Numbered from the stretch's first letter, positions 1 through 64,000 are shown. The stretch: DNA of 64,000 nucleotides from Gemmatimonadales bacterium (GCA_035251445.1 DATFEG010000156.1:3528-67527); one strand, 5' to 3'. Numbers and translations are program-made. Notes: a model not told the origin generated them from the sequence alone.

Positions 1-136
1 TGTGTCGTCGTCGGTGACCGCGTCGGCGCCGGTGTTTTCGGCGTCACCTCGTCGTACGATGAGTCCCCGGTTCCTGCGTGAGCACAGGTGGCGGCCGCTG
101 CGCATCCAACCACGCCCCTCAGCGAACCGCTAATCC

Positions 137-2227
137 GTGAGCCTGTTCACAGCAGCCCCGCATCGCATTGCGGGGCTGCTACTGTTTCTGGTCGTGCCGG
201 CAGGGATTAGCGTGGCGCAACGGCCATGTGATCCTCAGGCCGCGCTTGGGCCAAGTCACGATTTGTACTGCATCGAGCTCGTCCCAGCGCCGGGTGTCAC
301 CGGTGTGTCGGGACGGGTTGAACTGAGCAAGCCTCCTGGTCCGTTCACCGTCGCGGTTAGAGCCGACGGCCGGTCGCGGTACGTTCCGGTCGTCTCGCTG
401 AGCGGTCTCTCCGCAGGCCATCGGTACACTGCCTGGGTCGCCCGGCCGCAGATGGATTCGGTGATCACGCTCGGCCCCGTGAAGAACGGCACTGTCACCC
501 TGACGCGCGAGATTGATTTCGACAAGTTCACCGTCCTGATTTCAGAGGAACCATCGGGGCGCTACATCCTGCGGGGGCAGTCACCCAGCACACGGCTCTT
601 TCCGCCGGATTTGCTCGAGTTTTCGATCGGTGGGATGGGCCTGTCCGACACCGCAGCGCACCATCACGGCACGGCATCAGCGTGGCCGATGGTCCCCATG
701 CCACAAGGTCTCACGATGCTGCCGGCCGAGATGGCGCTGCGTCCTGAGGTCAGCCCCTATTTGCCATCCGACAGCACCGCGCCACGCGCGCGGCCTGGTT
801 CGAAACTACGCCTCGAGGACGGTGACACGCTGCGGCTCGAGGCGGCCGTCGTGCGTCGCGCGTTCAAAGGGCAGAGCTACACGATGTACGCGTTCAACGG
901 CCAGTATCCGGGCCCGCTGCTCGAGGCCGCACGCGGCGCCGAGATCGTTGTGTTGTTTACGAACAGTCTCGACGATTCCAGCACGGTGCATTGGCACGGG
1001 ATCCGGCTCGACAATCCTTTCGACGGCGTACCCGGCTTGACGCAGCGTGCTGTCGCACCTGGCGAGACATTCATCTACCACCTGCGCTTTCCAGATGCCG
1101 GCATTTATTGGTATCACCCGCACGTCCGCGAGGACATTCAGCAGGAGCTCGGTCTTTATGGGAATCTGTTGATTCGCGGATTGACCGGCGCAGACGTAAA
1201 CCGAGAGGAAATCCTGATTCTGGACGATCTCCTCGTTGGCGACTCGGGACCAATCCCCTTGGGCCGGGAAGCGCCAACCCACGCCTTAATGGGTCGCTTC
1301 GGGAATGTATTGCTCGTCAACGGCGAGCCGACGTACCAACTGGCCGTGCGACGCGGCGAGGTCGTGCGATTCTACTTGACCAACGCCTCGAACACGCGGA
1401 CGTGGAACCTCTCATTCACCGGCGCACGCATGAAAGTCGTCGCGTCGGATGTGGGGCCGTTCGAGCGTGAAGCGTGGGTCGAGAGTGTGGTCATCGGTCC
1501 GGCGGAGCGGTATATCGTGGATGTCCGGTTCGCCAATTCGGGTGCGAGTGCGTTCGTCAATCGCGTGCAGGGCCTCGATCACCTGTACGGGCGCTTCTTC
1601 TCGGAGATCGATACGCTCGGCACCGTGGCGATCGCGACACTGCCGGTGAGCCGGGACTTGGGCGTTACCTTCTCGAGGCTGCGGAGCGATTCCACCACGA
1701 TCCGTGAGGTCGCGCCGCTGCGCCGCTACCTCACCGCGGCGCCGGAGAAAGCCCTCGTCCTAACGCTGGAGACGGAAGACCTGCCCTTTGTAACTCAGCG
1801 TCTGATGCAGCTCGATTCGATCTACTTCGCGCCGGTCGAATGGAGCGGCACGATGCCGATGATGAATTGGGCCTCGACGGGGAAGCAGGTGCGCTGGATT
1901 CTGCGCGATCATGCCACAGGCCGGGAAAACACCGCCGTCGATTGGCGGCTCGAGCGCGGCTCACACGTCAAGATCCGTCTGGTGAACGAACGGCGCGCAT
2001 TTCACGGTATGCAACATCCGATGCACCTGCACGGCCAACGCTTCGTCGTGCTCGCGGTGAACGGCGTGCCCAGTGAGAATCTTGTCTGGAAAGACACCGT
2101 GCTGGTGCCGGCGGGCTCGACGGTGGATATTCTGCTCGAAGCGTCCAACCCCGGTCACTGGATGCTGCACTGCCACATTGCCGAGCACCTCTCGGCGGGC
2201 ATGATGACGCATTTCACTGTGAATTAA
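137..2227 (+). CDS. Multicopper oxidase (secreted, with extra N-terminal region)
   Basis: The 696-aa ORF carries the four copper-ligand motifs HWHG, WYHPH, HPMHLHG and HCHIAEH. It has an N-terminal hydrophobic signal-like segment and a GTG start. Confidence 0.85.
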   Translation: MSLFTAAPHRIAGLLLFLVVPAGISVAQRPCDPQAALGPSHDLYCIELVPAPGVTGVSGRVELSKPPGPFTVAVRADGRSRYVPVVSLSGLSAGHRYTAWVARPQMDSVITLGPVKNGTVTLTREIDFDKFTVLISEEPSGRYILRGQSPSTRLFPPDLLEFSIGGMGLSDTAAHHHGTASAWPMVPMPQGLTMLPAEMALRPEVSPYLPSDSTAPRARPGSKLRLEDGDTLRLEAAVVRRAFKGQSYTMYAFNGQYPGPLLEAARGAEIVVLFTNSLDDSSTVHWHGIRLDNPFDGVPGLTQRAVAPGETFIYHLRFPDAGIYWYHPHVREDIQQELGLYGNLLIRGLTGADVNREEILILDDLLVGDSGPIPLGREAPTHALMGRFGNVLLVNGEPTYQLAVRRGEVVRFYLTNASNTRTWNLSFTGARMKVVASDVGPFEREAWVESVVIGPAERYIVDVRFANSGASAFVNRVQGLDHLYGRFFSEIDTLGTVAIATLPVSRDLGVTFSRLRSDSTTIREVAPLRRYLTAAPEKALVLTLETEDLPFVTQRLMQLDSIYFAPVEWSGTMPMMNWASTGKQVRWILRDHATGRENTAVDWRLERGSHVKIRLVNERRAFHGMQHPMHLHGQRFVVLAVNGVPSENLVWKDTVLVPAGSTVDILLEASNPGHWMLHCHIAEHLSAGMMTHFTVN

Positions 2228-2238
2228 GCGGAGCTCTC

Positions 2239-3639
2239 ATGTACACACTGACACTGCTCCTCGCGCTCGTCGCGCAGCGTCCCGATTCCTTCGCCGCCGG
2301 TGTGCGCGAGTACATCACCTTCGATACATCCGTGCTCGCCCTGACGCATGTCCTACTGATCGACGGGACGGGCGCCGCTCCGAAGCCTGATCAAACAGTC
2401 GTGATTCGCGCGGGCAAGATAGCCGCCGTGGGTCCCGCCGGCTCGGTGCAAGTCCCCGCCGGCGCTCGCACGGTGGATCTGAACGGCTCAACGCTGATTC
2501 CGGGACTGATCGGCATGCATGACCACCTGTTCTATACGGCGGCCGGCGGGCGGGCGGTGCAGATGTCGTATACGGGGCCGCGGCTCTACCTCGGCTCGGG
2601 CGTCACGACGATCCGCACGACGGGGAGCCGATCACCGTACGCCGAGATCAACCTGAAGGATGTCGTCAATCGCGGCTTCGTACCCGGGCCGCGTATCCAT
2701 ATCACCGCGCCCTACATCACCGGCGCAGAGGGCGGCGGTGCCATGGCCGTCGTGATCTCGCCGGAAGCCGCGCGGCGCTTCGTGGCGTACTGGGCGGCGG
2801 AGGGTGCGACGTGGATCAAAGCGTACACCGACATCCGACGCGCCGACCTGGCCGCGGCCATTCAGGAAGCGCACAAGCTCGGCATCAAGGTGACCGGCCA
2901 TCTCTGCTCGGTCAGTTTTCAGGACGCGGTCTCCATCGGCATCGATAACCTCGAGCACGGAATGCTCACGGCGTCCGATCTGACGACCAGCAAGCAGGCG
3001 GACGTGTGCCCCGTCAATCTGATGGCGCAAATCAGCGCGGCCGATCCGAAAGGCAACGCGGCGCAGGCCACGGTACGCTCGCTCGTGCAGAACCGCGTCT
3101 CGATGACGTCCACGCTCGCTGTCTATGAGCCGTTCGTGGCGAATCGTCCGACCAAGGATGCGCGAGTGCTCGACGCGATGGACCCAGGGGTGCGGGAGAG
3201 CTACCTGAGGCTGCGTCAGCAAATCGATTCGAGCCGCGAGGGCTGGGTCAGCCAGGAAACGTTCAAGAATGCCATGGCATTCGAGCGGGCCTTCGTCGAG
3301 GCGGGTGGTCTCATGGCCGCCGGCGTCGATCCGACCGGCATTGGCGGCGCGTTAGCGGGGTTCGGCGACCAGCGCAACTATGAGCTGTTCATCGAAGCCG
3401 GCTTCACGCCGGCGCAGGCGGTGCAGATCATGACCTCGAACGGCGCGAAGATCCTCGGTGTGCAGCAAACGTTGGGGACCATCGAGACGGGCAAGCTCGC
3501 CGATCTGGTCGTCCTGCGCGGCAACCTGACCACCGACCCGTCGGTGATTCGCAGCCCGACAATTGTGTTTAAGGACGGGGTCGGCTACGATTCTGCCAAG
3601 TTGATCGCCTCAGTGCAGGGAAGGGTCGGCGTCAACTAG
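2239..3639 (+). CDS. Amidohydrolase family protein (metal-dependent hydrolase)
   Basis: The 466-aa ORF has the HxH metal motif (GMHDHLF) and a C-terminal GTIETGKLADLVVL-type amidohydrolase signature. It has a signal-like N-terminus. Confidence 0.8.
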   Translation: MYTLTLLLALVAQRPDSFAAGVREYITFDTSVLALTHVLLIDGTGAAPKPDQTVVIRAGKIAAVGPAGSVQVPAGARTVDLNGSTLIPGLIGMHDHLFYTAAGGRAVQMSYTGPRLYLGSGVTTIRTTGSRSPYAEINLKDVVNRGFVPGPRIHITAPYITGAEGGGAMAVVISPEAARRFVAYWAAEGATWIKAYTDIRRADLAAAIQEAHKLGIKVTGHLCSVSFQDAVSIGIDNLEHGMLTASDLTTSKQADVCPVNLMAQISAADPKGNAAQATVRSLVQNRVSMTSTLAVYEPFVANRPTKDARVLDAMDPGVRESYLRLRQQIDSSREGWVSQETFKNAMAFERAFVEAGGLMAAGVDPTGIGGALAGFGDQRNYELFIEAGFTPAQAVQIMTSNGAKILGVQQTLGTIETGKLADLVVLRGNLTTDPSVIRSPTIVFKDGVGYDSAKLIASVQGRVGVN

Positions 3640-3649
3640 CGCAGCGCGT

Positions 3650-3724
3650 GGCAGGGTAGCTCAGCCTGGTGAGAGCACGGCACTCATAATGCCGGGGTCG
3701 TGGGTTCGAATCCCACCCCTGCTA
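3650..3724 (+). tRNA. tRNA-Met (anticodon CAU), elongator-like
   Basis: I folded a 75-nt cloverleaf by hand. The acceptor is GGCAGGG/CCCTGCT (G1:U72), the anticodon stem-loop is CGGCA-CTCATAA-TGCCG, and the T arm is GTGGG-TTCGAAT-CCCAC. There is no 3xGC anticodon stem, so it is not an initiator. The lysidine-modified tRNA-Ile2 alternative cannot be fully excluded. Confidence 0.88.
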
Positions 3725-3985
3725 TATAAGACAAAGACTCGGAAGAAGGCGTCGAAGCAAAGGCGTCGAAGTGAAAGCGGTGAAGGAATGACGTCCCTCG
3801 CAATCCCCCCACCCATCACCACGCCGCCGTTGAGTTCGAAACAGGCTGGTCGTCATGGACAGCTTCATGGGGACGGCGAGGATCGCGCTGGTCGATCTGC
3901 GCTGACCTTTCGGAACCGGCCCTATCGCGCTTTCCTGACTGGCATCAGATTCTGAGCCTGTCATCCACCCCATAGGGGGGCCGTC

Positions 3986-4507
3986 ATGACGTTCCGCGTA
4001 CTGCTGCTCCTTGCCGGAGTGGCTGTCACCGGTGTGCTGCCGGCGACTGCTCAGAAACAAGGCTCGTTCGAAGTGGGTGCATTCGCGGGCTTCCTCAACG
4101 CTGACAACTCGCTCGCGGTAGGCAATGGGATCGGCTTCGGAGCACGCGCGGGAGTGAACGCGACGCCCTTCCTCGCTATTGAAGTCGACTACGCGTCATC
4201 CTCCCACAACGGGGCGAAGCACCAGCCGCTCCACGTGTGGGCTGTCTACCAGGTGCCCCCCACCAGCCGTGCCGAGGTCTTCTTTGGCATCGGGTACGTT
4301 CGCAACAAGTACACCGGGTCCTACGAAGCGGAGGACAGCGGCCTCGGTGGGATGGTCGGTATGCGACACCGCATCAACAACTCGGTGGCCGTGCGGCTGG
4401 ATGGGCGCGCCGACTTCATGCCCAACGCCGCCAACAAGTCGTACATCACCAGCTACAACGGCAACTGGGGCGTTCTGCTCGGCGTGAGCGCATTATTGAA
4501 TCGTTGA
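3986..4507 (+). CDS. Small outer-membrane beta-barrel protein (OmpX/OmpW-like size)
   Basis: The 173-aa ORF has a signal peptide ending ATAQ and alternating hydrophobic/Gly-rich beta-strand patterning typical of 8-stranded OMPs. Confidence 0.65.
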   Translation: MTFRVLLLLAGVAVTGVLPATAQKQGSFEVGAFAGFLNADNSLAVGNGIGFGARAGVNATPFLAIEVDYASSSHNGAKHQPLHVWAVYQVPPTSRAEVFFGIGYVRNKYTGSYEAEDSGLGGMVGMRHRINNSVAVRLDGRADFMPNAANKSYITSYNGNWGVLLGVSALLNR

Positions 4508-4553
4508 AAAACGCGTCAAACAAGAACCGTGGAATAGAAATCGTTGAATAATA

Positions 4554-4610
4554 ACCGTCGCATGAGGCGTCGAGCGAGAACGTAGTCTTCTCGACGTCTC
4601 ATGCGACGGT
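4554..4610. terminator. Long hairpin between convergent genes (candidate bidirectional terminator)
   Basis: A 21-bp stem pairs 4554-4574 with 4590-4610, with one G:U, around a 15-nt loop. T-rich tracts follow the stem on both strands. It lies in the only clearly low-GC spacer (4508-4663), between the OMP stop and the minus-strand SnoaL-like stop. Confidence 0.5.
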
Positions 4611-4663
4611 TCTTGTTCTACGGTTCTGATTCCACGGGTTTCTTGAACGCCCCTTTTCAACGC

Positions 4664-5113
4664 CTATTTAGGAATGTCCGAGTTGTAGATGTCCGTCGAG
4701 ATCAGCCATTTCCCATCCGGCTGCCGCCGCCGAATCTCCAGAAATTTTCCGTGATCGTTCAGTGCCGGCCGGCCGGCTGCCGGCGGCATCGCGAACGAAT
4801 ATGTACCGCGGACGTACGCGAGGTCGCCCCGACCGTCGATATCGACGTTCGTGAGGGTGAAGTCGGTCATCGCGGGTCCGACTTGGAAGTTGGCGAGGAT
4901 CGCCGGCCGGCCTTCCACGATCCCGGCGTTGGGCGGCATGAAGACCGCGTGCCGCGTGTACAGCCCTGCCAGGTCCGAGTCGCGGTTGGCGCGCATGTAC
5001 ACAACCAAGCTGTCGGTCACCGCGCGGATAGCCGCCTTGTCCGCGTCGCTGAGCGGGGGGGCGGTGGCCTGACAGGCGGCGAGCAGAACCAGCAGAGCGA
5101 TGAGGGGGCGCAT
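4664..5113 (-). CDS. SnoaL-like/DUF4440-type small lipoprotein
   Basis: Only the last 149 aa of the 439-aa track ORF look real. This part starts at MRPLIALLVLLAAC (a lipobox-like LAAC) at the ATG at 5113. The remainder resembles a NTF2/SnoaL-like fold, ending GKFLEIRRRQPDGKWLISTDIYN. Confidence 0.7.
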   Translation of the reverse strand: MRPLIALLVLLAACQATAPPLSDADKAAIRAVTDSLVVYMRANRDSDLAGLYTRHAVFMPPNAGIVEGRPAILANFQVGPAMTDFTLTNVDIDGRGDLAYVRGTYSFAMPPAAGRPALNDHGKFLEIRRRQPDGKWLISTDIYNSDIPK

Positions 5114-5115
5114 AC

Positions 5116-5715
5116 TCAGCTCCTTTTCCAGACGATCGGCTTGATGTGACGCGACAGCTCGGCGGCGAAGCGCTGCGCGTCCTGCAGCTTCGCCTCGTAC
5201 TCTGACCGCCATTCCGCCGGCATATTCGCTCGAAAATATGTCGCGGTGAGCAGCTCGCCGCGCGGCTCGAGGGTGGCGGCGCGGCCGCAGCCGACGGCCA
5301 TAATATCGCCCAAAAACAGCGTCGAGCTGCCGGTATCCATGACGTTCGCCACGTCGCATTCGAAGTGCGCGAAGCATTCGTCCAGCACCGGCACGCCTAG
5401 CTTGCCGGTGTGATGCGGGATGCCAGTCAGCTTCTCCTGGTCCCGGCCGCTGAGAAAACCTAACCGCCGCACGATGTCGAACTGCTTGGTGTGCAAGAGA
5501 TGCAGCCCGAATCGCCCCGTCTCGAAGATCATATCGTGACTGTAATTGAACTTGTGGATGTATACCGACAACCGCGGGGCTGTCGGGACGATGGATGCGC
5601 GCACGGCGGCATCGGAGATCATCCCGTTTTCCTTGCCGCCGCGTGCCGACGTAATGGCGACCACCGGCGACGTCAGATTGCGCAGTAGTTGGTAGGTAAG
5701 GTCGGGTTGGAGCAT
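5116..5715 (-). CDS. Flavin reductase-like (FMN-binding split-barrel) domain protein
   Basis: The 199-aa ORF has a pattern typical of the flavin reductase-like domain (VVAITSARGGKENGMISDAAVRASIVP). It lies 2 nt upstream of the SnoaL-like gene, so the two are probably co-transcribed. Confidence 0.72.
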   Translation of the reverse strand: MLQPDLTYQLLRNLTSPVVAITSARGGKENGMISDAAVRASIVPTAPRLSVYIHKFNYSHDMIFETGRFGLHLLHTKQFDIVRRLGFLSGRDQEKLTGIPHHTGKLGVPVLDECFAHFECDVANVMDTGSSTLFLGDIMAVGCGRAATLEPRGELLTATYFRANMPAEWRSEYEAKLQDAQRFAAELSRHIKPIVWKRS

Positions 5716-5727
5716 ACTTCAAGATAC

Positions 5728-7107
5728 ATGTCGAGTGTACAGTCGCTTCCACAGCGCTTCCTTGCGCACGTCCGCCAGACCCGACTGTTTCGCGAGCCCG
5801 GAGAGGCCATCGTTGCAGTGTCGGGCGGCGTTGATTCCGTGGTCTTGTTAGATCTGTTGAGCGGCCAGGCATCCGAACTTGGACTGTCGATTGTTGTTGC
5901 ACACGTGGATCACGGGATTCAGTCCGACAGTCTGAACGTCCGCCAGTCCGTCGCCGCTCTCGCTCAGAAGTACCAGCTGCCATTCGAGGTCACTGAGCTT
6001 CACCTGGGGCCGCAGGCCTCGGAGACCGACGCAAGGCGCGCGCGGTACGCATGGCTGCGAGAGGTCCAGCGCCGGCGCGGCGCGAAGTATCTCGTGACCG
6101 CGCACCACCAGGACGATCAGATCGAGACGGTGCTGCTTCGCACGCTGCGGGGCAGCGCGCCGGCCGGACTCGCGGGGATCGGACGACGCGCGCGCGGAGG
6201 CCTTGTGCGTCCGCTGTTACCGTTCACGCGCCGCGAGCTGGTTGACCACGCCACGGCTCGCGGACTGCCTGTGTACGACGACCCCGCCAACCGTGATCCC
6301 CGCCATCTCCGCTCCTGGGTGCGCGGGACATTATTGCCGCTGCTGAGCGAGCGGCTGGGATCGGCCCTCCGTGGGGATTTACTGGCGCTGGGCCGCCATG
6401 CGGCGAGTGATCGGGCCGCCTGGGATCGCGTTCTGGACTTAACTCCGGAAATCGGGCTCGTCGTGGAGGGCGAAAGCTTCGCCGTTGCCCGCAGGAGTAT
6501 CGCCCGCTATGATAACGCATTGTCTGTTGCGCTCTTGCGTGCGGCGGCCCGCCGAGCTGGCCTCGTACTCGGCCCCACGCGCGCTCGTCGTCTCGTGGCG
6601 CTGGCGCGGGGGCAGTCGGGACGGCGCCTGCCGTTAGGCGATGGGTGGTCTGCCGAAGTGGCGTTCGACCAGCTTCGGGTGAGTCGGCAGCGTAAGGGGA
6701 AGAGCGAGAACGCGCCGGTTGCCGTGCAGCTACACGGGGAATCGGGGTCGGCGCGCTTCGGTGAGTTCGAGATCAGCTGGTCACCGGCGCCGGCGCCCGA
6801 GCGCATCGAGCGTACTGCGTGGACGACCTGGGTGGAAGGCACGGGATGGCAGGTTCGGCCACCCCAGCCCGGCGATGAAGTCGCCCCGATTGGCGGCGTC
6901 GGCCATCGCCCGTTGCGACGGTTGTTGATGGAAGCGCGGGTCCCCCGCGGCGAGCGGGCGCGTTATCCCGTAGTTACGAGGGGAAAGACCATTCTCTGGG
7001 TGCCGGGCATCTGTCGTAGTGCGGAAGGGCTGCCGGCCCCTGGAACTTACGCGGTGAGGCTGGATGTTACAGAGCTCAACGCAGCTCAGGCAGACCGGCG
7101 GACGTGA
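5728..7107 (+). CDS. tilS: tRNA(Ile)-lysidine synthase
   Basis: It has the PP-loop motif SGGVDS and sits in the conserved tilS-hpt-ftsH order. I chose the ATG at 5728 because the track start at 5689 would overlap the divergent flavin reductase gene. Confidence 0.85.
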   Translation: MSSVQSLPQRFLAHVRQTRLFREPGEAIVAVSGGVDSVVLLDLLSGQASELGLSIVVAHVDHGIQSDSLNVRQSVAALAQKYQLPFEVTELHLGPQASETDARRARYAWLREVQRRRGAKYLVTAHHQDDQIETVLLRTLRGSAPAGLAGIGRRARGGLVRPLLPFTRRELVDHATARGLPVYDDPANRDPRHLRSWVRGTLLPLLSERLGSALRGDLLALGRHAASDRAAWDRVLDLTPEIGLVVEGESFAVARRSIARYDNALSVALLRAAARRAGLVLGPTRARRLVALARGQSGRRLPLGDGWSAEVAFDQLRVSRQRKGKSENAPVAVQLHGESGSARFGEFEISWSPAPAPERIERTAWTTWVEGTGWQVRPPQPGDEVAPIGGVGHRPLRRLLMEARVPRGERARYPVVTRGKTILWVPGICRSAEGLPAPGTYAVRLDVTELNAAQADRRT

Positions 7108-7618
7108 GCTGAAGCGCATCGTCTTTGATGAAGAGACGATCGCGCGACGCGTACGGGCACTCGGGCGGGAGATCACCGCGGCCTATCCCGACGGCGACCT
7201 GCTGGTGCTGGGGCTTCTGAAGGGCAGCTTCATCTTCTTGAGTGATTTGGTGCGGCGCATCGAGCGCCCCCTGCAGGTCGATTTTCTCGTAGCTTCGAGC
7301 TACGGCGAAGGGACGGTGTCGAGCGGGAACGTGCGGCTGGTGTATGACCCTGAAACCGAGCTGGAAGGCAAGCACATCCTGCTGGTCGAAGACATCATCG
7401 ACACCGGCAAGACGCTGAATAAGCTGGTTGCGCTGCTTCGCGAGCGCGGGCCGCAAAGCCTGGAGATCTGTGCGCTGTTAGACAAACACGTGGCTGAACA
7501 CCTGGAGCTGGAAGCAAAGTTCATCGGTCTCGATGCGCCGACGCTGTTCCTGGTCGGGTATGGCCTGGATCATGCGGAGAACTTCCGGCACCTTCCTTAT
7601 ATCGCGAGTCTGACGTAG
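7064..7618 (+). CDS. hpt: Hypoxanthine phosphoribosyltransferase
   Basis: It has the PRPP-binding motif LLVEDIIDTGKTL and typical Hpt length. The annotated ATG overlaps tilS by 44 nt, so the true start may be slightly downstream. Confidence 0.85.
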   Translation: MLQSSTQLRQTGGRELKRIVFDEETIARRVRALGREITAAYPDGDLLVLGLLKGSFIFLSDLVRRIERPLQVDFLVASSYGEGTVSSGNVRLVYDPETELEGKHILLVEDIIDTGKTLNKLVALLRERGPQSLEICALLDKHVAEHLELEAKFIGLDAPTLFLVGYGLDHAENFRHLPYIASLT

Positions 7619-9606
<1,988 letters not shown>

Positions 9607-9610
<4 letters not shown>

Positions 9611-10872
9611 GCGTCACGCCGACCACAGACCTTTCGAAGCTTCGAATCAATCGCGACGACCCACCGCCCGCGGTCAAACGGGCGCTGGGTCGTGTGCTTT
9701 GGATCGTCGCCGCAGCCGTCCTGGTATTCGTGGTCGTGATGCTCGTCGCGCGGCGGGGCGGCGCCGTGCCGGTGCAGGTGGTGACGGTCTCGACAACGAC
9801 CGGCGGTACAGGGGCGGTAGGGGGCGGTAGCGGATCTGTCGCGGTCGTCGCCAATGGCTACGTCGTGGCGCGCACGAAGGCGGCCGTTTCGGCCAAGATT
9901 CCCGGACGGCTGGCGACGCTCAACGTCAGCGAAGGCTCGCAGGTTCAGAAAGGCGACATCATCGCGCGTCTGGATAACGCCGACTACGCCGCCGCGGTGG
10001 GACAGGCGGAGGCGCAAGTCGCAAGCGCGAGGGCGACGCTGATCGAGACGCAGTCCGATCGCGATCAACTGCAGCGTGAACTCGTGCGGGTGCGCGACAT
10101 TCGCGCCCAAAACCCCACGCTCGTGTCGCAGCAGGAAGTCGAGAATGCGGAGAGCAAGGCGCGGCAAGGCGACGCGCGAGTCGACGCGCAGCAGGCCCGC
10201 ATCGATGCGGCCGGCGCCGGCCTCCGCGTCGCGCAGGCCAATCTCGAGAACACGTACATCCGCGCGCCGTTTACGGGCACCGTGTTGCGCAAGGAGGCCG
10301 AAGTCGGCGAGGTCGTAGCGCCGTCGGTGGGCGGCGGTCTGACGCGCGGCGCCGTCGTGACGATGGCCGATCTCGCGACCCTCGAGGTCGAGGTGGACGT
10401 CAACGAGGCCTACATCGCGCGGATTTCGAACGACCAGCAAGCGCGCATCACGCTCGACGCGTATCCCGATACCTCGTTTCGCGGCGCCGTGCGCCAGGTT
10501 GTGCCGACAGCCGACCGGCAACGTGCGACCGTACAGGTGAAGGTTTCCATCGTCGATCGCGATCCGCGGATTCTCACCGAGATGGGCGCCAAAGTGGAAT
10601 TCCTGCAGGCGCCCCGGCCGCAACCGGCCGGCGCACCACAGGCGGCCGAGCGACCCCGGATTATCGTGCCCGCGGAAGCGGTGCGCTCCGAGAATGGCCG
10701 CAACGTCGTCTGGATGGTGCGCGAAGGGCGGTTACAAAGTCGTGACGTTGACGCGGGTCCGGTCAGCGGTAATTTCCGCGAGATTCGGTCCGGACTGTCG
10801 GGTGGCGAGCAGCTGCTGGTGGGCGGCGTTGAAACTCCCAGAGAAGGCCAGCGCGTAAAGCTCACACCGTAG
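9607..10872 (+). CDS. Periplasmic adaptor subunit (HlyD/MacA-like) of an ABC efflux system
   Basis: It has an N-terminal TM anchor, a lipoyl/coiled-coil hairpin region and a beta-barrel domain pattern. Its start overlaps the ftsH stop as GTGA, and it is followed by an ATPase and FtsX permeases. Confidence 0.85.
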
Positions 10873-10873
10873 T

Positions 10874-10904
10874 CCCACGCACGACGCACCACGCACCACG
10901 CACG
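10874..10904 (+). repeat. Heptanucleotide tandem array (CCACGCA-type, about 4 units)
   Basis: The sequence cccacgc acgacgc accacgc accacgc acg fills most of the 48-nt spacer between the adaptor and the ABC ATPase. The same unit forms the ftsW/murG hairpin arms. Confidence 0.9.
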
Positions 10905-10920
10905 TTATCCCAGGACTCTC

Positions 10921-11625
10921 ATGGCCTTAGTCGAAATCCGCGACGTCCACAAATCATTCCAGCGCGAAGAACAGCGCATCGATGTCTTCACCGGGCTGAC
11001 GCTCGATATCGAGGCCGGCAGCTTCACCGCGTTGATGGGCCCGTCGGGCTCCGGCAAGTCGACGCTCCTCAACCTCATTGCTGGCCTCGACAAACCGACG
11101 CGCGGCACCGTGCGCGTGAACGGCGCCCAGGTCAGTGCGATGACGCCCGGACAACTGGCAGCCTGGCGGGCGCGTAACATCGGGTTCGTGTTCCAGTCCT
11201 TCAACCTCTTACCGGTGCTCACGGCGTATCAAAACATCGAGTTGCCGCTCCTGCTTACCAACCTCTCGGGTAAGGATCGCGACGAGCGTGTGAAGATCGC
11301 GCTCGACGTGGTCGGTCTTGCCGACCGCGCCGAACACTACCCACGCCAGCTCTCGGGCGGCCAGGAGCAACGGACCGCGATCGCGCGCGCCATCGTCGCC
11401 GATCCGACGGTGATGCTGCTCGACGAACCGACGGGGCAGCTCGACGCCAAGAGCTCACAGGAAGTGCTGGCGCTGCTGCAGCGGCTCAACAACGAGTTCA
11501 ACAAGACGATCATCATCGTCACCCACGATGCGCATGCGGCGGAGCGCGCCAAAACGACGCTGCACCTCGAGAAGGGCGATTTGATCGAGAAGCCACGCGC
11601 GCCCGCCGCCGCGGCGGCGCGGTGA
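10921..11625 (+). CDS. ABC transporter ATP-binding protein (MacB/LolD-like)
   Basis: It has Walker [10 protein letters not shown], the signature LSGGQEQR and Walker B MLLDEPT. Confidence 0.93.
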
Positions 11626-12764
11626 AGTATCTCAGGCTGGTTCTGGCCAACCTCGGCCGCCACAAGCTGCGGACGATTCTCACGATCCTGAGCGTCGCGC
11701 TGGCGTTGTTTCTGTTCGCCTCGCTCCGCAGCGTGACGACGACCCTCGCCGCGACGGCGCAGTTCGGAGGCGCGCGCCGGCTGGTCACCCTCAATGCGAC
11801 CGGCCTCGTGTTTCCGCTGCCACTCGCGTACGCGAACCGGATCAGGACGCTCAAAGGCGTGACGGGCCTGAGCTGGGCGAATTGGTTCGGCGGGAGATAC
11901 GGCGATGGCAAAGCCTTCTTTGCGAATTTCGCGGTAGATCCCGAGTCGTACCTCTCGATCTATCCCGAGATCATCCTCCCGGCCGATCAGAAGCAGGCGT
12001 TCATCCAGGACCGGACCGGGGCGATCATCGGCCAGCGGCTCATCGGCCGGTATGGCTGGAAGCTGGGGCAGAACGTGACGCTGCAGGGAACGATCTTCCC
12101 GGGCGACTGGACGTTCACGATCCGGGGCGTGTACACCCCCACCGATCCGGCCATCGGGGACGACGTGCTGATTTTTCATCACGCGTACTTCGATGAGCGC
12201 ATCGGCCGCGCCGGCATCGCGGGGTGGTACATCGTGGAAATCGATGATGCGGCGAACGCGGCGTTGATCGCCAAGTCGATCGACGACGTGTTCCGCAACT
12301 CCAGCTCGCCCACCAAGACGGGGACCGAGCGCGAATTCCAGGCGAGTTTCGCGACGATGTGGGGCAACGTCAGCTTTCTGATGAGCACGATCGGCCTCGC
12401 GGTCGTGTTCGCGATTCTGCTCGTCACGGCCAATGCGATGATGATGAGCGCTCGCGAGCGGACCGGTGAGATTGCGGTGCTGAAGACGGTCGGCTTTTCA
12501 GATCGCCTGTTGTTCGGGCTGGTCATGGTGGAGGCGGGAGCCATGGCGCTGACCGGTGCGGCACTCGGGCTTGGTGCGGCGTATCTGTTTTATCCGGCGA
12601 TCAACTTCAACGGCGCCGGCTTCCTCCCGGGATTCAAGGTCGCGACGAGCACGCTGATCGTCGGCGCCCTGGTCGCGCTCGGCCTGATGCTGGTGAGCGG
12701 CATCGTCCCGGCACTGCGGGCCGCGCGGCTACCGGTCGTCCAGGCGCTGCGGCACGTCGAATGA
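11622..12764 (+). CDS. ABC transporter permease, FtsX/MacB-type
   Basis: The 380-aa ORF has an N-terminal TM, a large periplasmic domain and three C-terminal TMs (FtsX-like topology). Its start overlaps the ATPase stop as GTGA. Confidence 0.85.
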   Translation: MKYLRLVLANLGRHKLRTILTILSVALALFLFASLRSVTTTLAATAQFGGARRLVTLNATGLVFPLPLAYANRIRTLKGVTGLSWANWFGGRYGDGKAFFANFAVDPESYLSIYPEIILPADQKQAFIQDRTGAIIGQRLIGRYGWKLGQNVTLQGTIFPGDWTFTIRGVYTPTDPAIGDDVLIFHHAYFDERIGRAGIAGWYIVEIDDAANAALIAKSIDDVFRNSSSPTKTGTEREFQASFATMWGNVSFLMSTIGLAVVFAILLVTANAMMMSARERTGEIAVLKTVGFSDRLLFGLVMVEAGAMALTGAALGLGAAYLFYPAINFNGAGFLPGFKVATSTLIVGALVALGLMLVSGIVPALRAARLPVVQALRHVE

Positions 12765-13921
12765 TCCCGATCGTTTACAACGTGCGCAGCGTCGTCCGTC
12801 GTCCGGTCTCGACCGCGCTCACTGCTCTTGGGGTCGGCATGGTCGTGGCCGTGTTTATCGGCATGCTGGCGCTCGCGAACGGCTTCCGCGCCGCCCTCCG
12901 GAAGACCGGTTCGGATGCCAACGCCCTCGTGCTTCGCAAAGGGGCCGATTCTGAGCTCTCGAGCGGACTCGGACGTGACGTGGCGAGTATCGTGGGCGCG
13001 GATCCGCACGTCGCGACCGGCACGGACGGTCGGCCCCTCGTGTCGCCCGAGGTGTACGTTCTGATCCCGCTCACGAAATCGTTCGACACAACGCAGATCG
13101 CGAACGTGGTCGTGCGCGGCATCAGCGATCAGGCGTGGCAGGTCCGGTCCAATGTCAGAATCACGGCGGGGCAGCGACCGACATCGGGACGGGCGGAAAT
13201 CTGCGTGGGCGATCGCCTGACGCAGCGCTTTCCCCACACCAAGGTCGGACAGACGCTACGGTTCGCCGGGAGGGACTGGGCGGTCACCTGCAACTTCACG
13301 GCCGCCGGCTCGGCGTTCGAATCGGAGATCTGGGGCGAGAACGAGCAGTTCATGCCGGTGTTCCGGGGGGAGGTCTTTCAGTCGATTTCGTTCCGGCTCA
13401 AGGACCCCGCCGCCTTTGAGGAGGCGCAGCGCGCGCTCCAGGCCGACAAGCGCATGACCGTCGACGTGCATCGCGAGTCCACGTTCTACGCGCAGCAATC
13501 GCAGCTGCTCAGCAACATCCTGAACATTCTCGCAATCGTCATCACCAGCATCATGGCTGTCGGCGCGGTATTCGGCGCGATCAATACGATGTACGCGGCG
13601 ATCTCCTCGCGCGCGCCGGAGATCGGCGTGCTGATGACGCTCGGATTCAAGCCCTGGACCGTGCTCGTGAGCTTCCTCGCCGAGTCCGCCTTCATCGCGC
13701 TCATCGGCGGCCTGCTCGGCTGCTTGTTCGCCCTGCCGTTGAACGGGATCGTCACCAGCACCACGAACTGGTCGAGCTTCAGCGAAATCGCCTTCAGTTT
13801 CCGTGTGACACCTATGCTGTTGTCGTTGGGCGTGGCGTTCGCCCTCGTAATGGGTGTCGTGGGCGGTTTCTTCCCCGCGCTTCGAGCCGCGAGGCTGCAG
13901 GTCGTTCAGGCGCTCCGGTAG
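12761..13921 (+). CDS. ABC transporter permease, FtsX/MacB-type (second copy)
   Basis: The 386-aa ORF has the same topology as the preceding gene and overlaps it as ATGA. Confidence 0.85.
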   Translation: MIPIVYNVRSVVRRPVSTALTALGVGMVVAVFIGMLALANGFRAALRKTGSDANALVLRKGADSELSSGLGRDVASIVGADPHVATGTDGRPLVSPEVYVLIPLTKSFDTTQIANVVVRGISDQAWQVRSNVRITAGQRPTSGRAEICVGDRLTQRFPHTKVGQTLRFAGRDWAVTCNFTAAGSAFESEIWGENEQFMPVFRGEVFQSISFRLKDPAAFEEAQRALQADKRMTVDVHRESTFYAQQSQLLSNILNILAIVITSIMAVGAVFGAINTMYAAISSRAPEIGVLMTLGFKPWTVLVSFLAESAFIALIGGLLGCLFALPLNGIVTSTTNWSSFSEIAFSFRVTPMLLSLGVAFALVMGVVGGFFPALRAARLQVVQALR

Positions 13922-13939
13922 CCCTGTTCCTGTCCCCAA

Positions 13940-13971
13940 CTCCCAGCTCCCAGCTCCTAGCTCCTGGCTCC
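13940..13971 (+). repeat. Heptanucleotide tandem array (CTCCCAG-type, about 4.5 units) abutting the folP start
   Basis: The sequence ctcccag ctcccag ctcctag ctcctgg ctcc ends at the base before the ATG at 13972. It is the reverse complement of the array at 14171-14202. Confidence 0.9.
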
Positions 13972-15156
13972 ATGAAGATCACCGCGCTCGCCGCGCACAC
14001 ACCGGAAGCGGTGCGCGCGGCGCTCGCGGGACGCGGCTGGGAGACGCAACCCGCCTGGTTTGCCGCCACCGGCATCCAGCCGCTTGTCATCCTCATCGAA
14101 GCAATCACCGAAGACGAGCGCGAAGCCCTCGTGCACTGGGGCACGAAGTCCGGCGCCGACGTGCTGACTGGGGGCTCGGAGTCAGGAGCCGGGAGCTGGG
14201 CCCTCGTGGCGGGTTCCGCCAGCCGCATTGCGCCACTCGCCCGTTACGATCGCACCCCGGTCGAATTGGCGCGTCTCGCCCCGGAGCTCGGCAAGGTACT
14301 CGCGGCGCGTGCGGAGCCGCCGCGCGCGTGGGCGATCAAGGGCGCCGAGTTGTCACTCGAAAACCCCGTGATCATTGGCATCATCAATGTCACGCCCGAT
14401 TCATTTTCCGATGGTGGTCATCTGGGCTCTGTGGAAGCCGCGATCGAACACGGCGCGGGGCTCAAGGCGGCCGGCGCACGTGTTTTAGATGTGGGCGGCG
14501 AGTCCACTCGGCCCGGGGCTGCACCTCTCCCTGTCCATGAAGAAATCAGCCGCGTTGTCCCGGTGATCGCAGGGCTTGTGAAGCGAGGCCACGGCCCGAT
14601 CTCGGTCGACACACGGAAAGCTGAGGTGGCGCGGGCTGCTCTCGACGCCGGAGCCGTAGTCGTGAACGACGTGTCGGCGCTGCAGTTCGACCGTGAGCTC
14701 GCCCAAGTCGTGCAGGAAACGGAGGCGGGCATCATCCTGATGCACATGCGCGGCACCCCGGCGACGATGGACGACCTGGCCAAGTATGACCATGTGGCGG
14801 CTGAGGTCGCCGGCGAGCTCGGCGACATGGCCGCCAAGGCCGAGCGCGCGGGTATCGCGCGCGAGCGGATCGTGCTGGACCCAGGTTTTGGTTTCGCCAA
14901 AACCGCCACCCAGAACCTTCGGCTGCTCGACGAACTGGCAACGATCGTGGCCGTTGGCTATCCTGTAGCGGTCGGCCCGTCGCGGAAGCGCTTTCTGGGG
15001 GCGGCGACCGGTCGGCCCGTGGAAGATCGCGATCGCGCCACGGCTGTTGCCTGCGCCTTTGCCTGGGAGCGAGGCGCCCGGTTGTTCCGGGTCCACGACG
15101 TCGCTCTGACAGTCGAAGCCCTTTCACTAGCGAGCGCTACGACCAAGCCAACGTGA
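13972..15156 (+). CDS. folP: Dihydropteroate synthase with ~125-aa N-terminal extension
   Basis: The DHPS core starts near aa 130 (IIGIINVTPDSFSDGG) and runs to the C-terminus. Residues 1 to ~125 are an additional region of unknown function in the same ORF. Confidence 0.85.
   Translation: MKITALAAHTPEAVRAALAGRGWETQPAWFAATGIQPLVILIEAITEDEREALVHWGTKSGADVLTGGSESGAGSWALVAGSASRIAPLARYDRTPVELARLAPELGKVLAARAEPPRAWAIKGAELSLENPVIIGIINVTPDSFSDGGHLGSVEAAIEHGAGLKAAGARVLDVGGESTRPGAAPLPVHEEISRVVPVIAGLVKRGHGPISVDTRKAEVARAALDAGAVVVNDVSALQFDRELAQVVQETEAGIILMHMRGTPATMDDLAKYDHVAAEVAGELGDMAAKAERAGIARERIVLDPGFGFAKTATQNLRLLDELATIVAVGYPVAVGPSRKRFLGAATGRPVEDRDRATAVACAFAWERGARLFRVHDVALTVEALSLASATTKPT
14171..14202 (+). 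repeat. Heptanucleotide tandem array (GGAGCNG-type) inside folP
   Basis: The sequence is ggggctc ggagtca ggagccg ggagctg ggcc. It is the inverted partner of 13940-13971 and shares the exact 16-mer gctcggagtcaggagc with the array in yggS. Confidence 0.88.
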
Positions 15157-15953
15157 ACGTTGACGCCTTCAGGTTTCTCTCCCCGCGGCTCTGGCCGGAT
15201 CTCTTCGAGATCCTGATCGTCGCGTTCGTCATCTATCGGTTTCTGCTGTTTCTCGTCGGGACGCGGGCCCTGCAGATCGTGATCGGCCTCGTGATTCTCT
15301 CGCTCACGTACTTCGTGGCCGTCTTCGCGAAGTTCACGATGATCAGCACGTTGCTGGGCGTGATCTTCACGTACGGCGCCTTTGCCGCCGTCGTCGTCTT
15401 TCAGCCTGAGCTTCGCAACGCCCTGGCGCGGCTCGGCCAGTCGCGCTTCATGCGGGCGTTTTCGCGGGGCGACCGGCAATCGGTCGCGGAGGAAATCGCG
15501 GAGGCGTTGGACCGGCTGTCGCGCGCCGGGACGGGCGCGATCATCGCGGTCGAGGGCGACATCGGCCTCGAGGAATTCATCACCACCGGCGTGCCGATGG
15601 AAGCGAAGGTCTCGGCCGATCTGTTGACCACGATCTTCACGCCATACTCTCCGCTCCACGATGGCGCGATCCTGATTCGGGGCGATCAGATCATCGGCGC
15701 GGGCTGCGTGCTGCCCCTGACGCAATTCAAGGTGGCCGACAAGTCGCTCGGCACGCGCCATCGGGCGGCGCTGGGTTTGTCGGAGGAAACGGATGCGACG
15801 GTCCTCGTCGTGTCGGAAGAGACCTCGACCATCTCCGTCGCGAGCCACGGCCTGCTGTACCGCCATCTCACCCCGCCACAGGTGCGCGATCTGCTCTCCG
15901 GTGCCGTCTCTCATCTCGAGGGCGGCGAGCGTGTAACTCAGCCTGCAACCTGA
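15153..15953 (+). CDS. cdaA: Diadenylate cyclase CdaA (c-di-AMP synthase)
   Basis: It has three N-terminal TM helices and a DAC domain with the DGAILI and GTRHRAA motifs. Its start overlaps the folP stop as GTGA. Confidence 0.9.
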   Translation: MNVDAFRFLSPRLWPDLFEILIVAFVIYRFLLFLVGTRALQIVIGLVILSLTYFVAVFAKFTMISTLLGVIFTYGAFAAVVVFQPELRNALARLGQSRFMRAFSRGDRQSVAEEIAEALDRLSRAGTGAIIAVEGDIGLEEFITTGVPMEAKVSADLLTTIFTPYSPLHDGAILIRGDQIIGAGCVLPLTQFKVADKSLGTRHRAALGLSEETDATVLVVSEETSTISVASHGLLYRHLTPPQVRDLLSGAVSHLEGGERVTQPAT

Positions 15954-16017
15954 TCTGGCGCAGCGCCCTCCGTACCGGGAGGCCGCGGTTGTCGCACTCC
16001 TGGTCCTCATCGGTTAT

Positions 16018-18216
16018 GTGATCACCCTCGCTCCCACCGTCACACTGTGGGATGCGGGCGAGTTCATCACCGCCGCCAAGGTGCTCGGCGTGCCTCATCA
16101 GCCGGGGACACCGCTATTCGTGATGCTGGGTCACGTCTGGGGCGACGTCGTGGCCATCGGTGAATACGCCTGGCGGCTGAACCTGATGAGCGCCTGCTTC
16201 TCGGCAGCGGGCGCGGGCTGCCTGTTTCTCGTCGCGGAACGAGTGCTCGCCGCGGAAACACGGATGATCCGCATTGGCGGCGCGGCCGCCGCCGCGACTC
16301 TGTCGGCGTTCGTATTCACCGCCTGGCAGAACAGCAACGAGACCGAGGTCTATACCATCGCGACGTTCAGTTTCGCCGCGATCTCCTGGCTCGCCGTGCG
16401 GTGGCGGGACGTGCGCGGCAGTCCGCACGCTCCACATCTGCTGCTCCTCATCATCTACCTCGGCGCACTGTCGATCGGCAATCACCTGCTCGCGCTGCTG
16501 GCGGGTCCCGCCGTGGTGCTGTTCATCTTCTACACACTGCGAACCGCACCATCACCCGATCCGCGGGAGCGGCGCTGCGAGTGGGCCGAGTGGGCATTGC
16601 TGGGCACGTTGTGGATCGCGCTCATCGCCGTCGGCCTGGGCAGCACGGGACTGATCATCGTTGGTGGAGTGCTGCTGCTTGGGGCGGTGGTAGCCTGCGT
16701 GATGGCGGGCTCGCGTGCGTTCCCCATTTTCGCGATTGCGATTGCCGCGGTCGGCATTTCGACGTACGCCTTCCTTTATATCCGCTCCGGCCTCCAACCG
16801 GTGCTCGACGAATCCGATCCCGAAACGTGGACGAACCTGCTGTCGATGATCCGGCGGGAACAGTTCGGCAGACGGGGAATCTTCGACAACCCGATGTTCT
16901 TCCCCGGGAAAGACAATCCGGGCCGCAGTATCATGCTTTTCTGGCAGCAGCTGATCAACTACTTCGTGTACTGCGGGTGGCAATGGGGCCGATCACTTCC
17001 GAACATCGCAATGGCCGCGGTGTCGCTGGTGTACGCGGCGCTCGGCTACTTCGGATTCGATCTGGCGCGTCGCCGCGACCGCGGTCTCACCTATTTCCTC
17101 GTCGCATCGTGGCTCATCACGGGTCTCGGTCTCGTCGTGTACATGAACTTCAAGCCCGGGTTCTCCCTGTTCTGGGATGTCTACCCATCGATGAGCCAGC
17201 ACGAAGTCCGGGAGCGCGACTACTTCTTTGTCGTGAGCTTCCAAATCTGGGGCGTGTTCGCGGGGCTCGGTCTCGTGGACGTTGCGCGGCGCGCGGTCGC
17301 GTCGCGGTGGATGGTGGCAGGTGCGGCGCTGATCGCGCTGCTGCCGTTCGGACTCAATTTCGCTGCCGCCACGCGGCGCGGGCCGGACGCGTATGTGGCG
17401 CGGGACTTCGCGTATAACCTGCTGCAATCGGTCGAGCCGTACGGCGCGCTGTTCGGTTTCGGTGACAATGATACGTTCCCCGTTTGGTATCTGCAGGAGG
17501 TGGAGGAAATCCGGCAGGACGTCACAATGGTGAACCTGTCGCTGGCCAATCTCGACTGGTACGTGAAGCAGCTCGCCGCTCGACCGGTGCGACCCTTCGA
17601 CACCGCGGGCGCGCCGGCCATCTACCGCACGCTCCAACTTCCCGCGCCGCCAGCCGGCACGCAGTTGGCGCTCACACCCGAACAGATCGCCGGCATGCAA
17701 CCCGGCCGCCTAAGCGACGACCTCGACTTTCGCGCCGCCGGGTTCTCATTGCGCGTTCCGCGGGGTACGTACCTACGCATTGCCGACCAGGTGATCCTGT
17801 ACACGCTCGGGTCATATCTCCCCGCGCGATCGGTCACGTTCGGACAGACGTCGGGGCGCGGGGCGTGGCTCGGTCTCGACTCGCAGCTGGTGTTCCAGGG
17901 TCTCGTCTTCAAGGTCGTGCCGCGCGCCGACACGGTGACTCGCTGGCCTGAGGGTATCCAGCGTACCAAGGTCGACACGGCACGAACCCGACTACTGGCG
18001 GACTCGGTGTTTCGATACGGAAGCCTGTTCTCGGTCGACACCCTGAAGCTGGAGCCGGCGGCGCAGCTGGTCGCCCGATCGTTCTCCGTGCCGTTTCTCG
18101 AGTTGGGGAATGGCGCACGCCTGCGGGGCGATACCACGCTCGCTCGCGCGTACCTGCGGCGGGCCTATCACCTGAATCCGAGCCAGGCACTCGCCGAGCT
18201 TCTGCGAGGCCCTTAG
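16018..18216 (+). CDS. DUF2723-family polytopic membrane protein (glycosyltransferase-like)
   Basis: It has the N-terminal signature TLAPTVTLWDAGEFITAAKVLGVPHQPGTPLF and many TM segments. The true start is probably upstream of the GTG at 16018, as discussed in the findings. Confidence 0.75.
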   Translation: MITLAPTVTLWDAGEFITAAKVLGVPHQPGTPLFVMLGHVWGDVVAIGEYAWRLNLMSACFSAAGAGCLFLVAERVLAAETRMIRIGGAAAAATLSAFVFTAWQNSNETEVYTIATFSFAAISWLAVRWRDVRGSPHAPHLLLLIIYLGALSIGNHLLALLAGPAVVLFIFYTLRTAPSPDPRERRCEWAEWALLGTLWIALIAVGLGSTGLIIVGGVLLLGAVVACVMAGSRAFPIFAIAIAAVGISTYAFLYIRSGLQPVLDESDPETWTNLLSMIRREQFGRRGIFDNPMFFPGKDNPGRSIMLFWQQLINYFVYCGWQWGRSLPNIAMAAVSLVYAALGYFGFDLARRRDRGLTYFLVASWLITGLGLVVYMNFKPGFSLFWDVYPSMSQHEVRERDYFFVVSFQIWGVFAGLGLVDVARRAVASRWMVAGAALIALLPFGLNFAAATRRGPDAYVARDFAYNLLQSVEPYGALFGFGDNDTFPVWYLQEVEEIRQDVTMVNLSLANLDWYVKQLAARPVRPFDTAGAPAIYRTLQLPAPPAGTQLALTPEQIAGMQPGRLSDDLDFRAAGFSLRVPRGTYLRIADQVILYTLGSYLPARSVTFGQTSGRGAWLGLDSQLVFQGLVFKVVPRADTVTRWPEGIQRTKVDTARTRLLADSVFRYGSLFSVDTLKLEPAAQLVARSFSVPFLELGNGARLRGDTTLARAYLRRAYHLNPSQALAELLRGP

Positions 18217-18249
18217 GCTGCCAGCGCACAGGCTCTATATTCAACGGCT

Positions 18250-18942
18250 ATGAGTTTCGAGGCCCTCCCGGAGCGTTTGGCCCAGGTGAGGGCCGAAGTT
18301 GCGCGGCTCGCCTCACATCCAGTGACGATCGTCGCAGTGACGAAAGGTTTCGGCAGCGAGGCGATTCGTGCGGCTGTCGCTGCTGGTGTGGGGGACATCG
18401 GAGAGAATCGCGTTCAGGAGGCGCTGGAAAAGCAGCAGGAGTTAGGAGCTCGGAGTCAGGAGCTGGGGATTCGTTGGCATCTGATCGGGCATCTTCAGCG
18501 CAACAAGGCGAAGCATGTGCCCGGTCGCTTCGAGCTCGTGCACTCGGTCGATTCGCTGGCACTCGCCACCGAGCTCGACAGGCGCGCTTCTGGATTGCGC
18601 GTGCTGCTGCAGGTGAACGTGGCCGGCGAGGAGCAGAAGAGCGGGTGCGCGCCGCTGGAGGCGACAGCCCTCGCGCGACACATCGCCGCACTGAGGAATC
18701 TGCGGCTCGAGGGATTGATGACGGTGGCTCCATTCACTGATGATGTGGACGTGCAGCGCCGGGTGTTTCGTGGCCTGCGCGTGCTGCGTGATACGATCAA
18801 GGAGGAGAACGGAGTATGGCTGCCGACCCTCTCGATGGGGATGTCCGGCGATTACGCTACGGCGCTCGCGGAGGGAGCGACGGTGATTCGCCTGGGTACC
18901 GCACTATTCGGCCCGAGGATAGTGAAGGAGACAGGCCCGTGA
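18250..18942 (+). CDS. yggS: YggS-family PLP-binding (PLP homeostasis) protein
   Basis: The 230-aa ORF has VTKGF, GENRVQE, WHLIGHLQRNK and SMGMSGDY motifs, colinear with E. coli YggS as I recall it. Confidence 0.88.
   Translation: MSFEALPERLAQVRAEVARLASHPVTIVAVTKGFGSEAIRAAVAAGVGDIGENRVQEALEKQQELGARSQELGIRWHLIGHLQRNKAKHVPGRFELVHSVDSLALATELDRRASGLRVLLQVNVAGEEQKSGCAPLEATALARHIAALRNLRLEGLMTVAPFTDDVDVQRRVFRGLRVLRDTIKEENGVWLPTLSMGMSGDYATALAEGATVIRLGTALFGPRIVKETGP
18437..18469 (+). repeat. Heptanucleotide tandem array (AGGAGCT-type) inside yggS
   Basis: The sequence aggagtt aggagct cggagtc aggagct gggga encodes QELGARSQELGI. Confidence 0.88.
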
Positions 18943-19409
18943 CCGACAACGCCTTCACGCTCACGCCGCTCGACATTCGCAAACAGGAGTTTCGCAAGAG
19001 CCTGCGCGGTTACGAGACCGAGGGCGTCGAAGACTTCCGCGTGCGCGTGGCGGACGCGCTGGAGCGCGCGATCCGCGACCGTCAGGTGCTGGAGGAGCGC
19101 GTGGCGGCGGTGACGGAGCAGCTGCGGGTTTTCCGGGAGCGCGAAAGGGCCATGAATGAAGCCCTCGTCGCGGCGCAGCAGCTGCGGCAGGACACCCGCG
19201 CGGCCGCGGAGCGTGAGGGGCAGGTGATCGTGCGCGAAGCGGAAGCCGCAGCTAAACGGCTGCTCGACGAAGCGCACAATGCCGAAACCGCGGTCAAGGT
19301 GCGCTTGGCGGAGACCGAGCGCCAGTTCCAGCAGTACGTCGGCGGATTTCGCGCCCTGCTCGAGCGGCAACTCGCCGAGCTCCGCGCCCTCGACGGCAAG
19401 CACGACTGA
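18939..19409 (+). CDS. DivIVA domain protein
   Basis: The GTG at 18939 overlaps the yggS stop as GTGA. The N-terminal DivIVA signature LTPLDIRKQEFRKSLRGYETEGVEDF is followed by a coiled coil. Confidence 0.8.
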   Translation: MTDNAFTLTPLDIRKQEFRKSLRGYETEGVEDFRVRVADALERAIRDRQVLEERVAAVTEQLRVFRERERAMNEALVAAQQLRQDTRAAAEREGQVIVREAEAAAKRLLDEAHNAETAVKVRLAETERQFQQYVGGFRALLERQLAELRALDGKHD

Positions 19410-20217
19410 TGGTCGTGGCTGACGCCGTTCGCGCGATCAAGGCGCGAACGTCGGTTTCTCCGGACATCGCCGTCATTCTGGGCACCGGCCTCGGCGCGCT
19501 CGCCGACGAGCTCAAGGCCGAGACCACTCTTTCGTATCCGGACATTCCCGGCTTCCCGACTCCGACCGTCGAGACGCATGCCGGCCGGCTGCTGTTTGGC
19601 AAACTGGGCAACCGGCGCGTGGCCATCATGCAGGGACGGTTCCACCGTTACGAGGGCTACACCCTCCAGCAGGTCGCATTCCCCGTGCGCGTGCTGAAGG
19701 CGCTCGGCGCGAAAACACTGATCGTGTCCAATGTGTCGGGCGGCATGCATCCCCTCTGGTCCACGGGCGATTTGGTGCTCATCGTCGATCATATCAACCT
19801 GCTCGGCGACAATCCGCTCGTCGGGCCGAACGTCGACGCCGAAGGCCCGCGGTTTCCCGACATGTCGGCGGCGTACGACCGGGAGCTGCGCCGCCTGGCC
19901 CGCGCTGTCGCGCTCGAAAACAAGATCGTGCTGCGCGAAGGCGTCTACGTCGCGGTGCCTGGCCCCAATCTCGAGACCGCGGCCGAGTACCGGATGCTGC
20001 GGGCGCTGGGAGCGGACATCGTCGGCATGAGTACCGTCCCGGAAGTCATCACGGCCGTGCACCAGGGTATGCGCGTACTGGGTCTTTCGATCATCACCGA
20101 CAACTGCCTGCCGGACGCGCTGGAGCCGACGTCGGTCGAGCGGATCATCGCGGTCGCCCGCGCCGCCGAGCCGCGCCTCGCGACGGTTGTGCGGGGCGTG
20201 GTGGAGCGCCTGAACTG

Positions 20218-20218
<1 letters not shown>
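19409..20218 (+). CDS. Purine nucleoside phosphorylase (PNP/PunA family)
   Basis: The 269-aa ORF has GRFHRYEGY and GMSTVPE motifs. Its start overlaps the preceding stop by 1 nt. Confidence 0.88.
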
Positions 20219-23402
<3,184 letters not shown>

Positions 23403-23403
<1 letters not shown>

Positions 23404-23828
23404 TGCCGACAAAGTCGACCAAAACAGCCGCAAAGACCAAGGGCCTGAACAAGAAGCAGCTGAGCCATCTGGAAAAGCGGCTGCTGGAAGAGCGGGCCCG
23501 GGTGATCAAAGAGCTGGGCCACTACGGCGAGTCCTTCAACTCGAGCCTCCAGGCGTCCGACGGCGACCTCTCGAGCTACTCCTTCCACATGGCGGATCAG
23601 GGCACCGACGCCATGGAGCGCGAGAAGGCATTCCTCTTCGCGTCGCAGGAGGGGCGCTACCTGTGGCATGTCAATGAAGCGCTGCGGCGGCTGTACAGCT
23701 CGCCCGATCGCTTCGGCCGGTGCGAGCAATGCGGCGAGGAGATCGGGTTCGACCGCCTCGATGCGCTTCCACACGCCCGTCTGTGCATCAAGTGCAAGGC
23801 GAAAGAGGAAGATGGAAAGCGCCGCTGA
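23403..23828 (+). CDS. DksA/TraR-family C4 zinc-finger protein
   Basis: The 141-aa ORF has a coiled-coil region followed by the zinc finger CEQCGEEI...CIKC. Confidence 0.8.
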
Positions 23829-24330
23829 GCGCCGGCTCTTCTGGGGCACGGCGATCACGGTTGTCGTCGCTGATATGATCACCAAACTGATCGCCGAGTC
23901 ACTGCTCGCGCGGCGCCTGCCGCTGGCAGTGATCGGCGATATCGTGCAGCTCCGCCTGGTCTACAACGAGGGCGCCGCGTTCGGGCTCCACGTGGGCGAA
24001 AACTCGCGCTGGATCTTTCTCGGCCTGGCCATCGTGGCCCTCTTCGTGCTGGGCTCGCTGGTGCGCGGGACGCGCCCCGGCGATCGCTTTCGCCTCGCCG
24101 CGCTCGCGCTTGTGTGCGGCGGCGCGGTCGGCAACTTGATCGACCGCATTCGCAGCGCGCAAGGTGTCGTTGACTTCCTGGACATCGGCGTCGGCGCGTG
24201 GCGCTGGCCCACGTTCAACGTCGCCGACTCGGCCATCACCATCGGCGCCATCGCCCTCGGCGTCTCGCTCTGGCAGGAAGGCCGCGCCCAGCAGCGGGCG
24301 AAGGAGGCGCGCGCAGCCGAACCTTCTTGA
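23812..24330 (+). CDS. lspA: Lipoprotein signal peptidase (signal peptidase II)
   Basis: The internal ATG at 23812 (MESAAERRLFWG...) gives a 172-aa four-TM protein with the NxGAAFG-like and FNVADS motifs. The longer track ORF would overlap the dksA-like gene. Confidence 0.88.
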   Translation: MESAAERRLFWGTAITVVVADMITKLIAESLLARRLPLAVIGDIVQLRLVYNEGAAFGLHVGENSRWIFLGLAIVALFVLGSLVRGTRPGDRFRLAALALVCGGAVGNLIDRIRSAQGVVDFLDIGVGAWRWPTFNVADSAITIGAIALGVSLWQEGRAQQRAKEARAAEPS

Positions 24331-25331
24331 ACATCACATTCTGTGTCGTAGCCAATACCGACCGTCTCGATCGATTTCTCGCCGACCAGCTCAGCATCTC
24401 CCGTACTCAAGCCGGACGTCTCATAGCCGATAAGCGCGTCACCGCACGCGGCAAGGCGCTCCGCGCGTCCGCCATCCTCGAGCGCGGTACGGAAGTCACA
24501 GTCGAGATTCCTGAGGAAGAGCCCCCACGCAGTTACACGCCGTCGCACGCCGACTTGACATTCGTCTACGAAGACGAGCACCTCGCGGTGCTGGACAAAC
24601 CGGCCGGCCTCGTGGTGCATCCGGGGCCGGGACACTGGAACGACTCGCTCGTCAATGTGTTGGTGGGGCGGGGCACGGAGCTGTCGCGCGGATCCACCGA
24701 GGGACGTCCCGGGATCGTGCATCGCCTCGACCGCGATACGTCGGGGCTGCTCGTGGTGGCGAAAAGCGATCTCGCGCATCGCCGGCTTGCGGGCGCGATC
24801 GAGCGGCGCCAGGTCAGGCGCGTCTATGCGGCCCTCGTTTGGGGACATCTGCGAAAGAGCCCGGTGGACATCGAAGCGCCGATCGCGCGCCACGCGAAGG
24901 AGCGCAAGCGCATGACGGTGGCCGAGGGCGGCCGCCATGCGGTGACGCACGCCGCGGTTGTGGCGCGCTTCGCGCACTGCGATCTGCTGCGCGTGCGGCT
25001 CGGCACGGGGCGCACTCATCAGATTCGCGTCCATCTCGCCCACGTCGGCTGCCCTATCGTGGGGGATCGCGAGTACACCTTCGGCGGCAGCCGCCGCGTT
25101 ACGCCGTCGGCTCGCGGAGAAGCGGAGCGACTGGAGTCCCTCGCGCCGCGACAACTGCTGCACGCCGCCGCGCTGTCGTTCACGCATCCGGTCACCGGCG
25201 CGCCGGTCACGCTCACGTCGGAATGGCCGGCGGATTTGCGTCCGGCGCTCGCCGCCGCAGCAGGGGACGCGAATTTACTTGCTCAGGTTAAACCGTTGCA
25301 GTATCTTGGCTTCTTCGCATCCGATGAGTGA
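24327..25331 (+). CDS. rluD: RluA/RluD-family 23S rRNA pseudouridine synthase
   Basis: It has an S4 domain and the catalytic motif HRLDRDTSGLLVVAK. The likely TTG start at 24327 overlaps the lspA stop. The start choice is uncertain. Confidence 0.83.
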   Translation: MNITFCVVANTDRLDRFLADQLSISRTQAGRLIADKRVTARGKALRASAILERGTEVTVEIPEEEPPRSYTPSHADLTFVYEDEHLAVLDKPAGLVVHPGPGHWNDSLVNVLVGRGTELSRGSTEGRPGIVHRLDRDTSGLLVVAKSDLAHRRLAGAIERRQVRRVYAALVWGHLRKSPVDIEAPIARHAKERKRMTVAEGGRHAVTHAAVVARFAHCDLLRVRLGTGRTHQIRVHLAHVGCPIVGDREYTFGGSRRVTPSARGEAERLESLAPRQLLHAAALSFTHPVTGAPVTLTSEWPADLRPALAAAAGDANLLAQVKPLQYLGFFASDE

Positions 25332-25854
25332 CCAAAACCTCGCGCCCGTTCCCACTGCGCGCTTGCTCGTGTTTCGCGTGGGAGTGCTGTCATGCGCGGC
25401 CGAGGTCGATCAAGTGCGGGAGATTCTCCCGCGCCTCCCAACGACGCGTATTCCGGGCGCGCCTCCGGTCGTCGCAGGTCTCGTAAATGTTCGCGGCACG
25501 CTGGTGACCGTGGTGGAAGGGTGGCGTGCGTTAGGGCAGGACCCTCCGACGACGCCTCCGCTTCCCGATGCCACTGCAGGGTCGACGATCATCCTCGAGC
25601 TGGAGCGTTCCAGCTCGGCGGAAGGGGCGAACGAGCGCAGCCGGAAACTCATCGGGTTTACAGTGGACGCAGTGGTGGACATGCTGGCGGTGGGCGATGC
25701 CACGCTGGAGCACCGCGAAAGCCTCCCCGGCGTCGATCCCACGCTGGTAAAGGCGGTCGGGCGCCGCCAGGTTGGGGACGACTCTGGCGGGGGGAGCAAC
25801 CTGTTCATCGTGCTGAACGTGGCAGCTCTGCTGGGTCCGGTTCTGTCTAACTAA
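25324..25854 (+). CDS. cheW: CheW-like coupling protein (copy 1)
   Basis: The ATG at 25324 overlaps the rluD stop by 8 nt. The CheW fold pattern LLVFRVGVLSCAAEVDQVREILP...VNVRGTLVTVV is present, with a Pro-rich insertion. Confidence 0.85.
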   Translation: MSDQNLAPVPTARLLVFRVGVLSCAAEVDQVREILPRLPTTRIPGAPPVVAGLVNVRGTLVTVVEGWRALGQDPPTTPPLPDATAGSTIILELERSSSAEGANERSRKLIGFTVDAVVDMLAVGDATLEHRESLPGVDPTLVKAVGRRQVGDDSGGGSNLFIVLNVAALLGPVLSN

Positions 25855-25864
25855 GGAGCGTGCC

Positions 25865-26227
25865 GTGAGCCACACGGTTCTCGTCTGTGATGACGCCATC
25901 TTCATGCGGACTATGATCACGGATATCCTCGCGCAGGCAGGCTTCGAAGTGGTCGGCGAGGCCGAAACCGGGACGCAAGCCGTGGAGAAATACCGCCAGC
26001 TGAAGCCCGACCTGGTGACGATGGACATCGTGATGCCCGGCATGGGGGGTATCGATGCGGTTCGCGAGATCGTGAAGCACGACCCCGACGCGAAGATTCT
26101 CATGTGCAGCGCGATGGGGCAGCAGGCCCTCGTCGTCGAAGCGATTCAGGCCGGCGCCAAAGACTTCGTTGTCAAGCCGTTCCAACCCTCCCGCGTGCTC
26201 GAAGCCGTCCAGCGCGTTTTGGGATAG
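25865..26227 (+). CDS. cheY: CheY-like single-domain response regulator
   Basis: The 120-aa receiver has the DD, D(57)-equivalent MDIVMP and K (VVKPF) residues. GGAGCG lies 6 nt upstream of the GTG start. Confidence 0.92.
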   Translation: MSHTVLVCDDAIFMRTMITDILAQAGFEVVGEAETGTQAVEKYRQLKPDLVTMDIVMPGMGGIDAVREIVKHDPDAKILMCSAMGQQALVVEAIQAGAKDFVVKPFQPSRVLEAVQRVLG

Positions 26228-26233
26228 CACGCA

Positions 26234-28141
26234 ATGGACCTGTCGCAGTACGCCGAGCTGTTCCTGGCTGAGAGTCGGGAGCACTTGAGCGCCTGCAATC
26301 AGCTGCTGCTCGAGTGGGAACGCCGGCCATCGTCTCCCGAGCCGGTGAGCGGGATCTTCCGCGCGGTGCACACGATGAAAGGGATGGCGGCGACCATGGG
26401 ATATGGTCGCGTTGCCGACCTCGCGCATCGCATGGAGAATCTGCTGGACCAGCTAAGGCGCGGCGGCAAGCCACCGACTGATGCTACTCTGGAACTGCTC
26501 TTCCGTGCGACCGACGCGTTGGAGAAAGCGGTCGCTCTGGCGGTGGCCGGCCGCGAGCGCGAGCTCGACATCGCGTCGCTCGTCGCAGAATTTGACCACG
26601 CTGTCTCGGCCGGCGCTTCACCCGCCGCCGCTTCATCTACCGTCGCCTCATCTACCGTCGCCTCACCTCCCGTCGCCTCATCTCCCGTCGCCTCATCTCC
26701 CGTCGCCTCACCCGCTCGCCTCATTCACGTAGCCATCCGCCCTGAAACGCCGTTAAAAGGCGGCCGCGCCATGCTCGTGCTTCGTAAGGCGCAGACCCTG
26801 GGGACGGTGCAGCGGGTTCAGCCGCCCCCCACAGCGTTCGAGTCGGACGATTTCGATGGGAATGTGGCGTTCGAGCTGCACAGCTCCGCTGCGTCCCCTG
26901 AGATCGAGGCGGCGCTGCATGCGGTCGGCGACGTGGAGCGCGTCTCGATCGGCGGTAGTGAGGGCCGAGTCGATGACGCCGCGGGCGGGCGCAGCCGGCA
27001 CATCCGCGTCGACTTACGTCGCCTGGATACGCTGATGGACCTGATCGGGGAGCTCGTGACCGAGCGCGGCCGTCTGAACGAGGTGGCGGGCCGCTTGGCT
27101 GGTCAGGATCAGGCGATCGACGATATCGCGGTCCAGATCTCGCGCCTGTCCGCCGATCTCCAGAACGAGATCATTCAGGCACGCATGACGCCGGTGTGGC
27201 AGATCTTCGACCGTTTTCCGCGGCTCGTGCGCGACGTCGCGCGCCAGCTGGACAAAGACGTCGCGTTGCGCGTGGAAGGAAAGGAGATCGAGCTTGATCG
27301 GGCCATTCTCGACGAGCTCGGTGACCCGTTGGTGCACCTGCTGCGGAATGCCGTCGATCATGGAATCGAGCCACCCGCTGAACGCAAGCGGCACAAGAAG
27401 AACCCCGAAGGCCAGATCGTGCTCGCCGCGGTCCGTGAGCGCAACAGCGTCGCGATCAGCATCTCCGATGACGGCCGCGGTATCGATCGAGCGAGCATTC
27501 TCCAAAAAGCGAAGCGCGAGGGGATCGTGTCACCGCATGTCGAGTCGCTGTCCGACGATCAGCTCCTGCGCGTGCTCGCCCGGCCGGGCTTCACGACGGC
27601 CGGCACGGTCACGGCGGTGTCGGGCCGGGGCGTGGGAATCGATGTCGTCATGACGCGGCTCCGCACGCTCGGGGGATCGATCGAGATCCGGACGGAAACA
27701 GGGAAAGGCACGACGTTCATGCTGCGGCTTCCCGTCACGCTCGCCATCGTGCGCGCGCTGATCGCGGCCGTCGGGCACGAGCGGTACGCGCTGCCCCTGA
27801 CGTACGTCGCCGAAACGGTGGAGTTCGGTACGACCGCGCGGACGACGATGGAAGGGCGGGATGCGATCGTTCTGCGGGACCGCGTGGTGCCCCTCGTGGA
27901 TCTCCGCACGCTGCTGGGAACAAACGGCGGCGCTCCCGCGCCCCCTCCGCGGCGCCCCGTTATCGTGCTCGAAATGGGTGAGCGCCGCGCGGGTATCGTC
28001 GTCGACGGAATGCTCAGCCAGCAGGAGATTGTGGTGAAGGGATTCGACGCACCGCAGGGCACGTTGCCGATATTCAGCGGCGCCACGATCCTGGGGGATG
28101 GCGTGCCGACGTTGATATTGGATGCGGCGGGGCTGGTGTGA
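26234..28141 (+). CDS. cheA: Chemotaxis histidine kinase CheA
   Basis: It has an Hpt domain (FRAVHTMKGMAATMG), a dimerisation region, an HATPase domain (N, G1, G2 boxes) and a C-terminal CheW-like domain. A repetitive Ala/Ser/Pro linker follows P1. Confidence 0.95.
   Translation: MDLSQYAELFLAESREHLSACNQLLLEWERRPSSPEPVSGIFRAVHTMKGMAATMGYGRVADLAHRMENLLDQLRRGGKPPTDATLELLFRATDALEKAVALAVAGRERELDIASLVAEFDHAVSAGASPAAASSTVASSTVASPPVASSPVASSPVASPARLIHVAIRPETPLKGGRAMLVLRKAQTLGTVQRVQPPPTAFESDDFDGNVAFELHSSAASPEIEAALHAVGDVERVSIGGSEGRVDDAAGGRSRHIRVDLRRLDTLMDLIGELVTERGRLNEVAGRLAGQDQAIDDIAVQISRLSADLQNEIIQARMTPVWQIFDRFPRLVRDVARQLDKDVALRVEGKEIELDRAILDELGDPLVHLLRNAVDHGIEPPAERKRHKKNPEGQIVLAAVRERNSVAISISDDGRGIDRASILQKAKREGIVSPHVESLSDDQLLRVLARPGFTTAGTVTAVSGRGVGIDVVMTRLRTLGGSIEIRTETGKGTTFMLRLPVTLAIVRALIAAVGHERYALPLTYVAETVEFGTTARTTMEGRDAIVLRDRVVPLVDLRTLLGTNGGAPAPPPRRPVIVLEMGERRAGIVVDGMLSQQEIVVKGFDAPQGTLPIFSGATILGDGVPTLILDAAGLV
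26633..26720 (+). repeat. 15-nt in-frame tandem repeat (about 5.8 copies) in the CheA P1 linker
   Basis: The unit tcatctaccgtcgcc and its variants encode SSTVA SSTVA SPPVA SSPVA SSPVA SP. Confidence 0.92.
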
Positions 28142-28257
28142 TGATGGTTCGTGATTCGTATTTCAACACCCTAAAGGGTGTGCTCGGCAAAGCGCTGCCC
28201 TTAAGGGCAGTGATGGCCGAGCGCACGCTTCAGCGTGTCGAAATGGGAGCGTGACAC

Positions 28258-28875
28258 GTGGAAGACGTTCGTGATCTAAAAGCACTGCAGCTCGATGCGC
28301 TCAAGGAAGTCGCCAACATCGGCGCGGGTCACGCGGCGACCGCACTGTCGCAGCTGACGCAGCGCCGCGTGATGATCTCCGTTCCCGAGATCAACATCGC
28401 GCGACTCGAAGACGTCGCTGGCGTACTCGGCGATCCTCAGGAAGTGGTGGCCGCCGTGTTGATGCACATGCTCGGCGACTTGACCGGGCGGACGCTGCTG
28501 CTCTTTCCCGAGCCCGTCGCACGGCGGCTGTGCGACATGCTTCTCAAGCGCCCACTGGGAACAACCAAGGAATTTGGCACGCTCGAGCAATCCTGTCTGA
28601 AGGAGTCCGGCAACATTCTCTCGGGTGCCTACATGAACGCGTTGTCGGAATTCATGGGCATGCTGCTCCTGCCGTCCGTGCCGAGTCTCGTTGTCGATCT
28701 TTCGGCGGCGGTCTTGACGACGACGTATTTGAATTTCGGGCACGACCGCGACGTCGTCTTTTGTGTCGAGACGGAATTCAGAATCGACAGCCGGGACGGC
28801 CTGCGCGGTCATTTCCTGCTCCTGCCCGATCTGGCGTCTCTCAAGGCTATTTTCGACGCCATCCGCTTGACTTGA
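28258..28875 (+). CDS. cheC: CheC-family CheY-P phosphatase
   Basis: It has two D/S-x3-E-x2-N-x22-P active-site motifs (DALKEVANIG...VP and SCLKESGNIL...VP). It starts with GTG, and GGGAG lies 7 nt upstream. Confidence 0.85.
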   Translation: MEDVRDLKALQLDALKEVANIGAGHAATALSQLTQRRVMISVPEINIARLEDVAGVLGDPQEVVAAVLMHMLGDLTGRTLLLFPEPVARRLCDMLLKRPLGTTKEFGTLEQSCLKESGNILSGAYMNALSEFMGMLLLPSVPSLVVDLSAAVLTTTYLNFGHDRDVVFCVETEFRIDSRDGLRGHFLLLPDLASLKAIFDAIRLT

Positions 28876-31580
28876 TCGTCTCCGAGCGCGACCTCACGGT
28901 GTTGAGGTCATTTTCCCGCCGGATCGACCCGTCGGACGCGGGCGCGCACAACAATCTCGGCGTTTTGTACTACCAGAAGGGACTCGTCCCCGAGGCCATC
29001 GAGCAGTTTACGCGCGCGCTCGAGCTCGACCCGCGCATGCAGGTGGCGCAGCGTAACCTCGAGATTGCCTATCACAACACGGGCTACTACGACCGGCGCG
29101 TCGCCGAGCTGCAGGAGCGGCTGCGCCAGGCGCCCGACGATCGCGACGCGCGCTGGGAGCTGGGCCGCACGTACGCCATCCTCGCTGCCTTCGACGAAGC
29201 GGTGGCGGAGTTCGAGGAGCTGCTCGCCCATAAGCCGAACGACGTCGCGGCGATCATTCAGCTGGGACTCGCCGAGAAAGCGCGCGGCCGGCTGGAGGTC
29301 GCGACGGAGTGGTTCAGCCGCGCGGTCGAGCAGGATCCCGCGTCGACGGTCGTCCACTTTTACCTGGGCGAGGTTTACTACAACCGCGGGCTGAACGAGC
29401 CCGCGCTCGCGGCGCTCGAGCGCGCGGTCTCGCTGAACCCCGACAACGCCAATGCGCACTATTTGATGGCGTTCGTCCTCGGCGACATGGGGCGCCACCA
29501 GGATGCACGCGCCGCGTCCAAGCGGGCGATTCAACTCAATCCACCCCTCGCCCGCGCGCAGACGAACCTGTCGCTGGAGCGCTATCGCGCCGAGCGGCAA
29601 TCGGCCGAGCACCGCCTGCGGGCGAGTCCCGCCCCGGAGGTCGCCGAAGGTCACGAGCTGGCCCACTTCAACCTCGGGCTCGCGTTCCGGCAGAAAGGCT
29701 ATTACACGGAGGCGTTGCGCGAATATCGGCTGGCCCTCGAGCGCGGCGAGGACCGCCGGCTGGTGCGTCAGGCGATGGCCGAAGTGCACCTGCTGAAACA
29801 CGACGTTGCCGACGCGCTCGAGCTGTATGAAGCGCTGATTCACGAGGTGCCGGACTCGCCGAAGCTGTGGAACGAGCGCGGCGTGGTATTGCACCAGGCG
29901 GGTCGCGCGGCGGAGGCGCTGGCCTCGTATCGGCAGGCGACCGACGTCGATCCACGCTACGCGCTGGCGTGGAACAACGTCGGTGTCGTGCTCGCGCATC
30001 AGCGCGACGCCGAAGACGCGATCCAGGCGTTTCGCAAGGCGTTGCAGCTGTCGTCCGCCTTCGCTGCCGCGCGGCTCAATCTCGCGTTATTGCTCACCCA
30101 TCTGCGCCGCTTCCAGCTCGCGCTCGAGGCCTATCGGCAAGTGCTGTCGGATCAACCGGCGTCTGCGCCCGCGTGGAACGGCGTCGGGCTCGTGCTCGTC
30201 GAGTTGAAGCGTTTTGTGGATGCGCGGAACGCATTCGTGCGCGCGGTCGAGGCGGACCCGCAGAACGCCGGTGCGCACTACAACCTCAGCTTCACACTTT
30301 CGAATCTCGGCGATTTCGACGGCGCGTTGCGTGCCACCAAGCGCGCGCTCGAGCTCGACCCCTATTACGTCTCGCAGAAGTTCGCGCTCGCCATCGACCT
30401 GCAGTACGAAACGGTCTCGATCGGGATCATCCCGGAGATCTCCGCCGACGTCGCTGCCGAGAGCCTTGCAGGCGAGTTTGCATTCGACCAGCGGCTGCTC
30501 GACAACATCTTCAAGGAGCTGGCGCCCGCGGCGGCCGCGGCCACGACCGCGCCGCAAGCGCCCGCCGGCATCGCGAAGCGGGCCGAGGACCCCCTGGCGC
30601 TCGCCCGTGACTATGTGAGCAAGGGAATGATGGATCTCGCGGTCGCCGAGACGATGCGCGCCGTGCAGCGCGGCGCCGATCGCGGCCGCGCGGCCACGCT
30701 GCTGGGCGAGATCTACGCGCGTCGCGGCTTGCACGGCGAGGCGCTGGAGCGCTACGGCGAAGCCCGCACACTCGATGCTGCCAATGCCGCCGCGGCGCTC
30801 GGGGAAGTGAAGAGCCTGCTCGCAATGCAGCGCCCCACCGAGGCGCTGCCCCTCGCCGAAGCCCTCGTGACCCGCATGCCCGATGATGTCGAGGTGCTGG
30901 TTGGTGTTGCGAAGGCGCGCGCCGCGACCGGGGACGCCGCCGGCGCGCTGACCGCGTTGCAGCGGGCCCAGACGCGCGCACCCGCGCGCGCCGATCTGCA
31001 CAAACTGCAGGGCGACATCGCGCTCAAGGTGGGCGAGCGCCAGGGCGCGCGGCAGGCGTATCGTGCCGCGCTCGATCTGGATAAGGGCTTCGTGCAGGTC
31101 TGGCTCGATCTCGGCCGGCTGCACGAGCACGACGAAGAGTGGCGGCTGGCGCAGCAGGCGTATGAAGAGGCGCTCGAGGCGTTGCCCACGTTTCACGAGG
31201 CGTCGCTCGCGCTGGCCGACCTGTTGCGCCGCACCGGCAGCGTGCGCTCCGCCGTCGTGCGGCTCGCGGACATGCTGGAGCAGGATCCGTACGATCTCGA
31301 CGCGTTGCTGCTCCTGGGCCGCGCGCTGCTGGATGACAAGCGCAACGAAGAGGCGCTCGAGGCGTTCCGGCGTGTGCTCAAATTCGACGCCGAGCACGCG
31401 GGTGCGCTTTTCTACCTGGGCGCGACGCTCGCGCGCCTGCAGCGCTACGCCGACGCCGTCGACGCCTGGGAGCGCGTGACGCGCCTCGATCCGGGGGGTC
31501 CCTTCGCGCAACGCGCGCGGATGCACGCGCGGACCGCGCTCGATCTGCAGCACATCTTCTCCACGCCGGATGCGGCCTGA
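28872..31580 (+). CDS. Large TPR-repeat protein (~900 aa)
   Basis: TPR motifs (A/G/Y/W periodicity, xxAxxxYxxALxxxP) run continuously throughout. The probable TTG at 28872 overlaps the cheC stop, with GTG at 28899 as an alternative. The upstream 114 codons of the track ORF overlap cheC and are discounted. Confidence 0.8.
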   Translation: MIVSERDLTVLRSFSRRIDPSDAGAHNNLGVLYYQKGLVPEAIEQFTRALELDPRMQVAQRNLEIAYHNTGYYDRRVAELQERLRQAPDDRDARWELGRTYAILAAFDEAVAEFEELLAHKPNDVAAIIQLGLAEKARGRLEVATEWFSRAVEQDPASTVVHFYLGEVYYNRGLNEPALAALERAVSLNPDNANAHYLMAFVLGDMGRHQDARAASKRAIQLNPPLARAQTNLSLERYRAERQSAEHRLRASPAPEVAEGHELAHFNLGLAFRQKGYYTEALREYRLALERGEDRRLVRQAMAEVHLLKHDVADALELYEALIHEVPDSPKLWNERGVVLHQAGRAAEALASYRQATDVDPRYALAWNNVGVVLAHQRDAEDAIQAFRKALQLSSAFAAARLNLALLLTHLRRFQLALEAYRQVLSDQPASAPAWNGVGLVLVELKRFVDARNAFVRAVEADPQNAGAHYNLSFTLSNLGDFDGALRATKRALELDPYYVSQKFALAIDLQYETVSIGIIPEISADVAAESLAGEFAFDQRLLDNIFKELAPAAAAATTAPQAPAGIAKRAEDPLALARDYVSKGMMDLAVAETMRAVQRGADRGRAATLLGEIYARRGLHGEALERYGEARTLDAANAAAALGEVKSLLAMQRPTEALPLAEALVTRMPDDVEVLVGVAKARAATGDAAGALTALQRAQTRAPARADLHKLQGDIALKVGERQGARQAYRAALDLDKGFVQVWLDLGRLHEHDEEWRLAQQAYEEALEALPTFHEASLALADLLRRTGSVRSAVVRLADMLEQDPYDLDALLLLGRALLDDKRNEEALEAFRRVLKFDAEHAGALFYLGATLARLQRYADAVDAWERVTRLDPGGPFAQRARMHARTALDLQHIFSTPDAA

Positions 31581-32719
31581 TGGCAATCGAAGGACCGCTG
31601 CGCGAGCTCGGCATCCACGACGTCTTCCAGCTGCTCGACCTGAGCCGGAAGACGGGCGCGCTGCGCGTCACCTCGGAGCTGCGTCATAACGAAGGGACGG
31701 TCTACTTCGACAACGGCGTCGTCGCCTCCGCCGAGATCCGCAGCAACCCTCATCCGTTGGGCGCGCTGCTCCTCCGGACCGGCAAGATCGCCGAGGCCGA
31801 CCTCGAGCGCGCGCGCGACATGCAGCAGCGCCTCGGCGACAAACGCCGTCTCGGCGAGATTCTCGTGAGCCTCGGTGTGATTACGCAACGTGAGGTGGAG
31901 CGGCAGGTCCGCTTTCAGATCGAGGAGGTCGTGTTCGAGGTGATGAGCTGGAACGAGGGCTACTTCTCTTTCAACGAGCAACCGCCGACGACATTCCCGA
32001 CCGAGGTATCGGTCCGCATTCCCGTCGAAGCGCTGTTGATGGAAGGCGCGCGGCGCATCGACGAATGGTCGCGGATCGAAAGCCGGATTCCGCACATCGG
32101 CGTAGTGCCCTCGCTCGCCCCTGCGCCGGAAGCGGGCGGGGGGGAGCTGGATCTCCTGCCGCCGGAATGGGAAGTGCTGGCGCTGATCGACGGCGCGCGG
32201 TCGGTGCGGGATCTCGCGAGCGAGCTTGGCCGCTCGGACTTCGAGGTGTCGAAAACGCTGTTTGGTCTCGAGAGCGCCGGCGTCATCGTCATCATGGATC
32301 CGGGGAGCGCCCGGCGCGGCCGGGCCGGCGTGAGCGCCGACCTCACGGAGCTCGTGGCGAAGGCTGAGCGCGCGCTGCACGCGAAAGACCTCGATGCCGC
32401 TCGCGCCGCGGCGGAACAGGCGGGCGCGCTGCAGCCACACGACGCGACCATCTACTTGCTGCTCGGTCGCGTCCATCTGGCCCAGGGTCACGCGTCGTCG
32501 GCGGCGGAACAGCTCCGCCGCGCGGTGCGGCTGGACCCGCTCTTGCCCGCGGCGTATCGCGTGCTCGGTTTCGCGCTTATCGCGATGGGCCGCTTTGCCG
32601 AAGCGCTGGCGAGCTGGGATCAGTGGGATCGCCTCGCGGCCCGCAGTGCCGACGAAGAAGCGCAGCGTCCCAACGTCGAGCGCGCGCGCCAGGCGGCCAG
32701 GGTGTTCGCCTTTGGCTGA
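31580..32719 (+). CDS. DUF4388 (PATAN-like) domain protein with C-terminal TPRs
   Basis: It has the N-terminal signature GxLxExxxxDVxQLLxLxxKTGxLxV, which I recognise as DUF4388, followed by a winged-helix-like middle region and TPRs. It is a paralogue of the gene at 36937. Confidence 0.72.
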   Translation: MAIEGPLRELGIHDVFQLLDLSRKTGALRVTSELRHNEGTVYFDNGVVASAEIRSNPHPLGALLLRTGKIAEADLERARDMQQRLGDKRRLGEILVSLGVITQREVERQVRFQIEEVVFEVMSWNEGYFSFNEQPPTTFPTEVSVRIPVEALLMEGARRIDEWSRIESRIPHIGVVPSLAPAPEAGGGELDLLPPEWEVLALIDGARSVRDLASELGRSDFEVSKTLFGLESAGVIVIMDPGSARRGRAGVSADLTELVAKAERALHAKDLDAARAAAEQAGALQPHDATIYLLLGRVHLAQGHASSAAEQLRRAVRLDPLLPAAYRVLGFALIAMGRFAEALASWDQWDRLAARSADEEAQRPNVERARQAARVFAFG

Positions 32720-33551
32720 CGACATCCGCGCGCTTTCCGCGCAGCTCGCACAGGACCCGCAGAGTCTGGTCTTCCTGCGCCTCGGTGAAGCGCTGCGCCG
32801 CAAGGGCCAGCTGGATGCGGCTCTGCGTGTGGCGGTCAACGGCCTCGAGCGGCATCCGCACCTGGCCGACGCGCACGATCTCTACGCCCGGGTGCTGACC
32901 GATAAGCACGATTACGAGCGGGCGTTCGACGAATGGGACATGGCCGTCCGCATCGCCCCGAAGCACACCGGGGCTCTGAAAGGGCTCGCGTTTCTCTATT
33001 TCAAGGTCGGGGACCTCGCGCAGGCCGAAGCGCACCTCGAGGCCGCGCGCAAAGTGGAGCCGGATGATCCGAGCATCGACCAAGCGTTTGAAATGATTCG
33101 CGGCGGTGCCAAAGCAGTTGCCGCTCCCCCCCCCTCGCCGCCGCCTCAATCGCCGCCCTCCGCCGCCCCAGCGAGCGGCGGGACTCTCGATGAGGCACGA
33201 GTGTTCGCCGGCCTCGACGGCGCCAATGAAGGCCTGCTCCTCATCGACGGCGCGGGGCGAGTTCTCGGCGGCGCGTTGCGCGACAAGTCCGGCACGGATG
33301 TGACCGACGCGGTCGCGGCGTACCTTGGAGGTGTCTCCCAGGAGGCGGCGCGCACGGCAAAGCTGCTCGGCCTCGGCGCGTGGAATGGACTCTCGGCCGA
33401 AGGTCAGCAGGGGAACGTGCATCTCGCCCATCCCACGGCCGACGCTCTCTTGCTGGTCGTGCGCGAGCGCGGCGTTCCGCTCGGCCGGCTCACCATTTTG
33501 GCGCAGCGGGCCACCCTGATGGCGCGTCGCTGGTTGGAGAAAGAAACGTGA
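32712..33551 (+). CDS. TPR + Roadblock/LC7-like fusion protein
   Basis: The TTG at 32712 overlaps the preceding gene by 8 nt. N-terminal TPRs and a PPPSPPPQSPP linker are followed by a C-terminal ~110 aa with the Roadblock-like pattern (GLLLIDGAGRVLGG...ALLLVVRERGVPLGRL). Confidence 0.62.
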   Translation: MADDIRALSAQLAQDPQSLVFLRLGEALRRKGQLDAALRVAVNGLERHPHLADAHDLYARVLTDKHDYERAFDEWDMAVRIAPKHTGALKGLAFLYFKVGDLAQAEAHLEAARKVEPDDPSIDQAFEMIRGGAKAVAAPPPSPPPQSPPSAAPASGGTLDEARVFAGLDGANEGLLLIDGAGRVLGGALRDKSGTDVTDAVAAYLGGVSQEAARTAKLLGLGAWNGLSAEGQQGNVHLAHPTADALLLVVRERGVPLGRLTILAQRATLMARRWLEKET

Positions 33552-33895
33552 GTGCCGCGCTCGACCTGATCACGCGCGTCCGCGGAGTGCGCGGGGCGAT
33601 GCTCGTCTCAGCCGAGGATGGGCTCATCGTCGCCGAACAGTTGATGGAAGGCATCAAGGGCCGGGCGGTGGCCGCGTTGGCGGCGAGCCTCGCGGGCCGG
33701 CTGCAGCGCGCGATGGCGGCCGCGGGCATCGGCTCGAGCGTATTTTGGCACTTGCAAGGCGAGCAGGGGGCGTTGCTGGTCGTCCCGGGTGGCACCGCCG
33801 CGGGAGGCATTTTGGTCGTCGCCGTCGCGGAGCCCGACGTGAACATCGGACTCGTGCGACTGGAGCTGCTGCGCGCCGCCGAGGCGTTTGTATGA
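33548..33895 (+). CDS. Roadblock/LC7 domain protein
   Basis: The GTG at 33548 overlaps the preceding stop as GTGA. The 115-aa ORF has the classic Roadblock pattern VRGVRGAMLVSAEDGLIVAE...GILVVAVAEPDVNIGLVRLEL. Confidence 0.72.
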   Translation: MSAALDLITRVRGVRGAMLVSAEDGLIVAEQLMEGIKGRAVAALAASLAGRLQRAMAAAGIGSSVFWHLQGEQGALLVVPGGTAAGGILVVAVAEPDVNIGLVRLELLRAAEAFV

Positions 33896-34368
33896 GCCCG
33901 CACACGCGCGCGGTCGAGAGCTGGACGCTGCAGCCGCTCACCGATTTCGTACGCGAGGCCTCGGTCCGCATGGTGCTGGTGTTGACCCCAGCGGGGCAGG
34001 TGTTGGCGCAGTCGGGCTTTTCGCGCGCAGTCGACGTGATGTCGGCGGCAGCGCTCGCGGCAGCGATCGTCGCGTCCACCGGCGAGCTGGCGCGCCAGCT
34101 GCGACAACCGCCGTTTGCTGCACTGAGCCACCAGGGCCGCAAGCACGGGTTCTTCCTCGCGTCCTCTTCGTCCGAGCGCGGGACGCTGGCGGTGCTCGCC
34201 GTGTACGATCTCGACGTTTCATCGCTCGGGTTGGTGCAGTTATTCTATGAGCAACTTGCAGCGGACCTGAAGGCGGCCAGCCCCAAAGGTGCCGTACCGA
34301 AGCAGGTGCTGGCCGCTGACTTCGAGCGCGAGCTCACGGACAGCCTCAATACGCTGTTTGGGAGATAG
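33892..34368 (+). CDS. mglB: MglB-like Roadblock protein (putative MglA GAP)
   Basis: The ATG at 33892 overlaps the preceding stop as ATGA. The 158-aa ORF lies immediately upstream of mglA, as in the Myxococcus mglBA operon. SLGLVQLFYEQLAADL and the C-terminal TDSLNTLFG mirror MglB SLGLVRLRIKKASDEL and DDIDNLFSE as I recall them. Confidence 0.68.
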   Translation: MSPHTRAVESWTLQPLTDFVREASVRMVLVLTPAGQVLAQSGFSRAVDVMSAAALAAAIVASTGELARQLRQPPFAALSHQGRKHGFFLASSSSERGTLAVLAVYDLDVSSLGLVQLFYEQLAADLKAASPKGAVPKQVLAADFERELTDSLNTLFGR

Positions 34369-34370
34369 CC

Positions 34371-34973
34371 GTGTCCCTGGTCAACTTCACGAGCCGCGAG
34401 ATCACCTGCAAAATCGTCTACTACGGACCGGGCCGGTCCGGGAAGACGACCAATCTCCATTACATCTACGAGCGCGTACCGGAGACCCGTCGCGGCCGCA
34501 TGGTGTCGCTCGCCACGCAGACCGACCGCACGCTGTTCTTCGATTTCCTGCCGATCGACCTAGGTCAGATCTCCGGCTTTTCCACGCGCTTTCAGCTCTA
34601 CACCGTGCCGGGGCAGGTTTACTACAACGCCACTCGGCGACTCGTCCTGCAGGGCGCCGACGGTGTGGTGTTCGTTGGCGACAGCCAGGCGCGCCAGCTC
34701 GACGAGAATATCGAGAGCCTCCAAAACCTCCACAGCAACCTGCTGGAACACGGCGTCGACGTGCGCACGATGCCGCTGGTGATGCAATACAACAAACAGG
34801 ACCTGCCACGCGAGCTGATTCTCACGCCCGCCGAGCTGGACGACTCGCTGAACTTTCGCTCGGTGCCGTCCTTTTCGGCCGACGCGCTCCACGGCAAGGG
34901 AGTATTCGAGACACTGAAGAGCATCTCGGAGCTCGTGCTGAAGAAGCTGGCTGCGGGGAGCCCGGCGGCATGA
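34371..34973 (+). CDS. mglA: MglA-family Ras-like small GTPase
   Basis: The 200-aa ORF has REITCKIVYYGPGRSGKTTNLHYIY (P-loop), DRTLFFDFLP, YTVPGQVYY (switch 2) and QYNKQDL (NKxD). It is near-colinear with M. xanthus MglA. Confidence 0.92.
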   Translation: MSLVNFTSREITCKIVYYGPGRSGKTTNLHYIYERVPETRRGRMVSLATQTDRTLFFDFLPIDLGQISGFSTRFQLYTVPGQVYYNATRRLVLQGADGVVFVGDSQARQLDENIESLQNLHSNLLEHGVDVRTMPLVMQYNKQDLPRELILTPAELDDSLNFRSVPSFSADALHGKGVFETLKSISELVLKKLAAGSPAA

Positions 34974-36937
34974 CCACCACGCTCAACCCCCGCTTCACGT
35001 TCGACACCTTCGTGGTGGGCGCGGCCAACCGCCTGGCGGTCACTGCCGGCCGGACGGTGGCCGAGAATCCCGGCTTCGCCTACAACCCGCTCTTCATCTA
35101 TAGTGGGTCTGGTCTCGGAAAGACGCATGTCATGATGGGGATCGGCCACGCGGCCAAGTCGCTCGCGCCGCAGCTGAACATCGAATACCTGACGTTGGAC
35201 GAATACGTCGAGGCATTTCACGCCGCCATCGCCGCGGGGCAGGGCGACGCCTTCCGGCGGCGCTTCCAAAACGTGGGCGTGCTGCTCGTCGACGACGTGC
35301 AATTCCTCACGAACCGCAAAGAGATGCAGGCCGAGCTGCTACGCCTGACCGAAGCGCTGCAGCAGGCCGGCCATCAGATTGTGTTGGCCAGCGACCGGCC
35401 GCCCGCCGAAATCGCTGACCTCGACGAACGGCTGATTTCCCGGTTCTCCGGCGGTCTGGTTGTCGACATCGGGGTCCCGGACTATGAGACGCGCGTCGCG
35501 ATTTTGCGGCGCAAAGCGGAGGGGCGGGGGATCGCGTTCCAGCCGGGTGTGCTCGAGACGATTGCGAAAATCGAGTTCCCGAATGTGCGCGAGCTGATGG
35601 GTGCGCTGAACCGGGTTGTGGCCTTCCAGGCCGTGCACGACTCGCCCGTCAACGAAGAAGCGGTGCGCAAGGTGCTCGGCGTCCCGGCCGCTGCCTCATT
35701 GGCCGCTGCCTCATCGGCCGCTGCCTCATCGGCCGCCGCCTCTCCGGCCGTCGCCTCACCCGACGAGTTCTCGCAGTTTCTCACTGACGTCACCGCCAAT
35801 GTGGGAAAGGCCGTCGAGGCCTGGCGCGCGCGCGTGGCCGAAGCGGTGATGCGTTGGCAGGGGGAAGGCTATCGTACCGGACGTCTCGAGCAGCTCCTGG
35901 ATCGAAACAAGCCGGCGGCGGTGGACGACGAGATCGACGCCTACGTACGGGATGTGGAGCGGCTCAAGGCGCTCGAGGCGGAAGTCGCGACGCTGGATCC
36001 GCGGGTCGCGGGTGACAAAGTCTTCCACGATCCGGACCGCATGGACGAAGCCGAAGCGGCCGCCGCCCGGGTGCGCGAGGGCGCGGCGCCGCCGCCTGCC
36101 CCGTCGGGTGCGTTTCCGCTCGAAAGTTTTCGCGCGGGCCCGTCCAACGAGGTCGCGCTCAGCGCGGCGCGCGATGTCATTGCGAAACCGGGCAAGAAGT
36201 ACAATCCGCTCGTCATCGTCGGCAACAGCGGGCTGGGGAAGACGCACCTCCTGAACGCAATCGGCCTGGAGCTGTCGAAGAAAAGAGGCGCGATCGTGGC
36301 GTGTCTGTCCACGCAGGCGTTTGTGGACGAGCTGATCGCGGCGATCGACGGCAACCGCGTGGATTGGTGGCGCGCACGCTATCGGCGGTGCACGGCGCTC
36401 GTGCTCGATGACATCCAGCTTCTCGCCGGCAAGCAGCGCACGCAGGAAGAGCTGTTCAATCTCTTCAACCAGTTCCTCGACGCCGAGCGCCAACTTGTGT
36501 TCTCCGCGCCCGCGCATCCCAAGACCCTGGAAGGGCTGGAGGAGCGCATTGTGTCCCGGCTCGAGGGCGGGCTCGTCGCGGAGCTGGGTGAGCCCGACAA
36601 GGACGTGCGCCGCAGCGCGCTGGAGGGCCTGCTCCGGCAGCAACGCGTGATGACGGATTCCGCGTTGCTGGATTATCTCGCCGACCGCCCGGTGGATTCT
36701 GTCCGCAGCCTGACGGCACTCGTGCAGCGGGTCCTCGAGGCGGCGGCCGCGCAAGACGCGCCGGTCACGGCGGCTCTCGCGCGGGACGTGCTCGAAGGCT
36801 CAGTTGCGGCGCGCCGCTCGCTCGGTGCCCGGACCAGCGGCCTCGTGGTCTCGAGCGCGGGCGGCGTGCGCAGCCGCGAAAAGATGGTGTGGGATTGGCC
36901 GACGGCCGCCGACCGCGTCATTGAGGACATCCGCTGA
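34970..36937 (+). CDS. Tandem DnaA-like AAA+ ATPase (two Bac_DnaA-type modules, no DNA-binding domain IV)
   Basis: The ATG at 34970 overlaps the mglA stop as ATGA. Module 1 has NPRFTFDTFVVGAANRLA, Walker A GSGLGKTH, Walker B LLVDDVQFL, LASDRPP, SRFSGGLVVDI and NVRELMGALNRV. Module 2 has ESFRAGPSNEVA, GNSGLGKTH, LVLDDIQLL, SAPAHP, SRLEGGLVAEL and SVRSLTALVQRV. A repeat linker and a coiled-coil-like segment separate them. The protein ends without a DnaA_C helix-turn-helix. Confidence 0.8.
   Translation: MTTTLNPRFTFDTFVVGAANRLAVTAGRTVAENPGFAYNPLFIYSGSGLGKTHVMMGIGHAAKSLAPQLNIEYLTLDEYVEAFHAAIAAGQGDAFRRRFQNVGVLLVDDVQFLTNRKEMQAELLRLTEALQQAGHQIVLASDRPPAEIADLDERLISRFSGGLVVDIGVPDYETRVAILRRKAEGRGIAFQPGVLETIAKIEFPNVRELMGALNRVVAFQAVHDSPVNEEAVRKVLGVPAAASLAAASSAAASSAAASPAVASPDEFSQFLTDVTANVGKAVEAWRARVAEAVMRWQGEGYRTGRLEQLLDRNKPAAVDDEIDAYVRDVERLKALEAEVATLDPRVAGDKVFHDPDRMDEAEAAAARVREGAAPPPAPSGAFPLESFRAGPSNEVALSAARDVIAKPGKKYNPLVIVGNSGLGKTHLLNAIGLELSKKRGAIVACLSTQAFVDELIAAIDGNRVDWWRARYRRCTALVLDDIQLLAGKQRTQEELFNLFNQFLDAERQLVFSAPAHPKTLEGLEERIVSRLEGGLVAELGEPDKDVRRSALEGLLRQQRVMTDSALLDYLADRPVDSVRSLTALVQRVLEAAAAQDAPVTAALARDVLEGSVAARRSLGARTSGLVVSSAGGVRSREKMVWDWPTAADRVIEDIR
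35686..35760 (+). repeat. 15-nt in-frame tandem repeat (5 copies) in the linker of the DnaA-like protein
   Basis: The unit ggccgctgcctcatc and its variants encode AAASL AAASS AAASS AAASP AVASP. Its 3-prime end cgtcgcctcaccc is identical to the end of the CheA repeat. Confidence 0.92.
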
Positions 36938-38553
36938 TGGCGATCAAGGGCTCGCTGAAGGAAGCCTCGCTGCCGGACGTGCTCCAGCTGCTCGCGCTCG
37001 GGCAGAAAACCGGCTGCCTCTCGATCGCCGACCGCTCGAACTTCGGATACATCTACTTTGACCGGGGACGCATTGCCTACGCCTCCATCGTGAATCGCCG
37101 CGATCGGCTCGGCGACATTCTCGTCAAGCACGAGAAGATTTCGCAGGAGCAGCTGGATGCCGCGATCCACCGCCAGTCCAGGGAGCGCGACAGGAAGCTG
37201 GGCGAGATCCTCGTGACGCAAAGCGTGCTCACGCAACAGGAGCTCGAGCGCTACATGCGCATGCAGATCGAGGAATCGGTGTTCTACCTGTTCACGTGGA
37301 CACAAGGGACCTTCAATTTCGAGGCGGACGTTCGTCCGGAGCAGCAGGATTTCCTCGTCTCCATCAATCCCGAGTCGCTCCTGCTCGAGGGCGCGCGCCG
37401 CGTCGACGAATGGGGACTGATCGAGAAAAAGATTCCTTCCTTCGATCTCATCTTCCTCGTCGATCGGGACCGCCTCGCGATCAGTGATTCCACACTCACG
37501 GACGTGCAGGAGCGCCTGCTGGCGCTGCTGGACGGCTCGCGTGACGTGAATCAGGTCATCGAGGATTCCGGCCTGGGGGAGTTCGAAGTCGGCAAGGCGT
37601 TGTACGGCCTCGTCACCGCGGGCTTCCTGCATCGCGCGGGCCGAACGGCGGGAGCGGAAGACGCGAAGATGACGGACGCGCGCGTCGAAGAGCACCGTAA
37701 TCTCGGCATCGCCTTCTACAAGACGGGCATGTTGGACGAGGCCGCCCGGGAATTCCGCCGGGTGGCGGAGTTGCGGCCCGTCGACGGCAACGCGCACTTC
37801 TTCATCGGTCTCGTCGCGCTGAAGCAGGCGCGTTGGCGCGAGGCGATGGAGGCGCTGCGACTCGCGGCGGAGAAAGGCGGCTCGCGGCCCGCGGTGCTGC
37901 ACAACCTGGGACTCGCCTACGAGCAACTCGGTCGGCTCGCGGAAGCGGAGGCCGCCTACGCGGAGGCGGCGACGCGCGCCAAGACCGATCCGCGCGTGTA
38001 TGTGGGATGGGGTGTCGTGGCACTGAAGCGCGGTGACTACGCCGGTGCCGCGGGGCGACTCGACCGCGCGCGTGAGCTCTACGTGCAGCACGTGCCGCCG
38101 ATATGGTACTGGGCGCGCGTGCTGGCCGCCGCCGGCGCGGGCGATTTCGAGACGGCCGAGCAGATGGCGGGACAGGCGGTGGAGGCGTACCCGCAGAACG
38201 GCGTGCTACGCAACAACCTCGCCGTGCTGCTCGAGCTCGCGGGCGACTTGCCGCAGGCGGAGAATTTGGCGCGCGCCGCGCTCCGCGACGAGCCGTCACT
38301 GCCTCAGCTGTCCAAAAACCTCGGCGACCTCGCCTATCGCGCCTCCCGCTACGACGAGGCGTGGACTCTCTACCAGCGCGCGATCGAGCTCGCGCCCGAG
38401 TTGGGGGACGACATCTACTTCAAGCTCGGGAACATTGCGTACAAGCAAAACGACCGGCAGCAGGCGAGCGACCTCTGGCGCCGGGCACTCGAGCTGAATC
38501 CCAAGCACGAGCTCGTGAAAGCGAATCTCGACACGTTGAGCACGTTGTCGTGA
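36937..38553 (+). CDS. DUF4388 (PATAN-like) domain protein with C-terminal TPRs (second paralogue)
   Basis: Its N-terminus MAIKGSLKEASLPDVLQLLALGQKTGCLSI parallels MAIEGPLRELGIHDVFQLLDLSRKTGALRV in the gene at 31580. It has the same middle region and a longer TPR tail. Its start overlaps the preceding stop by 1 nt. Confidence 0.75.
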   Translation: MAIKGSLKEASLPDVLQLLALGQKTGCLSIADRSNFGYIYFDRGRIAYASIVNRRDRLGDILVKHEKISQEQLDAAIHRQSRERDRKLGEILVTQSVLTQQELERYMRMQIEESVFYLFTWTQGTFNFEADVRPEQQDFLVSINPESLLLEGARRVDEWGLIEKKIPSFDLIFLVDRDRLAISDSTLTDVQERLLALLDGSRDVNQVIEDSGLGEFEVGKALYGLVTAGFLHRAGRTAGAEDAKMTDARVEEHRNLGIAFYKTGMLDEAAREFRRVAELRPVDGNAHFFIGLVALKQARWREAMEALRLAAEKGGSRPAVLHNLGLAYEQLGRLAEAEAAYAEAATRAKTDPRVYVGWGVVALKRGDYAGAAGRLDRARELYVQHVPPIWYWARVLAAAGAGDFETAEQMAGQAVEAYPQNGVLRNNLAVLLELAGDLPQAENLARAALRDEPSLPQLSKNLGDLAYRASRYDEAWTLYQRAIELAPELGDDIYFKLGNIAYKQNDRQQASDLWRRALELNPKHELVKANLDTLSTLS

Positions 38554-39413
38554 GCCTGGAGGGCACGCTCGGGAAAGACGAACAGGGCTTCCACCAGCTC
38601 ACCGAGAAGGTCTCACGCGAGCGGGGCATCAGCTGCGGATCATACAAAGAAAAGTGTTTACGCCGCCGCATCGCGGTCCGCATGCGCGCGCGCGGCGTCC
38701 ACAGCTACGCCGATTACGCCCGGTTGCTCGATCGGGACGCGGGCGAATATCAAGAGCTCCTCGATGCGCTCACCATCAACGTCACGAAGTTCTTTCGCAA
38801 CGCCGAAACATGGGATGCGTTGCGTCCCTACCTTGTAGAGTTGTGGGCTGCCCGGCGGAGGGAAGGCGAGCCGCTCCGGATCTGGTCGGCGGGATGTGCC
38901 TCGGGTGAAGAGCCATACACGATCGCCGTGCTGCTCGCCGAAATCTTGGGCGAGGATCTCCGGCGGTCGTTCATCGATGCGACCGATATCGACCGGCTGA
39001 GCCTCGAGCGCACCCGCCAGGCGCAATACCCCGAGACCGCCTTCTCGGAGATGCCGGTGCACCTGAAGCGCCGCTACTTTGTGGACGGACGTCCGGTCGC
39101 GCGGATCGGCGAGGTCGTGCGGGTGCTCCACCACGATCTGACGCGGGAGCCGCCGCCGCGTTCCGTCTACGATCTCATCGTGTGTCGCAATGTCGCCATC
39201 TACTTCGAGCGCGACGCACAGGAGCGGCTGTATGGGACGTTCGCCACAGCCTTGCCGCCAGGCGGCGCGCTGCTGCTCGGGAAGGTCGAGACGCTGTTCG
39301 GCCCGGCGCGCGAGCGGCTCACACTCCTCGACCCGCGCGAGCGGATCTATGTGAAGCCGATCGGCAAAGCCTCGGCCCACCTCTCTGGAACCGAGAGGAT
39401 GGGTGAGGCCTGA
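38550..39413 (+). CDS. cheR: Chemotaxis protein methyltransferase CheR
   Basis: The GTG at 38550 overlaps the preceding stop as GTGA. It has the CheR N-terminal helical domain and the SAM site IWSAGCASGEEPYT. Confidence 0.9.
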   Translation: MSLEGTLGKDEQGFHQLTEKVSRERGISCGSYKEKCLRRRIAVRMRARGVHSYADYARLLDRDAGEYQELLDALTINVTKFFRNAETWDALRPYLVELWAARRREGEPLRIWSAGCASGEEPYTIAVLLAEILGEDLRRSFIDATDIDRLSLERTRQAQYPETAFSEMPVHLKRRYFVDGRPVARIGEVVRVLHHDLTREPPPRSVYDLIVCRNVAIYFERDAQERLYGTFATALPPGGALLLGKVETLFGPARERLTLLDPRERIYVKPIGKASAHLSGTERMGEA

Positions 39414-39421
39414 AGGAAATA

Positions 39422-39892
39422 GTGGTCACCGTGGCTGACTGGGCAGCCGAGCGCGGGGATGGAGTCCTGGTGACCCTGGGGCTCGGCTCATGTGTCGCCA
39501 TCATGCTGCATGATCCGGAGAGCGGGGCCGGTGCGCTGGCTCACGTGCTCCTTCCCTCGACCAGCCTGGCACGCGACACCAGCAATCGCGCGAAGTTTCC
39601 GGAAACCGCCGTGCCGCTGATGATTGAACGCCTCACAGCACTTGGCGCCGATCCGCGACGCCTGTGCGCAAAGCTCGCCGGCGGCGCCAGCATGTTCAGC
39701 CAGCTCGTTACGCCCGGCACGATCCAGATGGGTGAGCGCAACGTGCTCGCGGCGCGCACCGCGCTGCGCCGCGCTGCCATTCCCATCGTTCGCGAAGCGG
39801 TCGGTGGGGAGCTCGGCCGCAGCATCCGCTTTCATGTGAAGGACGGCCGCGTCGAGATTCGGTCGGTGGGCGCCGATGTCCAGGTGATCTGA
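39422..39892 (+). CDS. cheD: Chemoreceptor glutamine deamidase CheD
   Basis: The 156-aa ORF has the [13 protein letters not shown] catalytic Cys region and HVLLP. Confidence 0.88.
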
Positions 39893-39897
39893 CCGCC

Positions 39898-40998
39898 ATG
39901 CCATCCGAGCCGCGCCCGGCCGCCACCCGGCCCACGGTGCTCGTCGCCGACGACAGCGCCCTGATGCGGCGGGTGCTCGTCGATGTGCTCGGCGACGAGT
40001 TTCAGGTGGTCGCGACCGCACGCGACGGCATCGACGCGATCCGCAAGACCCACCGGTACAATCCCGACGTCGTCACGCTCGACCTCGAGATGCCGCAGCT
40101 CGACGGCCTCGGCGCCATCGGCTACATCATGTCGGAATCCCCGCGCCCCATCGTCGTCGTGAGCGCACACGCGGGGCCGGGCACAGCGACGGCCATCCGC
40201 GCGCTCGAGCTGGGTGCGGTCGAAATCGTCGCCAAGCCCCCACCGCCGGCTCACGCCCTCGCGCACTCGCGCGCCGCGCTCGCCACCTTGGGGCCTCAGC
40301 TTGTCACCGCGATTCATCGCGCGCTCGCAGCCGACGTTTCGCACGTCAAAGTGCTGGCTCGTCCACCGGCGCCCGTCGTGCATCCACCGGAGGTGGCATT
40401 GCGGGGCCGGGCGGGTCTGGTCGTTGGTGTTGCGGCGTCCACCGGTGGACCGCGCGCGCTCGCTGAGGTGATCCCGCGTCTGCCGACCGGCCGCGGCGCC
40501 GCGGTGCTCATTGTGCAGCACATGCCGCCCAAGTTCACGCGCAGTCTCGCCGAGCGACTCGATTCGATCAGCGCGTTGCGCGTTGTGGAGGCGGACGACG
40601 GAGCGCCGATCGTCGCCGACACGGCATACGTGGCGCCGGGCGATTATCATATGCGAGTGCGAACCGCTCACGATGGCCCGGTCATCGCGCTCGATCAGTC
40701 GACTCCCATCTGGGGCGTTCGTCCGGCCGCCGATCTCCTGTTCCACTCCATCGCGCAAGTGTACGGCGCGCGTGGCGTCGGTGTCGTGTTGACGGGGATG
40801 GGCCGGGACGGCGCGGAGGGGTTGCGCGCCATGCACGACGCAGGGGGCGCTGGTCTAGCCCAGGACCGCGAAACCGCCGTCACGCACGGGATGCCCGCGG
40901 CCGCGGTGCAGGCGGGTGGGGTCGATGCGGTGCTGCCGTTGGAGAAGATCGCGGACCGGGTCTGGGCGGAGTTGATGAAGAGGAATCCGCAGCGATGA
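39898..40998 (+). CDS. cheB: Chemotaxis response regulator protein-glutamate methylesterase CheB
   Basis: It has a receiver domain ([12 protein letters not shown]...TLDLEMP) and a methylesterase domain (ASTGGP, HMP, GMGRDGA). Confidence 0.93.
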
Positions 40999-41414
40999 AG
41001 GGCTATCTGCTGGTTCGCTCCGAGGGGAAAACCTACGGCCTTCCCGTCGCGCGCGTGCTCGAAGTCGGCGATGCGACGGAAGTGCTCGCCGTGCCGCGCA
41101 AGCTTGCCGCGGTGCGCGGGCTCACGCCACTGCGCGGCCGCCTGGTTCCGCTCATTCATCTCGGGGCTTTCCTGACGGGACAGGCAGCGCCTGACACAGG
41201 GCCCGCGGGCGTTAGAACGATCGTGCTCGTCGAGATCAAGGGCCGACACGTCGCGCTCGAGGTCGATGATGTCGACGCGGTGGTTCGAGAACAGCCGCTC
41301 CCCGTTCCCCACGGGCAGACGCTGCCGTGGGCGAGCGCAGTGGCGCCTCAAGGCCAGAGCGGCGGGCTCGTGCCGATTCTCGATCTCGACGCCTTGGGAG
41401 ATCGCATAGGATGA
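40995..41414 (+). CDS. cheW: CheW-like coupling protein (copy 2)
   Basis: The 139-aa ORF has the CheW-like pattern [21 protein letters not shown]...[12 protein letters not shown]. It overlaps cheB as ATGA. Confidence 0.78.
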
Positions 41415-41881
41415 ATCTTGCGGGCGCCGCCGGCGATGAAGTCCAGCTCGTGACCTTCAAGGTGGGCGGTCAGGATTTCGCGTTCAACATCTTTCAGGTC
41501 GAGCGCATCCTGCGCTACGAAGCGCCCGCGCCCTTGCCGAAGGCGCCCGAGTTTCTCGAGGGGGTGGTGCGCTACGGGGGCGGCGCGGTGCCGCTCATCG
41601 ATCTGCGCAAGCGACTGGGGACGACAGCCCCGCTGCGCGAAGACACTCGCACCATCATTCTCGAGTTCGAGGGAGGCAAGATCGGCATCATCGTCGATGC
41701 GGTGACTGAAGTACTGCAGGTGGCGGCGCAGTCCGTTACGCCACCACCGGGAATCGTGAAAGGCCTGGCCGCGGAATACATCGCCGGTCTCGTCGTGCAA
41801 AATGGGCGCACGATTATCGTGTTGAATACGAACAAGCTGCTGACTTCGCAGGAGAAACTGGCATTGCAGGGAGCGACGTGA
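41411..41881 (+). CDS. cheW: CheW-like coupling protein (copy 3)
   Basis: The ATG at 41411 overlaps the preceding stop as ATGA. It has the pattern LVTFKVGGQDFAFNIFQVERILRYE...VVRYGGGAVPLIDLRKRLG. Confidence 0.85.
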   Translation: MNLAGAAGDEVQLVTFKVGGQDFAFNIFQVERILRYEAPAPLPKAPEFLEGVVRYGGGAVPLIDLRKRLGTTAPLREDTRTIILEFEGGKIGIIVDAVTEVLQVAAQSVTPPPGIVKGLAAEYIAGLVVQNGRTIIVLNTNKLLTSQEKLALQGAT

Positions 41882-42744
41882 TGGTGGATTCGCCGGTTGC
41901 GGCACTGCGGCGGGAATACGACGCGATCGCGCGTCAGCTCGCGGGCGCGCCGGGCGCGGCCGAGCAGGAAGCGGCCAAGCGTGAGATCATCGCGTATTTC
42001 AAGAAGGTCGATGGCATGCTGGCGGAGCTCTCGCATCTGAAAGAGGACATCCGCCAACTCGTCGATCGCTACAAGCAACTCGCCGCCGACACCAAGCAGG
42101 CCGCGGCGCCGCAGTTCACTGGCGCGCGTCCGGCGGTGCACGCCGATCACATCGGCGCTTCCACGTTCATCGAAAAAGGATGGAGCCTGATCTCGTTGGG
42201 CGATCACGCCGGCGCGATTCAGGCGCTCACGAAGGCGCTGCAGCTGTCCCCGGGCGAGACGCAGGCGGAGAACCTGCTCGGATGGGCGCAGATGCTGAAC
42301 GAGTTATACGACGACGCGCTCCAGACGTTTTCCAAGGTTCTGATGAAGGAGCCCGCGAACTCGCTCGCACGAATCAATGTGGGCTACATCTGTCTGAAGA
42401 AAAAGATTTTTGGTGAAGCTATCGAGCACCTCTCGAAGGCCATCCGGCTCGATAACGACAAGAAAGCAACGCTGTACGCGCACTTCTATCTCGGGCTCGT
42501 GTATCTGCAGCGCGAGATGTACGAAGATGCGCAAGTGTTCTTCGAGAAGACTCTGAAGCTCGGTCCAAACCTGATCGAGGCGTACTACGAGCTGGGGCGA
42601 GCGCACTGGTTCACAGGCGATCAGCGCATGGCCAAGTCCATCTGGGAAGACGGCTTCAAGGCGAACAAGTTCAATCCGTGGGGCAAGAAGTGTCAGGAGA
42701 TGCTCGAGCTTGTCGCCAGGGGCGAGGAGCCGCCGCGAAACTAG
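41878..42744 (+). CDS. TPR-repeat protein (last gene of the che operon)
   Basis: The 288-aa ORF has an N-terminal coiled coil and C-terminal TPRs. Its start overlaps cheW3 by 4 nt. Confidence 0.7.
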   Translation: MMVDSPVAALRREYDAIARQLAGAPGAAEQEAAKREIIAYFKKVDGMLAELSHLKEDIRQLVDRYKQLAADTKQAAAPQFTGARPAVHADHIGASTFIEKGWSLISLGDHAGAIQALTKALQLSPGETQAENLLGWAQMLNELYDDALQTFSKVLMKEPANSLARINVGYICLKKKIFGEAIEHLSKAIRLDNDKKATLYAHFYLGLVYLQREMYEDAQVFFEKTLKLGPNLIEAYYELGRAHWFTGDQRMAKSIWEDGFKANKFNPWGKKCQEMLELVARGEEPPRN

Positions 42745-43613
42745 TCCTCATCGCCCTGCTGTTGCAGGCACCGACGGCCACCGAGGTCGGGCGCGTCACT
42801 GCGGTCGCGTGGCCCGGACAGGAGCGTCTCGCCACCGCCGTTGCCGAAATGGCGGACCACGCCACGGGATTTCCGGGCATCGGCCCATTGCCCGACCGGC
42901 CGATTCGCATCATCCTCGCGCCCACCCGCGAGCTCTATGATTCGCTCACGCGCGGGCGGTTGCCGCTGTGGAGCGAAGGCGCCGCGTTCCCCGAGGCCGG
43001 TACGATCGTCCTACTGTCCGATGGTCCGTCGGTCCAACGCTCCAACGCTCTTCGCCACGAGCTCGCTCACCTGGCGCTGCGGTGGCACGCCGGTCGACGC
43101 GCCCCGCTGTGGTTCGAAGAGGGGTATGCGGCGGTGGCAGCGCGGGAGTGGGATCGGCTCGACGCGCTGCAGCTCAACTGGCAGCTCGCCCGCGGCGTTC
43201 GGATGACGCTCGACGAAGTCGATCGCGCGTTACGTGGCGCCCGCGCGGACGCGCAGACCGGCTACGCACTTGCCGCAACGGCCGTTCTGTTACTCGAGCG
43301 GTGGGGAGGAGAGCGCGGTCTCGAGCCGCTGCTGACGAAGCTGGCGGGGGGCGCCTCGTTCGATGCCGCCCTGCGTGACACTTATCACATCACGGCGAGC
43401 GACTTCGAAGAGCGCTGGCACCGCGACGTCGCATCCCGGTACGGCTGGGTCGCCTGGGCGGGCGCGATGGGCTTCTTCTGGCTCGCTATCGGCGCGATCC
43501 TTGCTGCGCTCGTGGTGCTGCGTCGGCGGCGCCAGCGGGAAAAGCGCGCCGCGCTCGCGGCGCGCGATGCTGAGGAAAGCCAAGTGCTTGACGATCTTGG
43601 GATTAACGAATAG
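42678..43613 (+). CDS. Peptidase-MA-like (HExxH...EG) protein with C-terminal TM anchor
   Basis: The HELAH motif is followed 14 aa later by WFEEGYA, which fits a gluzincin/Peptidase_MA_2-like pattern. It has a C-terminal TM segment and an RRRRQREKR tail. The start is uncertain, because the track start overlaps the TPR gene by 67 nt. Confidence 0.55.
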   Translation: MGQEVSGDARACRQGRGAAAKLVLIALLLQAPTATEVGRVTAVAWPGQERLATAVAEMADHATGFPGIGPLPDRPIRIILAPTRELYDSLTRGRLPLWSEGAAFPEAGTIVLLSDGPSVQRSNALRHELAHLALRWHAGRRAPLWFEEGYAAVAAREWDRLDALQLNWQLARGVRMTLDEVDRALRGARADAQTGYALAATAVLLLERWGGERGLEPLLTKLAGGASFDAALRDTYHITASDFEERWHRDVASRYGWVAWAGAMGFFWLAIGAILAALVVLRRRRQREKRAALAARDAEESQVLDDLGINE

Positions 43614-43618
43614 ACTCC

Positions 43619-43840
43619 GTGCCCTATATGCCTGAGCACGGGTTCGCGCGTTCTCGTCTGCGCTTTGGACCGAGGAACTATGTGGTCTTGGGCGCAGCAA
43701 TAGTGTCACTTGCACTTGGTTACTGGCGGTTGTCGCAGGGATCAACGACGCTCGCGCCGGTGCTGCTCGTACTGGGCTACTGCGTTTTGTTTCCGGTAGG
43801 CTTGGCCCTCCGCTTGCCCGAAAATGGCACGGGCGAATAG
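43619..43840 (+). CDS. Possible small two-TM membrane protein
   Basis: The 73-aa ORF has two hydrophobic segments. Its stop lies inside the 5-prime end of tRNA-Val, and a TTGACG-17-TAGACT promoter-like pair sits just upstream at 43588-43616. Support is weak. Confidence 0.3.
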   Translation: MPYMPEHGFARSRLRFGPRNYVVLGAAIVSLALGYWRLSQGSTTLAPVLLVLGYCVLFPVGLALRLPENGTGE

Positions 43841-43904
43841 CTCAGCGGTTCAGAGCGCCTGCCTTACACGCAGGATGTCGGGGGTTCGAATCCCTCTTCG
43901 CCCA
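43831..43904 (+). tRNA. tRNA-Val (anticodon UAC)
   Basis: I folded a 74-nt cloverleaf by hand. The acceptor is GGGCGAA/TTCGCCC, the anticodon arm is CCTGC-CTTACAC-GCAGG, and the T arm is GGGGG-TTCGAAT-CCCTC. Confidence 0.9.
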
Positions 43905-43938
43905 TTGGTGTAGCAGCCTGTAACGGAGGAAAGAATAG

Positions 43939-45750
43939 GTGAGAGCGTTATACGTGGTGTTGGCGCTGTCCGCGGCGGTTGTCGTACCGGCGACGGCGCA
44001 GCTCGCTGCGCCGCAGGCGCCGAGTCAGAGACTTCTCGTTTTGCCCTTCCAGGCGGCAGCCGCGGACTCGGCCGGCAGCATTGCGTTGGCCGACGCGGTG
44101 CGTGATCGCGTCACGGCTCTAACAAAGAATAAAGTCAGCGTGGTTCCGAAGGCCAAGCTGTGCGAAGCGCTAAAGGCCTCCGGGTTCCCGTGCGACGGGT
44201 TGCTCGAGGATCAGCAGTCGCGGCAGCTGGCGCGGTTTCTTCAGGTGCACTCCTTCGTGACCGGCTCGTACGCGAAGAAAGGCACCACGCTCGAGGCGGA
44301 GGTCCGTCTGAACGACATCGCCAGCTCGGGCATGGCGGGCGCGTTCAGGATGTCTGACGCCAATCCGGGCACGATTGCGGCGCTGGCCGAACTCATTGCG
44401 CAAAAGGTCGCGTCGATCGTGCGGCTCAGCGAGCCGATCCGGAATTGCAACGAGGAGCGCAAGAAGGGGCAGTTCAACCGCGCGCGCAATGAGGCAGGGA
44501 AGGCGTTGGCGGTCGATCCGAATTCCACTGGCGCGTGGCTCTGCATTGCGACGATTCACGAGGCCATGCGCCACCCAGTCGACAGCGTCATCGCGGCATC
44601 GAGGAACGCGCTCAAAGGTGACTCGTGCAGCGGCGTAGCGTGGGAAAACATCGCGCGTGGTTATCAGCAAAAGGGCGACACCGCGCAGATGATTGACGCC
44701 TTCATCTCACAGCTCTGCGCCGAGCCGAACAACATCAGCAAGTACCTGGGGATCGCGCAGCTGCTTCGCCAGCAGAAGAACTTTGACAAGGCTGTCGAGG
44801 TCCTCGACCGAGGTCTCGCGGTGGCGCCGAACGAGCAGCAGCTCACGGACCTGAAGCTCACCATCTGCAATGAAGCAGGTAAATACGCCTGCTCGGCGCA
44901 GGTTTTCTACGCAAAAGCGCAGCACGACACGGTCCTGCTCGCGGACACGATGTTCATCAAGCCGGCCATCGGCGCGGCGCAGCAGGCGTCGGACACGGTA
45001 GCGTTGGACTTCTTCACACGGGAATCGGTAAAGCGCTATCCGAACAATGCCAGTTTCGCACGCACTCGTGCGGCGTCGTATCAAATGCGCGGCAAGCCCG
45101 ACTCGGCGCTCGTCCTGTTGCTGGCCGCACTCAAGCTCGAGCCCAACGACGTCCCGACCAATTTGCAGATCGCGCAAACGATGGTCGACCGCGCGGTATG
45201 GGATACAGCCGCGGCGAACAGGGCGAAAGGCGATACCGCGGCGCAGGCTCGCATGCGCGCAGGTTTTGCGCAGAAGATCGATTCGGTCAAGCCCTATCTG
45301 CGTCCAGGTCTTGCGTCCAGTGATTCCACACAACGGCTTGCCGCCTCGGTGATCATGCTGACCGCCGGCTCCAAGTTGGCACAGGCCCAGGCGTACAGTG
45401 CCGCTTACCCGTGGCTTGATACGCTGCTTCAAGTGACCGCGCCGAGATCGTCGTCGGATACGGTTGGCCCCAAGCAACAGGTCCGTGTGAACGGCAGCTT
45501 CTGGTATGGACTGTCATCGGTGCTGACACTGCAGGGTCCGTACAAACACATGACCGAGGTCAAAGGCGCTGCTCGCTGTCCGACAGCGCGTGATGTCTTC
45601 GATCGGCTGACAAGGACGAAGAATGCACTGATGCTGGGACGTCGGGTGCATCCTCCAACGGCGGACCAGATGCTGGGCTTCGTCGCGCAGTACGAAAAGG
45701 CAAAGCCCCAGGTCCAGAAAGCGTATCAGTGCAAGCCGGCGATAAGTTGA
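43939..45750 (+). CDS. Secreted TPR-like/helical-repeat protein of unknown function
   Basis: The 603-aa ORF has the signal peptide MRALYVVLALSAAVVVPATAQ and helical repeat character. It starts with GTG and is bracketed by two tRNA genes. Confidence 0.6.
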   Translation: MRALYVVLALSAAVVVPATAQLAAPQAPSQRLLVLPFQAAAADSAGSIALADAVRDRVTALTKNKVSVVPKAKLCEALKASGFPCDGLLEDQQSRQLARFLQVHSFVTGSYAKKGTTLEAEVRLNDIASSGMAGAFRMSDANPGTIAALAELIAQKVASIVRLSEPIRNCNEERKKGQFNRARNEAGKALAVDPNSTGAWLCIATIHEAMRHPVDSVIAASRNALKGDSCSGVAWENIARGYQQKGDTAQMIDAFISQLCAEPNNISKYLGIAQLLRQQKNFDKAVEVLDRGLAVAPNEQQLTDLKLTICNEAGKYACSAQVFYAKAQHDTVLLADTMFIKPAIGAAQQASDTVALDFFTRESVKRYPNNASFARTRAASYQMRGKPDSALVLLLAALKLEPNDVPTNLQIAQTMVDRAVWDTAAANRAKGDTAAQARMRAGFAQKIDSVKPYLRPGLASSDSTQRLAASVIMLTAGSKLAQAQAYSAAYPWLDTLLQVTAPRSSSDTVGPKQQVRVNGSFWYGLSSVLTLQGPYKHMTEVKGAARCPTARDVFDRLTRTKNALMLGRRVHPPTADQMLGFVAQYEKAKPQVQKAYQCKPAIS

Positions 45751-45775
45751 AATGATCTGACCCCGCGTCTATATT
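45747..45775 (+). promoter_or_regulatory. Sigma70-like promoter candidate for tRNA-Asp
   Basis: TTGAAA (45747-45752), a 17-nt spacer and TATATT (45770-45775) sit 21 nt upstream of the mature tRNA 5-prime end. Confidence 0.45.
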
Positions 45776-45795
45776 CCGGCGCTCTGTCAGGGCTA

Positions 45796-45869
45796 GGGGC
45801 TGTAGCTCAGCTGGTTAGAGTGCCGGTCTGTCACACCGGAGGTCGCGGGTTCGAGCCCCGTCAGCCCCG
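45796..45869 (+). tRNA. tRNA-Asp (anticodon GUC)
   Basis: I folded a 74-nt cloverleaf by hand. The acceptor is GGGGCTG/CAGCCCC, the anticodon arm is CCGGT-CTGTCAC-ACCGG, the T arm is GCGGG-TTCGAGC-CCCGT, and the discriminator is G. Confidence 0.9.
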
Positions 45870-45896
45870 CTCAGCGTCGGACGATCATCCATGAAG

Positions 45897-45924
45897 CCCC
45901 CGCCCCTTACGGCGGGGGTTTTCT
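45897..45924 (+). terminator. Rho-independent terminator after tRNA-Asp
   Basis: An 8-bp all-GC stem (ccccgcc.. / ..ggcgggg; 45897-45904 pairs with 45911-45918) with a 6-nt loop is followed by ttttctt. Confidence 0.7.
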
Positions 45925-45959
45925 TATGTTTGAGAGTGCCATTGGTGGCTGAACGCGTG

Positions 45960-46883
45960 ATGCCTTTTCATGTCCCGGTCCTGGCGGAGGCGGTCCGCAG
46001 GTGGGCAGCCGCCAGTCGCCGTGCCGTGGACGGCACGCTGGGCGGCGGTGGACACGCCGCCATTCTGCGCGATGTAGGCGCGCGTGTTCTCGGCATCGAT
46101 CGCGATCCCGCCGCTCTCGCCACCGCGCGCGCGCACCTCGGCACCGCGGGAATCGAATACCTCGAAGGCTCGTTTGGCGACCCTGCCGTCCTTACTGCCA
46201 TTCAGTCATTCACCCCCGATCGCATTCTGCTCGACCTCGGTGTCAGCTCACATCAGATCGATTCCGCTGAGCGCGGCTTCACGTTCCGTCCGGGCGCGCC
46301 GCTCGATATGCGGATGGAGGGAGCAGGGAGCAGCGAGCGGGGAGCAGTGACGGCGCGGGACATACTGAACTCCTGGCCTGTCGAACGCCTCGCGACTGTT
46401 TTCCAGGACTACGCCGACGAGCGGCGGGGACGCGCCCTCGCTAAGGAGATCGTGCGGCGCCGTCTGACTGCCCCGTTTGCCGTCAGTGACGACGTCGTCA
46501 ATGCGATCCGAGCCGTGCTGGGCCCGCGGTCCGGCCCGTCCGATTTCGCGCGTCTGTTTCAGGCGCTTCGGATCGCCGTCAACGACGAGCTCGATGTGCT
46601 CGCGACCGCGCTGCCGGCGCTGCGGGATGCCCTCGATCCTGGCGGGCGGATCGGGGTAATCACCTACCACTCGGGCGAGGATCGCATCGTCAAGCACGCG
46701 TTCCGCGAGTGGGCGCGCGACTGCATCTGTCCGCCGCGGCAGCCCGTCTGCACGTGCCGGGGCCATGCGCTCGGACGCGTGCTCACCCGAAAGCCTATCG
46801 TTCCCGACGCGAACGAGATCGCCACCAATCCGCGCGCTCGCTCGGCGCAGTTTCGCGTCTTTGAGGTCGGGAATGGCCGTTAG
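45960..46883 (+). CDS. rsmH: 16S rRNA (cytosine1402-N4)-methyltransferase RsmH (MraW)
   Basis: It has HVPVL, DGTLGGGGH, DLGVSSHQ and YHSGEDR motifs. I chose the ATG at 45960 because the track start at 45891 would read through the tRNA terminator. Confidence 0.92.
   Translation: MPFHVPVLAEAVRRWAAASRRAVDGTLGGGGHAAILRDVGARVLGIDRDPAALATARAHLGTAGIEYLEGSFGDPAVLTAIQSFTPDRILLDLGVSSHQIDSAERGFTFRPGAPLDMRMEGAGSSERGAVTARDILNSWPVERLATVFQDYADERRGRALAKEIVRRRLTAPFAVSDDVVNAIRAVLGPRSGPSDFARLFQALRIAVNDELDVLATALPALRDALDPGGRIGVITYHSGEDRIVKHAFREWARDCICPPRQPVCTCRGHALGRVLTRKPIVPDANEIATNPRARSAQFRVFEVGNGR
46319..46346 (+). repeat. Heptanucleotide tandem array (GGGAGCA x4) inside rsmH
   Basis: The sequence gggagca gggagca gcgagcg gggagca encodes GAGSSERGA, just after the conserved DMRM motif. 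Confidence 0.88.
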
Positions 46884-47187
46884 GGGCCGGCATTGGATCG
46901 CGCTCTGGCTTGTGGCGTTGCTGGCGGCGCTCTGGGCGGTGATCGCCCGGCAGACCGCGGCGTTGAATGCCGCCCGCGCGCTGGCAGACCTGCGGGAGGA
47001 GCGAGGGACACTGGAAGGGCGGCGCGGAGATCTGGAGCGGCGGGTGCGCACCGCGCAGAGCCGCGCGGTCCTCTTGCCGCGCGCTCAACGCCAGGGACTG
47101 CGCTTGCCCGCTGATACGGAGATCATTCTGATCCCGGCCCCGAGAGAAGCTCCACCACCACCACAACATCCGGAGCGGCCCTTCTAA
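46873..47187 (+). CDS. ftsL: FtsL-like small bitopic division protein
   Basis: The 104-aa ORF sits between rsmH and ftsI. It has a single TM (WIALWLVALLAALWAVIA) followed by a coiled coil. The call rests mainly on position and architecture. Confidence 0.6.
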   Translation: MAVRGRHWIALWLVALLAALWAVIARQTAALNAARALADLREERGTLEGRRGDLERRVRTAQSRAVLLPRAQRQGLRLPADTEIILIPAPREAPPPPQHPERPF

Positions 47188-49128
47188 GTGGCGAAACCGC
47201 TGGTCCGGTTGCGTGTCATCGAAGTCGGTCTCGGGCTCGCCCTGCTCGCCCTCGTGTTGCGCGCGGCCCAGGTGCAGCTGATCAAGGGGCCGCGCTACGC
47301 GGCCAGCGCGGCTGCGCAGCGAACCGAACGCGTTGTTCTGGAGGCGCGCCGGGGGACGTTGTACGACCGTCACGGCACAGCGATCGCGCTGACGCAGGAG
47401 ACCTATCATGTCGGGATCGCGCCCAACGAGCTGCGCGACGCAAAGCGTGACATAGCCATGATCGCCCGCCGGCTGCGACTCGCGCCGCGCGAAGTCGACC
47501 GCATCATGCAGCGGCGCTATGCGTGGTTCGCCGGCCCCTTCACGGCCCTGGACGTGCAGCCGCTGCGCGCGATGCGCGGAGTGCATCTCGAGCCCGTCCT
47601 GCGGCGCTTTTACCCGTCGCCCGAATTCGCCCGCGCCATCATCGGACGTTTGGGAGAAGACGCCTCCGCCGGTCTGGAGCGCATGCTCGACACGCTGCTC
47701 GCGGGCAGATCGGGAGCAGCGGTCGTTTTGAAGGATCGGGAAGGGCGCGAATACACATCGCCCGCTCGCGTGATCGCGCAGCCGGTCGCGGGCCACGACG
47801 TCGTCCTCACGCTGGACGCCGGCCTTCAGGAGATCGCGCAGCGAGCACTCGATGATGCCATCGACGCCATGGAAGCCGAAGGCGGCGACGTCGTGATGCT
47901 CGACCCCGCCAGCGGCGAGGTGCTGGCGGTCGCCTCCCGACGCGCCGACGGCAGCATGCGCCCGAGTGCATTCACCGAGACTTTCGAGCCGGGGTCGGTC
48001 GCGAAGATCTTCGCGGCGGCCGCCCTCATTGCGCACGATCGCGTAGGCCCAAGCGAGCGGGTATCGGGCGAGGGTGGGCGGTATCGCCTGCCCGATCGTA
48101 TCGTCACCGACGAGCACCCGTTGCCGTCACTGACCTTGGCGGACGCCATTCGTGTCTCGAGCAACATCGCGCTGGTGAAGTTCTCGGCCCGGCTGCGACC
48201 CGCCGAGCAGTATGACATGCTGCGCGCATTCGGGTTCGGCGCGCCGACCGGCATCGAATTTCCCTCGGAATCACCGGGCCGGCTGCGGCCGCCCCACGAA
48301 TGGTCACGTCCGAGCTCGGCAAGCCTCGCGATCGGATATGAGGTGGCGGTGACCCCCATCCAGCTCGCGGCCGCCTACGGCGCCATCGCCAACAATGGCG
48401 TGCTGCTGCAACCGACGCTGATCCGTGAAGTGCGCTCCCCGAACGGCGCTGTGCGCTTTCGACATGATCCCGAGCCGGTTCGCCGCGTCGTCACATCCGA
48501 GGTCGCGGCGCAGCTGCGGATGCTGCTGCGCGGCGTGGTCGAGACGGGGGGCACGGGGCGGCGCGCGGCTCTCGCGAATTTCCAGCTGGCCGCCAAGACC
48601 GGAACCTCACGTCGTGTCGTCGGTGGGCGGTATGCAGCGGGACAGTACACGGCGTCGTTTGCGGCGCTGTTTCCCGCCGGCGAGCCTCAGCTCGTCGTCG
48701 TCATGAAGATCGACAATCCGAGGAAGGGCAGTTACTTCGCCGCGCAGACCGCCGCACCGGTGACGCGCTCGATGCTGGAGCAGGCGCTCGCCGCGCGCAC
48801 CGTCGCAATCGATCGGGCCCGCCTCGCGAACGTGGCGCCGGCTATGGAGCGCGCCAACGATGCGCTGCGCGAGACGGACGGGGTGGTCCCCTATGTGTTG
48901 CCGTGGCCGTACGTGCCCGACTCCGCGCCGGCGCAGCCGGATCAAGCGGTCCCCGATGTCACGGGCAAATCACTGCGCGATGCCGTCCGCGAGCTGCACC
49001 GGCGCGGTTTTCACGTGGTGATCAAGGGCTGGGGCCTGATTCACCATTCCTGGCCGGCCGCCGGTGACACAGCCCCCGCCGGCGCGACCGTGACGCTGTT
49101 CGCGGAACCACCGCCGATCAACCGATGA
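47188..49128 (+). CDS. ftsI: Division-type class B penicillin-binding protein (FtsI/PBP3) with C-terminal PASTA domain
   Basis: It has a TM anchor, a dimerisation domain and a transpeptidase with SxxK (GSVAK), SSN and KTG(T/S) motifs. The C-terminal sequence VPDVTGKSLRDAVRELHRRGFHVVIKG...GATVTLF matches the PASTA pattern. Confidence 0.92.
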   Translation: MAKPLVRLRVIEVGLGLALLALVLRAAQVQLIKGPRYAASAAAQRTERVVLEARRGTLYDRHGTAIALTQETYHVGIAPNELRDAKRDIAMIARRLRLAPREVDRIMQRRYAWFAGPFTALDVQPLRAMRGVHLEPVLRRFYPSPEFARAIIGRLGEDASAGLERMLDTLLAGRSGAAVVLKDREGREYTSPARVIAQPVAGHDVVLTLDAGLQEIAQRALDDAIDAMEAEGGDVVMLDPASGEVLAVASRRADGSMRPSAFTETFEPGSVAKIFAAAALIAHDRVGPSERVSGEGGRYRLPDRIVTDEHPLPSLTLADAIRVSSNIALVKFSARLRPAEQYDMLRAFGFGAPTGIEFPSESPGRLRPPHEWSRPSSASLAIGYEVAVTPIQLAAAYGAIANNGVLLQPTLIREVRSPNGAVRFRHDPEPVRRVVTSEVAAQLRMLLRGVVETGGTGRRAALANFQLAAKTGTSRRVVGGRYAAGQYTASFAALFPAGEPQLVVVMKIDNPRKGSYFAAQTAAPVTRSMLEQALAARTVAIDRARLANVAPAMERANDALRETDGVVPYVLPWPYVPDSAPAQPDQAVPDVTGKSLRDAVRELHRRGFHVVIKGWGLIHHSWPAAGDTAPAGATVTLFAEPPPINR

Positions 49129-50606
49129 GCGCGTCGCTCCAGCTGATCGTCGGCGCGCTGGCCCGTGCCGGCCTGCTGAGCGAGTCCGCGGATGGCTCAT
49201 CCATGCCGCAGATCACCGGCCTCACCGCGGATGCCCGCCGGTTGCAGCCCGGCATGCTGTTTTGTGCCGTGCATGGCGCGGTGCTGGACGGACACAAGTT
49301 CGTCGCCGACGCCGCGGCGCGCGGCGCCGCCGCCGCGCTCGTAGAGTCGCGGCAACCCGCTTCCATTCCGCAGGTCCTGGTCCGCAACGGCCGGCGCGCC
49401 GCCGCCGTCGCCGCCGAAGCGTGGTATGGGCGGCCGGCCGCACGGCTCCAGCTGATCGGGGTGACGGGCACCAACGGCAAGACGACCTCGGTCATCCTCA
49501 CGCGCCACGTCCTTGGCGCGCGGTGGCCGATGGGCGCCATCGGCACGCTGGGGTGCTTCGATCCCGCGGGGGCCATGGTCGAGAGCGAAGCCGGGAATCT
49601 CACGACGCCCGGCCCGATCGACCTGCAGGCGACACTCGCCGCGCTGCGCGATCGGGGCGCAGCCGGCGTCGCGATGGAAGTCTCCTCGCATAGCCTCGAC
49701 CAGGGTCGGATCGATGGCCTGATCTTTCGCGCGGCGATCTTCACAAATCTCACGCGCGACCATCTCGACTACCACGAAACGTTCGAGGCATACTTCGCGG
49801 CGAAAGCCAAGCTCATCGGATACCTCGCCGATGCAGGACTCGCGGTCATCAACGCCGATGACGCCGCCTGGGCTCGGTTGCCACGCACGCCGCGGCGCAT
49901 CACGTTTGGCGTCGGCGCGAACGGCAAGACGCCGCGACCGGACGTCGGTGCTCGAGACATCCACGTCGATGCCTCCGGCGCCCGCTTTCAGCTCGTCACA
50001 CCCGATGGCACTCATCCCGTCGCGCTGCCGTTGTTGGGACGCTTCAACGTGGCCAACGCGCTCGGCGTGGCTGCGTGCGCCGTCGGGCTCGAGGTGCCGA
50101 CGCCGGTTGTCGCCGAGCGACTGTCCACTGCGCCGCAGGTCCCCGGCCGGATGGAGCGGATCGCCGTTGACCCGTGCGTGGTGCTGCGCGACTACGCGCA
50201 CACGCCCGACGCGCTGGAGCGGGCGCTCGAGACGATTCGGGAGGTCACGCCGGCCGGCGGACGCGTGATCGTCGTGTTCGGCGCCGGCGGGGATCGGGAT
50301 CGGGGCAAACGGGCGCCGATGGGCGAGATCGCGGTGCGTCTTGCCGATGTCGCCCTCGCGACCTCTGACAATCCCCGGACCGAAGACCCGGAGCGCATTC
50401 TCGACGATATCGAAGCGGGCATGACGGGGAAGCCTCATTACCGCATCATCGACCGCCGGGCCGCGATCGGCCAGGCGTTAGACCTCGCGCGCCAGGGCGA
50501 CACCATCCTTCTCGCGGGCAAGGGCCACGAGACTTATCAGATCATCGGGACAGCCAAGGAGCCGTTCGACGAGCGTGAGGTGGTTCGCGCGCTGGGGGCG
50601 AACTGA
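49125..50606 (+). CDS. murE: UDP-N-acetylmuramoyl-L-alanyl-D-glutamate--2,6-diaminopimelate ligase
   Basis: It has GVTGTNGKTT, a Mur ligase central domain and a DNPR motif (TSDNPRTEDP) consistent with mDAP specificity. Confidence 0.93.
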   Translation: MSASLQLIVGALARAGLLSESADGSSMPQITGLTADARRLQPGMLFCAVHGAVLDGHKFVADAAARGAAAALVESRQPASIPQVLVRNGRRAAAVAAEAWYGRPAARLQLIGVTGTNGKTTSVILTRHVLGARWPMGAIGTLGCFDPAGAMVESEAGNLTTPGPIDLQATLAALRDRGAAGVAMEVSSHSLDQGRIDGLIFRAAIFTNLTRDHLDYHETFEAYFAAKAKLIGYLADAGLAVINADDAAWARLPRTPRRITFGVGANGKTPRPDVGARDIHVDASGARFQLVTPDGTHPVALPLLGRFNVANALGVAACAVGLEVPTPVVAERLSTAPQVPGRMERIAVDPCVVLRDYAHTPDALERALETIREVTPAGGRVIVVFGAGGDRDRGKRAPMGEIAVRLADVALATSDNPRTEDPERILDDIEAGMTGKPHYRIIDRRAAIGQALDLARQGDTILLAGKGHETYQIIGTAKEPFDEREVVRALGAN

Positions 50607-51979
50607 TGGCGGCTGGGGGGGTGGGCCTCGCGATCGGGCGATCCTGGACGAGCGATGAGGTGGCGGCGGCGTTGGGTGTACGCTCGCCTGCGAAACTCAC
50701 GTTCAAAGCGATCGCAACCGATACCCGATACCCGATACCCGATAGCCTGTTTGTCGCTCTCAAGGGCGAGAACTTCGACGCGCACAACTTCCTCGAGAAA
50801 GCAAAGGAGCAGGGAGCAACGGCTGCCATCGTGCGCCGCGGCACGGCTCCCATCGCCGGTCTGCCGTTCTTCGAGGTCAATGACACGCTCGAGGCGCTCG
50901 GATTACTGGCGCGCGCGCGGCGGCGGCTCTTTCCCGAGGGCACACCGGTTGTTGCGATCACGGGCTCGAGCGGCAAGACCAGCACCAAGGAGATGATCCG
51001 GGCCGCCCTCGGCGCTCGGTACCGTGTCCACGCGACATCCAGGAATCTCAACAATCGCGTGGGCGTGCCGCTCACGATTCTCAGCGCGCCCGATGATACG
51101 GAGGCGCTCGTCGTGGAAGCTGGGGCCAGCGTCCCGGGAGAGATCGCGAAGCTGCGGGACATCATCGAGCCGACGATCGCGGTCATCACCAACATCGGCT
51201 ACGCGCACGTCGAGGGTTTCGGCTCGCTGGAAGGCGTAATGGCCGAAAAGCTGTCGCTGCTCGACCGCGCGCCCGTCGCGATCCTTGGGTCGGGTCCAGA
51301 TCTGATGTGGCCCGAGGCGCGGCGCCGGACGCGGGTCATTCCGGCGGCGCTTCCGGGCAAGAGCGGGGACGACCGCTTGCTCGACCGCTACCTCGATGCA
51401 GACGGCCACCCCCGCCTGACGCTCCACTCGGGGGAGCAGGTCACGCTGCCGGCCCTGGGGATTCACCAGCTCGAGAATGCACAGATCGCGCTGGCCGTGG
51501 CGCAGCGCGCCGGGGTCGAGCACGACGCCGCGGCGCGCGCCCTGGCCGGGCTCCAGCTGCCGGAAGGGCGAGGGGACGTGCGGGAGATCGGCAGCCTGCT
51601 TGTGATAGACGACAGCTACAACGCCAACCCGGCCTCCATGCGGCGGGCGGTGCAGACGGCCGCCTGGCTGGCGGGGCGGCAGCGGCGGCCGCTCGTGGTG
51701 GTGGTGGGCACGATGTTGGAGTTAGGGCCGGAAAGTGCAAGATTGCACGCCGAAGCCGCGCGCGAAATTGCCCGGCGCAAGCCGGCACTCGTCGCTGCCG
51801 TCGGGACGTTCGCGCGCGCGTTCGAACCCCTGCGCGAAGAGTTGGGAGGACGCCTGATCACCGCAGCCGATGCCAACGCCCTTGGCCCGAAACTCAAATC
51901 GGCGCTGCGCGGCAACGAGCTTCTATTGCTCAAGGCGTCCCGGGGCGTGGCACTCGAACAGGTGCTGCGGCACATCTAA
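50606..51979 (+). CDS. murF: UDP-N-acetylmuramoyl-tripeptide--D-alanyl-D-alanine ligase
   Basis: It has TDTR...LFVALKGENFDAH and ITGSSGKTSTKEM. Confidence 0.92.
   Translation: MAAGGVGLAIGRSWTSDEVAAALGVRSPAKLTFKAIATDTRYPIPDSLFVALKGENFDAHNFLEKAKEQGATAAIVRRGTAPIAGLPFFEVNDTLEALGLLARARRRLFPEGTPVVAITGSSGKTSTKEMIRAALGARYRVHATSRNLNNRVGVPLTILSAPDDTEALVVEAGASVPGEIAKLRDIIEPTIAVITNIGYAHVEGFGSLEGVMAEKLSLLDRAPVAILGSGPDLMWPEARRRTRVIPAALPGKSGDDRLLDRYLDADGHPRLTLHSGEQVTLPALGIHQLENAQIALAVAQRAGVEHDAAARALAGLQLPEGRGDVREIGSLLVIDDSYNANPASMRRAVQTAAWLAGRQRRPLVVVVGTMLELGPESARLHAEAAREIARRKPALVAAVGTFARAFEPLREELGGRLITAADANALGPKLKSALRGNELLLLKASRGVALEQVLRHI
50719..50747 (+). repeat. Heptanucleotide tandem array (CGATACC x4) inside murF
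   Basis: The sequence cgatacc cgatacc cgatacc cgatagc c encodes TDTRYPIPDS and overlays the conserved TDTR motif. Confidence 0.92.
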
Positions 51980-53100
51980 TGCTCTATCATTGGCTCGCGC
52001 CGCTCGCTCGAGAGCACATTGTTTTCAATCTCTTCAACTATATAACCTTTCGCGCGGCGGGTGCGACCGTCACCGCGCTGTTGCTGGCCTTCGTGGTCGG
52101 CCCCTGGGTCATCCGGAAGCTGCGTGACCACCGCATCGGGCAAATCGTGCGTGCAGAAGGTCCGACCAGCCACCACGGCAAGCGCGGCACGCCCACCATG
52201 GGCGGTCTCATCATCATCCTGGCGACGGTTGTGCCGACCCTGCTGTGGGCGCGCCTGGACAGTCGCTACGTGACGGTGGCGGTGGTGGCGACGCTGTGGA
52301 TGGGCCTCATCGGATTTCTCGACGATTTTCTCAAGATCGTCCGCGGCCACTCGCAGGGACTTGTCGCGCGTTGGAAGCTCGTGGGGCAGATCTCTTTCGG
52401 AGTTGGGCTGGGGGCGTATCTGTTGCTCTTTCCGCTGACCACCAGCGCGCCCCCGTCAGCGACGCAGCTGCCGTTCTTCAAGTACATCGTGTTGGCGCTT
52501 CCGTGGCCGCTCTATCTCGGGTTCGTGACTTTCGTGACGACTGCCAGCTCGAACTCGGTCAATCTGACCGATGGACTGGATGGCCTTGCCACCGGGCTCA
52601 CGGTGATCGCCGCCGGCGCGTTCGCGATCTTCTGCTATCTCTTCGGACGCGTCGACGCGGCCCGCTATCTCGGCGTGCTGCACCTCCCGGGCGCGGGGGA
52701 GCTGACGATTTTCTGTGGAGCGCTCATGGGTGCCTCGCTCGGGTTTCTATGGTTCAACGCGCACCCCGCGCAGGTCTTCATGGGCGACACCGGCGCGCTC
52801 GCGATCGGGGGCGCGCTGGGCACTGTGGCGATTCTGCTCAAGACCGAGTTCTTGCTCCTCATCGCGGGCGCGGTGTTTGCGGCGGAGACAGTGTCGGTAT
52901 TGATCCAAACGACGACCTACAAGTACCGCAAGAAAAAGTATGGGAAGGAGTACGCCGACGCCCACAAGGTTTTTCGGATGGCGCCGCTCCACCATCATTT
53001 TGAAAAACTGGGGTGGGCCGAGCCACAGGTAGTCATGCGGTTCTACATCCTGGGGGTCATGTGCGCGATGATCGCGCTGGCTACGCTCAAGGTGCGATGA
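51979..53100 (+). CDS. mraY: Phospho-N-acetylmuramoyl-pentapeptide-transferase
   Basis: The ATG at 51979 overlaps the murF stop by 1 nt. It is a polytopic protein with NSVNLTDGLDGLA and HHHFE motifs. Confidence 0.96.
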   Translation: MLYHWLAPLAREHIVFNLFNYITFRAAGATVTALLLAFVVGPWVIRKLRDHRIGQIVRAEGPTSHHGKRGTPTMGGLIIILATVVPTLLWARLDSRYVTVAVVATLWMGLIGFLDDFLKIVRGHSQGLVARWKLVGQISFGVGLGAYLLLFPLTTSAPPSATQLPFFKYIVLALPWPLYLGFVTFVTTASSNSVNLTDGLDGLATGLTVIAAGAFAIFCYLFGRVDAARYLGVLHLPGAGELTIFCGALMGASLGFLWFNAHPAQVFMGDTGALAIGGALGTVAILLKTEFLLLIAGAVFAAETVSVLIQTTTYKYRKKKYGKEYADAHKVFRMAPLHHHFEKLGWAEPQVVMRFYILGVMCAMIALATLKVR

Positions 53101-54473
53101 TCGAGCCCCTGATACCCGATTCCTGGCGCCGGGGCGGCGTCGTTGCGGTGATTGGTCTGGGGAAAAGCGGTGTCGCGGCTACGCAGCTGCTGGCGCGCCA
53201 CGGCCTCCGTGTGTATGCCAGCGACGCGTCGGACCATCCCTACGCGGGCGAGGCAGTGACCGCCCTCCGGCACTTGTCGGGTGTAGAAGTCGACGTGGGC
53301 CGTCACGACCTCGCGAAGATTCGGCAGGCGATCGGCGTGGTGGTCTCGCCCGGTGTGCCTCCCGATGCGCCGCCGATCGCCGCGGCCCGCCACGCGGGCG
53401 TGGAGATTGTGTCCGAGCTGGACGTGGGGTTCCGCGGTCTGGCGGCTGCCGGTGCGGCGACGCGCTGTGTTGCCATCACCGGCACGAACGGAAAGACCAC
53501 CACGACCGCGCTGATCGCGCATCTCTTGAGCAGCGCGGGTCTGCAGGCGACGACGGCAGGCAACATCGGCCGGCCGATGACCGACCTCGTGCTCGCCGGC
53601 GAGCGGTTTGACTGGCTGAGCGTCGAAGTCTCCTCGTTCCAGCTGCACGACAGCCCAAACTTCGCGCCGGAGATCGGCGTGCTGACGAATCTCGCGCCCG
53701 ACCATCTTGATCGGTACCCCTCCGCCGAGGCGTACTACGCGGACAAACGGCTGCTCTTCCGGAACGCTCGGGCCGAGAGCGTCTGGGTCCTCAACGCCGA
53801 CGATCCATTGGTGCTGAAGCTCTCGAATGGCGTTGCCGGCCGCCGGGCGCTGTTTTCACTCGCAACGAGCGCCGACGCCTCGTACGACCGCTCGAGCCGG
53901 ACGCTGCACCTCGGTCGGGAGGTCCTGCTGAAACGCGACGAGCTCCATCTGCTCGGCGATCACAACATCGCCAATGCATTGGCCGGCGCCCTCGCGGTAC
54001 ACGAAGCCGGTGTGCCGGCGGGGCGCATCGCCGAAGGACTGCGCTCGTTCCGGCCGCTCCCACATCGACTCGAGCCCGTTGGCGAGCGTCATGGGATATT
54101 GTGGATCAATGACTCCAAGGCCACGAACATCGCCGCGACGACAGTCGCCCTCGTCGCGATGGAGCGGCCGTACGTGCTGCTATTGGGCGGACGTCACAAG
54201 GGCGAGCCGTACACGAGCCTCGCGCCGCTCCTTGCCGATCGCTGCCGGCTGGTGATCGCGTACGGGGAGGCGGGGCCGCTCGTGGAGGGGGATTTGAAGG
54301 GGAAGGTGCCACTCGAGCGGGGTACGACGTTCGAGGACGTCATCGCGCGCGCGCGCCGGTCCTCACGGCCGGGAGACGCCGTGCTGCTGTCTCCAGCGTG
54401 CTCCAGTTACGACATGTTCAAGAACTATGAAGAGCGGGGGGCCACATTCCGGCGGCTCGCGCAAGGGGAGTAG
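53097..54473 (+). CDS. murD: UDP-N-acetylmuramoylalanine--D-glutamate ligase
   Basis: The ATG at 53097 overlaps the preceding stop as ATGA. It has GLGKSG and ITGTNGKTTT. Confidence 0.93.
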   Translation: MIEPLIPDSWRRGGVVAVIGLGKSGVAATQLLARHGLRVYASDASDHPYAGEAVTALRHLSGVEVDVGRHDLAKIRQAIGVVVSPGVPPDAPPIAAARHAGVEIVSELDVGFRGLAAAGAATRCVAITGTNGKTTTTALIAHLLSSAGLQATTAGNIGRPMTDLVLAGERFDWLSVEVSSFQLHDSPNFAPEIGVLTNLAPDHLDRYPSAEAYYADKRLLFRNARAESVWVLNADDPLVLKLSNGVAGRRALFSLATSADASYDRSSRTLHLGREVLLKRDELHLLGDHNIANALAGALAVHEAGVPAGRIAEGLRSFRPLPHRLEPVGERHGILWINDSKATNIAATTVALVAMERPYVLLLGGRHKGEPYTSLAPLLADRCRLVIAYGEAGPLVEGDLKGKVPLERGTTFEDVIARARRSSRPGDAVLLSPACSSYDMFKNYEERGATFRRLAQGE

Positions 54474-55573
54474 TGACCTGGGAGGGACGACTGCTCGCGG
54501 TCGTGACCGCGGTGCTGGTCGTCTTTGGTCTCGGGGCGGTGTACGGCGCCTCGAGTCTCGTCAACGTCGCGGGAGGACAGGTCGGCGCGAGCTTCGCCTT
54601 GCGCCAGGCCGTCGGTGCCGTCGTCGGCGGACTGCTCGCGATTGTGTGTGCGCGCCTGGATTACCATCGCTGGCGGCGCTGGGCCTGGCCGTTCCTTGGC
54701 GTCACGGTCTTCCTGCTGTTGATCCCGTTGCTGCCGTTCACGCACGCGATCACGCCCACGATCAATGGTGCGCGCCGCTGGGTGAACCTCGGTGTGCTGA
54801 CGCTGCAGCCCTCCGAGCTCGCCAAGTTCGCCGTCGTCGTGTGGTGCGCGATGCTCGCGGCCAAGAAAGGCGAGCAACTGCGCGACTTCAAACAGGGCGT
54901 ACTCCCATTCCTCGTGATTCTCGTCCCGGTCATCGGTCTGATCTTCCTCGAGCCGCATCTTTCAATGGCGCTCCTCGTCGCCATCCTGGCCGGGAGCGTG
55001 CTGTTTACCGCCGGCGCGCGCATCGGCCACTTCCTTGCGCTGGGCGCGGCCGCGGGACCGCTCCTGTTCGGCGCCATCGCGTCGGCGCAGTACCGGATGG
55101 CGCGGGTTCTCACTTTTCTGAATCCGGGCGCCACGCCCCAAGAAGCGTCCTGGCAAGTGCATCAATCGCTCACCGGCATCGGAGCGGGACAGGTGCTCGG
55201 TGTGGGATTCGGTCAAGGGCAGCAAAAGCTGGGGTATCTGCCATACGCGTATTCTGACTTCATCTTCTCAACGATCGGGGAGGAATGGGGCTTTGTCGGG
55301 GTCCTCGCGATCGCGCTGCTCTTCGGGACGTTCCTGTGGCTCGGCTTCCGCATCGCCCGGAACGCTTCCGATCCCTTCGGCCAGCTGCTGGCGACGGGGA
55401 TCACCGTGATGATCGGCTTGAGCGTGGTCCTGCACGTCGGCGTCAGCCTCGCGGTGATTCCGGCGACGGGTGTGACGCTGCCGTTCATGTCGTATGGACG
55501 CTCCTCTCTGATCGTTGCGCTAGCAGCAACCGGTGTGCTTGCGAGCGTCGGACGTGCACGACGAACTGCATAG
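54473..55573 (+). CDS. ftsW: SEDS-family peptidoglycan polymerase FtsW
   Basis: The 366-aa polytopic protein has PSELAKF and PYAYSDFIFSTIGEEWG motifs and sits in the expected dcw position. Confidence 0.93.
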   Translation: MTWEGRLLAVVTAVLVVFGLGAVYGASSLVNVAGGQVGASFALRQAVGAVVGGLLAIVCARLDYHRWRRWAWPFLGVTVFLLLIPLLPFTHAITPTINGARRWVNLGVLTLQPSELAKFAVVVWCAMLAAKKGEQLRDFKQGVLPFLVILVPVIGLIFLEPHLSMALLVAILAGSVLFTAGARIGHFLALGAAAGPLLFGAIASAQYRMARVLTFLNPGATPQEASWQVHQSLTGIGAGQVLGVGFGQGQQKLGYLPYAYSDFIFSTIGEEWGFVGVLAIALLFGTFLWLGFRIARNASDPFGQLLATGITVMIGLSVVLHVGVSLAVIPATGVTLPFMSYGRSSLIVALAATGVLASVGRARRTA

Positions 55574-55651
55574 TGCGTGGTGCGTGGTGCGTGGGCTCGA
55601 GGTGGGATCCGTAAACCCACGCACCACGCACCACGTACCACGCACTTTTTT
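55573..55651 (+). terminator. Heptamer-array hairpin with T6 tail (terminator-like) between ftsW and murG
   Basis: The left arm is (GTGCGTG)x3 plus GG at 55573-55595. The right arm is CC(CACGCAC)-type x4 at 55616-55645. The potential stem is about 23 bp with a 20-nt loop, followed by tttttt at 55646-55651. Confidence 0.6.
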
Positions 55652-55654
55652 CAC

Positions 55655-56737
55655 GTGAGGCTTTTGATAGCAGGCGGCGGCACCGGCGGTCATCTCATGC
55701 CAGCGCTCGTATTAGCGCGCGTCGCCGCGGATGAAGGTCACGAGGTGGTTTTGGCCGGCGCCGCGCGCGGCATCGAAGCCCGCGTTCTCCCGCGCCATCC
55801 GTTTCGTTTCCATCTCTTGCCCATGGAGCCGCTGTACCGGCAGCAGTGGTGGCGCAACGCGTTGCTTCCGCTGGTGTGGCTGCGCGCGACGCAGTCGTCT
55901 CAGCGCGTGCTTCGGGATGAGCAGCCGCAGATCGTGATCGGCACGGGGGGCTACGCGGCCGGCCCGATCGTGTGGCGCGCGCAGCGGCTAGGGATCCCGA
56001 CCGTCCTTCAGGAGCAGAATGCGTTTCCCGGCCTGACGACGCGATGGTTGGCTCGCGGCGCCCGGCAGATCCATCTGGGGTTTCCGGAAGCGCGTGACCG
56101 GCTGTCCGTGGGACCGGGGACCCAGGTTTTCGTGTTTGGAAATCCGATCACTCCCCCGGGCCGCATCGATACGCACGTCGCGCGCGCCGAGTTCGGCCTT
56201 TCGGCGCACGAGCGGACCGTGTTGATCTTCGGCGGCAGCCAGGGCGCGCGCGCGTTGAACGAAACCGTCGCGCGCGCGATCGGACGGGGCCTGCTCAAGG
56301 ACGTGAGCCTCTTGTGGGGAACCGGCACCGCTCACGAGGAGCGCTACGCGTCGCTTGCCGTGCCCGGTCGCATTGTCGTGCGGGGGTTTTTCGATCCGAT
56401 CGCGACCGCCTACGCCGCGGCCGACCTCGTGGTCGCGCGGGCGGGCGCGATGACCGTGTCCGAGCTCTGCGCATGGGGGAAGCCCAGCATCCTGGTGCCG
56501 CTCCCGACGGCAGCGGCGGATCACCAGACCTTGAACGCACGGGCGCTCGCGACGGCCGGCGCGAGTGTGCTCGTACTCGAAAGCGAGTTAGCGCCCGATT
56601 CGTTTTCCAAGACCGTCAGCGCCCTGGCTCGCGACGAGGAGCGCCTGGCTGAACTCGGTCAAACGGCCCGAAAAAGGGGTCACCCGAACGCCGCCCGAAC
56701 CATCTTTGCCAAGATCGTAGAGCTTTTGCAAGTTTAG
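55655..56737 (+). CDS. murG: UDP-N-acetylglucosamine--N-acetylmuramyl-(pentapeptide) pyrophosphoryl-undecaprenol GlcNAc transferase
   Basis: The GTG at 55655 gives the canonical N-terminus VRLLIAGGGTGGHLMPAL. The track start at 55577 would translate the hairpin. Confidence 0.9.
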   Translation: MRLLIAGGGTGGHLMPALVLARVAADEGHEVVLAGAARGIEARVLPRHPFRFHLLPMEPLYRQQWWRNALLPLVWLRATQSSQRVLRDEQPQIVIGTGGYAAGPIVWRAQRLGIPTVLQEQNAFPGLTTRWLARGARQIHLGFPEARDRLSVGPGTQVFVFGNPITPPGRIDTHVARAEFGLSAHERTVLIFGGSQGARALNETVARAIGRGLLKDVSLLWGTGTAHEERYASLAVPGRIVVRGFFDPIATAYAAADLVVARAGAMTVSELCAWGKPSILVPLPTAAADHQTLNARALATAGASVLVLESELAPDSFSKTVSALARDEERLAELGQTARKRGHPNAARTIFAKIVELLQV

Positions 56738-56764
56738 TAAATTCGCTATATTAGCTGCCCACAG

Positions 56765-58177
56765 ATGACCTTGTTTCGAACCGGGGATCCCCGACCCATC
56801 CATCTCATGGGCATAGCCGGGGCGGGGATGAGCGCCTTGGCTCTAATTGCCAGGCACCGGGGCGTCGCCATAACTGGTTGTGATACTGACACTTCTGGGG
56901 CCGGGATCGCTGATCTGGCTGCCTTGGGAGTTGCTGTTTCTCAGGGCCACGACCCCAGCCATGTGGATGGGGCGCGGGCGGTTATCGTGACTGCGGCGGT
57001 GCCGCCGAACCATCCCGAGCTGCAGCGGGCGAGGGCCTTGAACATACCGGTCGTGCGACGCGCCGACGCCCTGGGGGAGCTGGTTTCGGGTGGCGGCGGA
57101 GCGAGCCTCGTGGCGGTCGCCGGAACACACGGCAAGACGACCACCACGGTCATGATGACGGAGGCACTCGCGGCCGCCGGGCGAAACCCAACAGGACTCG
57201 CAGGCGGCCGAGTCGCTACATGGGGTGGCAATGCGCGCATCGGCGGGGACGGCTTGTATGTCGTCGAGGCCGACGAGTACGACAAGGCCTTCCTCTCGCT
57301 CCGCCCGACTGTTGCGGTCGTGAACAACGTCGAGGCGGATCACCTCGAGTGCTATGGGAGTGTAGAAGCACTTGAGGCGGCGTTCGTTGAGTTTGCGGGC
57401 CGGGCACAGCGGGTGATTGTGGGCGCGGACGATGCGGGAGCCGATCGAGTCGCGTTGCAACTGGAGGCGCCCCTATGGCGCGTCGGTATCGGAGCGATGG
57501 CGGACGTGCGCATTCGCGCGGTCAGGCTCGAGCCGAGTGGCTCGCGTGCGACGATCACGCTGCCGGGCGGCGACAGCGTCGAGCTGAAGCTCGCGGTTTT
57601 GGGAATGCACAACGTGCGCAACGCGGCGGTGACGCTGGCGGCATTGCACGCGCTCGGCGCGGACGTGCATGCGGGTGCGCGCGCGTTGGGCGAGTTCCAC
57701 GGCGTGGGCCGGCGGTTCGAGCGGCTCGGTGACGAGCGCGGTGTGACGGTCGTCGACGACTACGCGCATCACCCGACGGAAGTCGCGGCGACGCTGTCGT
57801 CGGCGCGGCAGGCGTATCCGGGGCGGCGCGTCGTCGCGGTGTTTCAGCCGCATCTCTATTCGCGCACCGCGCTGCACGGGGAAGCGCTTGGCAAGGCGCT
57901 CGCCGCGGCCGACATGGTGATCGTCGCACCGATCTATGGCGCGCGCGAACAGCCGCTCGAGGGCATCACGCATCATCTCGTCGTGCGTGCCGCGACCCGG
58001 GCGGGTGCCGCGACGGTAGCAGTGCGAGATCGCAGCGCGCTGACGAATCACGTCGCGCGCGCCGTGCGCGGAGGTGACGTCGTGTTCACGCTGGGCGCGG
58101 GGGACGTGACGCGCGTCGGGCCTGAGCTGCTGACAATTCTTCGGGCACGGAACGGCGAGCAGGGAGCAGTCGCATGA
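56765..58177 (+). CDS. murC: UDP-N-acetylmuramate--L-alanine ligase
   Basis: It has HLMGIAGAGMSALA and AGTHGKTTTT. Confidence 0.93.
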   Translation: MTLFRTGDPRPIHLMGIAGAGMSALALIARHRGVAITGCDTDTSGAGIADLAALGVAVSQGHDPSHVDGARAVIVTAAVPPNHPELQRARALNIPVVRRADALGELVSGGGGASLVAVAGTHGKTTTTVMMTEALAAAGRNPTGLAGGRVATWGGNARIGGDGLYVVEADEYDKAFLSLRPTVAVVNNVEADHLECYGSVEALEAAFVEFAGRAQRVIVGADDAGADRVALQLEAPLWRVGIGAMADVRIRAVRLEPSGSRATITLPGGDSVELKLAVLGMHNVRNAAVTLAALHALGADVHAGARALGEFHGVGRRFERLGDERGVTVVDDYAHHPTEVAATLSSARQAYPGRRVVAVFQPHLYSRTALHGEALGKALAAADMVIVAPIYGAREQPLEGITHHLVVRAATRAGAATVAVRDRSALTNHVARAVRGGDVVFTLGAGDVTRVGPELLTILRARNGEQGAVA

Positions 58178-58911
58178 AGTGGAAGTTTCGTGCCGTGCGG
58201 CTGGCACGGGTGTCATGGAGCGTGTTGATCTGGGCCAGCGCAGCTATCGTGGTGATGGTCGCGTGGACAGCGGCACCGCTCGCGCTCCGGCGGCTCGAGT
58301 TCTTCCGGGTGCGCCAGGTCGAGCTGCTCGGGATTCGTTATCTCGACGCGGACCGTGTACTCGGAACGTTAGGCTTGGCGGCGGAGGCGAGCGTGTTCGA
58401 CGACCTGAACGTGCTCGTGGACCGGTTGCGGGGATTGGACGGCGTCGCCGACGTGGCCGTGACACGCCATCCCCCTGGTTCGTTGCAGGTGATTATCCGG
58501 GAGGTCGAGCCGGTCGCGCTCGTCGCGAACGAGCGAGGCGCGCTCAGCGTCGTCGATGCCGGCGGGCGCGCCCTGCCATTTAAGCTCGTGAGTCTCGATC
58601 TTCCAGTGGTCCAGGCTGCCGACACCGTCGTAGTCGGCGTCCTCGCGCGGGTCCAGGTGTTCGATCCCGCGCTGTTTCAGACGATCGATGCCGCGCGGCG
58701 TGTCGATGCGCAGCACGATGTCCTCCTCGAGCTGGGCGCCCGTCGTGTCCTATTGGCACGCGACGCGGGGCCGGAGGTGATTCAGGCGGTGGTGTTGGTC
58801 GCACAAGACCTGGCGGCGAAAGCGCGCCCCTATGCCGAGCTCGACGCCCGCTTTGCGGGACAGGTCGTCGTGCGCCGCCGCGCGAGGACACCGGGGACGC
58901 GGACCTCATGA
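58174..58911 (+). CDS. ftsQ: Cell division protein FtsQ (POTRA domain)
   Basis: It has a single TM and a POTRA-like segment (FRVRQVELLGIRYLDADRVL), and lies between murC and ftsA. It overlaps murC as ATGA. Confidence 0.75.
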   Translation: MKWKFRAVRLARVSWSVLIWASAAIVVMVAWTAAPLALRRLEFFRVRQVELLGIRYLDADRVLGTLGLAAEASVFDDLNVLVDRLRGLDGVADVAVTRHPPGSLQVIIREVEPVALVANERGALSVVDAGGRALPFKLVSLDLPVVQAADTVVVGVLARVQVFDPALFQTIDAARRVDAQHDVLLELGARRVLLARDAGPEVIQAVVLVAQDLAAKARPYAELDARFAGQVVVRRRARTPGTRTS

Positions 58912-60155
58912 CCGACCGCCGTCTCGTCGCCGGGCTCGATCTCGGCAGCACGAAGACCTGCGCGGTGATCGCGGAGCTGCAGGGCGACCTGCCGCGGGCG
59001 CCGCTCGCCAAGATTCTCGGCGTCGGGGTCGCCAAGAACAGCGGCGTGCGCCGGGGCATGGTGCGGGACATCGACGAGACGATGCGCTCCGTCGGCGCGG
59101 CGCTGAAGGACGCCGAGCGCATGGCCGGCGCGCGGGTGCCCGACGTCACCTGTGGGATCGCGGGCGAGCACGTCTCTGCCCGCAGCTCGGCGGGCGTCGT
59201 CGCGGTCAGCAGCGACGAGATCACGCCGCAGGATGTAGCGCGCGTCAATGAGGTGGCCCGCGCGGTCTCGCTCGGCCGCGATCACGAGCTGCTGCACGAC
59301 ATTCCGCAGGAATACATCGTCGATCAGCAGCACGGCATCTCCGATCCCGTCGGGATGACGGGGACGCGACTCGAAGTGGAGATGTATCTCGTGACGGCGC
59401 AAGCGACGGCCGCCCAGAATCTGCGCAAGAGCGTGCAGCGGGCCGGCTACCGCGTCGCCGATCTCGTGCTCGAGCCGCTGGCCGCCTCGTATGCGATTCT
59501 CACGGACGACGAAAAAGAGCTGGGCGTTGCGCTGGTGGAAGTCGGCGGGAGCTCCACCGGGGTGTCGATTTTTCACGAGGGGAAGATTCGTCATCTCGCT
59601 TCGCTCAAGTACGCCGGCTCGCATGTCACGAGCGATCTGGTGCAAGGGCTGGGCGTGACGCAGTCCGACGCCGAGCGGCTGAAAGAGCGGCACGGCTCGG
59701 CGTATTCGCCGCTGGTGGACGCCGCGGAAATGGTGAATCTCCCGTCCACGCCGGGCCAGGGGGCGCGCACCGCGTCCCGCGAGCTGTTGGCGCACATCAT
59801 TCATCAGCGCGTCGATGAGATCTTCCAGCTCGTCACGCGCGAGTTCGAGCGAGCAGGATACGGAGCGGGTCGCTTGCCCGCCGGCGTGGTGTTGAGCGGC
59901 GGCACGGCGCACCTCCCGGGAATGGTCGAGCTGGCGCGCGAGGTCTTCGCGGTTCCGGTGCGCGCCGGACATCCCGAGCTCGGCATTTCGGGTCTTGTCG
60001 ACAGTGTGCAGGCACCGCGCTTCGCGGTGCCGGTTGGGTTGGTGCTGTACGCGGCGCGCAAGAGCGCGCAGGGCTCCGCTCCCGGTGTGTTATTCGGCGG
60101 CGCTCCCGAGAAGCTTTTTGGACCTCTCAAGAGATGGTTGCAAGACTTCTTCTGA
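58908..60155 (+). CDS. ftsA: Cell division protein FtsA
   Basis: It has an actin-like fold with GLDLGSTKTCAVIA and VLSGGTAHLPG, and a C-terminal amphipathic tail (LKRWLQDFF). Confidence 0.93.
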   Translation: MTDRRLVAGLDLGSTKTCAVIAELQGDLPRAPLAKILGVGVAKNSGVRRGMVRDIDETMRSVGAALKDAERMAGARVPDVTCGIAGEHVSARSSAGVVAVSSDEITPQDVARVNEVARAVSLGRDHELLHDIPQEYIVDQQHGISDPVGMTGTRLEVEMYLVTAQATAAQNLRKSVQRAGYRVADLVLEPLAASYAILTDDEKELGVALVEVGGSSTGVSIFHEGKIRHLASLKYAGSHVTSDLVQGLGVTQSDAERLKERHGSAYSPLVDAAEMVNLPSTPGQGARTASRELLAHIIHQRVDEIFQLVTREFERAGYGAGRLPAGVVLSGGTAHLPGMVELAREVFAVPVRAGHPELGISGLVDSVQAPRFAVPVGLVLYAARKSAQGSAPGVLFGGAPEKLFGPLKRWLQDFF

Positions 60156-60171
60156 GCCCTAGGGGAGAACC

Positions 60172-61350
60172 ATGATCTTCGAACTCGAAGAAACCGTTAC
60201 GCAGAACGCGCGGATGAAAGTTGTCGGCGTCGGGGGAGGGGGCGGCAACGCTCTCAACCGGATGATCGACGAGCACGTGAGCGGGGTCGAGTTCATCTCG
60301 GTGAACACCGATGCGCAGGCGCTGCTGACCAACAAGGCCGACGTGAAGGTGCAGATCGGCAAGAAGCTGACACGCGGGCTCGGCGCCGGCGCGCGGCCGG
60401 AGATCGGCCGTCAGGCGATCGAAGAAAACCGCGACGAAGTCCTGCACGCGCTGCAGGGCGCAGACCTCGTGTTCGTCACGTGCGGCATGGGCGGAGGCAC
60501 CGGAACGGGCGCGGCGCCGATCATTTCACAGATCGCCCGCGATCTCGGCGCCCTCACGATCGGGATCTGCACCAAGCCGTTCCTGTTCGAAGGGCGAAAG
60601 CGCATGCGTCAGGCGGAGATGGGCATCGCCGAGATGCGCAAGCACGTGGACACGATGATCGTCGTGCCGAACGAGCGGCTGCTCGCGGTGGTCGGCAAGG
60701 GCATTCCGTTCCAGGACGCACTGAAAAAAGCGGATGAAGTGCTGCTCCACGCGACGCAGGGCATTTCGGCGCTCATCTGTGTGACGGGGTTGGTGAATGT
60801 AGACTTCGCGGACGTGCGCACCGTTATGCAGAACGGCGGCGCGGCGTTGATGGGAACGGGCACGGGACGCGGCGAAAACCGCGCGATGGAAGCGGCGCAG
60901 CAGGCGATCTCGAGTCCGCTGCTCGACAACATCTCGATCGCCGGCGCCACCGGCGTGTTGATCAACATCACCGGCGGCGAAGACCTGACGCTCGGCGAAG
61001 TGACGCAAATCAGCGAAGCAATTCACGATGCCGCCGGCGACGAGGCGGAGATCATCTTCGGCGCCGTGAACGATCCCGCCATGCATGGCGAGGTCCGGAT
61101 CACGGTCATCGCGACCGGGTTCGACAAAACCGGCGCGCTGGCGGATGCATTGGCGGGCGGCGTGCCGCAGCGGTCGGCCGCCGGCGTGTTGCCGTTCCGC
61201 GACCGCGCGACGAAGCAGACGCCTGCGACACCGGCGGGAGGATTCGTCAAGCCGGCCGAGGCGCCCAAGCGGGGAAGCCCGCAGATGCCGCTGAATCCCG
61301 AGCTGGGTGAGATGGAGATTCCGACTTTCATCCGGAGACAGATGGACTGA
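60172..61350 (+). CDS. ftsZ: Cell division protein FtsZ
   Basis: It has the tubulin signature [17 protein letters not shown], and a C-terminal conserved peptide (EIPTFIRRQ). Confidence 0.98.
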
Positions 61351-62651
61351 TGCCGTGGCCGGCGTGGGGAGCGCGGACGAGTCATTACGTCGCGGCCGGC
61401 GTCTTGACGACCGTGATGCTGGGGTGGGCAGTGCACGAGGCGTGGCCGTCGCGCGAGATTCCGGTCGCCCTGCCCATTGTCGTAACGAGCGCGTACGACG
61501 AATGGGCTGACACGCTCGGCCGCCAGGAGATGCTCGCCGACGTCCTGGAGCGCGCGGGCATCACCGGCCGCGAGTATATCGCGTTCATGCGGGCGGCTCG
61601 CGTCCTGAATCCCCGGCGCATGCAGCCGGGACTCATTTTTGAAATCCGTCGCCAGAAGGGGCGGCCGGTCGCGAACCGGCTGGGCGTGCGCCTCGATCCG
61701 GAGCGGCGCCTGTGGATGATGCGGCTCGGCGGCGACTCCGGCTGGCAGGAAGTCATCGTCGACATCCCCTGGACGACGGAGCGCCTGCGCACCACAGCCG
61801 TGATTCAATCGAACCTGTACGACGCGCTCGACGCGGCGATCGCCGATTCGTTCCTGCCGGCCCGCCAGCGCGTCGGTCTCGCCTGGGCAATCGCCGATGT
61901 CTACGACTGGGAAATCGATTTCACGCGCGATCTTCGTCCGGGCGATCGCGTCGAGGTCTTGATCGAGCGCCGGCAATCACCCGAGGGCGAACGGCGTCTC
62001 GGTCGCATTCTGGCGGCTCGGGTCGAAGTCGGAGGCTCGCCGAGCTACGCCTTCGCGTTCGAGCCGCGGCCGGGGCAGATCGTCTTTTATGACGAACGCG
62101 GACGATCGTTGCGTCGTGCGTTCCTGCGCGCGCCGCTGCGCTTCAATCATATCTCGAGCCGCTTCGGCGGCCGCTACCATCCTATTCTCAGACGGTGGCG
62201 GTCACATCAAGGGACCGATTACGCCGCGGCGTACGGGACCCCGGTGCGCGCAACTGCCGACGGCGTCGTCACCGACGTGGGACGAAGCGGCGGCTACGGC
62301 AACCTGATCGAGCTGCGGCACGCCAATGGGATCCGGACCCGCTACGGGCATCTGTCGCGGTTCGCGACAGGACTGCATGTGGGACAGCGGGTGACGCAGG
62401 AACAGACGATTGGCTACGTCGGCTCAACGGGGCTGTCGACCGGACCGCATCTGCACTACGAGTTTCTGGTGAACGGCCGCCCGACGAACCCGCAGCGAAA
62501 GGACGCGGGTGCCGGCGAGGCCGTGCCGGGAAAGCTGCGGGCCGTATTCGACAGCGCGCGCGTGAGCCTGTTGGCCGAGCTGAGCCCCACGGTGGTGCCG
62601 TTCTCGAAGCCGTCGCTGGGCGCGGCGGCGAGTCCGGCTCGCGACGACTAA
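61350..62651 (+). CDS. M23-family peptidoglycan metalloendopeptidase
   Basis: It has an N-terminal TM and a C-terminal M23 domain with HQGTDYAA and TGPHLHYEF. Its start overlaps the ftsZ stop by 1 nt. Confidence 0.85.
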   Translation: MPWPAWGARTSHYVAAGVLTTVMLGWAVHEAWPSREIPVALPIVVTSAYDEWADTLGRQEMLADVLERAGITGREYIAFMRAARVLNPRRMQPGLIFEIRRQKGRPVANRLGVRLDPERRLWMMRLGGDSGWQEVIVDIPWTTERLRTTAVIQSNLYDALDAAIADSFLPARQRVGLAWAIADVYDWEIDFTRDLRPGDRVEVLIERRQSPEGERRLGRILAARVEVGGSPSYAFAFEPRPGQIVFYDERGRSLRRAFLRAPLRFNHISSRFGGRYHPILRRWRSHQGTDYAAAYGTPVRATADGVVTDVGRSGGYGNLIELRHANGIRTRYGHLSRFATGLHVGQRVTQEQTIGYVGSTGLSTGPHLHYEFLVNGRPTNPQRKDAGAGEAVPGKLRAVFDSARVSLLAELSPTVVPFSKPSLGAAASPARDD

Positions 62652-62675
62652 CCTTTCAGTCCACACTACATACTC

Positions 62676-63362
62676 GTGGAGCTCTATCCCGCCGTCGACA
62701 TAGAAGGCGGGCGCGTGGCACGCGCTCACGGGCGGGCGGCCGACCCGGTGGTTGCGCTCGACGAGTTCACGCGGGCCGGCACGCGCTGGATCCATCTCGT
62801 GGACATGGATCGCGCCTACGGGCGGACCGACAACCACGCCTTGATCGGCGCCGTGCTCAATGCGGCGACGGTGCGCGTTCAAGTCGGCGGCGGCCTGTTT
62901 CGCGAAATCGACATAGACCAGATGTTCACGCTGGGCGCCACGCGCGTCGTGATCGGGCCGCGCGGCGCCATCGACGCCGCCCTCGTCGAGCGACTGCTTG
63001 CGCGGCACGGCGCGAACCGGCTCGCCGTGGGCATCGACGCGAAAAACGGTCACGTTGCGCCACGCGGAACGAAAGAGATTCTCGACATGAGTGTGCGGGA
63101 GTTGGCGACGCGCGTGACCGGAGCCGGCATCCGGACGATCATCTATAACGAAGTGACCCGGGATGGGGCGCTCACCGGTCCCGACATCGAGGGCGCGACC
63201 GGGCTGCTCCCGCTCGGCGCCGATGTGATTGTTTCGGGGGGCGTCGGCTCGCTGGAAGACTTGCGCGCGGCGCGAGCCGCGGGGCTCGCGGGGGCGTGCG
63301 TCGGGCGCGCGCTCTATGACGGGCGGTTCACTATCGCGGAGGCCCTCGCGTGTCTCTCATGA
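62676..63362 (+). CDS. HisA/PriA-like (beta/alpha)8 isomerase family protein
   Basis: It has the N-terminal YPAVDIEGGRV, VGGGL and SGGVGSLEDL phosphate-binding motifs typical of HisA. It is isolated from any his operon in this window. Confidence 0.72.
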   Translation: MELYPAVDIEGGRVARAHGRAADPVVALDEFTRAGTRWIHLVDMDRAYGRTDNHALIGAVLNAATVRVQVGGGLFREIDIDQMFTLGATRVVIGPRGAIDAALVERLLARHGANRLAVGIDAKNGHVAPRGTKEILDMSVRELATRVTGAGIRTIIYNEVTRDGALTGPDIEGATGLLPLGADVIVSGGVGSLEDLRAARAAGLAGACVGRALYDGRFTIAEALACLS

Positions 63363-64000
63363 TTTTGAGAGGACTGGCCATGCTCGGGCTGATCCTGCTG
63401 CTGTGGAATCCCGCCAGCTCCCGCATCCTGCCGACCAGCGATCAGCCGATCGTGCTGCTCGATGCCTCGCTCAGCATGAGCGCTTCCTGGCGGGCTGCGC
63501 TGGACAGCGTACGGCCAATGATGGGTCGGCGCGCGGTGGTGTGGCGGTTCGGCCGCACGGTGGCCGGGTTCGATTCGGTGCCGCCGGGCGACGGCGCGAC
63601 GCGCCTCGCACCGGCGTTGGAGGCTGCCGCGGGCCGCGCCGGCGAGGTGGTCGTTGTGTCAGACGGTGCTGTGGAGGATGCGGCGTCGATCCCGCCGGAT
63701 CTGTTGCGCCGCCCCCGTGTCGTCCTGCTGCCGCGCGCTCCCTTTTTCGATGCCTTCATCGCGTCAGTCGAGGGCACGAAACATGTGACCCGCTCCGACA
63801 CCGTACGCTTGAAGGTGAGCTACGGAACTGCCGGGAGGCGGGAAACGGGGAACGGGAAACGAGGGACGCTGGCGGTCCGGATCGGTGAGCGCGACCTGGC
63901 GTCGCAGCGAGTGCCGCTTCCAGACAGTGGGACGATTACAACCGAGCTCACGTTTCCCGTTTCCCGTATCCCGTCTCCCGGTTGGTCTGTACTCGAGATT
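63359..64000 (+). CDS. Membrane-anchored vWA-like protein, 3-prime partial (runs off the window)
   Basis: This frame is open from the ATG at 63359 (ATGA overlap with the HisA-like stop) to the window end, and it is not in the supplied track. It has an N-terminal TM (LAMLGLILLLW) and a MIDAS-like DxSxS (LLDASLSMS). The track ORF 63229-63888 is in another frame and looks spurious. Confidence 0.5.
   Translation, partial: MILRGLAMLGLILLLWNPASSRILPTSDQPIVLLDASLSMSASWRAALDSVRPMMGRRAVVWRFGRTVAGFDSVPPGDGATRLAPALEAAAGRAGEVVVVSDGAVEDAASIPPDLLRRPRVVLLPRAPFFDAFIASVEGTKHVTRSDTVRLKVSYGTAGRRETGNGKRGTLAVRIGERDLASQRVPLPDSGTITTELTFPVSRIPSPGWSVLEI
63833..63868 (+). repeat. Heptanucleotide tandem array (GGGAAAC-type, about 5 units) inside the partial CDS
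   Basis: The sequence is gggaggc gggaaac ggggaac gggaaac gagggac g. It is the inverted partner of 63951-63981. Confidence 0.88.
63951..63981 (+). repeat. Heptanucleotide tandem array (CGTTTCC-type, about 4.5 units) inside the partial CDS
   Basis: The sequence cgtttcc cgtttcc cgtatcc cgtctcc cgg is the reverse complement of the 63833-63868 array. Confidence 0.88.

Follow-up and report, generated by a model that had tools for sequence, protein, structure and literature searches.

In Bacillus subtilis the genes for receptor adaptation, together with those for CheC and CheD, are encoded without an mcp gene; the fla/che operon contains cheB, cheA, cheW, cheC and cheD, and no mcp. The Frz system of Myxococcus xanthus comprises the cytoplasmic MCP FrzCD, the CheA-receiver fusion FrzE, the dual-receiver protein FrzZ and the CheR-TPR fusion FrzF, and 13 of the 21 mcp genes of that organism lie outside che operons (PMC3945109). 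The TPR protein SgmX is an effector of MglA in M. xanthus (PMC11580455). An association of genes for PATAN proteins with mglA and mglB has also been reported, PATAN being found near some MglA genes of groups 1 and 5, among them GAU_1409 of G. aurantiaca with the arrangement 'PATAN>MglA>-PATAN>' (PMC4316618).

Here we analyse a chemosensory operon from an uncultured lineage of Gemmatimonadales, contained in a window of 64,000 nucleotides (i.e. the whole stretch of DNA that was analysed). Its lack of a linked receptor gene and its association of PATAN with MglA/MglB have been seen before, unlinked receptors being common and the PATAN association reported (PMC4316618). The less ordinary feature is that a module based on the cell-polarity GTPase MglA is built into the middle of the che operon, across the phylum Gemmatimonadota. 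This operon-level fusion of che genes and an MglA module appears to be undescribed.

Organization and conservation of the operon

The operon is a tightly packed unit of 19 genes in ~18.3 kb (25324-43613; Table 1). Junctions between genes lie between -8 and +10 nt, the exceptions being 116 nt between cheA and cheC, and a 55-nt overlap between the gene for a 287-aa TPR protein (TPR287) and the start of that for the Peptidase_MA_2-like protein (PepMA). The upstream neighbours are ileS, a DksA/TraR zinc-finger gene, lspA and rluD, and the gene for CheW1 shares its first 8 nt with the end of rluD. The PepMA gene is probably the last of the transcription unit; it is followed by a gap of 217 nt and then tRNA-Val, a TPR gene and tRNA-Asp. 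The first-pass annotation had called CheR, CheD, CheB, CheC and three CheW genes here, and had placed rluD, lspA and ileS upstream with a peptidase-like gene and tRNAs downstream. Pfam comparison shows those calls and their coordinates to be correct, and the flanks are as it described them.

Table 1. Genes of the operon, with positions in the window
Product	Length (aa)	Coordinates	Strand	Evidence
CheW1	176	25324..25854	+	Pfam CheW E=2.3e-19; called gene on ENA contig
CheY, single-domain response regulator	120	25865..26227	+	Pfam Response_reg E=1e-31
CheA	635	26234..28141	+	Pfam Hpt, P2, dimerisation, HATPase, P5/CheW domains
CheC, CheY-P phosphatase and CheD partner	205	28258..28875	+	Pfam CheC E=7e-21
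Large TPR protein	902	28872..31580	+	Pfam TPR families from N-terminus onward
PATAN (DUF4388/PatA_N) and TPR protein	379	31580..32719	+	Pfam DUF4388 E=2.4e-32, TPR
TPR protein	279	32712..33551	+	Pfam TPR_14, TPR_2, TPR_19
Roadblock/LC7 protein 1	115	33548..33895	+	Pfam Robl_LC7; PDB 7f8m Robl_LC7 protein E=2e-7
Roadblock/LC7 protein 2, MglB-like	158	33892..34368	+	Pfam Robl_LC7; PDB 6h5b E=1.2e-7
MglA orthologue, small Ras-like GTPase	200	34371..34973	+	PDB 5ymx E=3.5e-73
Tandem AAA+ protein	655	34970..36937	+	Pfam Bac_DnaA in two stretches, IstB_IS21
Double PATAN and TPR protein	538	36937..38553	+	Pfam DUF4388 in two stretches, E=3.4e-39, TPR
CheR methyltransferase, no TPR extension	287	38550..39413	+	Pfam CheR_N and CheR, E=2.5e-44
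CheD, receptor glutamine deamidase	156	39422..39892	+	Pfam CheD E=2e-28
CheB methylesterase with receiver domain	366	39898..40998	+	Pfam Response_reg and CheB_methylest E=9e-64
CheW2	139	40995..41414	+	Pfam CheW E=1.2e-17
CheW3	156	41411..41881	+	Pfam CheW E=1e-33
TPR protein (TPR287)	287	41881..42744	+	Pfam TPR_1, TPR_2
Peptidase_MA_2-like protein (PepMA)	307	42690..43613	+	Pfam E=3.9e-8

Dozens of Gemmatimonadota genomes share the gene order rluD, che genes, rsmH, and across the phylum the unit has rluD on one side and the dcw cluster (rsmH-ftsI-mur) on the other. Genes from CheW1 through PepMA are present in 37 of 80 species-level Gemmatimonadales genome loci, and 34 of the 80 have both the rluD and rsmH flanks; the same order is found in more divergent metagenome loci and on a 612-kb NCBI contig. 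PepMA is syntenic in 53 loci. The cultured Gemmatimonas phototrophica AP64 has an orthologous rluD>cheW>RR...DUF4388 locus at 1.873-1.881 Mb. The RluA-family gene RS07750 is followed there by cheW (RS07755), overlapping its end, a response regulator gene (RS07760), three further genes and the DUF4388 gene RS07780, the counterpart of that for the 379-aa PATAN-TPR protein. RS07780 is offset from cheW by +6271 bp, compared with +6256 bp in the window.

CheW2 is missing in some divergent lineages. Some divergent lineages retain the MglA module and lack CheB, CheW2 and CheW3 (L092, which still has CheR and CheD), and others retain the module and lack every che gene (L166), so the che part and the MglA module are separable.

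The chemotaxis proteins

Apart from an MCP, the operon encodes the elements of a canonical chemosensory pathway, i.e. CheA with its domains and phospho-accepting histidine, CheW adaptors and CheY. In 50 orthologues CheA keeps the phospho-accepting H48 and both the G1 and the G2 box, and D12, D13, D57 and K109 of CheY are invariant in 49, with a median orthologue identity of 96%. The E38/R62 pair (E. coli numbering) is kept in CheW1 and CheW2, and is not found at the aligned positions of CheW3, which among the three most resembles its E. coli counterpart (phmmer E=8e-23).

The catalytic residues of the adaptation enzymes are intact. Across 64 orthologues of CheB no change is seen at D56, S164, H190 or D286. 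R98 and Y235 of CheR are invariant, and D154 is found in 65 of 66 sequences including that of the window, with a single D154N exception; R53 and R59 in the N-terminal part are conserved, as in receptor-directed CheR. In the window CheD, which matches T. maritima CheD (2f9z) with E=1.6e-29, the Thr/Cys/His triad is aligned and kept. CheC matches T. maritima CheC (1xkr/2f9z) with E=2.7e-30, and the window protein has the E-x2-N motif in both halves. The median orthologue identities of CheR, CheD and CheB are 67, 79 and 76%, against 71% for RsmH; judged by these sequence identities, the adaptation enzymes are about as conserved as the product of the housekeeping gene rsmH.

A CheC with both motifs, a CheD with the triad and a CheA with a P2 domain resemble the ('F1-like') core of B. 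subtilis and Thermotoga maritima. CheA itself appears from its alignments to be somewhat closer to the T. maritima and Bacillales proteins: over P3-P5 T. maritima CheA (PDB) scores 295 bits vs 253 bits for E. coli CheA, and the best full-length matches within a plasmid collection are from Bacillales, at ~34% identity. The operon differs from that core in having three CheW genes, in the insertion between cheC and cheR of a seven-gene MglA/Roadblock/PATAN/TPR/AAA+ block together with the large TPR gene, and in the absence of flagellar genes within 68 kb, as read from the gene labels of an ENA contig.

Absence of a receptor gene

Pfam-A scans gave no match to PF00015, either for the called operon proteins or for the six longest antisense ORFs. 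For the 902-aa TPR protein PF00015 is absent among the 25 of 32 matching Pfam families listed, and the remainder was covered by the phmmer and profile searches that follow. E. coli Tar and Tap were compared by phmmer --max with every stop-to-stop frame of 30 aa or more in the 64-kb window; no MCP was found (best E=0.79), and the positive controls CheA, CheW, CheR, CheB and CheY were all matched. A custom profile made from 10 diverse MCP signalling domains likewise found no MCP in the frames of the window (best E=0.41). In a leave-one-out control this profile recovered every withheld MCP with E<=4e-46. MCPsignal is missing from the precomputed Pfam labels of all the called genes of the 68-kb ENA contig, which is 99.9% identical to the window, and 160 related loci contain no MCP domain. 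Among ~90 Gemmatimonadota loci none has an MCP in or near the operon; the absence is a conserved trait.

These searches bear out the earlier observation that there is no MCP signalling domain in or near the operon, be it in the frames of the window, on the contig or in the related loci. It had been allowed that such a domain might be concealed in the TPR proteins or in an overlooked reading frame; Pfam, phmmer and the sensitive profile revealed none in either place. The lack of a receptor gene had also been presented as a notable anomaly. That view is not supported; unlinked receptor genes are common, and an operon of this kind without one is an ordinary arrangement.

Probable location of the receptors

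G. phototrophica has at least three MCPs in RefSeq (RS00390, RS03220 and RS16675), encoded at 0.094, 0.744 and 3.948 Mb, each more than 1 Mb from the orthologous locus. They could serve another system; a CheA is cited at RS15835, where the neighbouring genes are different. The first-pass annotation had offered two possibilities, that the receptor is encoded elsewhere, or that the CheW, TPR and PATAN proteins couple CheA to a non-canonical input. The first is now the better supported, if indirectly, by the conserved MCP-less gene order, the kept residues and the MCPs of G. phototrophica, and no positive evidence was found for the second. We consider it likely that CheR, CheD and CheB form the working adaptation branch of a canonical receptor-dependent pathway, the receptors of which are most probably encoded elsewhere in the chromosome.

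Alternatively, a pathway without dedicated receptors might share the MCP arrays of a second, possibly flagellar, chemosensory system in the same genome. The dispersed MCPs of G. phototrophica, and its CheA at RS15835 besides the locus studied here, would be consistent with sharing. However, the operon has its own full set of CheA, CheW, CheR, CheB, CheC and CheD, the usual mark of an insulated pathway, and we think this unlikely; it is in any case really a sub-case of receptors being encoded elsewhere.

An input independent of receptors is very unlikely. No MCP would take part in it, and either the three CheW proteins and the TPR/PATAN proteins together or the MglA module itself would scaffold and control CheA. 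It would accord with the lack of an MCP in or near the operon in the ~90 loci, with the departure of CheW3 from the E38/R62 pair, and with the interleaving and translational coupling of TPR/PATAN and che genes (for example, cheR begins 4 nt before the double-PATAN gene ends). Against this, the pair is kept in the other two CheW proteins, MCPs are the only known substrates of CheR, CheB and CheD, the catalytic residues of which are strictly conserved bar the one CheR D154N, and G. phototrophica has the same locus and MCP genes. We know of no MCP-free CheA system that has been described. In an extended form of the proposal the soil Gemmatimonadales would possess a kinase without a methyl-accepting receptor, with the TPR/PATAN and MglA/MglB/AAA+ proteins organizing CheA and CheW, and with CheR, CheB and CheD modifying a non-MCP component; this seems just as improbable.

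It is extremely improbable that CheR, CheB and CheD have been recruited for glutamate methylation, demethylation and deamidation of a TPR, PATAN or AAA+ protein of the operon, for although cheR, cheD and cheB lie directly 3′ of the double PATAN-TPR gene, always linked to the module, and L092 has kept CheR and CheD despite its missing CheB and two CheW genes, neither Pfam nor the custom profile shows a signalling or methylation-helix domain of MCP type in any operon protein, CheR keeps the R53 and R59 of receptor-directed enzymes, and such a role is without precedent.

With receptors encoded elsewhere, knowledge of these protein families suggests how the pathway would operate. The unlinked MCPs would assemble into arrays together with CheA and the CheW proteins, and CheA would phosphorylate CheY and CheB. 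The receptors would be methylated by CheR, demethylated by CheB and deamidated by CheD. CheY-P would be dephosphorylated by CheC, which would also bind CheD, as in Bacillus and Thermotoga.

The MglA module between cheC and cheR

The interval between cheC and cheR contains a complete polarity module, comprising MglA, two Roadblock proteins (one of them MglB-like), two proteins that join PATAN to TPR repeats, other TPR proteins and the tandem AAA+ protein. MglA is ~60% identical to M. xanthus MglA (5ymx), which it matches over residues 1-197, and the alignment retains the GKT P-loop and the TDRTLFFD and TVPGQ segments; the median identity of its orthologues is 91%. The MglB-like Roadblock protein 2 is encoded directly 5′ of mglA and matches M. 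xanthus MglB (6h5b), so that an MglA with its switch segments adjoins a Roadblock MglB. No MglB match was obtained for Roadblock protein 1 by PDB sequence comparison. The 902-aa TPR protein is conserved in 61 orthologues with a median identity of 82% (84% for TPR287), and could serve the MglA module as a scaffold or effector. The large unassigned proteins had previously been described as all TPR-type. This was wrong, and the presence of the MglA orthologue, two Roadblock genes and the 655-aa AAA+ gene alters the likely role of the TPR/PATAN genes; their products seem to be partners of a GTPase polarity module rather than substitutes for receptors.

The PATAN genes adjoin mglA and Roadblock genes, as in the PATAN-MglA/MglB neighbourhoods surveyed before, but here the neighbourhood lies inside a che operon, and the table of that survey has no CheA (PMC4316618). 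A PATAN-REC response regulator like PatA, PixG or PilG was rejected as a description of these proteins, in which PATAN is joined only to TPR repeats, with no receiver attached (Pfam).

As in the Frz system, a Che pathway accompanies MglA, a Roadblock protein resembling MglB and large TPR proteins that can be compared with SgmX, and there are multiple CheW proteins (FrzA and FrzB in Frz). Unlike Frz, the operon has CheC and CheD and lacks a FrzCD-like MCP and a FrzZ-like dual receiver, and neither RomR nor RomX was seen in it. The only receiver-domain proteins of the operon by Pfam are the single-domain CheY and CheB; none is seen in CheA, whereas FrzE is a receiver fusion, and the 287-aa CheR has no TPR extension, whereas FrzF has one. 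A Frz-type system was rejected on these grounds.

The conserved co-operonic arrangement suggests that the che pathway may be coupled to MglA. The fusion of the genes suggests that CheY-P, as the output, may act on the MglA/MglB small-GTPase module. Such a circuit would parallel, within one operon, the Frz-to-MglA pathway of Myxococcus, and might control the polarity of a motility machine or of another polar one.

The gene for the 655-aa AAA+ protein always adjoins mglA, and all the named members of its family are from Gemmatimonadota. Its N-terminal half (aa 4-233) matches domain III of B. subtilis DnaA (8bv3) with E=6e-60, and its C-terminal half (aa 476-607) is of the Hda/DnaC type, matching Hda with E~1e-4. 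It differs from the DnaA/Hda initiators in having two AAA+ modules in one chain, no match to DnaA domain I or IV (DnaA_N, Bac_DnaA_C) by Pfam/PDB comparison, and a family-specific C-terminal motif, EK.VW.WP. With a domain III-like region twice and no DNA-binding domain IV, it was rejected as a DnaA replication initiator. Each half has Walker A and B residues that do not vary in the family alignment.

A complete che operon without a receptor gene

The first-pass annotation had claimed that no methyl-accepting chemoreceptor (MCP) gene lies in or near the operon, and this was confirmed by Pfam-A, by phmmer with E. coli Tar and Tap, and by a profile made from ten MCP sequences. Pfam-A found no MCPsignal domain (PF00015) in any called protein of the operon, nor in the six longest antisense ORFs. 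Of the 32 families that match the 902-aa TPR protein, 25 were listed, so further, independent tests for an MCP were run. When the six-frame, stop-to-stop translations of at least 30 aa over the 64 kb were searched with Tar and Tap (phmmer --max), the best E value was 0.79; as positive controls, E. coli CheA, CheW, CheR, CheB and CheY each matched their own counterpart in the window using phmmer. The profile of ten MCP signalling domains (from E. coli, Ralstonia, Comamonas, Pseudoalteromonas, Phaeobacter, Rhizobium, Agrobacterium and Lawsonia) gave a best E value of 0.41 against the window, and in a leave-one-out control it recovered every withheld MCP with E ≤ 4e-46. These negatives therefore rule out an MCP hidden in a missed frame or within a TPR protein, the two ways in which the annotation might have been mistaken. 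Nor does a receptor gene lie just beyond the window, where the remaining 4 kb of the 68-kb contig contain housekeeping genes only, or in the operons of relatives (80 genome loci, 80 metagenome loci and two further contexts). Pilus, gliding and flagellar genes are likewise absent from the 68 kb.

The positions of the che genes are collected in the table; Pfam placed CheR, CheD and CheB exactly where they had been annotated. Spacing between genes of the operon is -8 to +10 nt with two exceptions, a gap of 116 nt between cheA and cheC and an overlap of 55 nt between the final two genes. Such junctions are compatible with a single, translationally coupled operon. A scan for promoters and terminators in the operon was uninformative, since counts were not above those of shuffled sequence.

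Positions of che genes in the window, and of the corresponding locus and MCP genes in Gemmatimonas phototrophica AP64 as given in supplementary tables
Feature	Genome	Position	Strand	Source
CheW1	window	25324-25854	+	
CheY	window	25865-26227	+	
CheA	window	26234-28141	+	
CheC	window	28258-28875	+	
CheR	window	38550-39413	+	Pfam
CheD	window	39422-39892	+	Pfam
CheB	window	39898-40998	+	Pfam
CheW2	window	40995-41414	+	
CheW3	window	41411-41881	+	
FtsH RS07705, then DUF2723 protein, YggS	G. phototrophica			PMC9862903
RluA-family synthase RS07750	G. phototrophica	1,872,428-1,873,447		PMC9862903
CheW RS07755	G. phototrophica	1,873,383-1,873,853		PMC9862903
Response regulator RS07760	G. phototrophica			PMC9862903
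Three genes, then DUF4388 protein RS07780	G. phototrophica			PMC9862903
MCP RS00390 (RefSeq annotation)	G. phototrophica	94,124-96,154		PMC9862903
MCP RS03220 (RefSeq annotation)	G. phototrophica	743,674-745,389		PMC9862903
MCP RS16675 (RefSeq annotation)	G. phototrophica	3,948,248-3,949,489		PMC9862903

The Che enzymes appear intact

CheB shows no variation at D56, S164, H190 and D286 across the window protein and 64 orthologues. R98 and Y235 are likewise invariant in CheR, where 65 of the 66 sequences keep D154. In 49-50 orthologues, CheA conserves H48 and the glycines of its G1 and G2 boxes, and CheY conserves D12, D13, D57 and K109. In the window, CheD has the same Thr/Cys/His triad as its T. 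maritima counterpart, and CheC has an E..N motif in both halves. Median cross-species identity to the window is 67% for CheR, 79% for CheD and 76% for CheB, compared with 71% for RsmH. Judged from these sequences CheR, CheB and CheD are under purifying selection, which implies that they have a substrate.

We note that CheW3 is the CheW nearest overall to that of E. coli. The E38/R62 pair is kept in CheW1 and CheW2 and is not kept in CheW3, which has R and G/Q at the aligned positions in the window and about 60 orthologues.

Receptors probably encoded elsewhere

The receptors are most likely encoded at other places in the genome. Indirect evidence was drawn from the cultured relative G. phototrophica, using the supplementary, RefSeq-based tables of the transcriptome paper on strain AP64 (PMC9862903). 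In these tables the cheW gene RS07755 overlaps the end of RS07750, the same arrangement as cheW1 and rluD in the window, and the start-to-start offset from cheW to the DUF4388 gene is 6,271 bp, compared with 6,256 bp in the window. By this correspondence RS07750-RS07780 is evidently the orthologous locus. RS15835, a cited CheA of this species, was rejected as the orthologue; it is surrounded by GGDEF, EAL, glutamate synthase and HEAT-repeat genes, and the orthologous locus is RS07750-RS07780. The species has at least three annotated MCPs, and those listed in the tables are all more than 1 Mb from that locus.

A che operon that lacks a receptor gene is a common arrangement. The fla/che operon of B. 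subtilis contains cheB, cheA, cheW, cheC and cheD and is not known to include an mcp. Of the 21 mcp genes of M. xanthus, 13 are located away from che operons (PMC3945109). Unlinked receptors are ordinary; the flagged anomaly is itself ordinary and adequately explained. The radical reading, a Che system that operates independently of MCPs, we regard as very improbable.

An MglA module lies between cheC and cheR

The large unassigned proteins had all been described as TPR-type. This does not hold, because MglA, Roadblock and AAA+ genes are found between cheC and cheR. This complete polarity module extends from 31580 to 38553 and encodes a PATAN-TPR protein (PATAN being the DUF4388/PatA_N domain), a TPR protein, two Roadblock proteins, MglA, a tandem AAA+ protein and a double PATAN-TPR protein. 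The gene at 34371-34973 is an orthologue of mglA, its product matching M. xanthus MglA with E=3.5e-73 and conserving the P-loop, TDRTLFFD and TVPGQ segments; median identity among orthologues is 91%. An MglB-like Roadblock gene is directly upstream of mglA, preceded by the second Roadblock gene.

The tandem AAA+ ATPase (655 aa, 34970-36937) matches DnaA domain III in its first half (E=6e-60) and resembles Hda/DnaC in its second; neither DnaA domain I nor domain IV was found in it. The Walker A and B motifs of both halves are invariant across the family, which has a conserved C-terminal EK.VW.WP motif. A library-wide search returned many full-length members of about 650 aa with 31-55% identity (P0121-P0270). 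The named members are all from Gemmatimonadota (Gemmatimonadales, Gemmatimonadaceae or Gemmatimonadota MAGs), and among them no more distant version of the cluster was found outside the phylum.

Conservation across Gemmatimonadota

When a single genome was scanned for each species, 167 relatives were found, and the best 80 loci were compared. These have 66-93% identity and titles that are nearly all Gemmatimonadales or Gemmatimonadota MAGs; two contigs bear Myxococcales and Thermoleophilaceae titles. The conserved order, scored wherever loci had enough flank, is rluD, cheW1, cheY, cheA, cheC, TPR, PATAN-TPR, TPR, Roadblock, Roadblock, GTPase and ATPase, followed by the double PATAN-TPR gene, cheR, cheD, cheB, cheW2, cheW3, TPR, peptidase, TPR and rsmH. 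CheW1 through the peptidase are present in 37 of the best 80 loci, and both flanks in 34. The order from rluD to rsmH is also kept in more divergent metagenome loci and in a 612-kb NCBI contig. Carriers of the operon include the MAG with JBIOXD010000073.1, whose AAA+ protein has 93% identity, and the MAGs to which CAVPHS010000004.1 and QHUZ01000020.1 belong.

Some loci depart from this plan. In the divergent lineage L092 (JGI contig Ga0187893_10000014, 1-19800), rluD, cheY, cheC, cheR and cheD are present together with the entire MglA module and a cheA of reduced length; cheB, cheW2 and cheW3 are missing, and cheW1 can hardly be recognised (20 bits). A low-GC Gemmatimonadetes MAG (L166, GCA_003697105.1) has only a PATAN gene, a 241-aa gene and the AAA+ gene, without che genes. 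The latter context resembles the neighbourhood 'PATAN>MglA>-PATAN>' tabulated for G. aurantiaca by Wuichet and Sogaard-Andersen (PMC4316618). Given the che-less context of L166 and the absence of several che genes from L092 with the module whole, the MglA/PATAN/AAA+ block looks like an older core around which the che genes have been wrapped.

Smaller variations were seen in other loci. cheW2 is missing in L089, L090 and L096, and in the Gemmatimonadota MAG L165 (GCA_041483735.1, JBGPGH010000001.1, 15923-17628) cheB is followed by an additional 266-aa AAA_22 gene, and a CheW is enlarged to 302 aa.

Possible function and relation to known systems

As far as sequence can tell, the Che set of the operon is complete and conserved, its enzymes are intact, and it lacks a cis-encoded receptor and shares the operon with an MglA module. 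From what is known of these families, unlinked MCPs would form a sensing complex with the CheW proteins and CheA, which CheR, CheB and CheD would adapt, and CheC together with CheD would shorten the CheY-P signal. As the conserved gene fusion suggests, CheY-P might then act on the switch formed by MglA and MglB and on its candidate partners, the PATAN-TPR, TPR and AAA+ proteins. This proposed link is comparable to the action of Frz on MglA in Myxococcus, where SgmX, a TPR protein, serves as an MglA effector and co-occurs with PATAN proteins (PMC11580455). The operon is not a Frz system: it lacks FrzCD and FrzZ, its CheA is not fused to a receiver, and its CheR is not fused to TPR repeats. Its Che part is similar to the Bacillus/Thermotoga type, with CheC and CheD, and its CheA is nearer to those of T. 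maritima and Bacillales (the latter among matches in a plasmid collection), a proximity rather than a formal class assignment. No Gemmatimonadota record was among the CheA matches in that collection.

The 2014 GTPase survey is the only paper in the searchable literature that ties Gemmatimonadetes to MglA, and it records no che genes in the MglA neighbourhood (PMC4316618). No description of a Che-MglA operon was found in the searchable literature. The missing receptor gene is of little importance in itself; the operon as a whole could matter. In a poorly studied, soil-dominant phylum it brings together a full Che pathway, an MglA/MglB polarity GTPase module, TPR proteins with and without PATAN domains, and a tandem AAA+ protein that is DnaA-like and specific to the lineage. 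Co-transcription of Che and MglA in an independent lineage would provide a second system for studying the resetting of a GTPase polarity switch by chemosensory signals, and the operon nominates new candidate MglA partners. G. phototrophica has the orthologous locus and is culturable, so the Che-MglA question is testable there.

Flanking genes and strain variation

Both flanks are as first annotated. On the upstream side come ileS, a zinc-finger gene of the DksA/TraR type, lspA and rluD, and on the downstream side the Peptidase_MA_2 gene, tRNA-Val, a TPR gene and tRNA-Asp. After tRNA-Asp comes the dcw cluster (rsmH, ftsL, ftsI, mur genes, ftsA, ftsZ). Placement between the rluD-side block and the dcw cluster is conserved phylum-wide, including G. 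phototrophica. The upstream block (16018-25331) comprises TMEM260-like, YggS, DivIVA, PNP, ileS, lspA and rluD genes, and on the downstream side 45891-64000 is occupied by the cell-division cluster from rsmH to ftsZ. Rfam detected three tRNAs and nothing else.

The gene models were compared with the called genes of the 68-kb ENA metagenome contig ERZ27257135:k141_2871824. Identity to the window is 99.9% apart from one 15-bp indel between ileS and cheC; the window's CheA has 635 aa, against 630 aa for that of the contig. The difference of about 0.1% and the indel show that the window comes from a near-identical strain and is a separate assembly.

The sole sizeable intergenic gap of the operon (28142-28257, between cheA and cheC) contains the short palindromes ACACCCTAAAGGGTGT and GCCCTTAAGGGC. 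A called 37-aa ORF within it was rejected as a gene, because stop codons break it in relatives and coding is not conserved. In L034, another of the related loci, a similar sequence is found again on the opposite strand, so the sequence may be a repeat element.

Between tRNA-Val and tRNA-Asp, 43831-45870 encodes a TPR protein of 603 aa whose N-terminus is hydrophobic. Its synteny is kept, but its sequence changes quickly, orthologues having a median identity of 49%.
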